From assembly GCA_018238545.1 (NCBI GenBank), contig JABCTC010000028.1, forward strand, positions 1 to 45,333: DNA of 45,333 nucleotides, given 5' to 3'. The notes beneath the pieces are model-generated. The model worked only from the letters and a program-made list of their open reading frames with translations, did no database searches and was not told where the DNA came from. Source of the DNA: Candidatus Heimdallarchaeota archaeon. GTDB taxonomy: Archaea > Asgardarchaeota > Heimdallarchaeia > Heimdallarchaeales > Heimdallarchaeaceae. Every line of letters starts with the position of its first letter. Within the stretch, counting starts at the first letter, position 1. This document shows positions 1 through 45,333 of this stretch, in pieces. The translations under genes and the position numbers were made by a program.

Positions 1-2012
1 TATCTATTGAACCAATCAATTATTTTTTCTAATCTGTCTTGCACATGTTTGGGTTTTCCTGATCTGCTCAACTCGTGTCCTTCTTCAGGGTAACGTATTA
101 GTTCTGCTTCAATTCCTAGTTTTAGAAGAGAGGCAAAATACTCTTCTCCCTGAGATATTGGAACTCTAAAATCATTTTCAGAATGAATAATTCTAGTAGG
201 TGTCTGAACTTTATCGATGTAAGCTATCGGGGATAATTTCCACATCATATCTAGGTCTTCCCATGGAAATGCACCAGACTCGTCTTTGGTAAATTGTGTG
301 ATATCTGTTGTGCTCCAAAAACTAACAAGGTTGTAAACCCCTCTTTGCGGAGCAGCTGCTTTGAATCGCTTATCATTGCCAATTATCCAAGCTGTCATAT
401 ATCCTCCATACGAACCGCCTGTAATAAACAGATTATTTTCATCAACATATCCTTTTGCAACAGCTTGATCCAACCCCATAAGGATGTCATTTGCAGGTTT
501 TGTTCCCCAATTAGCGATAATATAGCGGAAGTCATAACCCCTACCACTAGAACCTTGTGGATTACAGTAGAATATCACGTATCCTTGAGCAGCAAAATAC
601 TGAAACTCAAACCACATCGATCTTTCATGTGGTGACCAGGTAGCATGTGGCCCTCCATGAATTTCAAGAATCAAAGGATGTTTTTTATTAGCATCAAAAT
701 TAGGAGATTTAATTATCCATCCTTGAATTTCTTGTTGACTATCACCAGTGTATCTTGTTTCTTCAGCAATTGCAATAGTTCGTTCTTTTAACCAATCCTT
801 ATTTGATTCCCAGAGAGTTTTAGTTACTTTGTAAACGTAATCATAAGCAATTAACTTGGAAGGTTCTTTGACATTTGAGATGTTAAGAAGAATTAGTCCC
901 TGTTCTGCATCAACATCATAAGAAAGTATAAGATAATCTCCAAATACCACTTTTTCTAATGTTTCTCTTTCAATGCTATAACGGTAGAGAATATTTCTTT
1001 CCCAATCATCTACAACGAAATACAAATAATCTGTTTTCGAATCAAATAAAGCTGAAAAAGCATGGTTATCTACTGATTCTGTCACTATTTTTTCTAACCC
1101 AGATTCTGTATTTAATAGTTTAATTTCAGCATTCTGAGTTGATGCTTCATCTGTGGTTAATATTGTATCATATGCAAGCCACAACCCATTTGGTGAGATT
1201 GTTAAATTTGTTCCAAAACCAAGATCAGATTTCAGTTCTTTGATTTCCTTTGTTTCGATAGATATTTCTTCTATAATAAATTCATATAAATCATTTAACG
1301 GTCCATCTTCTTTTTGTTTCGCAGAATATAATTTCGTTCCATCCTTGCTTAGGACTGCTGAGATATAGTTAAATTCACCTTTAGTAATTCTGTTAGATTC
1401 TCTAGTTTCTAAATCTAAAATGTAAAAATGGCTAATTTTATCATCCATAAAAGATGTACCTTGTCGATAAACTATTTTCTGGATTACTCGAGGGTCAACT
1501 TTTTCCTTTTCAGCTTCTTCTTGTTTCAGTTTTTTGACTTTCTGATCAACTTCAGATAATTCTTGAGGTTTATCTTTTTCTTCCAAAGCTTGATCTTCAT
1601 CACTTTGCTCTTCAAGATTAACCCTGCTTGAAAAAATTACTTTTTTTCCATCTAAAGACCAATTAAATGAATGTACTCCGTTAGGCATCGAGGTGTACTT
1701 GATGGATTCCCCACCAATTATAGGCATTATATGTAATTGTGGTTTTTCCTTTTCACCTCCTCTTTGACTAAGGAAAGCTATGGATTCTTTGTTCGGAGAA
1801 AGTTTCATAGACTGATCTTGCGATGAACCACTTGTAAACTGCTTAGGTTCGGTATCTTCATCGCCTTGTAGAAAAATAGCTGAATTATACTTATTTTCTT
1901 TTTTATTGAGTTTTTGTTCTTCAAATAGGTATCTTTTTCCTGGAAGGATTTGAACTTTCTTTATATCTTTAAGCAAGTACAAATCTTCTATTGAAATGTC
2001 TTTTAATTTCAT
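1..2012 (-). CDS. S9 family prolyl oligopeptidase / acylaminoacyl peptidase (3' end runs just off the window; absent from the ORF track)
   Basis: Manual translation of segments of the minus strand: starts at ATG 2012 (MKLKDISIEDLYLLK...), beta-propeller-type N-terminus (LSPNKESIAF, FNWSLDGKK), HGGPH near 650, nucleophile GGSYGG near 401-420, C-terminal RYPEEGHELSRSGKPKH...IIDWFNR at the window edge in the same frame. Confidence 0.93.
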   Translation of the reverse strand, partial: MKLKDISIEDLYLLKDIKKVQILPGKRYLFEEQKLNKKENKYNSAIFLQGDEDTEPKQFTSGSSQDQSMKLSPNKESIAFLSQRGGEKEKPQLHIMPIIGGESIKYTSMPNGVHSFNWSLDGKKVIFSSRVNLEEQSDEDQALEEKDKPQELSEVDQKVKKLKQEEAEKEKVDPRVIQKIVYRQGTSFMDDKISHFYILDLETRESNRITKGEFNYISAVLSKDGTKLYSAKQKEDGPLNDLYEFIIEEISIETKEIKELKSDLGFGTNLTISPNGLWLAYDTILTTDEASTQNAEIKLLNTESGLEKIVTESVDNHAFSALFDSKTDYLYFVVDDWERNILYRYSIERETLEKVVFGDYLILSYDVDAEQGLILLNISNVKEPSKLIAYDYVYKVTKTLWESNKDWLKERTIAIAEETRYTGDSQQEIQGWIIKSPNFDANKKHPLILEIHGGPHATWSPHERSMWFEFQYFAAQGYVIFYCNPQGSSGRGYDFRYIIANWGTKPANDILMGLDQAVAKGYVDENNLFITGGSYGGYMTAWIIGNDKRFKAAAPQRGVYNLVSFWSTTDITQFTKDESGAFPWEDLDMMWKLSPIAYIDKVQTPTRIIHSENDFRVPISQGEEYFASLLKLGIEAELIRYPEEGHELSRSGKPKHVQDRLEKIIDWFNR

Positions 2013-2163
2013 CTATATCATCACAAATATTATTGTTGAAAGATATCTGTTCTCTATTAATATCTTTTGCAAAAACTAGATAGTAACTAGAATTTACTTG
2101 TTGATTCAGATTCTTTCGTGAAAATTTAAATAGTGAGTTTTCCTTTTTCATTAACAGTGACTT

Positions 2164-4539
2164 ATGACCTTCATAGATAAATATCATAAATTTCTCGAGA
2201 AATATAAAATTGTAATAATAGTCATCTGGTGTGTTATTTTAGGGATCAGTGTTTGGTTAGGTCCAAAGTTTCTAGGCGCAACATCTTCAAGTTTTGAACC
2301 TCCAAATGGTTCTCCCAGTCAATTAGCTGAAGAGGTCCTAGAGGCTGAATTTCCCGAATTTGCCAATGAAACAAGTTTAGTTATACTAATCAGAATGAAA
2401 GACGAAAATATATCTGTAATTAATACTGAAGTTGAAGCTTTCTGTCAAAATGTTACGGATATCACAAACGAGTATTCTGATCAAACGATCATAATTTCCG
2501 TTTTAAATTACTACATTTTGAATGATCTAGGTTTCATTACAGCTGCAGGAAGCTTTGTAGCAGATTCAGGAAAATCCATGTTATTTGTTATAGATTTAAA
2601 GGATGAAGAAGACAACAACACAGTTAATGATTTTATATATTATCTAAGGGACAACATTGCTTCTATGGTAAATGAAGACAGTGAATTTGATGCGTTCTTG
2701 ACAGGGTTTAGGGTAATGTATATAGATATGAATGAAGTCACCAAAGAAGATTTAGCATTGATGGATATGATTGTAATTCCGATTGCAATGCTTGTTTTGG
2801 CTTTTGTTCTTAGAAGTTTGAAATTAATGATTTTACCAATTCTCTCAATGGGAATAAGTATACTAGCATCTTTCTTGATAATGTATCCTATTGCTTTGAC
2901 AACGAATATTTTCTCTTTTGTTCCTTCTATCATGATGAGTCTTGTCATTGCTTTATCGATTGATTATTCGCTTTTCCTGCTTACAAGGTATAGAGAAGAA
3001 ATCCTAAAGCACAATGACAATTCAGAAGCAACAAAACAGATGAGTCAACACGCAGGTCACACAATAATGTTGAGTGGGTTAACATTAGCGATAACTTTTC
3101 TTGGGTTGATATTTTTCCCACTAGAACTTCTTTCAACAATAGGTCTTGGAGCTGCAATTTGTATTGCTACTACTCTTATTGTTAACCTCACACTCACTCC
3201 TGCATTACTTCTAACCTTTGGAAAATTCTTTAGTAAGTTGAAATGGTACAGAAAGAGTAAAGGAATAAAAGAAGGAGAATTTGAAGATTATAAGAAACTG
3301 GATTTGGCTAATCAAGCTAGAAGTATCTGGTATAAAATAAGCAAATTTTCTACTAAATACGCACTAGTCGTTATTTTAGTCATAGTAGTCATAACAATCC
3401 CCATTTCAATCCAGGTTTTCAAGTTTCAAAGGTCGATTGATTTCAATCAGATTCTTCCTAGAGGGGTTGATTCGCGTGAAGCTTACATTGCAATGCAAGA
3501 AGATTTTGCTCCAGGACAAGTCATGCCTTTCTATATCATCATTCAAACAAATGAAACAAATGGTTTGAATACACCATCTTTCTTCTATACCGCAAAAGAT
3601 CTAATTCACGATTTAGCTAATGAAACGGCTGTGTATAATGAGAGTTTCATATCAATTGTTAGAATCGATGAAAACGAACTACCGTTCTTTAGTAGTATGC
3701 AAGACTTGTTAGATCCTTTAAATACTGGAGAATTCGCGGTTATTTATCGAACAATCTATAATAAATATACAAATGAGGAAAACTCAACCACCTTAATGGA
3801 AGTACAGACACCTTTTGATCCATGGGGAGATGATGCAGAAAGTTGGATAAAACAAACTAGAGTGATATTAGAGCGATACGAGGAACAAACTGGTTATAAG
3901 TTATATCTAGCAGGAGGATCAACGGTAATGGTTGATGCAATAGATAAGGTTTATGAGTTATTCCCATTAATGATTTCAATTACATTAATTGTTGTCTATA
4001 TTCTGATTGGGATAATGTTCAAATCAGTTTTCATACCTTTGAGATTGATATTTACTATAGGAATTACCTTATCTTTCATATACGGATTAGGAGTGTTAGT
4101 TTTCGAAACCTCATTTTTGAATAATGTATTTTCTCCATTAATGGATGTACATGCGTTTTATTGGTTAGTACCAATAATGGCTTTTTCTATTCTGATAGGA
4201 CTTGGGCTTGATTATGACATATTCTTACTATCTAGAATATCAGAATACAGAGACAAGGGCTATACAGACAAAGCATCCATTCACAAGGGATTGTACAAAA
4301 CCGGTAACATCATTTCATTTGCTGGAATAATCATGGCTATTGCATTTTCAGGTCTGCTCCTATCAAAAGAGATGGTTCTTAACCAATTTGGATTTATGCT
4401 TTGTATTGCAGTTTTAGTTGACACTTTTATTGTGAGAACTATCCTTGTACCCGCCATAATGTCAGTTGCTGAAAAGTGGAATTGGTGGCCATCTAAGAAA
4501 CCTGAACCTACTAAAGATGAAAACCATGTGGAGGAATGA
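2164..4539 (+). CDS. MMPL family (RND superfamily) transporter
   Basis: Two repeats of TM + extracytoplasmic domain + 5 TM; SIDYSLFLLTRYREE and GLGLDYDIFLLSRISE motifs; C-terminal DTFIVRTILVPA...WNWWP. Confidence 0.93.
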   Translation: MTFIDKYHKFLEKYKIVIIVIWCVILGISVWLGPKFLGATSSSFEPPNGSPSQLAEEVLEAEFPEFANETSLVILIRMKDENISVINTEVEAFCQNVTDITNEYSDQTIIISVLNYYILNDLGFITAAGSFVADSGKSMLFVIDLKDEEDNNTVNDFIYYLRDNIASMVNEDSEFDAFLTGFRVMYIDMNEVTKEDLALMDMIVIPIAMLVLAFVLRSLKLMILPILSMGISILASFLIMYPIALTTNIFSFVPSIMMSLVIALSIDYSLFLLTRYREEILKHNDNSEATKQMSQHAGHTIMLSGLTLAITFLGLIFFPLELLSTIGLGAAICIATTLIVNLTLTPALLLTFGKFFSKLKWYRKSKGIKEGEFEDYKKLDLANQARSIWYKISKFSTKYALVVILVIVVITIPISIQVFKFQRSIDFNQILPRGVDSREAYIAMQEDFAPGQVMPFYIIIQTNETNGLNTPSFFYTAKDLIHDLANETAVYNESFISIVRIDENELPFFSSMQDLLDPLNTGEFAVIYRTIYNKYTNEENSTTLMEVQTPFDPWGDDAESWIKQTRVILERYEEQTGYKLYLAGGSTVMVDAIDKVYELFPLMISITLIVVYILIGIMFKSVFIPLRLIFTIGITLSFIYGLGVLVFETSFLNNVFSPLMDVHAFYWLVPIMAFSILIGLGLDYDIFLLSRISEYRDKGYTDKASIHKGLYKTGNIISFAGIIMAIAFSGLLLSKEMVLNQFGFMLCIAVLVDTFIVRTILVPAIMSVAEKWNWWPSKKPEPTKDENHVEE

Positions 4540-4604
4540 TTTGAAAATTAATACAGAGAGAAAGAACTAAGTTTTTTAACAAGTTTAGCTTATTCTAAGT
4601 TTGT

Positions 4605-5501
4605 ATGAATGACATGTTTCTGAAGAATCTTCCTCTTTCTTCAAAGAAGGCAGTTAATTTCTCTAATTTTCCTTGGTTAGAATTAGACTATGTTACGGTA
4701 GAAGAAGGGATAATTCTTCGAGTTTTCAAAATTGAAAGTAAAAAACCTGATTCAAAGATTAATATCGTTACTGTTGCAGGTCTTTGTTCCAATTTTTTAG
4801 GGTGGATTGATATTGATAATGAACTTTCAAATATTGGACACGTTTATCATATAGAAACCAGAGAAAAGAGCTCTGCGAAACATGATAAAAAGAAAGTAAG
4901 TTATTCAATGGAAAGATATGCGACAGACATAAGTAAAGTAGTTGAGCACTACAAACTGAACGAAGAAGGTTTCTATTTATTTGGTGATTCCTTTGGATCA
5001 GAAGTTGCAGTTAAATATCTAAATGGTGGTCATCATCCTCCAAAAGGTTTAATTCTTATCAGCCCTGAAGCCAGTTTTTCATTTTCAGGTTGGATGAAAA
5101 TTCTTTTTAGAATACTCCCTTACTGGTTATATTACCTTTTCAAACCATTTTTAAAATTCGTTTTAAAGCATCTTAGAACTGATATGAAAAATGATCCAGG
5201 GTCATATTACCTAAACAAAAGAAATATTGTAACAAGTAACCCAAAAAGGATGAAGAAGTGTGCAATGAATCTATTTTACTATAAATCAGATGCTGATTAT
5301 AATATTATTCAATCTCCAACATATATCATTGCAGCTTCTACAGATAAAATGCATACTTTTGAAAAGAGCATTGAGGTTGCTAAGAGAATTCCAAATACAA
5401 TGTTTGAGGACGTAATTCATTATCAAGAGACACATAGTAGAGAAACAGCTGAAAAAATCTCTAAATTCATTCTCGAAGTAGAGAAGGAAATTCAATTATA
5501 G
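4605..5501 (+). CDS. Alpha/beta-fold hydrolase (esterase/lipase-like)
   Basis: GDSFG nucleophile elbow; candidate Asp (STDKMH) and His (ETHS) near the C-terminus; 298 aa. Confidence 0.8.
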   Translation: MNDMFLKNLPLSSKKAVNFSNFPWLELDYVTVEEGIILRVFKIESKKPDSKINIVTVAGLCSNFLGWIDIDNELSNIGHVYHIETREKSSAKHDKKKVSYSMERYATDISKVVEHYKLNEEGFYLFGDSFGSEVAVKYLNGGHHPPKGLILISPEASFSFSGWMKILFRILPYWLYYLFKPFLKFVLKHLRTDMKNDPGSYYLNKRNIVTSNPKRMKKCAMNLFYYKSDADYNIIQSPTYIIAASTDKMHTFEKSIEVAKRIPNTMFEDVIHYQETHSRETAEKISKFILEVEKEIQL

Positions 5502-5523
5502 TAAAAAAATGAAGATAGTGGTA

Positions 5524-7389
5524 TTAGAAATACACCACTCCGAGAGCTTTCCAGAAGAATGGTAGCACAAAGGAAATTAGTAGTAATCCGAAAATGTCAA
5601 CTACCGAACCTATTTTTGCCATTTCTCTAACAGTATATTTGCCAGTGCTATATGCAATCATCGTGGGCGGAGTGCCCTGGGGTAACATGAAGTCCACACT
5701 TGATCCAATAGCTGCAACAACTGCTAGAAGAACAGGATCTATACCGAAAAGTAGACCTAATGGTATAACTAATGGTACAAGTATTGCAGCTGAACCCGTG
5801 TTTGAAGCTATGAAAGTTAGAAGTATACCAAGTATTGCGATCATAGCTATGAATAGGATGTTATGCGAAATATTCAGGTTCTCGAGAGAAAATGCTATCA
5901 TATCTCCAGCTCCTGCTTCCGTTAATACTACACCTAAAACTAAACCTCCACCGAAAATCAATATGGCATTCCAATTGAGATCATTTATATCTCTTCCTTC
6001 TAATATTTTTGAACCACCAAATACTGCAGGAATAAACAACATAAATGCTGCAAAAAGAGCAACAATAGAAGAAGAGAAAGTTGGGAACAGATACTTCTTA
6101 ATCGTACCTTCTAAGAACCATAGAATTAAAGCTAGGAAGAAGGCTACTAGAACATAAATCTGTTTTTTATTTAGATGACCCATATTATCCAATTCTTTCT
6201 TAACAGCTGATTTTGCGTTGGAAATACTTTCTTTTGGCACTTCGGGTTTCATTATGAACCAAAGATATAACCAGATTAAAGGTAACATCAACAAAACTAT
6301 TGGTAAACCAAAAATAAACCATTCAATAAATGTAATATGAACATCAGCATATTGAGCAAGCAAAGCAATAGCTATTGGGTTAGCCGGCGTACCAATTGCT
6401 GATCCAATTCCCCCCAGAGATGCACTATAGGCAATACCTAAAATAAGTGCTTTGCCATATCGATCAATTTTTTCTTCTTCGATCTCCTTATTCACTTTTA
6501 GTTTGTCTGTAACAGCCACTGCTATAGGAATCATCGTTGCAGCTGTAGCAGTATTACTCATGAACATTGAAAAAACAGCTGTAACAACCATCATTAACAG
6601 CATCAAGATTTTGGGGTTGTTAGGACTAATTCTTACAATATTAAGAGAGATCCATTTATCTACTCCAGTCTTGTTCATTGCTTTCGAAATTACAAAACCA
6701 CCAAGAAATAGAAAGATGACAGGTTCAGCGAATGGAGCAAGCAAACCTTTAGCACTTAAACTAAGAAATATCACACCAAAAATTGGTATCATTATGCTTG
6801 TTGCAACCAAAGGAATAGCTTCCATTACCCAAAGAATACCAACAAGAAACAACAAGGTAAGAACTATATTTGTTTTATATGGCAATCTGACAGTAAACAT
6901 CACCCATTCTTGATTTATGTGATCCTCTTTTATAGAAGACGCTGGTAAGGTAAAATCTAATCCTTCAATATTTTCATCTGTTTCTGTACATCTTATATCT
7001 ATACTAAAGTTACCAATAATTGGTGTTTGAGAGACAGTTGTATTTGTTCCATCTGTAATTGAGACGCGAAAAGTGAGCTCTTTATCATATCCTATTTCTA
7101 TTACAGGAGAATATGCTAACCATAATGTGAAATTATCTCCTAAATTGTAAGTTTCTATTATTTCTGGATAAGTTGTACTATTAGTAATTAGAAAAGTGAA
7201 GTTAACTTCAGCTGCATATACATAAGTAACATTACTATCATCAGTATAATCATATCTTGCGTGTAAAGTTGCTTCATGATTGCTAATATCAACTGTTCCA
7301 CGAGCAAAAATCATTGTAAGTGTAATAGCCACAACTATCATAGCAAGTGTTACACCCAGTTTAATGGCTTCTTGTTTTGTTACTTTCAT
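5524..7389 (-). CDS. DASS/SLC13 Na+-coupled dicarboxylate/sulfate symporter with an extra N-terminal TM and ectodomain
   Basis: WVMEAIPL, FLFLGGF, both SNT motifs (FMSNTATA, IASNTGSA), GTPAN and GTPPT; about 170 aa N-terminal extension. Confidence 0.92.
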   Translation of the reverse strand: MKVTKQEAIKLGVTLAMIVVAITLTMIFARGTVDISNHEATLHARYDYTDDSNVTYVYAAEVNFTFLITNSTTYPEIIETYNLGDNFTLWLAYSPVIEIGYDKELTFRVSITDGTNTTVSQTPIIGNFSIDIRCTETDENIEGLDFTLPASSIKEDHINQEWVMFTVRLPYKTNIVLTLLFLVGILWVMEAIPLVATSIMIPIFGVIFLSLSAKGLLAPFAEPVIFLFLGGFVISKAMNKTGVDKWISLNIVRISPNNPKILMLLMMVVTAVFSMFMSNTATAATMIPIAVAVTDKLKVNKEIEEEKIDRYGKALILGIAYSASLGGIGSAIGTPANPIAIALLAQYADVHITFIEWFIFGLPIVLLMLPLIWLYLWFIMKPEVPKESISNAKSAVKKELDNMGHLNKKQIYVLVAFFLALILWFLEGTIKKYLFPTFSSSIVALFAAFMLFIPAVFGGSKILEGRDINDLNWNAILIFGGGLVLGVVLTEAGAGDMIAFSLENLNISHNILFIAMIAILGILLTFIASNTGSAAILVPLVIPLGLLFGIDPVLLAVVAAIGSSVDFMLPQGTPPTMIAYSTGKYTVREMAKIGSVVDIFGLLLISFVLPFFWKALGVVYF

Positions 7390-7402
7390 TTTTAACCCTT
7401 TT

Positions 7403-8293
7403 TTAATAAAATTCCTCAGTGATAATTTTGATTTGTTCTTCTGTTAGATCAAGAGAAGCTTGAGCAGGGATAATACCTTGATTTAAAGCAAAATCTCTTT
7501 CTTCATAAGTCGTCTTGTTCTCAATTTGATAGAAGATTCCGATAGGTATTTTGTCTTTTATGAAAATTTGACTTCCTAAATCCATAGCTCCAGAGAAGTT
7601 TTCAGTATCGTGCCCAGTATCTTCTACTTTGTAAACCTTCTGTCTGAAATAATTAAATGTTTGATTCTTGTTGAAAGTTATACAAGGGCTAAGCACATCG
7701 ACATAAGCAAAACCTCTATGATCAATAGCTTCTTTGATTATCCATTTTAGATGTTTTAGATCACCAGAAAAACCTCTTGCAACAAAAGTAGCTCCTGCAG
7801 AAAGAGCAACAGATATTGGATTCAGAGGATTTTCAATCGATCCTCTAGGAGTTGTTTTTGTTATTGTTCCAACTGGGGTAGTTGCACTTGCTTGCCCTGT
7901 CGTTAGACCATATACATAGTTGTTTGAAACTATAGTAATAATGTCCACATTTCTCCTACAAGCGTGTAAGAAGTGGTTACCACCTATACCATATATGTCC
8001 CCATCTCCACCATATACTATAACAGTAAGCTTTGGATTAGCTAAACGAATACCAGTTGCTACAGGTATCCCTCTACCATGAAGTGTTTGTAATCCATATA
8101 CTTTCAGAAAGTTTGGCATATGAGAAGAACAGCCAATACCGCTCACTAGCACCACCTCTTCTTGAGGTATCTCCAAATCAATCAGTGCTTGACGAATAGC
8201 TCTCCATTGGGAGAAGTTGCCACAACCTGGACACCATGTTGGACGAAATGAACTTTCGAAATCTTTCAGAGATAAACTATATTCTTCACTCAT
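7403..8293 (-). CDS. korB: 2-oxoacid:ferredoxin oxidoreductase beta subunit (TPP-binding)
   Basis: WCPGCG, SGIGCS, LHGR, GGDGD...NN TPP motif, YGLTTGQ, SPCITFN. Confidence 0.95.
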   Translation of the reverse strand: MSEEYSLSLKDFESSFRPTWCPGCGNFSQWRAIRQALIDLEIPQEEVVLVSGIGCSSHMPNFLKVYGLQTLHGRGIPVATGIRLANPKLTVIVYGGDGDIYGIGGNHFLHACRRNVDIITIVSNNYVYGLTTGQASATTPVGTITKTTPRGSIENPLNPISVALSAGATFVARGFSGDLKHLKWIIKEAIDHRGFAYVDVLSPCITFNKNQTFNYFRQKVYKVEDTGHDTENFSGAMDLGSQIFIKDKIPIGIFYQIENKTTYEERDFALNQGIIPAQASLDLTEEQIKIITEEFY

Positions 8294-10034
8294 TTTTCAT
8301 TACCTCTTTAACTTTCATTACAATTTGTGACGTGACTAATGGTTCTCCATCCCATCGTAGTAACTTTTGTTCGATAAAAACACCAGTTTTCATTCGAATA
8401 AAATCTCTTAACTGTCCAGTGAAGTTTTGTTCAATTATCATTGTTCTTTTTGCATTGGTTAATATCTTCTCAACTTCATCAACATGAAAAGGTGTTAGAT
8501 ATTTTAAGTGTAAGTGACTTGCTTGAATTCCTTCTTCTTCAAGATGAAGAATAGCTTCTTTCACTATATTGATTGTTGATCCCCAGGAAACAAGAGTAAT
8601 TTCAGCATCTTTAGGTCCAACAAGTTTGGGAGGGTCTAATTCCTTAACAAGACAATCCAATTTTCTCATTCTTTTCTTTACCATTTCAACTCTAATGGGT
8701 AAAGTATCTGGCAATCCAGCTAATGTCGAAGCGATGGAAGTACCAGTTTCTGTTCTCTCGCTTGAACCAGTAAAGAACATCCCATTTTTTGTTCCCGGGA
8801 TTGTTCTTTTGGAAATACCTGTTTCTGTTATCTCGTATCGACGATAATTTTCATCAGGATTTTCTAGGATATTGAAACGCATATTGTTACGTTCCATATT
8901 CAATTTTCTAACAGTAGCATTCATTTCAGATAAATACAAATCAAGTAAAACAATAACAACCACCTGGTATTTCTCAGCTATTTCCACGGCTTCTACTCCC
9001 ACATTGAATGCATCCTCTACAGTGCTTGGAGCAATTATAACTTTGGGAAATTCGCCTTGACTTGCCCCATACACTTGAAATAAATCAGCTTGTTCAGTTT
9101 TTGTTGCCATTCCTGTAGAAGGTCCAGCTCTTTGTGAGTTTATCACTACTAGTGGTATTTCTTCAATACCTGCCATTCCAACTAGTTCTGTCATTAAGGA
9201 GAAACCTCCACCAGACGTCCCTGTAGCTGCCCTTGCACCACAATATGAAGCACCTATAGCCATCCCTATAGCAGCTATTTCATCTTCAGTCTGTTTAACA
9301 ATCATCCCAAGCTTTGGAAGATGTTTTGTCAAATAATGAACAATGCTAGTTGCAGGGGTCATTGGATAACCTGAGTAGAATTTTAATCCAGCAGAAAGCA
9401 TGCCGAGTGCTATGGCTTCATTTCCAGAAATAATCATTTGCCTTGCTTTGCCATATTTATGTTTCTCCCACATAGGCAACCAACTTTTTTCTTCAGCAAA
9501 TTTTATTCCTTTTTCTAAAGCATCATAGTTTGTAAATATGACTTCTTCGCCCTTTTTACCAAATTGTTCGAGTATAACTTCCTTAATTAATCCAACATCT
9601 AAGCCGAGGAGATGACTGATTGCACCAAAACCAACAATGTTTTTTAAAACTTTCAGTTTTGATATTTTCTTAGTTATTGCAGCTAAAGGAATGCCTAATT
9701 TAACAATATTTTTTGGATAATCAAACTCATCTAGGTCAATAAATTCATCATCATAAATCACCATTGCATTTGGATTTACGAGAGGTTGGTGAAGTTTTGC
9801 AACATGTTTGTTAAGGAGAACTATAATATCTGCATCTTCACCGACTGTGAGAACTTCACTTTGACTAAAACGGATTTGATAGGAATTATATCCACCTCTA
9901 ATAACTGACTGATAACTTCGAAAACCTAACACATTATAATTATGCATTTTGAGAATCTTCCCAAAAAGCAGTCCTAGAGATACTAGACCATCTCCAGCGC
10001 TACCAACAAAACGCACAGCAATATCTTTTTTCAT
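8286..10034 (-). CDS. korA: 2-oxoacid:ferredoxin oxidoreductase alpha subunit (fused gamma-alpha)
   Basis: GSAGDG and YQSVIRGG in the gamma domain; GNEAIA, YPMTPAT, EDEIAA, TSGGG, QRAGPSTG; ATG 10034 chosen because of GGAG 8 nt upstream; overlaps korB by 8 nt. Substrate specificity cannot be determined. Confidence 0.95.
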   Translation of the reverse strand: MKKDIAVRFVGSAGDGLVSLGLLFGKILKMHNYNVLGFRSYQSVIRGGYNSYQIRFSQSEVLTVGEDADIIVLLNKHVAKLHQPLVNPNAMVIYDDEFIDLDEFDYPKNIVKLGIPLAAITKKISKLKVLKNIVGFGAISHLLGLDVGLIKEVILEQFGKKGEEVIFTNYDALEKGIKFAEEKSWLPMWEKHKYGKARQMIISGNEAIALGMLSAGLKFYSGYPMTPATSIVHYLTKHLPKLGMIVKQTEDEIAAIGMAIGASYCGARAATGTSGGGFSLMTELVGMAGIEEIPLVVINSQRAGPSTGMATKTEQADLFQVYGASQGEFPKVIIAPSTVEDAFNVGVEAVEIAEKYQVVVIVLLDLYLSEMNATVRKLNMERNNMRFNILENPDENYRRYEITETGISKRTIPGTKNGMFFTGSSERTETGTSIASTLAGLPDTLPIRVEMVKKRMRKLDCLVKELDPPKLVGPKDAEITLVSWGSTINIVKEAILHLEEEGIQASHLHLKYLTPFHVDEVEKILTNAKRTMIIEQNFTGQLRDFIRMKTGVFIEQKLLRWDGEPLVTSQIVMKVKEVMKNE

Positions 10035-10102
10035 GTAAACAACTCCGGCTTTAGACACTATTTAGCAATACTCTAATGGTGTTTATAAAATGTTTCCAAT
10101 GA

Positions 10103-18810: not shown

Positions 18811-20247
18811 CTAGATATTTTCTTCTTCTAGTTCAACTGTTTTTTTGTGAACAATGTATCGCTCATATTCAAAGATTAGATGATCATCAGATAATTGCGT
18901 AAAGGGAACATTCATGTTACCTTGAGGTAAAATAACGTAAAAGTCCATAACTTCAGGATCATCATTTTTGGGAATAAGAGGAGTAACGGTTTTATCTGGC
19001 CAATTATCATCAATAAGATATAACAATCCACCTTTATTTTCTATAGTAAGAGAGATGGTTTTCTTATACGCATCATATCTACCGCAAAGTTTTTTGTAGT
19101 GTTTTCTTCTTTTATAGAAAGGCATAACTTCATCTGGATTTTTATCTAAAAGCAGTGTTAATGCATTATGCATCAGATGAGATGGTATCCACGAAACATT
19201 GTAAAGTTGAGCAAATGTAATATTCAGCTCAGGTATGATTGCTACATTTCCACCTGTTACACCAGAGACTCCTTGGTGAGTAATAATTTGATAGCCATGA
19301 TAATTATCATAGATTTTCCAACCATAGCCATAAGCTGTAGTAGAACCAGGACACATTTCATAACTGCTAGCTTGAAGGTTTTTATTATGAGGTTCCCACA
19401 TTTTATGAATAAGTTCCTCACTTAGTAATCTTGTTCCATTAAATTCTCCACCATTCAATTGACAGAGGAGAAAGTTGGTCATCTCTTTAACACTGGAGAT
19501 TAAACCACCAGAACCAGCTATGAACTTATCTGTAAGAAGCTGTTTAGAATGCCTTTTTATCCTGTCTTCGCTCCATTCATATGCAAATCCCTCTGAAGCA
19601 TCTTCATCTTTATCAACATCTGTTTTAGCAAATGTGCTACGGTTCATATTCAAAGGTTGGAGAATCTTTTCTTTGATATATTGTTCAAATGGTACTCCAC
19701 TTATTTTTTCCACAATCTGACCAAGTAAAGTGAAACCAGCGTTCCAGTAATAGTATTTTGTTCCAGGAGGACTTAGAACTTCACTTTTAGCATCGTTTAT
19801 GTGGAAATAAAAATCATCCCAGTTCCCAAGTGGAAATAATGGAGGCTTGGGTTTGTAGAGCTGCTGGTTCATCTGAGACATGTAGAAAGTCATTAATGAG
19901 GAAACACCGGAACCGTGACACATCAAATCATGAATTTTGATAGGTTGGTCTTTAAAGCCTATATCCACGGGTAAATGATTTGAAATTGGATCAAGTAAAT
20001 CTAACTTGCCCTCTTCATACAGCTGTAATATAGCAAAATCAGTAACAGACTTAGTAATTGAAGAAACGCCAAATAATGTATCAACAGTTGCTTCTTTAAC
20101 ATCTCCTCGCTTTCTAAGTCCAAAAGATCTCTCATAAATGGTTTCTCCATCTTTTGTAACAAGAATGGACATACCTGGAACATTGAAATCCCTCATAACT
20201 TTAACGGATTCATGTTCAAATCTCTCTTTAAATTTTGACAAATCCAT
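18811..20247 (-). CDS. Serine hydrolase, beta-lactamase class C / S12 family, Pab87 (CubicO)-like peptidase
   Basis: SxxK (SSITK), YxN (YYWN), HQG; C-terminal LCGRYDAYKKTI...PLIP...YERY resembles the Pab87 octamerisation domain. Confidence 0.85.
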   Translation of the reverse strand: MDLSKFKERFEHESVKVMRDFNVPGMSILVTKDGETIYERSFGLRKRGDVKEATVDTLFGVSSITKSVTDFAILQLYEEGKLDLLDPISNHLPVDIGFKDQPIKIHDLMCHGSGVSSLMTFYMSQMNQQLYKPKPPLFPLGNWDDFYFHINDAKSEVLSPPGTKYYYWNAGFTLLGQIVEKISGVPFEQYIKEKILQPLNMNRSTFAKTDVDKDEDASEGFAYEWSEDRIKRHSKQLLTDKFIAGSGGLISSVKEMTNFLLCQLNGGEFNGTRLLSEELIHKMWEPHNKNLQASSYEMCPGSTTAYGYGWKIYDNYHGYQIITHQGVSGVTGGNVAIIPELNITFAQLYNVSWIPSHLMHNALTLLLDKNPDEVMPFYKRRKHYKKLCGRYDAYKKTISLTIENKGGLLYLIDDNWPDKTVTPLIPKNDDPEVMDFYVILPQGNMNVPFTQLSDDHLIFEYERYIVHKKTVELEEENI

Positions 20248-20330
20248 GAATTTTCACAATATGGTATCTCTTATAGTAATATTATTTTACGTTTAATTTA
20301 TAACTATTTTGCTAAACATAAACTTTTTTT

Positions 20331-20347
20331 CCCGAAAATCTTATATA
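20331..20347 (+). promoter_or_regulatory. BRE + TATA promoter of oppA
   Basis: CCCGAAAATC-TTATATA about 76 nt upstream of the TTG start; TTCCCGAA is repeated at 20348-20355. Confidence 0.7.
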
Positions 20348-20422
20348 TTCCCGAATAAATTTTAGAAATAAGTCTTTAATGAAATGTTAGAGACATAAAT
20401 AAAAAAAAAGGAATGAAATAAT

Positions 20423-22165
20423 TTGAATAAAAAATTGTTAACAATTTCAGCAATTGTTGTCGGTTTTATTTTAGCATTCACTCCAAGTTTAATGGTTATT
20501 GGGCAAGACCCAATTTACGGAGGAACGCTAAATACTCCATTAGGAGCTGACGCTCATGCTCTAAATCCATTTACATGGGGTACTACATATGAGTGGTATG
20601 TAATGGCACACATATATGATAGCCTAGTAGCTTTGGATACAGAGAGACAACCAGTTCCAGTTTTATGTTCTGGATGGTCGCACAATGAAACTTATGAGCA
20701 ATGGACATTTACCCTTGTTGATAATGCATTTTGGCATGACGGCACTCCTGTTACCATAGATGATGTGTACTTTACATATGATCTGTTAATGAATGACGAT
20801 GCAATCCCAAGAAGAAGCTGGTTATTTGATGAAATCACTAGCCTAGAAATAGTTGGTACTGATCAAATCGTTATTACATTTGGTTGGGGTCCTAAACCTG
20901 CAGACGTTCTTTTTGATCTTGCTACAACTTGGATTGTTCCTGAACACATCTGGGATACAATTGATTTGTACACCTTCGCTAATGATGTAAATCCAATTGG
21001 CAGTGGACCTTTCAAATTTGTTGAATGGGCTCGTGCACAATACTTCAGACTTGCAGCTCACACCGAGTATCATCTGGATGGGCCTTATATTGATGAGAAA
21101 ATCTTACCAATCATCAGTGAAGTTGAAACAGCTTATTATGCACTCAGTGTTGGTGACATAGAAGTTATGGCTAATCCACCACCTGAACTAGAAGCAGTTG
21201 CAGACGTCGATCCAAATATCGCAATCCATGAATCTTTACAAGATTATTGGGTATATCTAGGACTAAATCAGCGTAGATATCCAAATAACATTAAAGAATT
21301 CAGACAAGCTGTTATGTACGGTATTAATCGTTCTGAAATAGTGGATATTATTAGATATGGACGCGGTGAAGTTTGTCCCGCATCATGCAGTTTACCTTAT
21401 GGTGCATACTATAATCCTGCTGTTAAGCAATACGACTACAATGTAGCTACCGCTAATTCAATGCTTGATGCTCTTGGTTTCTTAGATAATGTTGGAGACG
21501 ATGGTATCCGTGAGGATGCTAATGGAACTGACCTATCATTTGACTTAATTGTCAGCGCTGACGCTCAAGTATCAGTAGATACATGCAGATTTATCCAAGA
21601 GTATATGCTAGAGATTGGAATAGAAGTAACTGTTGTTCCTCTTATCTGGGATGTTCTTTGGCAAACTGTAGGTGGTACTGGCAGTGTTAGTAACACATAC
21701 GATTATGACTGGGCATTCTTAGGATGGGTAGGCTTCTGGAGCGATTTCCACCCAAGCTGGGCACGATGGTTATTCAGTGCAAATGGTTGGTGGGGATCTG
21801 ATCAAGTTAACATCCCTGGATGGAACAGTACTGCTCGTTGGGAAGTTACAGCCTTAGCAGATGAGATTCTATACGAAACTGATGAAGCTGTAATTCAAAC
21901 AAAACTTGATGCACTTCAAGTGATTGTTGCTGAAGATTTACCATATCTTCCAATAAACATTCTTGGTGGAACCTTCCTATACAGAACTGATGAGTTCAAA
22001 GGATGGGTTCTTGGACCAACAACTGATCCAGATAACTGGATGACTTGGTTAGCAATCCAACTGATTGTTGCACCAGAAGGTGGACCAGGTTACCTTGCAT
22101 TATCTGCAATATTCACATTAGTTGTTACCGTTGGTTTGGTAAAATACAGACGCAAGAAACAGTAA
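20423..22165 (+). CDS. oppA: Oligopeptide/dipeptide ABC transporter substrate-binding protein (family 5) with C-terminal membrane anchor
   Basis: Signal peptide, YGGTL, IYDSLV, WHDGTPVTIDDVYFTY, PIGSGPFKF, FRQAV; C-terminal PGY-TM-KYRRKKQ; TTG start. Confidence 0.93.
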   Translation: MNKKLLTISAIVVGFILAFTPSLMVIGQDPIYGGTLNTPLGADAHALNPFTWGTTYEWYVMAHIYDSLVALDTERQPVPVLCSGWSHNETYEQWTFTLVDNAFWHDGTPVTIDDVYFTYDLLMNDDAIPRRSWLFDEITSLEIVGTDQIVITFGWGPKPADVLFDLATTWIVPEHIWDTIDLYTFANDVNPIGSGPFKFVEWARAQYFRLAAHTEYHLDGPYIDEKILPIISEVETAYYALSVGDIEVMANPPPELEAVADVDPNIAIHESLQDYWVYLGLNQRRYPNNIKEFRQAVMYGINRSEIVDIIRYGRGEVCPASCSLPYGAYYNPAVKQYDYNVATANSMLDALGFLDNVGDDGIREDANGTDLSFDLIVSADAQVSVDTCRFIQEYMLEIGIEVTVVPLIWDVLWQTVGGTGSVSNTYDYDWAFLGWVGFWSDFHPSWARWLFSANGWWGSDQVNIPGWNSTARWEVTALADEILYETDEAVIQTKLDALQVIVAEDLPYLPINILGGTFLYRTDEFKGWVLGPTTDPDNWMTWLAIQLIVAPEGGPGYLALSAIFTLVVTVGLVKYRRKKQ

Positions 22166-22181
22166 AAACTTTAACTCACCC

Positions 22182-22220
22182 GGATTAAACGAAAGTTTAA
22201 TCCTTCAATTTCTTTTTTTT
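22182..22220 (+). terminator. Stem-loop plus U-tract after oppA
   Basis: GGATTAAAC-GAAA-GTTTAATCC, a perfect 9-bp stem with GAAA tetraloop (22182-22203), followed by TTTCTTTTTTTT. Confidence 0.75.
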
Positions 22221-22282
22221 CCGTTTTCAAAAACAACAAATAACGTTTAGTTAACAAAAAAAATTCTAAACATATAGTTTTA

Positions 22283-22298
22283 CCCGAAATGTTTAAAA
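22283..22298 (+). promoter_or_regulatory. Internal BRE + TATA promoter upstream of oppB
   Basis: CCCGAAATG-TTTAAAA, same design as the oppA promoter; GGAG RBS at 22331-22334 before ATG 22343. Confidence 0.6.
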
Positions 22299-22342
22299 GT
22301 ATTTTATGTATCAGTGGTTTAACCATTTGTGGAGTAACAATT

Positions 22343-23335
22343 ATGGGCTTAAAATCATATATTGCAAAGAAGTTATTATTTGCTGCTGTTGCGTATTTCG
22401 TAGCAATTACTTTAGTGTTTTTCCTTTATCACGTATTACCAGGTAATCCTGCTAATGTTTTTGCATTAGATCCGAGAGTTCCACCAGATGTTAGAGAAGC
22501 ATTGCTAATCAGATGGGGATTAAATGAACCCCTTTGGAAGCAGTATTTCATTTTCTTGGGTAATCTGCTTCAAGGTGACCTTGGGTACTCCTTTTTACAC
22601 AAAAAACCCGTTAGTGAAGTTATTGGAGTCTCTATCCCATGGACCTTACTTTTACTTGGAACATCATTCATTTTAAATGCAGTTATCGGAATACTTCTTG
22701 GAGCTATTGTTGCTTGGAGAAGAGGATCAAAGCTAGATACGGGTTTCGTTTTAACTTACAATGTTTACAACGCTCTACCATTGTTTTTCGTAGGAATGCT
22801 GTTTATTGCGTTGTTTGGGTTCACGGCGAGAATAAATAATTGGCCTATATGGTTCCCAACGTATGGAGCTCAAACGCCTGGGGCATCTGAAACGGGCTTT
22901 TTCTCATATCTTGGAGATGTTTTATGGCATCTGTTCCTACCCTTATTGGTATTGACAATTTCAGGTGTTTTAGGTTGGTCTTGGTTTATGCGAGGAAACT
23001 TGATTAGCGTTCTGACAGAAGATTACATTAAAACAGCTAGAGCAAAAGGCCTTAACGAAAACCAAGTATTATTCAAACACGCCTTCAGAAATGCAATACT
23101 TCCGGTCATTACAAATATTGGAATGTCAATTGGAGGGTTAATTGGAGGAGCAGTTCTGATAGAAACGGTTTTTTCATACCCTGGAACGGGTAGAATGCTC
23201 TACGACGCATTAATGAGACGTGATTATCCCTTAGTACAAGGGGCTTTTGTAATAATTGCAGGTTTAACTTTACTTGGATTGTTACTTGCAGAGATAGTTT
23301 ATGGGTTCGTTGACCCAAGGATTAGAACCGAATAG
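22343..23335 (+). CDS. oppB: Peptide ABC transporter permease
   Basis: LPGNPA, GLNEPLWKQY, GDLGYS, EDYIKTARAKGL, HAFRNA, IETVFSYPGTG, RDYPLVQG, DPRIR. Confidence 0.95.
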   Translation: MGLKSYIAKKLLFAAVAYFVAITLVFFLYHVLPGNPANVFALDPRVPPDVREALLIRWGLNEPLWKQYFIFLGNLLQGDLGYSFLHKKPVSEVIGVSIPWTLLLLGTSFILNAVIGILLGAIVAWRRGSKLDTGFVLTYNVYNALPLFFVGMLFIALFGFTARINNWPIWFPTYGAQTPGASETGFFSYLGDVLWHLFLPLLVLTISGVLGWSWFMRGNLISVLTEDYIKTARAKGLNENQVLFKHAFRNAILPVITNIGMSIGGLIGGAVLIETVFSYPGTGRMLYDALMRRDYPLVQGAFVIIAGLTLLGLLLAEIVYGFVDPRIRTE

Positions 23336-23346
23336 GAGGAATAAAT

Positions 23347-24258
23347 ATGGCTACAATTAGAAGAGATAATATTCGAAGAAAAATATCTAAATGGGGGAGA
23401 ACCTGGAAAATTTATAGAAGGAACTGGATGGGTGTTACAGGACTTATATTATTGTCCACGCTCGTCACATTAGCGATATTAGGACCAAGTATAACTCCTT
23501 ATGAATCACATGAAAGATCAGAAGACATCTTTCAACCCCCAGGTAACGGACATTTATTAGGTACTAATCGTTTTGGAGAAGATGTTTTTACAATCCTCTT
23601 AGATAGCTTACGTATATCCTTATTGGTGGGTGTGATTGCAGGAAGCTTAACAGTAATTATAGGAACCACTATTGGCGTTACAAGTGCCTACATAGGTGGT
23701 TGGGGAGATACGTTAATAATGCGGATAACTGATGTTATTTTAGTTTTACCAGCATTACCATTAATGTTGCTATTAGCATCATTAGCACCTTTGCTTGCTG
23801 ATGTGGGAGATTTCCTAGTTCCACGATGGTTAATAATAGCAATAGTTTATGTTGTAGTTTTCTGGCCAGTTTCAGCAAGATTGATACGTGGGCAGGCATT
23901 ATCTCTTAAACAACGAGCATTTATTACAAGTGCTAAATCAGCTGGAGCTAAGAACGGCTATATTATTCGCAAGCATTTGCTTCCAAACGTTTTTCCGCTT
24001 ATGCTGACTATGATTATCACATCGATGAGACAAGCTATCCTATATGAAGCATTTCTATCATATCTGGGACTTGGAGATCCTTGGAATTGGAGTTTAGGAA
24101 TGATGCTGAGTGTTGCGCAAAATCAAGCATCCTTAGCAACTGGAGCATGGTGGATGTATTTCCCACCAGGTATTGCAATCGCTTTAACGACGCTCAGTTT
24201 CGCGTTTATTGGGATAGCATTTGATGAAATTGTTAATCCAAGACTTAGAAAACGGTGA
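23347..24258 (+). CDS. oppC: Peptide ABC transporter permease
   Basis: HLLGTNRFGEDV, MRITD, ARLIRGQALS, HLLPNV, WWMYFPPG, NPRLR; GGAGG RBS. Confidence 0.95.
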   Translation: MATIRRDNIRRKISKWGRTWKIYRRNWMGVTGLILLSTLVTLAILGPSITPYESHERSEDIFQPPGNGHLLGTNRFGEDVFTILLDSLRISLLVGVIAGSLTVIIGTTIGVTSAYIGGWGDTLIMRITDVILVLPALPLMLLLASLAPLLADVGDFLVPRWLIIAIVYVVVFWPVSARLIRGQALSLKQRAFITSAKSAGAKNGYIIRKHLLPNVFPLMLTMIITSMRQAILYEAFLSYLGLGDPWNWSLGMMLSVAQNQASLATGAWWMYFPPGIAIALTTLSFAFIGIAFDEIVNPRLRKR

Positions 24259-24263
24259 TTAAA

Positions 24264-25277
24264 ATGGTGTTACTAGAAGTTAAAAATTTAAAAACCTATT
24301 TCCATACTCGATCAGGTTCAGTAAAAGCTGTAGACAATGTAAGTTTTAAACTTGGAAAAGGAGAAGTTCTAGGTCTAGCAGGAGAAAGTGGGTGTGGTAA
24401 AACTACTACCTGTTTATCAATCATGCGCATGATTGATAATCCTGGAGAGATATTAGAAGGAGAGATACTTTACGAGAATGCCAAGGATGTTATGGGTAAA
24501 TCAGACAACGCGGAAAGAACCAATAACATTTTAGATTTAACTGAAGTTGAAATGCGAAAAATCAGAGGCAACCATATTGCCATGATCTTTCAAGGTGCAA
24601 TGAATGCAATGAATCCTGTTCATAGAATTGGTGATCAAATAATGGAAGTATTAAGCATTCATGAACCTCAGGTGCCAAAAGAGGAAGCATGGCAAAGGGT
24701 TATTGACATCTTAGAAGTTGTAGGCATTGATTCATCTAGAGCTAGAGATTATCCTCATCAGCTTTCAGGCGGTCAAAAACAACGAGCATTAATCGCTATG
24801 GCACTAATTAATAATCCTGACATAGTCATAGCTGATGAACCCGTTACTGCTTTAGATGTAATTGTACAGTCACAAGTTCTAAAGGCAACAAAAGAACTTC
24901 AGAAAAAGTACAACCTTTCAATGATAATGATAACTCATGATCTTTCTGTGATTGCAGAAGTTTGTGAGACTTTGGCAATAATGTATGCAGGTAAAATGGT
25001 AGAATATGGAAAACTTAGAACTGTATTCAAAGAACCATCCCATCCTTACACTCAGTTGCTTATAGATGCTTTTCCAAGTATTGTTGGACCTAAAAAAGAG
25101 CTAAAGGATATTGGAGGAAACATACCTGATCTACGCAATCCTCCTCCTGGTTGTAATTTTCACCCTAGGTGTCCTAATGTAATGGATATCTGTAGAACTG
25201 AAGAACCACCAAATTTTGCAACAAAGGATGGTTTTGTTGCTTGTTGGTTATATGAAGGAAAAATGGAGAGAACATAA
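24264..25277 (+). CDS. oppD: Peptide ABC transporter ATP-binding protein
   Basis: GESGCGKT, YPHQLSGGQ, IADEP, ITHD, C-terminal GCNFHPRC...C...VAC domain; GGTGA RBS before ATG 24264. Confidence 0.95.
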   Translation: MVLLEVKNLKTYFHTRSGSVKAVDNVSFKLGKGEVLGLAGESGCGKTTTCLSIMRMIDNPGEILEGEILYENAKDVMGKSDNAERTNNILDLTEVEMRKIRGNHIAMIFQGAMNAMNPVHRIGDQIMEVLSIHEPQVPKEEAWQRVIDILEVVGIDSSRARDYPHQLSGGQKQRALIAMALINNPDIVIADEPVTALDVIVQSQVLKATKELQKKYNLSMIMITHDLSVIAEVCETLAIMYAGKMVEYGKLRTVFKEPSHPYTQLLIDAFPSIVGPKKELKDIGGNIPDLRNPPPGCNFHPRCPNVMDICRTEEPPNFATKDGFVACWLYEGKMERT

Positions 25278-25279
25278 AG

Positions 25280-26479
25280 ATGTCAAAATCAAAAGTACCG
25301 GTTATCGATGCAATACATGTAACCAAGTTATTTCCAGTTATGAAAGGCATTATAGAAGGACTGTTTAAGCGTAGTGAACAACAATATGTTCATGCTGTAG
25401 ACGATATAACTTTCACTATTCAAGAAGGAGAAACTTTCGGTTTAGTGGGTGAAAGCGGTTGTGGAAAATCAACTACAGGCATGCTTCTACTTCAATTACT
25501 TAATAGAACTAGTGGTACAATTTTATACAAAGGAATAGATGTAGCTAGCTCGTTTACATGGCCTGGTTACATTTCTCGTATCTTGAATGCTCATTTCTTC
25601 ATGCCTATAGGTTATGGATTATCATACATCTTCAGATCTAAAGAAAGTAGAGAATTGTTTACTGAAGTGATGAACGAGGCAATAAAAGAAGCAAGGATCT
25701 ACAAGGAAAACTTAAACGATAAAGAGGTTTTAGATAGAATTAAAAATCTAAGAAAAGAGATTCAAGTTATATTTCAAAATCCCTATGATTCCTTGAGTCC
25801 TAGATTCAATGTAATGGATATAGTTGCAGAACCCTTAAGGTTACTCAAGGTTTATCCAAGTGAAGCTGAGGTAGAAGCACGAGTACTACACGAACTTGAT
25901 AGTGTTGGACTGGTTCCTCCTGAAGATTTCATCAATCGATTTCCTCACGAGTTATCTGGCGGTCAACGACAAAGAGTTGGTGTTGCACGAGCCTTTACGG
26001 TTGATCCAAAATTCATTGTAGCTGATGAACCAGTATCTATGTTAGATGTTTCTGTAAGAGTAGGTATTCTGCGCACTATGAACCAATTATCTAAGGAACG
26101 TGGAACTGCATTTCTATTCATAACTCATGATTTAGCTTTGGCAAGAGTCATGTGTGATCAGATAGCAGTCATGTATCTTGGAAGAATAGTTGAACGAGGT
26201 CCTACAGAAGAAATTCTCCATAATCCTTTACACCCATATACAAAAGCTTTGATTGCAGCTGTTCCAAAACCTGACCCCGATGCCCACAGAACAGAAGACT
26301 TACCAATAATCGGTGAGGTTCCAAGCGGTATAGATATTGCACCAGGTTGTAGGTTTAACCCCAGATGTATATATGCTATAGAGGAATGTAGTCAGATTGA
26401 CCCACAACTAGAGACAGTGAAAAAAGGTTATTATGTAGCATGTATAAGGTACAAAGAGATTAACAAAATCAAAAACTAA
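25280..26479 (+). CDS. oppF: Peptide ABC transporter ATP-binding protein with an insertion of about 55 aa
   Basis: GESGCGKS, FPHELSGGQRQR, VADEPVSMLD, ITHD, GCRFNPRC. Confidence 0.95.
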   Translation: MSKSKVPVIDAIHVTKLFPVMKGIIEGLFKRSEQQYVHAVDDITFTIQEGETFGLVGESGCGKSTTGMLLLQLLNRTSGTILYKGIDVASSFTWPGYISRILNAHFFMPIGYGLSYIFRSKESRELFTEVMNEAIKEARIYKENLNDKEVLDRIKNLRKEIQVIFQNPYDSLSPRFNVMDIVAEPLRLLKVYPSEAEVEARVLHELDSVGLVPPEDFINRFPHELSGGQRQRVGVARAFTVDPKFIVADEPVSMLDVSVRVGILRTMNQLSKERGTAFLFITHDLALARVMCDQIAVMYLGRIVERGPTEEILHNPLHPYTKALIAAVPKPDPDAHRTEDLPIIGEVPSGIDIAPGCRFNPRCIYAIEECSQIDPQLETVKKGYYVACIRYKEINKIKN

Positions 26480-26506
26480 TTTATTGCTTAATTATGGTGA
26501 GATAAC

Positions 26507-28696
26507 GTGAATGAAACGGAATTTGGGAACATCAATAATCTGATGCACAGTGGAGAGTATAATAAGGCTTTAGAGAAAGTTGAGAAACATCAAAAAGAAA
26601 AAAATCTCACAGATGCTGAGATTTTAAGTCTGAGTTATCTTCAATGTGCAGTTCACAGATTCTTAGGGAATTTTGAGAAGGTTATAGAACTCTCATCGAC
26701 TGTACGAGAAAAAGCAAAAGAACAGAATAATGTTCTTATAGAAGCGGATGCACTTTTATCAGAAATTTTTTCGTTATACCGCCTGGGGGAGTTGGATAAA
26801 GCATCAGGTTTAGTGCAACGAGCAGAAGATCTAATTGAAAATTCTAACTTGAAAGAAATGTCTTCTAGGAGAGCTTATTTGCTTGCATACAAAGCTTATG
26901 TATATGAAGCAAAAGGGGAAGCTGAGCAAGCATTTATTTATGCCCAGCAAAACTATTTTCTCTGCAAAGAATTAGATAATCCTACTTTGCTAGCTTTGGC
27001 ATATTATATCCTAGGATTTATTCATATGAGTACAGGAAATATGGAAAAAGCTTTAGAGAACAATCAAAAAAGCTTAGAAATACGTGAAAAAGATGGAAGC
27101 AAATATGATCTTGCTTTCACCTTGTTTAATTTAGGTTATGCACATAGAAACCTAGGAAATCTTGACGCAGCCCTAGATTATTTTAATAGTAGTTATAAAA
27201 TCCGAAAGAAAATTGGAAATCAACAAGATATTGCATGGACACTTTTGAATTTAGGTGATGTTTACTATGGGAAGGGTGATCTAAAACATGCTCAAAATTA
27301 CTACGAAGAGTCACTCATTGTAAATCAACGTATGCACTTCAATTTTGGTACAATATTTTCTTTTATACGTTTAAGTACAGTGTATAAAGTATTAGATGAT
27401 CCACAGTTGGTGATGGACACATTAGAGAAAGCATTAAGTTTAGTACAGAAGGTACAAAATGTAGACCCTGAAGTCTATATTTTATTTGAGCTAATAAATT
27501 ACATCACAGAGAAGAAGTATATACACAGAAATGCTCTGAAGGATAAACCTCTAAAGGAGTATCTAGAAAGATTGAACGAGATCAATCTAAATTATAAACA
27601 TAAAGTATTCAGTTTCCTAAATCGTCTAGCTAAAGGATTAGAACTAAAAGCAATAGGCGACACTAAAAATAAGAAGAAAGCAAGACAGATATTTCAACAA
27701 ATCACTGAAGAAGAAATCATCAGTTTTGATTACATAAAAATAGCTATTACAAATTACAGTGAACTTCTTGCTGAAGAATTGAGAAAATATTTTGGTGAGG
27801 ATACATTAGTCAATCAACTCAATGAATTATCGGATTCCCTTTCTCCCGTTCTTTTCCAACAGTCATTCTCGATGGTTGCAGAAAACTTTCTAAATCAGAG
27901 TAGATCAGCGTTAGAACAAACAGATATTGTAAAAGCACTTGAGCTTTTAAAACGAGCTCAATATTTATGTGATTTTCTTGGGTTATATAACAAAGGTCCG
28001 ACTCCGTTTAGAATCATCTATAGTTTATTTATGAAAGAAAGAAACCTAAATGAACTCAGTAAAAACCTCAAGATAACAAAAGGTGCATTAAGTAGCCAAC
28101 TAAAGTTACTTGTAGATCTAGATATTGTAGAAATTGCACGAGAAGAACAGGTTAGATCTGCAACTATGCTAAAGAAATATTATCGATTAGGTTCGCGAGG
28201 AAGAGAATTGCTTCAACCTTTGAATCTGAATATTTGTGATTGCATTAGAAGAAAAGAAGAAGATGCTGAATCTATAATTGATGCCTTGATGAAACCAAGA
28301 CTTATCATGAAACTAATCAGAGACACTACTTTTTTAGTTGATAATTTCCAGAATTTTCTAGATGAACATGTTATTCTCAAACCTCTTGGATCTTCTTCAG
28401 ATATTACTCAGAAAGATTTAAACAATGTCAAAGAAATGTTTAGTGACTCAAAGAGCATTAACATCGACCATTATTTTCTAACTGAAAAACAATATGAAGA
28501 ATATCAGAAATTATGGAGAGAATTCGATAGAAGAGTAAAAACAGAAATCATTCAAGATGACATAAATTCTTCTAGTTATCATTCAGTTGAGAAACCAATA
28601 TACATCTCACACATTAACTTACCAATTAAGGATTTAATGACTTTAGAGCGCTATTTGACCACTAAAAGGAAAAAACAAGTTAACAAAAAAGAGTAA
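26507..28696 (+). CDS. TPR-repeat protein with C-terminal ArsR-type winged helix-turn-helix (putative transcription regulator)
   Basis: Consecutive ~40-aa TPR units (LALAYYILGFIHMSTGNMEKALE, LAFTLFNLGYAHRNLGNLDAALDYF, IAWTLLNLGDVYYGKGDLKHAQNYY); wHTH PTPFRIIYSL..ERNLNELSKNLKITKGALSSQLKLLVDLDIVE...KYYRL; GGTGA RBS and GTG start. Confidence 0.85.
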   Translation: MNETEFGNINNLMHSGEYNKALEKVEKHQKEKNLTDAEILSLSYLQCAVHRFLGNFEKVIELSSTVREKAKEQNNVLIEADALLSEIFSLYRLGELDKASGLVQRAEDLIENSNLKEMSSRRAYLLAYKAYVYEAKGEAEQAFIYAQQNYFLCKELDNPTLLALAYYILGFIHMSTGNMEKALENNQKSLEIREKDGSKYDLAFTLFNLGYAHRNLGNLDAALDYFNSSYKIRKKIGNQQDIAWTLLNLGDVYYGKGDLKHAQNYYEESLIVNQRMHFNFGTIFSFIRLSTVYKVLDDPQLVMDTLEKALSLVQKVQNVDPEVYILFELINYITEKKYIHRNALKDKPLKEYLERLNEINLNYKHKVFSFLNRLAKGLELKAIGDTKNKKKARQIFQQITEEEIISFDYIKIAITNYSELLAEELRKYFGEDTLVNQLNELSDSLSPVLFQQSFSMVAENFLNQSRSALEQTDIVKALELLKRAQYLCDFLGLYNKGPTPFRIIYSLFMKERNLNELSKNLKITKGALSSQLKLLVDLDIVEIAREEQVRSATMLKKYYRLGSRGRELLQPLNLNICDCIRRKEEDAESIIDALMKPRLIMKLIRDTTFLVDNFQNFLDEHVILKPLGSSSDITQKDLNNVKEMFSDSKSINIDHYFLTEKQYEEYQKLWREFDRRVKTEIIQDDINSSSYHSVEKPIYISHINLPIKDLMTLERYLTTKRKKQVNKKE

Positions 28697-28713
28697 TAAA
28701 CGAACATTAATTT

Positions 28714-30189
28714 ATGGATTTGGAATATTTGAATAGTGAGATTTTAAAAAATTATATCAATGGAAAATGGGTTGATTCAACAACTGATGAAACACGAGAT
28801 GTTATTAATCCCGCTTCAGGTGAGGTTCTTGCAAAAACCCCAATATGCACAAAAGAAGAAGCTTTAGAAACAATCAAAGCTGCAAAGGAAGCATTTTGGA
28901 AATGGAGAACAACTCCTGCACAGTCTAGAATAAGATACTTATATGATTTTCGAGATGCACTGGAAGAGAATTTTGATGATCTTGTAGAAGTTGTAACAAA
29001 GGAACACGGTAAAACATTAGATGAGTCTAGAGGAGAATACCGAAGAGCAATTGAGAATGTAGAAGCAGCTACTCATATTCCTTCGCTTCAAATGGGTTAT
29101 AATTTTGAGGAAATAGCTTCAGGTATCGACGAGATGGTTATTAAACAACCACTTGGCGTTTTCTTCTGCGTTGCACCATTCAATTTCCCAGTTATGGTAC
29201 CAGCTTGGTTTTGGCCCTATGCAATAGCTACTGGGAATACATACATCGTAAAACCTTCAGATCAGTGCCCAATAAGCATGGTAAAACAATTTGAGATTCT
29301 AGATGAGATTGGATTACCTAAAGGTGTTGTAAATCTATTACATGGTGGGCCTGAGGTTGTAAATGCTCTAGTAGAAAGTCCCGATACTGTAGGTTTATCT
29401 TTCGTTGGATCCACCAAAGTCGGAAAACTACTCTATAAAAAATGTGGAGAAGTTGGTAAGAGAGTTCAGGTTCAAGGCGGAGCTAAGAATTTCATAACCA
29501 TTATGCCAGATGCTAATATCGATAGAACTGTACCAAATCTAATCACTTCATTTTTTGGTAATGCAGGGCAACGATGTTTAGCAGGTGGTGTATTATTGAC
29601 TGTTGGAGACGTTCACAATCCGTTGAAAGAGAAATTAATTGAATCAACTAAACAAATAAAAGTTGGAGACGGGATGGATGAAGATAACCATATGGGTCCT
29701 CTAGCTTCCGAAGCTGGCATGAAGAAGGTACTAGAATACATTCAGAAAGGCATTGATGAAGGAGCAACATTAGTATTAGATGGAAGAAATGTAAGGGATG
29801 ATGAGTCTCTTAAGAATGGTTTCTATGTTGGTCCTACAATTTTCGAAAATGTTTCACCAGAGATGTCAATTGCTCAAGAAGAAATTTTTGGTCCTGTTAT
29901 GCCTATTGTAAATGTTAAAAATTTAGATGAAGCAATAGAAGTCATTCACAACAATCCTTATGGAAATGCCTCCTCCATTTTTACTTCAAGTGGGAAATCA
30001 GCTAGAGATTACCAATATCTTGTCAAAGCAGGCAATATTGGTATAAACATAGGTGTTGCAGCACCAATCGCAACTTTTCCATTCTCTGGAATGAAAGATA
30101 GTTTTATGGGAGATCTTCATGGACAAGGGAAAAGCGGAATAGATTTCTTTACAGAAGACAAGGTTGTAATTACAAGATGGTTTGATTAA
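28714..30189 (+). CDS. mmsA: CoA-acylating (methyl)malonate-semialdehyde dehydrogenase
   Basis: PFNFPVMVPAW, KPS, SFVGST, QGGAKN (no catalytic Glu, typical of MMSDH), AGQRCLA, EEIFGP, FSGMKDSFMGDLHGQG. Confidence 0.93.
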   Translation: MDLEYLNSEILKNYINGKWVDSTTDETRDVINPASGEVLAKTPICTKEEALETIKAAKEAFWKWRTTPAQSRIRYLYDFRDALEENFDDLVEVVTKEHGKTLDESRGEYRRAIENVEAATHIPSLQMGYNFEEIASGIDEMVIKQPLGVFFCVAPFNFPVMVPAWFWPYAIATGNTYIVKPSDQCPISMVKQFEILDEIGLPKGVVNLLHGGPEVVNALVESPDTVGLSFVGSTKVGKLLYKKCGEVGKRVQVQGGAKNFITIMPDANIDRTVPNLITSFFGNAGQRCLAGGVLLTVGDVHNPLKEKLIESTKQIKVGDGMDEDNHMGPLASEAGMKKVLEYIQKGIDEGATLVLDGRNVRDDESLKNGFYVGPTIFENVSPEMSIAQEEIFGPVMPIVNVKNLDEAIEVIHNNPYGNASSIFTSSGKSARDYQYLVKAGNIGINIGVAAPIATFPFSGMKDSFMGDLHGQGKSGIDFFTEDKVVITRWFD

Positions 30190-30217
30190 AAGAAAAATGA
30201 AAGAAAAGTGATAGGAA

Positions 30218-30637
30218 ATGAGTTTAGAAACTTTAGGTGCAACAATAAAGTTTGCTCTCAATCAAGAAACAGTTTTACTAGAATTCTTCCAATCTATGCA
30301 GAAGAACAACAAAAATGAAAAACTAGTAGAGGTTATAGACAAGATAGTTCAATTATCTACAAAAAATCTTAAACGATTGAAGAGAATACGAAGAGAAAAT
30401 ACGACCGAGATGATTCTTGAACCAATAAAAGGTTTAGAAAAATCAAGATTTATATTCGTTAAAGAAGATATTAACAAAATTGGTGAACATGAAGTAGTTA
30501 ATAGTTTGAAGAACTATCTAACAAAAATAATATTATTTTACTCTGAATCTGCTGAAAAAGTAAGTTTTATTGGAGAAATATCATACGTTTTTGAGCAATT
30601 CAAAGAAAAATATCAAGAGCTAATTAATTTGATTTAA
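30218..30637 (+). CDS. Small helical protein, possibly ferritin/rubrerythrin-like fold without a full di-iron motif
   Basis: All-helical pattern; IKFALNQE...FF, RRENTTEMILEPI, FYSESAEK; no ExxH. Confidence 0.55.
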   Translation: MSLETLGATIKFALNQETVLLEFFQSMQKNNKNEKLVEVIDKIVQLSTKNLKRLKRIRRENTTEMILEPIKGLEKSRFIFVKEDINKIGEHEVVNSLKNYLTKIILFYSESAEKVSFIGEISYVFEQFKEKYQELINLI

Positions 30638-30654
30638 TGTGTTAGGTGAAAAAT

Positions 30655-31947
30655 ATGAACTCAGAAGAAATAAGGAAGAAGGATGAAGAGTTTTTTATTC
30701 AAGGGTACGCTAGAGTACCTATTGTATTGACAGAAGGGAAAGGAGCAACGTTAAAGGATATAAACGGAAAAGAATACATTGATTGTTTTGCAGGAATTGC
30801 AGTTTCAAATGTTGGTCATGCTCATGAAAGGTTAGTTCAAGCAGGTACTAATCAAATGAAGAAACTGATTCACACTTCAGGGAGATTTTTCAATATTCCA
30901 CAAACACTTCTAGTAGAAAAACTTGCAGAGATCACACCTAATGGTTTACAACACACTTACTTGTGTAACAGTGGAACAGAAGCTGTGGAAAATGCTGTCA
31001 AGCTTGTAAAGAAATATGCTATATCTCGTGGCAAAACAGGAGCTGCGCTGATTGCTCTTGAAGGTTCCTTTCATGGAAGATTAGGTTTTTCCCTCAGTTT
31101 AACTGGTCAAGCAAAATACAAGAAAGGATTTTCATCTTATGCTAATCTACAAGGAGTAGTTCATGCACCAACGCCTTACCCTTATAGATCAAAACTCTCA
31201 GAGGAAGAATGTGGAGAAGAAGCAGCGTTAGCTATTGAAAATGTGATTGATTATCATACAGCTGGAGATGTTGCTGCATTCATCATTGAACCCATACTTG
31301 GTGAAGGAGGAATTATCGTTCCACCTGATACTTATTTTGAAACTTTGGTTGGGATACTAAAAGAGCGAGATATTCCGTTTATCTCTGATGAAGTACAATC
31401 TGGTTTTGGTCGATCTGGTAAATGGTTTGCTAGTGAATATTGGAATCTTAATCCAGATTTAATGACCCTAGCTAAAGGACTTGGTGGAGGTATGCCCATT
31501 GGAGCAGCTATTGCTACAAGCAAGATAGTTGAATGTGTTAAATCAGGTGACTTCTTCTCAACTTATGGAGGTAATCCTGTCTGTTCAGCGGTAGCACTAG
31601 AAAACATCAAAATTATTGAAGATGAAAAATTAGTCGAGAATTCCGCTAATATTGGTAAGGTCTTCATGGAGGGGCTAAAAAATATACAAAGGAAGAATAG
31701 TATAATCGGAGATGTGAGAGGAAAAGGATTAATGATAGGTTTTGAACTTGTTAAAAATCCTAAAACTAAGAAACCTGCAGTAGACGAAACTAAAAAGATG
31801 GTAAACTTACTCAAAAATGAAGGAGTTATCATAGGTTTGGGTGGATTATTTGGGAATGTTCTAAGACTTCAACCTCCTTTATGTATAACAGAAGAGCAAG
31901 CCAATGAAGTATTAGATAAAATTGAAAAGACATTAACCTCCCTTTAA
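30655..31947 (+). CDS. Class III PLP aminotransferase (omega-amino acid: GABA / beta-alanine type)
   Basis: YIDCFAGIAV..VGH, NSGTEA, FHGR, EPILGEGG, DEVQSGFGRSG, PLP lysine in TLAKG, STYGGNP, VLRLQPPL; AGGTGA RBS before ATG 30655. Confidence 0.92.
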   Translation: MNSEEIRKKDEEFFIQGYARVPIVLTEGKGATLKDINGKEYIDCFAGIAVSNVGHAHERLVQAGTNQMKKLIHTSGRFFNIPQTLLVEKLAEITPNGLQHTYLCNSGTEAVENAVKLVKKYAISRGKTGAALIALEGSFHGRLGFSLSLTGQAKYKKGFSSYANLQGVVHAPTPYPYRSKLSEEECGEEAALAIENVIDYHTAGDVAAFIIEPILGEGGIIVPPDTYFETLVGILKERDIPFISDEVQSGFGRSGKWFASEYWNLNPDLMTLAKGLGGGMPIGAAIATSKIVECVKSGDFFSTYGGNPVCSAVALENIKIIEDEKLVENSANIGKVFMEGLKNIQRKNSIIGDVRGKGLMIGFELVKNPKTKKPAVDETKKMVNLLKNEGVIIGLGGLFGNVLRLQPPLCITEEQANEVLDKIEKTLTSL

Positions 31948-32070
31948 CTTGCAAGATGGGCGGTTAGTATAATATATCAACAAGATAATTCATAACAAAA
32001 GAGAAGATAACGATATAATAACTGCAAATCTTTTTAATTTCTTATTCTTTCTTTTCTTCGTGATACTAAA

Positions 32071-32973
32071 ATGAATGCAGGAAATACTCATAGAATAACC
32101 ATGAAAGATGTTGTTTACAAAGCTGATAAAAATAACCCTCCGGTTTTAACTATTGATTCTGGTGATACAGTTGTATTCGAATGTAAAGATGCCTTTAATC
32201 AAGTAATTCAAAAACCTGAAGATTTGCCGATTGACTTTGATATGGAGCACATTAATCCAGCAACTGGTCCTGTTTATGTGAAAGGTGCAGAACCTGGTGA
32301 CACTTTAGAGGTTCATATACTCAACATAGATGTAGCGGAACAAGGTTCTTGTTGCATAATACCTAATTTTGGTTTTCTAGCCCCTGAATTTCCAGAACCA
32401 TGGACTAGAATAATTCCAATCAAGGATGGTTATGCGATATTCAGTGATAAAGTAAAAATACTAATTAATCCTTTTCCAGGAACGATGATTGTTGCGCCAA
32501 CTGAAGTAACTCACGACCACGGAACACTTATCCCTAAGGAATATGGAGGGAACATGGATAGTCGAGCATGTACTGCAGGAACAACTGTTTTTCTACCTAT
32601 TTTTGTTGAAGGTGCTCTTTTTGGTGTAGGTGATGTTCATGCGGTCCAAGGTGATGGTGAAGTTTGTGGAACAGCTGTTGAAATCGATGCTGATGTAACT
32701 ATCAAATTTGTTGTGAATAAGAACAAGAAAATTAAGAGACCTCATTATGAGAATAAGGAGTATTATATGACAACTGCATGGGGAGAAACAACTGATGAAG
32801 CTTGTAAAATTGCTTTGAGAGATATGATCGATTGGATAGTTGAAGAAAAAGGACTAACAAAACAAGAAGCTTATGCTCTTTGCAGCTGTGCTGTTGATAT
32901 GAGAATCAGCCAGTTAGTAGACATTACACCTGGAGTTAGAGCAGTAATCGCAAAAAAATTATTTGTTGAGTGA
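32071..32973 (+). CDS. Acetamidase/formamidase family amidohydrolase
   Basis: NPATGPVYVKGAEPGDTL, GGNMD, GDVHAVQGDGEVCGTAVE, AYALCS. Confidence 0.92.
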   Translation: MNAGNTHRITMKDVVYKADKNNPPVLTIDSGDTVVFECKDAFNQVIQKPEDLPIDFDMEHINPATGPVYVKGAEPGDTLEVHILNIDVAEQGSCCIIPNFGFLAPEFPEPWTRIIPIKDGYAIFSDKVKILINPFPGTMIVAPTEVTHDHGTLIPKEYGGNMDSRACTAGTTVFLPIFVEGALFGVGDVHAVQGDGEVCGTAVEIDADVTIKFVVNKNKKIKRPHYENKEYYMTTAWGETTDEACKIALRDMIDWIVEEKGLTKQEAYALCSCAVDMRISQLVDITPGVRAVIAKKLFVE

Positions 32974-32986
32974 GAGTTAAAGGAGA

Positions 32987-34051
32987 ATGTACAGCAATAA
33001 AATAGAATTATCGGAAGAAAATGTTAAAAAAATAATTACTGATTTCTATGATCTAGGAGAAATCATCTCCATAATTCCCCTTGAATCTGGTCATGAGAGT
33101 GACAATGTTAAGTTTTCTACCCCAGAAGGTGACTTCGTACTTAAGTTGCACTTTTATCCCCAACTAGATGGTATTAGGGATAAGATGAACACACATGACT
33201 TACTTCATGAAGCAGGAGTGAAAGTTCCCATACCTATCAATACTAGAAAAAAGGATTTTGTAGCTAAATATGATAAGGAAAATCTTCTTGTTGTTCACAC
33301 ATTTATTTCAGGGGAACCAATTTATAGAGAAGATGAGAAAACAATGTTTAGCTGGATGAAGTGGTTTGGGAAGCAATTTGGAATTTTTCACAAGAAGTCA
33401 AAAAATATACCACTAGAGAAAATTAAACAGAGAGTAAAAAATAAGGATATGGATTCTATTTCTCCACCACCAGGTGATTGGGTACTAGATAGATATAAGG
33501 AAAGGAATTCAATATTACCAGAGCATGAGAAAAACGAAAAGATACTAAAAGATTTTGTGCAATTTCTCAAAATTGTACGAGAATTAGATATGTCTAGTTT
33601 TACAGCTGGATTAACGCATGGTGATATTTTCCCGGGAAATTTCTTTAAGAAAAATGAGGAACTTACAGGTATTCTAGATTTTGGTGCCAGTTACGAATGT
33701 TTAGTTTCTGATTTGGGAACATGGGTTATGTATACTTCTCTGTATAAACCAGAGAATAGAGATTATTTCAAAAATTTCATAAAACCTTACTTGAAATATT
33801 CAGAAATTCCGATAGAGGAATTAAAACTAGTTCCTTTGCTTCTAAAATCGAGAGCTTATCTTCAATACTTCTATTTTGCTTTTAGAATACACAATAATAT
33901 AACACAAGGTCTTGAGGAGGAGGAATTGAAGGATGCATCAAAGCACAATTGGAAAGGTTTTACTGATGGGATATATCTTGTTGAAACAGCTAATGATTTA
34001 GATAATAATTATTTTTATGATTTAGCCATACAAGCTCTACAAGATACTTAA
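32987..34051 (+). CDS. APH / type II homoserine kinase-like small-molecule phosphotransferase
   Basis: SGHESDN, FVLK, Brenner motif HGDIFPGN, ILDFG, DLG. Confidence 0.85.
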   Translation: MYSNKIELSEENVKKIITDFYDLGEIISIIPLESGHESDNVKFSTPEGDFVLKLHFYPQLDGIRDKMNTHDLLHEAGVKVPIPINTRKKDFVAKYDKENLLVVHTFISGEPIYREDEKTMFSWMKWFGKQFGIFHKKSKNIPLEKIKQRVKNKDMDSISPPPGDWVLDRYKERNSILPEHEKNEKILKDFVQFLKIVRELDMSSFTAGLTHGDIFPGNFFKKNEELTGILDFGASYECLVSDLGTWVMYTSLYKPENRDYFKNFIKPYLKYSEIPIEELKLVPLLLKSRAYLQYFYFAFRIHNNITQGLEEEELKDASKHNWKGFTDGIYLVETANDLDNNYFYDLAIQALQDT

Positions 34052-34120
34052 TAAGTAAGATCCCTTTATGGTATATCAGTAATATTTTTGTATGTGTCTT
34101 AAAACCCCTATTTGATAATA

Positions 34121-35938
34121 ATGGTTAAAGAAATTACTTTAGAAAAACTAGCTTCCATCCCTAGTTTTTCGTTTATATCTGCTAATAATAAAAGAGATAA
34201 AATAAGTTTTTACTGGAATAAAACAAAAAGACAGGAGTTTTATATTTTAGATCCAGCAACTTTAGAATATAGTCAAATTACTGATGGAGAGCTTCCAAAA
34301 GCTATTCGAGCGGGTTATATTTGGTTAAAAGATGATGTTCACATAACCTATACTCGTGATGTAGATGGGGATGAACAACACAACATCTATCTTTTCAACA
34401 CTGAAACCAAAGAAAGTATTCAACTCACTGATACACCTAATGCTCAAGAATATCCTCTAGATGTGAGTCCTGATGGAAAGAAACTTCTTATCTCCTCCAA
34501 CAGGCATGATCAAATGAACCTTTTTACCTTAGATCTCGAATCTAAAGAAGTACTTCAATTGACTGCTTTTGATAAACCTGTTTGGGGTCTTGCTGAATGG
34601 GCAAAAAATGGTTGGATCTATTTCAATTATAACGATACTTACAACGTGAAAAATACTGATGTTTGGGCAATCAAAGAGGATGGTAGTGGGATTAAAAAAT
34701 TAGTTAATATCTCTGACGATTCTAATGATTCCTTCAGTCATGTGAGTAAAAATGGGAAGTATCTAGCAATATCAAGTGATCAAACTGGAATAGTAACTAC
34801 TGGTCTTTATAATCTTGAGACTAACCAAATCAAGTGGTTAGGAGATGGGAAATATGAAGAAAATCCCATCTTATTCTCTGATGACAGTGAAAAGTTAGTA
34901 GTCTTAAAAAATCATGAAGCAGAGTTAATACCAAGCATATATGATATTGAATCTGGAGATGTACAAGAACTAGGATTCAAAGGGCTAACATACGGTGCTC
35001 GTTGGTGTCTGAATGATAACTATCTTGTTTACATGAGAATGGATTCTGAAACACCTGTGATTTTAGCAAGGTTTGATATAGAAAATGGTGAAGAAAAAAT
35101 CTTGATTCCCCCTCAAACTGATTTAGAAGCAGATGATTTCTATAAACAACAATACATCAAATACCCCTCTTTTGATGGTAGAGAAATTGCTGCAACACTC
35201 TATACACCTAAACTTGAACCAGGTAAAAAATATCCAGCGTTAGTTAATGTTCATGGGGGCCCAACCGGTCAATATTTCCAAATGTTCGATATGTTTTCTC
35301 AGGTTTTCGCTCATGAAGGGTTTGTCATTCTTAATCCTAATATTAGAGGTAGTACTGGTTATGGAAAAGAATTCATGGAACTCAACCTTAAAGATTGGGG
35401 CGGAGGAGACGGAAAAGACGTTGTTTGGGCTAAAAAGTATCTAGAGAAATTAGACTATGTTGACCCTGATAGAATTGGTGTTTTTGGTGGATCATATGGA
35501 GGGTTTATGACATTCATCCAATTAACAAAATTTGCAGGTGAAGGTTGGAAAACTGGATCTGCATGGATAGGTATTTCTGATCTAAAAACAATGTATGACA
35601 AATCTAAACCTCATTTCCAATACTTTCTAATTCAACATCTAGGATCTTACGAAGAAAACAAAGAAGTTTGGAAAAATGGTTCGGCCATAAATTTTATCGA
35701 AAATATTAAAGTACCAATTCAGATGATCCATGGTGTAAATGATCCTCGATGTCCTGTAGAAGAGAGTAGACAATTCAGAGACAAACTCCTAGAAATGGGC
35801 TGGAAGGAAGGAACTGAAGGAGAAAAGACATTTGAATATGTCGAATTTGCGGATGAAGGTCATGGTGCTTTTTCTGATATTGGAATGAGAATCCGAACCT
35901 TCAATCATTTCGTCGATTTCTTTAAAAGAAGGTTGTAA
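34121..35938 (+). CDS. S9 family prolyl oligopeptidase / acylaminoacyl peptidase
   Basis: Propeller repeats (SPDGKK), VHGGP, PNIRGSTGYG, GGSYGG, HGVNDPRC, DEGH. Confidence 0.95.
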   Translation: MVKEITLEKLASIPSFSFISANNKRDKISFYWNKTKRQEFYILDPATLEYSQITDGELPKAIRAGYIWLKDDVHITYTRDVDGDEQHNIYLFNTETKESIQLTDTPNAQEYPLDVSPDGKKLLISSNRHDQMNLFTLDLESKEVLQLTAFDKPVWGLAEWAKNGWIYFNYNDTYNVKNTDVWAIKEDGSGIKKLVNISDDSNDSFSHVSKNGKYLAISSDQTGIVTTGLYNLETNQIKWLGDGKYEENPILFSDDSEKLVVLKNHEAELIPSIYDIESGDVQELGFKGLTYGARWCLNDNYLVYMRMDSETPVILARFDIENGEEKILIPPQTDLEADDFYKQQYIKYPSFDGREIAATLYTPKLEPGKKYPALVNVHGGPTGQYFQMFDMFSQVFAHEGFVILNPNIRGSTGYGKEFMELNLKDWGGGDGKDVVWAKKYLEKLDYVDPDRIGVFGGSYGGFMTFIQLTKFAGEGWKTGSAWIGISDLKTMYDKSKPHFQYFLIQHLGSYEENKEVWKNGSAINFIENIKVPIQMIHGVNDPRCPVEESRQFRDKLLEMGWKEGTEGEKTFEYVEFADEGHGAFSDIGMRIRTFNHFVDFFKRRL

Positions 35939-35967
35939 AACACCCTCCTTTTATTCTTCTTTTATTA

Positions 35968-37077
35968 CTAAGCATTATTCAAACGATTATATTTTTTCAT
36001 AACTTCTTTTAGCATGTCATGAGGAAGAGAGTAAACAATATTACCATTAATCCCCTTCATAGTTTCAGCATTTATCAAAGCATTAATTATCGCTTCTTCT
36101 GTCGCTTCAGCAACAGCTTTGAATAAGGAAGAAATGTGCTTATTATCAAGAGCAGTAACAGTTCTTATTTTTTCTTCTTTATTTGCTCCATCTTCAAATA
36201 TGTTAGCAGTGGAGAAGGCAAGGAAAATATCTCCTGAATAATTCCCTCCATAACCACCAACTCTTGCTAAACCTGCTGGCACTCTTTTTGCTAATCTCTT
36301 TAATTGAATAGGTAAGAGAGGTGCGTTAGTAGCAATAATCGCTATTATAGAACCATTTTCTTGATTCGGCTTAATTTCAAATTTAAATTTAGGTTTGCAA
36401 TCATTTTTCATTTCCATCCCTACGGGTACACCTGCAATTGTAAGATGTTCTCGAAGTCCATAATTTGCTTGAACTAATACACCTACCGAATAACCGCCAT
36501 GTTTCTCATCAATTACTCTAGAACTTGTACCGATCCCTCCTTTGAACTGATGACATATCATACCTGTTCCTCCACCCACGTTTCCCTCAGTAACAAAACC
36601 ACTTTTCGCAGAATCTAAAGATTCAAATGCATGCTTTTTTGTGACATGAAAGCCATTAATATCATTTAATAAACCATCATAAGTCTCAGCAACAATAGAG
36701 AGAGACCAAAAAATTCTTTGTTTAGCTAAACCTTCCTTAAAAATCCATTCAATGACAGCATCTCTAACTACTCCAACACTATGGGTGTTAGTAATACAAA
36801 TAGGGCCTTTTAATTGACCTGATTCTTCTATCCAAGCCGAACCGGTCATTTCACCATTACCATTATAAGCGAAATATCCAGCAAAAACCTCATTCAGATT
36901 TTTACCACATGGTAAGATAGCTGTCACACCTGTTCGAATTGGACCTTTACCAACAATAAGATCTCCTTCTCCTTCTACAATAGTTGAATGACCAACTAGA
37001 ACGCCATCCACATCCGTGATTGAATTGTTCTTACCGGTTGCACCTTCAAATGGTATACCCAAGTCTCGTGCTTTCAT
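35968..37077 (-). CDS. dmpA: DmpA/BapA (P1/S58) family aminopeptidase (L-aminopeptidase/D-amidase, beta-peptidyl aminopeptidase-like)
   Basis: RDLGI, NSITDVDGVLVGH, RTGVT, NGNGEMTG, ETYDG.LND, EGNVGGGTGM, KGGIGTSSR, autoprocessing site GS in NGSII..IATNAP, SGDIFLAFST. Confidence 0.93.
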   Translation of the reverse strand: MKARDLGIPFEGATGKNNSITDVDGVLVGHSTIVEGEGDLIVGKGPIRTGVTAILPCGKNLNEVFAGYFAYNGNGEMTGSAWIEESGQLKGPICITNTHSVGVVRDAVIEWIFKEGLAKQRIFWSLSIVAETYDGLLNDINGFHVTKKHAFESLDSAKSGFVTEGNVGGGTGMICHQFKGGIGTSSRVIDEKHGGYSVGVLVQANYGLREHLTIAGVPVGMEMKNDCKPKFKFEIKPNQENGSIIAIIATNAPLLPIQLKRLAKRVPAGLARVGGYGGNYSGDIFLAFSTANIFEDGANKEEKIRTVTALDNKHISSLFKAVAEATEEAIINALINAETMKGINGNIVYSLPHDMLKEVMKKYNRLNNA

Positions 37078-37138
37078 GATATATGGAAAAGCTACCTAAT
37101 ATTAAAAATTTGGTTAAAAAAAGTTAAGAAAAAACCTC

Positions 37139-38284
37139 TCAGGATTTTCTCTTCTTAATTACGATAATTGCAATGACAGCTAACACTGGTAGCATGGCAA
37201 TTAATTGATAAGTACTATCATCTGGCGGAAGTAGAATTGTAGGATCTACAACCGCTCTAACAGCCTTTGAAACATTTAATAATCCATATCCAGTTAGAAG
37301 ATCGAATCCTTCATCACCAATATCAGTAGCAGATTTGCGCAATATATCACGAATCTCAGAAACCGAAAGAGAATCATTGAGAGTTTTCATTAAAGCGATA
37401 GTAGCTGCTACTTGAGGTGCGGCAAAAGAAGTTCCCCAACCAGTCCAATATTGATCTGGAGGAGCAGTGCTTCTGATATTTACTGCATCAGCATCACCAA
37501 CTGGTGCAACGATTTCTGTTTCCTCACCATAATTACTATAATCTGCTTTTTCGTTATATTGATTGGATGCACCAACAGCTATAACTATATCACTTTTAGC
37601 TGGGTGAGCTACAACTGGGAGATAACTGTTTCCAGTAACCGCAACTACAGGTATATTCAAGTTATACGCGTAGAGCAAATCGTCAAAGAATAATGAAGAA
37701 TTATCATAAGCATAAAGACTCAAATTTATTATATCAGCACCATTTTCGGCAGCGTATCTAATTGCATCACCAAGAGCTTCATAGCTGTAGAAGGAATTTC
37801 CTGAATCTAGAATGCGAACATTCATTATAGTAACATTGGGCGCCACACCAACAACACCTAAATCATCTATAGGAGCAGCTATAATTCCTGCAATAAAGGT
37901 TGCATGCCAATGAACAGGATCACCAGAAACAGGTCCAGGTGTATTATCATCAGAGTTGAAATCCCAACCATAGACATCATCAACATATCCATTTCCATCG
38001 TCGTCAATTGAATTATTTGCAATTTCTCCAGTGTTTATCCACTCAATATTATCATCAAGGTCTGGATGAGAAAAGTCTACTCCTGAATCTACTATTGCTA
38101 CAACTATATCCTTACTACCTTGAGTAATTTCCCAAGCCTCTTTAGTATGAATTAGGTTGTGAGTCCATGTATTTTCATAATTTGCAGCTAAAGAAGGTTG
38201 AACTACTCTATCGGAAGAATTCAGAGAAAGTAGAATCAATGATGTAAGAATAAGAACTGAAAAAATATTCTTCTTGATATTCAT
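37139..38284 (-). CDS. Secreted, C-terminally anchored S8 subtilase (paralog 1)
   Basis: Signal peptide; Asp (VDSG), His (WHATFIAG), oxyanion Asn (TGN), Ser (GTSFAAP); DDDGNGYVDD insert; TM + KKRKS tail; start 38284 supported by promoter spacing shared with paralog 2. Confidence 0.92.
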   Translation of the reverse strand: MNIKKNIFSVLILTSLILLSLNSSDRVVQPSLAANYENTWTHNLIHTKEAWEITQGSKDIVVAIVDSGVDFSHPDLDDNIEWINTGEIANNSIDDDGNGYVDDVYGWDFNSDDNTPGPVSGDPVHWHATFIAGIIAAPIDDLGVVGVAPNVTIMNVRILDSGNSFYSYEALGDAIRYAAENGADIINLSLYAYDNSSLFFDDLLYAYNLNIPVVAVTGNSYLPVVAHPAKSDIVIAVGASNQYNEKADYSNYGEETEIVAPVGDADAVNIRSTAPPDQYWTGWGTSFAAPQVAATIALMKTLNDSLSVSEIRDILRKSATDIGDEGFDLLTGYGLLNVSKAVRAVVDPTILLPPDDSTYQLIAMLPVLAVIAIIVIKKRKS

Positions 38285-38308
38285 ATTTGAAAGAGCTAAT
38301 TCATTATG

Positions 38309-38329
38309 ATAAATGTTACTGAAAAACAA
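38309..38329 (-). promoter_or_regulatory. Promoter element shared by both subtilase genes
   Basis: + strand ATAAATGTTACTGAAAAACAA beginning 25 nt from the start codon. Confidence 0.65.
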
Positions 38330-38412
38330 GTTTTCAATGAGTTTGAAGATGTTTAGAAGTAATTGTGCTAAAGGGGAAAAGAGCAGCTAAGAAAATGATG
38401 AAGAAGTTTTCT

Positions 38413-39561
38413 TCATAATTTTCTTCTTCTTCTTTTAATTACTATTGTGATGATAGCTAAGATTGGAAGAATCGTTAAAAACTGGTAACTACTATTAAAA
38501 GGATGAAGAAGTATAGATGGGTCTAATACTGCTTGAACTGCTCTGAAAACATTCAACAAACCATACCCAGTTTGAACATCATGCCCTGGATCACCTAAAT
38601 CTTTAGCTGATCTATGTAAAATATCACGAATCTCAGCAATTGATAATGAATCATTCAGAGATTTCATCAAAGCTATAGTTGCAGCTACCTGAGGTGCGGC
38701 AAATGAGGTTCCCCATCCAAGCCCATATCCATCAGGAGGGACAGTACTTATGATATTAGTTTCATCTGAATCTCCAACAGGAGCAACAAGTTCAATTTCT
38801 TCTCCTGAGTTACTATAATCTGCTTTTTCATTATGCCGATTTGAAGCACCTACTGCAATTACTATGTCACTTCTAGCAGGATAAGCTACTGAAGAAAAAT
38901 CATTGTTTCCAGTAACAGCTACGACTGGAATATTCAAGCTATTTGCATACGCTATTTCATCCATATATAATGACGAATTCGTTGAAGCAACTATACTCAA
39001 ATTGATAACATCTGCACCGTTTTCAGCTGCATATCTAATAGCAATACCAAATGTTTCAAAACTATATAGAAGGTTAGATATATCTAGAACACGGACATTC
39101 ATTATTGTAACATTAGGGGCAATGCCTACTACACCAAAATCATCTTTAGGTGCAGCAATAATTCCTGCAATAAAAGATGCATGCCAATTTACAGGATCTC
39201 CAGAGGTTGGTCCAGGAGTACTGTCATTTGAAACAAAATCCCAACCATAGACATCATCCACGTAACCATTTCCGTCATCATCTATTGAATTACCAGCTAT
39301 TTCTCCCGTGTTAATCCATTCAATATTATCATCAAGATCTGGATGAGAAAAGTCAACACCAGAATCAATTATAGCAACAACAATTTCCTTTCTTCCTTGA
39401 GTTATCTCCCAAGCATCCTCACTGTAAATTAAAGGATGATGCCAAGCATCTTCATTATCAGCGGCGTTAGAAAGACTAACAATACTCTCTTTTGAACTAA
39501 TACTCAATAACATCATTGAGGTAATAATAGCAATCGTAAGTGCAGTTTTATTGAGCTTCAT
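38413..39561 (-). CDS. Secreted, C-terminally anchored S8 subtilase (paralog 2)
   Basis: Signal peptide; IDSG, WHASFIAG, TGN, GTSFAAP; TM + KRRRRKL tail. Confidence 0.92.
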   Translation of the reverse strand: MKLNKTALTIAIITSMMLLSISSKESIVSLSNAADNEDAWHHPLIYSEDAWEITQGRKEIVVAIIDSGVDFSHPDLDDNIEWINTGEIAGNSIDDDGNGYVDDVYGWDFVSNDSTPGPTSGDPVNWHASFIAGIIAAPKDDFGVVGIAPNVTIMNVRVLDISNLLYSFETFGIAIRYAAENGADVINLSIVASTNSSLYMDEIAYANSLNIPVVAVTGNNDFSSVAYPARSDIVIAVGASNRHNEKADYSNSGEEIELVAPVGDSDETNIISTVPPDGYGLGWGTSFAAPQVAATIALMKSLNDSLSIAEIRDILHRSAKDLGDPGHDVQTGYGLLNVFRAVQAVLDPSILLHPFNSSYQFLTILPILAIITIVIKRRRRKL

Positions 39562-39585
39562 AAGAAAACTATTTGACTAAATATC

Positions 39586-39606
39586 ATAAGTGTTACTGAA
39601 AACAAA
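39586..39606 (-). promoter_or_regulatory. Promoter element shared by both subtilase genes
   Basis: + strand ATAAGTGTTACTGAAAACAAA beginning 25 nt from the start codon, the same spacing as 38309-38329. Confidence 0.65.
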
Positions 39607-39680
39607 CTAGATAAAAAAGCAATAATTGGAAAAAATTGAAAGAGAAATGATCAAATAATCATCCTACAATGTGTTGAAAC

Positions 39681-40430
39681 TCAATAGTAGAAATCGTCTT
39701 CATCACGTTCTATTATGTCCCCTTCTTTTAGTACTGGTTCTACTTGATAAACGATTTTTCCTTTCCAATAATATTCTCCTGTTCGATAAATGGGATTCTT
39801 CCTCAAATAAGCTAAAGTACTTCTTGGTATTTCGAATTTATTACTTATTTTTGACATTGTTTCATTGTCTTCAAACATTTGGAATATTTGGATTAACTTG
39901 GGTCGCATTTCTTCATCAATTTCGAGTTTTCCATCATTAATGGTGTATCCCAAAGGTGGTCTAGACATTATCTTATTTTCTTGGATTCTTCTTTTGATTC
40001 CATACATTCTTTTCAGTTTGTATTTCTTGAGTTCTTCTTCACCAAGCATGTCATATATCCTAGTGACTAGCATTTCATCTGATTCTTCAGTAGCTCTGAT
40101 TTCAACACCATTTGCTCTTAAAACAACTGAAGCGTAACCAAGCATATCTACATCTCTTGATATACGATCTCTTGTCTGAACCCATATTTCTTTTACAGTG
40201 TTTCCAGGATTACTCTTGTTAAACTCTTTAACGTAACTTAGAAGATTCTTAAAACCTGGTCTTTCTTCTATATGACTATCACCAGAAACATCTTCATCGA
40301 TGAAGGTTTCTAAAATGTGTCTATAACCCAATGATTGGATTTTCTTTTCTATTACATCAATCTGCGTATCTCTACCTGATGTTTGATCCGCAGTACTGAC
40401 TCTCACATAACAAACAACATTAACATGCAT
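39681..40430 (-). CDS. Serine recombinase (resolvase catalytic domain plus short recombinase DNA-binding domain)
   Basis: YVRVST catalytic Ser, DEDVSG, RPGF, RDRISRD, then PPLGY...IFQMF...NPIY.G; ATG 40430 with GGAGG upstream. Confidence 0.9.
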   Translation of the reverse strand: MHVNVVCYVRVSTADQTSGRDTQIDVIEKKIQSLGYRHILETFIDEDVSGDSHIEERPGFKNLLSYVKEFNKSNPGNTVKEIWVQTRDRISRDVDMLGYASVVLRANGVEIRATEESDEMLVTRIYDMLGEEELKKYKLKRMYGIKRRIQENKIMSRPPLGYTINDGKLEIDEEMRPKLIQIFQMFEDNETMSKISNKFEIPRSTLAYLRKNPIYRTGEYYWKGKIVYQVEPVLKEGDIIERDEDDFYY

Positions 40431-40516
40431 AGTTACCAGAAGGTCCCTCCTTTTTATAACATAGTGTAATATGTGCAAAATACAGAGGGTTTAGCGACGT
40501 TTGAAGCATAACTCTA

Positions 40517-40942
40517 TTACTTGATATTTGTTGATTTTTCTGTTGCTTCCTTTGGATTTTCTTTCATTTTACTTTTAGTTAATTTTGATATTTGTACACC
40601 TAGATCAATAATTGCAAAAGGTGTATATAGCATTGCTAATATAATCATAAATATATTATCTGTGAATCCAAATCCTGCCAACGATCTACTATAAGCTGTA
40701 CTTGAACTTACAGGATCTAGTTTATCTGTAGTATACTTTGGAGGTTCTACTGATTTAATCCTAGAATAATTTAACCTTTTTATCGAGAAACCGAGCATTG
40801 GAATAAAAGAGAGACCGGCCCACCAATAATAATTTTTATTGTGAAAGTGTGAAGCAAGAATAATCATAAGAGTGAAAATCAATGTAAAAAAGAGGATGAT
40901 AGTATCAGCGCTTATTTTCTTCTGGATATTACTGTCATACAT
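40517..40942 (-). CDS. Hypothetical membrane protein (about 3 TM)
   Basis: Hydrophobic segments, ATG start, TTATATA about 30 nt upstream. Confidence 0.7.
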   Translation of the reverse strand: MYDSNIQKKISADTIILFFTLIFTLMIILASHFHNKNYYWWAGLSFIPMLGFSIKRLNYSRIKSVEPPKYTTDKLDPVSSSTAYSRSLAGFGFTDNIFMIILAMLYTPFAIIDLGVQISKLTKSKMKENPKEATEKSTNIK

Positions 40943-41034
40943 CTCTATCTAATAGTAGAAGGTTCTGTAATATATAATTATACCGTTTTCAGAAAAACTT
41001 CATATATTCTTATACTAATTTGAACTAGAACAAA

Positions 41035-41325
41035 ATGAAAAGTAAAACCCCTCTCTCAAATAAGAGAAAAACAACAAGATGGGTATTAGTAGCTTTTATG
41101 GGAATAATAACGATTCTTGAAACAATGCTTGCGATAATTCTTACATCTGCAGAAGGATTTGGTGCTATAGGTGCGGGCATATTACTGCTTTTTTCAATTC
41201 CAATCACTGCAATTCTTCTCATTATACTTCTCATTATTTGGCTCCTGTTAGGGAGAATAAGAGTGAAAGATAAACAAATAATCGATGAACAAGTAACTGA
41301 TGTAAAAAAACTTGATACAACATAG
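41035..41325 (+). CDS. Hypothetical small membrane protein (2 TM)
   Basis: Basic N-terminus and two long hydrophobic helices; 38 nt upstream of larE. Confidence 0.7.
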   Translation: MKSKTPLSNKRKTTRWVLVAFMGIITILETMLAIILTSAEGFGAIGAGILLLFSIPITAILLIILLIIWLLLGRIRVKDKQIIDEQVTDVKKLDTT

Positions 41326-41363
41326 AAGATAAAAATACATCAGAGTTAGATTATCTGAAAAAC

Positions 41364-42185
41364 ATGGTTAATGAGATTATTACTAAACTTCAAGAGTATT
41401 TTCAAGATAAGAAAATTGTTGTAGCATTTTCAGGTGGATTAGATAGTACAGTTTTATTAGAAGTGGCTAGGAAGGTTTCTCAAAGCGTTTTGCCAGTTAT
41501 TGTTAAATCATCTTTAGTTCCTGCAAAGGATATCAAATATGCTGTTGATTATCTTACTAGCAAAAAAATAAAGTATAAAATAGTCAGTGTAAATCCATTA
41601 GATCATCCAGAAGTTGCTGAAAATAATCCGAGAAGATGTTATTATTGTAAAACACTTATTTTTCAATCTATACTAAAAGAAATCAAGAAACTAGATTATG
41701 ATTTTATTGTAGAAGGATCAAACATTACAGATTTAACTGATTACCGTCCTGGCTTGAAAGCTGTCAGCGAGTTAGGAATAAAAAGCCCATATTTAGATAT
41801 GGGAATCACAAAGGAGTTAATTAAACAGATAGCATCAAAGATGAAACTTGAAGTTGTTAAAAAACCTGCAACCACTTGTTTAGCAACAAGAATACCTTAT
41901 GGTCAACAAATCACAAAAACAAAATTAGATGCTGTAGAAAAAGCTGAAAATATCATCCAATCCATTTTTGGTGTTTCAACATTAAGATTAAGAGCTCATG
42001 ATGATATAGCAAGAATAGAAGTCCCTGTTTCAATAATGAATAAGTTCCTAGATAATGAAAAAAGAGAGAGATTGGTAAAGGAACTTAAAGAAATAGGTTT
42101 TCATTATATTACTATAGACCTAGAAGGTTACAGACACGGGTCCATGAACATCCCCTTACCTAAAGAAGTGATAGAATATGAGTAA
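41364..42185 (+). CDS. larE: ATP-dependent sulfur transferase LarE (nickel-pincer nucleotide biosynthesis)
   Basis: PP-loop AFSGGLDS, RCYYCK, EGSN..D..DYRPG, PATTCLATRIPYG, RLRAH..IARIE, DLEGYRHGSMN. Confidence 0.95.
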   Translation: MVNEIITKLQEYFQDKKIVVAFSGGLDSTVLLEVARKVSQSVLPVIVKSSLVPAKDIKYAVDYLTSKKIKYKIVSVNPLDHPEVAENNPRRCYYCKTLIFQSILKEIKKLDYDFIVEGSNITDLTDYRPGLKAVSELGIKSPYLDMGITKELIKQIASKMKLEVVKKPATTCLATRIPYGQQITKTKLDAVEKAENIIQSIFGVSTLRLRAHDDIARIEVPVSIMNKFLDNEKRERLVKELKEIGFHYITIDLEGYRHGSMNIPLPKEVIEYE

Positions 42186-43413
42186 AGCTTTAATTATTGA
42201 TCCTCGAATTGCTGGTGGTTCAGGAGACATGTTTCTTTCCAGCATTTTAGATTTAACTGATGGAAAAAAGGTTCTCCTTGATCTTGTTGATATAATCAAC
42301 AAAATACTATCTACAAAGATGGCAGTAGAGATAAACAAAATATTGAAAAAAGGCATTAATTCCACTCATTTAACAATAAATATTGAAGAGGATTTAACCA
42401 GCCATCATGCATCAGATCTCATGTTGTCAATGCAAAAAGTATTAGATAAAATAGATTTGACTGATGAAGCAAAAGCTAAAGCTGAAAATATGTTAAATTT
42501 ACTATTCAAAGCAGAATCGAAAGTTCATGGTGAAGCTCTTGATAAGTTGCATTTACATGAAACAGCAAGCGTAGATACTATCTTGGACATAGTTGGTACA
42601 ATTGTTTTAATGGAGAAAAATGATCTGTTGAATATACCCATTCTAGGTCTTCCTGTAAATGTTGGTAGTGGTTTTGTAACTTTCTCTCATGGAAAAATGT
42701 CTGTTCCTCCACCAGCTGTACTTGAGGTTCTACAAGAATTAGATTATCCCTTCTTTAGCGATGAAGTGGATGGAGAGTTATTAACACCAACTGGAATTAT
42801 TCTTCTGGGTGGACTTGTAAATAAGCAAATCACTCAACTTCCTCCATTACGTGTGAGAAAAATAGGATATGGTGCTGGAAATAAGGATTTACCCTCACGG
42901 TCAAATGTCTTGCGTTTACTACTTGTAGATTTGGAAGATGAAAGCTCAAAACATTATCTCTCAATGCTAGAAACTCATCTAGATGATGTATCAGGTGAAA
43001 TACTAGGGGGAATAGTTAACAAACTTATGGTACAAGGAGCGTTGGATGTTTCTTATTATCCTTTAATCATGAAAAAAAATAGACCAGCGTGGTGTTTGAG
43101 AGTCATTTGTGATGAGGACAAAGCACCTATATTAGCAAAATTCATGATGAAAGAATTAGGAACTTTGGGAGTTAGAGAGGATAGATTCGGGCGATACGAA
43201 TTGGAAAGAAGGGTTGTAAAAAAGAAGATAAATTTCCAAGGAAAAAGCTTCGAATGTCGGTTCAAAGAAAGGATGCTAGATGGTGAGATAATAGGTGTTA
43301 AACCAGAATTTGAAGATAGTACAAGTATCGCCAGTGAGCTGAAAATACCTATTAATGAGTTAGAGATTATTTTGATAAACCAGTATTATGAAGGAGATAA
43401 AAAAAATGAATAG
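42178..43413 (+). CDS. larC: Nickel insertase LarC (single unsplit ORF)
   Basis: GSGDM, AESKVHG, HLHE...DTILDIVG, HGKMSVPPPA, GELLTPTG, GYGAG, ETHLDD, MKKNRP, TLGVR, KPEFED. Confidence 0.95.
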   Translation: MSKALIIDPRIAGGSGDMFLSSILDLTDGKKVLLDLVDIINKILSTKMAVEINKILKKGINSTHLTINIEEDLTSHHASDLMLSMQKVLDKIDLTDEAKAKAENMLNLLFKAESKVHGEALDKLHLHETASVDTILDIVGTIVLMEKNDLLNIPILGLPVNVGSGFVTFSHGKMSVPPPAVLEVLQELDYPFFSDEVDGELLTPTGIILLGGLVNKQITQLPPLRVRKIGYGAGNKDLPSRSNVLRLLLVDLEDESSKHYLSMLETHLDDVSGEILGGIVNKLMVQGALDVSYYPLIMKKNRPAWCLRVICDEDKAPILAKFMMKELGTLGVREDRFGRYELERRVVKKKINFQGKSFECRFKERMLDGEIIGVKPEFEDSTSIASELKIPINELEIILINQYYEGDKKNE

Positions 43414-44212
43414 AAAAGAAGTTTTGGAAGACTTAGTTTCTGGAAAAATTTCAATAGAGGAAGCTGAACAACTCCTTTCTACAAATCATATTGAAGCTAT
43501 TGAGGAATTTGCTAAATATGATCTTTTCAGAGAATCTAGAACAGGCATTCCAGAAGTGGTATATTCAGAAACAAAGTCTCCAGAAATAGTACTTGAAATT
43601 ACCAAGAAAGTTCTTGAGAAGAAGGAGATAGTTTTACTATCTAGACTTACACCTAAACACATTCCTTTGATCGATAAACTCAGTAATGATTTTACTTTAG
43701 AATACGGAACAGATAAACGGTTCTGTATTGTTAAAAAGAAAGGCTACATCTTGAATAAAGACAAGGGAAAAGTAGGAATAATAACTGCTGGAACATCAGA
43801 TATACCTGTTGCAGAGGAAGCAAAAGCTATTGCAGAAATGATGCATTGTGAAGTTTTCATGATACATGATGTAGGAGTGGCAGGTATTCACAGATTATTT
43901 GAACCTCTAAATGAACTACTAAACAACGAGATAGATGTGTTAATCGTAGCAGCAGGTATGGAAGGAGCTTTGCCTACAGTTGTAGCTGGATTGGTAGATG
44001 TTCCTGTAATAGGTTTACCAATTTCTACGGGATACGGTTTTGGAGGAAAAGGAGAAACAGCTTTAATGAGCATGTTGCAAAGTTGTGCTTTGGGTTTAGC
44101 TGTAGTTAATATAGATGGTGGGATAAGTGCCGGTGCGATGGCTGCAAAAATTGCACGAATAGTTAATAAAAAACACGAATGTAATTGTAATGAAGGAGAG
44201 ATATCCAAATGA
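43406..44212 (+). CDS. larB: NaAD carboxylase/hydrolase LarB (PurE-like)
   Basis: RESRTGIPEVVY, TAGTSDIPVAEEA, DVGVAGIHRL, AAGMEGALPTVVAGL, STGYG, VVNIDGG; AAGGAG RBS before ATG 43406. Confidence 0.95.
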   Translation: MNRKEVLEDLVSGKISIEEAEQLLSTNHIEAIEEFAKYDLFRESRTGIPEVVYSETKSPEIVLEITKKVLEKKEIVLLSRLTPKHIPLIDKLSNDFTLEYGTDKRFCIVKKKGYILNKDKGKVGIITAGTSDIPVAEEAKAIAEMMHCEVFMIHDVGVAGIHRLFEPLNELLNNEIDVLIVAAGMEGALPTVVAGLVDVPVIGLPISTGYGFGGKGETALMSMLQSCALGLAVVNIDGGISAGAMAAKIARIVNKKHECNCNEGEISK

Positions 44213-44415
44213 AAGTAGTAATAACTGGAAGTTCAAAAGGTATAGGCTTAGCATTTGCTAAAGAATTTCTTAAACACGGAGATGAAGTAGTAATTTCATC
44301 AAGAACTAGCTCTGCTATTGATGCAGCAGTTAAAGATATGCCTAGTATGGATGATTGGGACGTCACGGAAGTGGCTACAATATGTATCGTAGGAATGGGA
44401 TATAAAAAGCTTTAA
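44209..44415 (+). pseudogene. Truncated short-chain dehydrogenase/reductase (N-terminal Rossmann portion only)
   Basis: VVITGSSKGIGLAFAKEF..HGDEVVISSR (TGxxxGIG); stops after 68 aa with no NNAG or YxxxK in any downstream + frame; ATGA overlap with the larB stop. Confidence 0.8.
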
Positions 44416-44434
44416 TTATTTAAATCGTGTTATC

Positions 44435-44588
44435 ATGGCATTAATAAATTGCCCTGATTGTGGCACAGAAGTATCTACCAAAGCTAACCAATGCCCTAAA
44501 TGTGCTCGGGTATTTAAAGAACCCGAAAAAGAGGGTTGTTTCAATAGTGATAGGTGTTTACTATTACACATTTAGGAAGAAGAATTAG
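44435..44588 (+). pseudogene. Zinc-ribbon protein remnant (CxxC-x10-CxxC) with an out-of-frame TM/basic tail
   Basis: MALINCPDCGTEVSTKANQCPKCARVF... stops at 44575; an overlapping frame reads VVSIVIGVYYYTFRKKN* ending at 44588; not in the ORF track. Confidence 0.6.
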
Positions 44589-44656
44589 AAGGTATTTAAT
44601 TATAATTCACTAAATGGAAAGTGATATTTGATTATATCATAGGTATCAACAACAAA

Positions 44657-44860
44657 TTATATTTTAATTTTCTTTTTTCTTGTTACAATAGTTTCAATTG
44701 TTTCTTTTATTATAGTTCTTTTAATAGTTTCTTTGGTTTCTTCCATAGTTGTAGTATTAACAACACTTTTCTTAGGTTTCTTTTTAATAACTGAAAATAT
44801 AAAACCTATTATTCCTAATAGTGAAGCGATAATTGATAATATGATAATAAAAACTTCCAT
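44657..44860 (-). CDS. Small single-TM protein
   Basis: N-terminal hydrophobic helix, KKKPKK stop-transfer, T/E/I-rich tail; TATA-like sequence upstream. Confidence 0.55.
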   Translation of the reverse strand: MEVFIIILSIIASLLGIIGFIFSVIKKKPKKSVVNTTTMEETKETIKRTIIKETIETIVTRKKKIKI

Positions 44861-44953
44861 CTTTAATTATATACTTCTAAAAAACACAATCTTTTCAAAG
44901 TACTATATCAATATAACAACAACATTAAATATTGTAGTCAATTCAATTATCAA

Positions 44954-44973
44954 TTAGATATAATTATATCTAA
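44954..44973. repeat. Perfect 20-bp palindrome
   Basis: TTAGATATAA|TTATATCTAA in the AT-rich non-coding end. Confidence 0.7.
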
Positions 44974-45333
44974 AATTTAATTTTTAAGTTGTGAAGTTTC
45001 GGGGGTTTCTTTGTTTGTGAAACGGCAAGGTACAAAATTATTTTCAAATACTTTAATTATTGTCAATAAATATAACGTAAAGTAATTAATCAATTTTTGA
45101 TAATATTTATATATTATTGATACTTAGTATTATATAATAATTTTATGTTGTTTATTATAGTAAGTCGAGTTAAGGCTAAAGCTGGAGGTAATTCCAAACA
45201 TAAATACAAACATAAGTATAACTAACTGAAACATTGTCTAATGGATATGGGACTTCTGGGATGACTGGTTCGATGTCATCATAAATTCGAACAACTTACC
45301 CTTATTTGACATGGGGGATCACTTAAAATAATA

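What the first reader, a model, noticed from the sequence alone, without database searches (positions are those of the whole stretch)
20423..28696. TPR-winged-helix regulator wired into an Opp operon: candidate archaeal peptide-sensing system analogous to RRNPP
Seen: a 729-aa protein with N-terminal TPR repeats and a C-terminal ArsR-like wHTH starts 27 nt after oppF and ends 17 nt before mmsA, so it appears to sit inside one transcription unit. Known: in Firmicutes, RRNPP receptors (Rap, Rgg, NprR, PlcR, PrgX) are TPR proteins, most with an HTH, that bind peptides imported by Opp; their HTH is N-terminal, the reverse of this architecture. Inference: this may be an independently evolved one-component regulator that senses imported oligopeptides (nutrient or signal) and controls the uptake and catabolic genes. 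I found no obvious pheromone-precursor ORF next to it, so nutrient sensing is the more conservative reading.
Basis: partly seen in the sequence, partly recalled or inferred. Interest (0 to 1): 0.72.

Follow-up and report, generated by a model that had tools for sequence, protein, structure and literature searches.

The report
Asgard peptide-transporter operon with own regulator
A Heimdall-group (Asgard) archaeon keeps a large repeat-domain DNA-binding protein at the end of a peptide-uptake operon, and the same rare palindrome sits before both of the operon's promoters, so this is very probably the operon's own on/off switch; what it senses is unknown.

Summary
Window 26507-28696 encodes a 729-aa protein, 27 nt after oppF and 17 nt before a methylmalonate-semialdehyde dehydrogenase gene. 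A TPR superhelix fills residues 1-495. An ArsR/Phr-type winged helix follows at 499-561, then a 165-aa helical domain.

The window belongs to a Heimdallarchaeaceae genome. Full-length orthologs (38-92% identity) always lie next to oppABCDF: directly after oppF wherever the upstream DNA is assembled, and once divergently.

New here is a 31-nt palindrome, AYGTTTAR-N15-YTAAACRT, with conserved arms and fixed spacing.
- It lies 9-11 nt upstream of the BRE/TATA of oppA and again of oppB.
- These are its only two copies in the 3.6-Mb genome.
- Both copies are kept in related species.
- A matching palindrome precedes a distant, non-opp paralog.

The protein is therefore most likely the cassette's dedicated, autoregulated transcription factor.

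The likeness to RRNPP receptors is only at fold level: Z about 28, tied with MalT and APC subunits. Domain order, helix type, host range and the missing pheromone gene all exclude membership. Peptide sensing is plausible but untested.

The C-terminal half also exists elsewhere as a stand-alone 250-aa regulator, so the TPR domain looks like an added input module. This is a new variant of a known kind.

The parts
18811..20247 (-). Pab87-like serine peptidase (Beta-lactamase fold plus Pab87 octamerisation domain), transcribed divergently from oppA
   Evidence: Pfam PF00144 at E 1.6e-53 and PF13969 at E 1.1e-11. Conserved in this position in all 11 long ortholog loci.
20289..20319 (.). IR1 site A: palindrome ACGTTTAA-N15-CTAAACAT, the candidate operator. 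Its spacer holds the likely BRE/TATA of the Pab87-like gene on the minus strand (TTATAAA, 20297-20304).
   Evidence: One of only two matches in the 3.63-Mb genome. Conserved in 13 loci, with top-base frequency 0.92 in the arms.
20331..20348 (+). BRE/TATA of the oppA promoter (CCCGAAAATCTTATATAT), 11 nt after IR1
   Evidence: Invariant CCGAAA plus TATA block in 13 aligned loci. Promoter function is inferred.
20372..20394 (+). IR2: GTCTTTAA-N7-TTAGAGAC, at about the expected transcription start. Either a 5'-UTR hairpin or a second operator.
   Evidence: Seven pairs kept in 13 loci, one compensatory change and several G-U changes. Its only strict match in the genome. Role unresolved.
20423..22165 (+). 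oppA, substrate-binding protein (TTG start, signal peptide, C-terminal anchor), preceded by Shine-Dalgarno-like AAAGGAATGA at 20407-20416
   Evidence: PF00496 at E 2e-65; translation.
22182..22203 (+). Hairpin followed by a T-run after oppA: a terminator or attenuator
   Evidence: A hairpin of different sequence plus a T-run lies at the same place in 12 loci. Function is inferred.
22243..22273 (.). IR1 site B: ACGTTTAG-N15-CTAAACAT
   Evidence: The second of two genome matches. In 12 loci the arms score 0.96 and the spacer 0.64 in top-base frequency, and the 15-nt spacing never varies.
22283..22299 (+). BRE/TATA of the oppB promoter (CCCGAAATGTTTAAAAG), 9 nt after IR1
   Evidence: Conserved in 12 loci. 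Function is inferred.
22343..23335 (+). oppB permease, with corrected start
   Evidence: PF00528. Conserved GGAG plus ATGGG start in 12 loci, in frame with the ORF called from 22289.
23347..24258 (+). oppC permease
   Evidence: PF12911 and PF00528.
24255..25277 (+). oppD ATPase
   Evidence: PF00005 and PF08352.
25280..26479 (+). oppF ATPase, with an insertion of about 60 aa in the ABC domain
   Evidence: PF00005 matched in two stretches, plus PF08352; sequence.
26507..27991 (+). Regulator residues 1-495: TPR superhelix of about 12 helical hairpins, the presumed input domain
   Evidence: Pfam TPR families. Model pLDDT above 90 over most of this part. VIA-align Z 26-31 to APPBP2, APC5, RapF, NprR and MalT domain III.
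28001..28189 (+). Regulator residues 499-561: ArsR/Phr-type winged helix-turn-helix, with recognition helix TKGALSSQLKLL
   Evidence: HTH_5 at 28.5 bits. Most conserved part of the protein, 0.81-0.83. Z 11.6 to Phr (2p4w) and 11.3 to PH1932.
28232..28693 (+). Regulator residues 576-729: helical C-terminal domain, including one 37-residue helix
   Evidence: Model. Homologous, together with the winged helix, to stand-alone 250-aa regulators. Folds poorly when predicted alone.
28714..31947 (+). mmsA, a 139-aa ORF and a class-III aminotransferase. They are co-directional with the regulator only in this sub-lineage.
   Evidence: TIGR01722 at 506 bits; PF00202; synteny.

Best explanation
The 729-aa protein is the dedicated one-component transcription factor of an accessory peptide-uptake cassette in one Heimdallarchaeaceae clade. 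The cassette is: Pab87-like peptidase gene, divergent promoter region, oppA, terminator, second promoter, oppBCDF, regulator.

Its C-terminal half is a complete ArsR/Phr-type regulator module: a winged helix plus a helical domain that probably dimerises. Inferred step: this module binds the two arms of the palindrome AYGTTTAR-N15-YTAAACRT, whose half-site centres lie 23 bp apart.

One copy of the palindrome sits 11 nt upstream of the oppA BRE/TATA. That copy also brackets the BRE/TATA of the divergent peptidase gene. A second copy sits 9 nt upstream of the oppB BRE/TATA. The oppB promoter also transcribes the regulator, so the regulator controls its own synthesis.

The N-terminal TPR superhelix is an added input domain. 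Inferred and untested: it binds a ligand delivered by the transporter, most likely an imported oligopeptide or a breakdown product, and this changes DNA binding or contact with TFB/TBP.

By the archaeal position rule, occupancy should activate the two opp promoters and occlude the peptidase promoter. The sign of regulation is the least secure step.
For: Architecture:
- Domain content and order.
- The winged helix is the most conserved part of the protein, and the genome holds no second copy of it.
- The genome's other TPR paralogs lack the winged helix and C-terminal domain.

Linkage to opp:
- oppF lies directly upstream in 15 of 15 testable places.
- All 11 long species-representative loci share the whole cassette.
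- Metagenomic orthologs at 38-50% identity do too.
- In a 42%-identity ortholog the gene is divergent from opp yet still adjacent, next to M3 and S58 peptidase genes.

Operator:
- The strict palindrome occurs twice in 3.63 Mb, both times at promoters of this operon.
- Both sites are kept in related species, with invariant 15-nt spacing and a free spacer at the oppB site.
- Among 399 Asgard genomes, only family-f1 genomes carry two copies. 14 of the 16 genomes with the regulator have a strict match. Six other genomes have single matches, and the reversed control pattern gives about 22 singles.
- A full match with the same spacing lies in the intergenic region upstream of a 29%-identity paralog that is not linked to opp.
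- Phr, the best structural match of the winged helix, also uses a wide 29-bp site with TTTA at -10 and AAAA at +10 (PMC9133787).
- Archaeal activators typically bind just upstream of BRE/TATA (PMC6737238).
Against: - No binding data exist.
- The palindrome and the regulator are always gained or lost together with the whole cassette. Their co-occurrence therefore cannot be separated from opp itself.
- The 42%-identity ortholog locus has no recognisable palindrome. Its recognition helix also differs (TKGGLNRPLKLL).
- The BRE/TATA elements look strong, which fits repression better than activation.
- Nothing identifies the ligand. The TPR fold matches are non-specific, and conservation in the TPR part is only moderate.
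- The C-terminal domain seems to pack on the TPR domain, so the groove might be occupied by the protein itself.
Confidence: 0.68

Rival explanations
1. The protein is the local regulator acting through IR1, but its TPR domain reads something other than a free peptide. One option is a protein partner such as the OppD/OppF ATPases, giving transport-coupled control as MalK exerts on MalT. Another is a small catabolite such as a D- or beta-amino acid.
For: - TPR domains most often bind proteins. The top fold matches include APPBP2, APC5 and LGN.
- TPR_MalT scores above its Pfam cut-off, and MalT domain III scores Z 26.4.
- The gene directly follows oppF, which carries a lineage-variable insertion.
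- Neighbouring genes suggest D- or beta-amino-acid peptide catabolism: Pab87-like, S58, MMSDH and a class-III aminotransferase.
Against: No NTPase domain of the MalT/STAND kind is present. No interaction data exist.
Confidence: 0.3
2. The protein regulates the cassette, but IR1 is the site of another factor. Its own operator would be IR2 or an unrecognised site.
For: - IR2 (20372-20394) is conserved at the expected transcription start, the classical repressor position.
- An IR2-like element persists in the rearranged locus that lacks IR1.
Against: - IR2 occurs at only one of the two promoters. Its G-U-compatible changes fit an RNA hairpin.
- IR1 occurs only at this operon.
- An IR1-like site accompanies a paralog elsewhere.
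- No other regulator gene is conserved in the cassette.
Confidence: 0.1
3. The protein is a true quorum-sensing receptor of RRNPP type that evolved independently. It would detect a secreted, processed signalling peptide re-imported by Opp.
For: Opp adjacency, and TPR fold matches to Rap, NprR and AimR with bound peptides.
Against: - No conserved small ORF lies next to the gene. The gaps are 27 and 17 nt, and the small ORFs in the promoter regions overlap cis-elements.
- The protein diverges at about the same rate as OppA and OppF, not in fast pherotype fashion.
- The neighbourhood is catabolic.
Confidence: 0.07
4. The protein is not a transcription factor. It would be a TPR scaffold for the transporter or the peptidases, with a winged helix used for protein contacts.
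For: Some winged helices bind proteins, and the protein is large and mostly TPR.
Against: - The winged helix is the most conserved segment.
- The C-terminal half is homologous to stand-alone ArsR-type regulators.
- Matching palindromes lie at both promoters.
Confidence: 0.04

Closest known systems
RRNPP(A) receptors of Bacillota and their phages and plasmids (Rap, NprR, PlcR, Rgg, PrgX, AimR)
   Same: A cytoplasmic protein with a long TPR superhelix joined to a DNA-binding domain, genetically tied to an Opp importer. Fold Z is 27-29 to RapF, phage Rap and NprR, and 22 to AimR.
   Different: - Here the TPR comes first and the DNA-binding domain second.
- The domain is a winged helix of ArsR/Phr type, not an XRE-type HTH.
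- An extra C-terminal domain is present.
- There is no pheromone gene.
- The host is an Asgard archaeon, whereas the family is described for Bacillota and their mobile elements (PMC12700828).
- Sequence identity is 10-13%, and the fold score is tied with unrelated TPR proteins.
MalT and other STAND regulators with a TPR-like sensor (MalT domain III, 1hz4; PH0952, 6mfv)
   Same: The sensor TPR precedes a C-terminal DNA-binding domain. The Pfam TPR_MalT hit is above its cut-off, and Z is 26.4 to MalT domain III. MalT also controls a binding-protein-dependent transporter regulon; that last point is from general knowledge.
   Different: No NTPase or oligomerisation module is present, and the DNA-binding domain is not LuxR-type.
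Phr (P. furiosus heat-shock regulator, 2p4w) and PH1932 (2cwe), archaeal ArsR-like regulators
   Same: Best structural matches of the DNA-binding domain: Z 11.6 and 11.3, at 22-23% identity. Both have a winged helix followed by helices. Phr has a wide site of about 29 bp with TTTA and AAAA about 20 bp apart (PMC9133787).
   Different: Phr is about 200 aa, has no TPR domain, and binds over the transcription start as a repressor. Scores to MarR, PadR and CzrA are within 1 Z unit, so the sub-family assignment is loose.
Stand-alone 250-aa HTH_5 regulators of other Promethearchaeota (L088, L089, L090)
   Same: Homologous over the whole C-terminal half: 25% identity over 204 residues, E 2e-14. HTH_5 hits are, and an Atlas cluster of 241-aa proteins is.
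   Different: They lack the TPR domain and lie next to a P-type ATPase gene, not opp.
Archaeal local regulators of ABC-transporter operons (TrmB/TrmBL1, TFB-RF1)
   Same: The same logic: one protein encoded at, or acting on, a transporter operon, with a palindromic site whose position relative to BRE/TATA sets the sign of regulation (PMC4706686, PMC6737238).
   Different: The DNA-binding and sensor domains are unrelated. Only a weak TrmB Pfam hit appears, and only in a distant paralog.

Membership tests
RRNPP(A) peptide receptors | DNA-binding HTH (XRE type) or a three-helix bundle at the N-terminus, followed by the TPR domain | tested here: not met
   TPR fills residues 1-495. The only DNA-binding domain is an ArsR-type winged helix at 499-561.
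RRNPP(A) peptide receptors | TPR domain of five to nine repeats whose concave groove binds the peptide | tested here: inconclusive
   Z is 27-29 to RapF, phage Rap and NprR. APPBP2 and APC5 score 30-31 and MalT 26.4, at 10-13% identity.
RRNPP(A) peptide receptors | Gene for a small secreted or leaderless propeptide next to the receptor gene | tested here: not met
   Flanking gaps are 27 and 17 nt. The only small ORFs in the two promoter regions overlap genes or cis-elements. No conserved small ORF appears in 16 ortholog loci. A propeptide gene elsewhere in the genome is not excluded.
RRNPP(A) peptide receptors | Ligand imported by an oligopeptide permease | not testable with these tools
   Only the adjacency to oppABCDF is shown.
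RRNPP(A) peptide receptors | Host range: Bacillota, their conjugative elements and their phages | tested here: not met
   All full-length homologs come from Heimdallarchaeota or other Asgard MAGs. The family's range is taken from PMC12700828.
MalT-type STAND regulators | NTPase (NB-ARC/AAA) domain | tested here: not met
   No P-loop family appears among the Pfam hits. The model is all TPR-like helices before the winged helix.
MalT-type STAND regulators | TPR-like sensor domain | tested here: met
   PF17874 TPR_MalT at 58.2 bits against a cut-off of 45. 1hz4 scores Z 26.4 over 349 residues.
MalT-type STAND regulators | C-terminal LuxR-type HTH | tested here: not met
   The DNA-binding domain is HTH_5 / winged helix.
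ArsR/SmtB-Phr type winged-helix regulators | Winged helix-turn-helix matching HTH_5 | tested here: met
   PF01022 at 28.5 bits against a cut-off of 22. Fold Z is 11.6 to Phr and 10.9 to CzrA. MarR and PadR score within 1 Z unit.
ArsR/SmtB-Phr type winged-helix regulators | Dimer that binds a palindromic operator | tested here: inconclusive
   A fitting palindrome lies at both promoters and nowhere else in the genome. Neither dimerisation nor binding could be tested.
ArsR/SmtB-Phr type winged-helix regulators | Metal-sensing sites of the ArsR/SmtB subgroup | not tested
   Not examined. The gene context gives no hint of metal sensing.

The most novel reading that the evidence does not exclude
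This would be the first archaeal cytoplasmic peptide-receptor transcription factor. An Asgard lineage would have built, independently of the bacterial RRNPP receptors, a TPR-groove sensor fused to a Phr-like winged helix. The sensor would read the oligopeptides brought in by its own Opp transporter, possibly peptides containing D- or beta-amino acids from bacterial cell-wall debris. It would then switch three promoters through one wide palindrome: turning on uptake while gating the divergent peptidase promoter embedded in the operator.
Probability: 0.25. Interest if true: 0.8.

Novelty: new variant of a known kind. Interest (0 to 1): 0.56.

Why it matters
Very few transcription factors of Asgard archaea have any assigned target. 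No archaeal regulator is known to sense imported peptides.

This locus offers a complete, testable circuit:
- a regulator with a separable input domain;
- a precisely predicted 31-nt operator at two promoters, plus a third promoter embedded inside the operator;
- a defined output, namely peptide uptake and a D-peptidase-like enzyme.

It also shows how a large sensor regulator can arise: a TPR module was added to a pre-existing small winged-helix regulator. If the ligand proves to be a peptide, this would be a case of convergence with the RRNPP receptors of Gram-positive bacteria. It would also tell us which organic matter these sediment archaea respond to.

Tried and rejected
- **Pheromone ORF.** None lies in the gaps or promoter regions.
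- **Palindrome versus regulator, independent of opp.** This test failed. Seven family-f1 genomes without the regulator also lack the OppA ortholog (positive controls G032 and G029 matched). The cassette therefore comes and goes as a whole.
- **Metagenome scan with the exact palindrome.** Three were ortholog cassettes and the rest unrelated chance matches. No further winged-helix paralog contexts turned up.
- **Looser palindrome search in the window.** Up to 3 mismatches found only the two known sites, so no further regulon members lie in the peptidase island.
- **C-terminal half folded alone.** The model was poor (pLDDT 60). Only the winged helix could be placed, and the C-terminal domain remains without a fold assignment.
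- **Own-genome TPR paralogs.** The 652-768 aa paralogs were tested for a hidden winged helix by profile comparison and none was found.
- **IR2 as an RNA structure.** Support is weak: -4.6 kcal/mol and one compensatory pair.
- **Literature.** Searches for archaeal TPR plus winged-helix regulators of ABC transporters, and for RRNPP in archaea, found nothing relevant.
- **TPR groove.** Model coordinates are not exposed, so groove occupancy and Asn lining could not be examined.

Full report
**What is there**

The window is contig C88 of a 3.63-Mb Heimdallarchaeaceae metagenome-assembled genome that is 92% complete. On the plus strand, 20423-26479 encodes OppA, OppB, OppC, OppD and OppF. After a 27-nt gap with a GGTGAG ribosome-binding-like site, a GTG-started ORF runs from 26507 to 28696 and encodes 729 aa. 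Seventeen nt later a gene begins that reaches the methylmalonate-semialdehyde dehydrogenase model. A Pab87-like serine peptidase gene is transcribed divergently from oppA, at 18811-20247.

**Anatomy of the protein**

Pfam finds several TPR families, TPR_MalT above its cut-off, and an ArsR-type HTH_5 at residues 501-542. An AlphaFold model built on 39 homologs is confident, with pLDDT 88 and pTM 0.83. It shows three parts:
- about 12 helical hairpins over residues 1-495;
- a winged helix at 499-561;
- a further helical domain at 576-728 that includes one 37-residue helix.

The winged helix is the most conserved part, with a mean top-residue frequency of 0.81-0.83 against 0.5-0.7 in the TPR part.

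Its best fold matches are the archaeal regulators Phr (Z 11.6) and PH1932 (Z 11.3). MarR, PadR and CzrA score within one Z unit.

The TPR part matches many TPR superhelices about equally, all at 10-13% identity:

| Structure | Z |
|---|---|
| APPBP2 | 30.8 |
| APC5 | 29.6 |
| RapF | 28.8 |
| phage Rap | 28.4 |
| NprR | 28.0 |
| MalT domain III | 26.4 |
| AimR | 22 |

The fold therefore fits a ligand- or peptide-binding sensor but does not single out RRNPP.

The C-terminal half, folded alone, gives a poor model with pLDDT 60. In the full-length model the same residues score 76-93. This suggests that the C-terminal domain packs against the TPR domain. I could not inspect coordinates.

**Origin**

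The C-terminal half (residues 488-729) is homologous over its whole length to stand-alone regulators of about 250 aa in other Promethearchaeota: 25% identity over 204 residues, E 2e-14. These carry HTH_5 and lie next to a P-type ATPase gene. A language-model search likewise points to a cluster of 241-aa archaeal HTH_5 proteins.

The genome's other large TPR proteins lack this module, and the winged helix has no second copy in the genome. The protein thus looks like a complete small regulator that acquired an N-terminal TPR input domain.

TPR-winged-helix relatives at about 30% identity exist in other Asgard MAGs in different contexts. One lies beside an FtsX-type ABC transporter, another diverges from a beta-lactamase-fold gene.

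**Link to opp**

About 35 full-length homologs at 38-92% identity exist, and every one that carries a source name is from Heimdallarchaeota or another Asgard archaeon.
- Among 399 Asgard genomes, orthologs occur only in the window's genus (15 of 24 genomes, counting the window's own) and its sister genus (1 of 2).
- oppF is directly upstream, on the same strand, in 15 of 15 places where the sequence allows the test.
- All 11 long loci show the order peptidase (minus strand), oppABCDF, regulator. So do metagenomic orthologs at 38-50% identity.
- In one 42%-identity ortholog the gene is divergent from oppABCDF and is followed by M3 and S58 peptidase genes. The adjacency therefore survived a rearrangement.
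- The mmsA, 139-aa ORF and aminotransferase genes follow on the same strand only in relatives of 77% identity or more.
- Family-f1 genomes without the regulator also lack the OppA ortholog. The cassette is accessory and moves as a unit.

**Cis-elements (new here)**

Alignment of the peptidase-oppA intergenic regions of 13 loci shows blocks conserved far beyond what 50-60% protein identity would predict.

The main element, IR1, is AYGTTTAR-N15-YTAAACRT.
- In the window it lies at 20289-20319, 11 nt upstream of CCCGAAAATCTTATATAT, read as BRE plus TATA.
- It lies again at 22243-22273, 9 nt upstream of CCCGAAATGTTTAAAAG.
- These are its only two occurrences in the genome.
- Both sites are kept in the related species, always with a 15-nt spacer.
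- At the oppB site the spacer sequence is free: top-base frequency is 0.64 there against 0.96 in the arms. This is the signature of a protein-binding site, not of an RNA stem.
- At the oppA site the spacer is conserved (0.84). Read on the minus strand it gives GCAAAA...TTATAAA, the likely BRE/TATA of the peptidase gene. That core promoter is therefore embedded in the operator.

Across 399 Asgard genomes, two copies per genome occur in only 12 genomes, all in this family. Fourteen of the 16 genomes with the regulator have a strict match. Of the other two, one has degenerate arms and the other carries the gene on a 2.6-kb contig. Elsewhere there are six single hits, and the reversed control pattern gives about 22 single hits. 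One genome has the sites but no regulator gene was found; there the sites sit between the peptidase gene and oppA on small contigs.

Independently of opp, a full match (ACGTTTAA-N15-TTAAACAT) lies in the intergenic region upstream of a small winged-helix gene and the 29%-identity paralog P0096. At the background rate seen, such a match in a 20-kb locus is expected about once in 10,000.

**Operon structure**

oppA is followed in every locus by a hairpin of varying sequence plus a T-run, then IR1, a BRE/TATA, a GGAG site and a conserved ATGGG start. There are therefore two units:
- oppA alone;
- oppBCDF plus the regulator, plus mmsA and its neighbours in this sub-lineage.

The true oppB start is probably 22343. 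The regulator would thus be autoregulated.

A second inverted repeat, IR2 (20372-20394), lies at about the expected transcription start of oppA. Its changes are compatible with G-U pairs and include one compensatory pair. It may be a 5' hairpin of the abundant oppA mRNA. It is absent from the oppB promoter.

**Mechanism**

Shown:
- domain content and conserved adjacency;
- a genome-unique, conserved palindrome at both promoters;
- an analogous palindrome near a paralog.

Inferred:
- the protein binds IR1 as a dimer, with half-site centres 23 bp apart, a wide geometry like the 29-bp site of Phr (PMC9133787);
- the TPR domain modulates this binding in response to a ligand supplied by transport.

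Archaeal factors bound just upstream of BRE/TATA usually activate (PMC6737238). One factor can activate or repress depending on the position of its site (PMC4706686). By that rule, occupancy would activate the two opp promoters and occlude the peptidase promoter.

Against this reading, the core promoters look strong, and co-induction of uptake and peptidase would be simpler with a ligand-released repressor. I leave the sign at roughly even odds.

**Ligand**

A peptide is the natural guess from context. The island also holds S58, S9 and two S8 peptidases, an amidase, MMSDH and a class-III aminotransferase. Nothing here tests binding, however. A protein partner such as OppD or OppF, or a small catabolite, remains a serious rival.

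**Comparison with known systems**

The protein may work like an RRNPP or MalT-type sensor-regulator, but it is a member of neither family.
- Against RRNPP: the domain order is reversed, the DNA-binding fold is different, no propeptide gene is present, and the host is archaeal (PMC12700828 gives the family's range).
- Against MalT/STAND: no NTPase domain and no LuxR-type HTH.
- Its DNA-binding half does belong with ArsR/Phr-like archaeal winged-helix regulators.

**Verdict**

The feature is real and conserved, and it is now much better defined. It is a new variant of a known kind: a one-component regulator with a TPR sensor, confined to one Heimdallarchaeaceae clade. Interest is moderate to good, because a precise operator prediction makes it directly testable.

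Noticed in passing
window 20372-20394: Conserved inverted repeat (GTCTTTGA-N7-TCAAAGAC type) between the oppA TATA box and the Shine-Dalgarno-like AAAGGAATGA. Its substitutions are compatible with G-U pairs. It may be a 5'-terminal mRNA hairpin or a second operator. An IR2-like element persists in the rearranged locus L012 at 9606-9627.
   Followed up: partly
window 22182-22220 and the same place in L043-L053 and L014: After oppA, every locus has a hairpin of a different sequence followed by a T-run. This points to termination or attenuation between the binding-protein gene and the permease genes.
   Followed up: partly
window 22289-22343: The longest ORF for oppB starts inside the predicted BRE/TATA. 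The conserved start, with a GGAG site upstream, is ATG 22343, giving 330 aa.
   Followed up: yes
window 25280-26479 (OppF residues about 88-155): OppF carries an insertion of about 60 aa inside the ABC domain. Ortholog lengths range from 346 to 481 aa, so the insertion varies by lineage.
   Followed up: no
L047 6022-7196, L050 5512-6677, L051 5392-6994: In some relatives, 1.1-1.6 kb separate the OppB and OppC matches. In the window they are 12 nt apart. The extra sequence, whether a domain or a gene, was not examined.
   Followed up: no
window 32071-39561: Downstream island of peptide and amide catabolism: FmdA/AmdA amidase, an APH-type kinase, an S9 peptidase with a beta-propeller, an S58 (DmpA-type) peptidase and two tandem S8 subtilases. 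A resolvase gene follows at 39681-40478.
   Followed up: partly
L018 8442-8961: In another Promethearchaeota MAG, an IR1-like palindrome precedes a 124-aa stand-alone winged-helix gene. That gene's wing (REEKVRGSILAKYY) resembles the regulator's, and the TPR-winged-helix paralog P0096 follows directly.
   Followed up: partly
L156 6320-7034: A metagenome contig 98.7% identical to the G011 cassette breaks about 290 nt into the regulator gene and continues in the 3' part of the peptidase gene. This is either an assembly chimera or a deletion/rearrangement variant.
   Followed up: partly
L012 9035-9574: In the rearranged ortholog locus, a 179-aa ORF with no Pfam match, apparently with a hydrophobic N-terminus, precedes oppA on the opp strand.
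   Followed up: no
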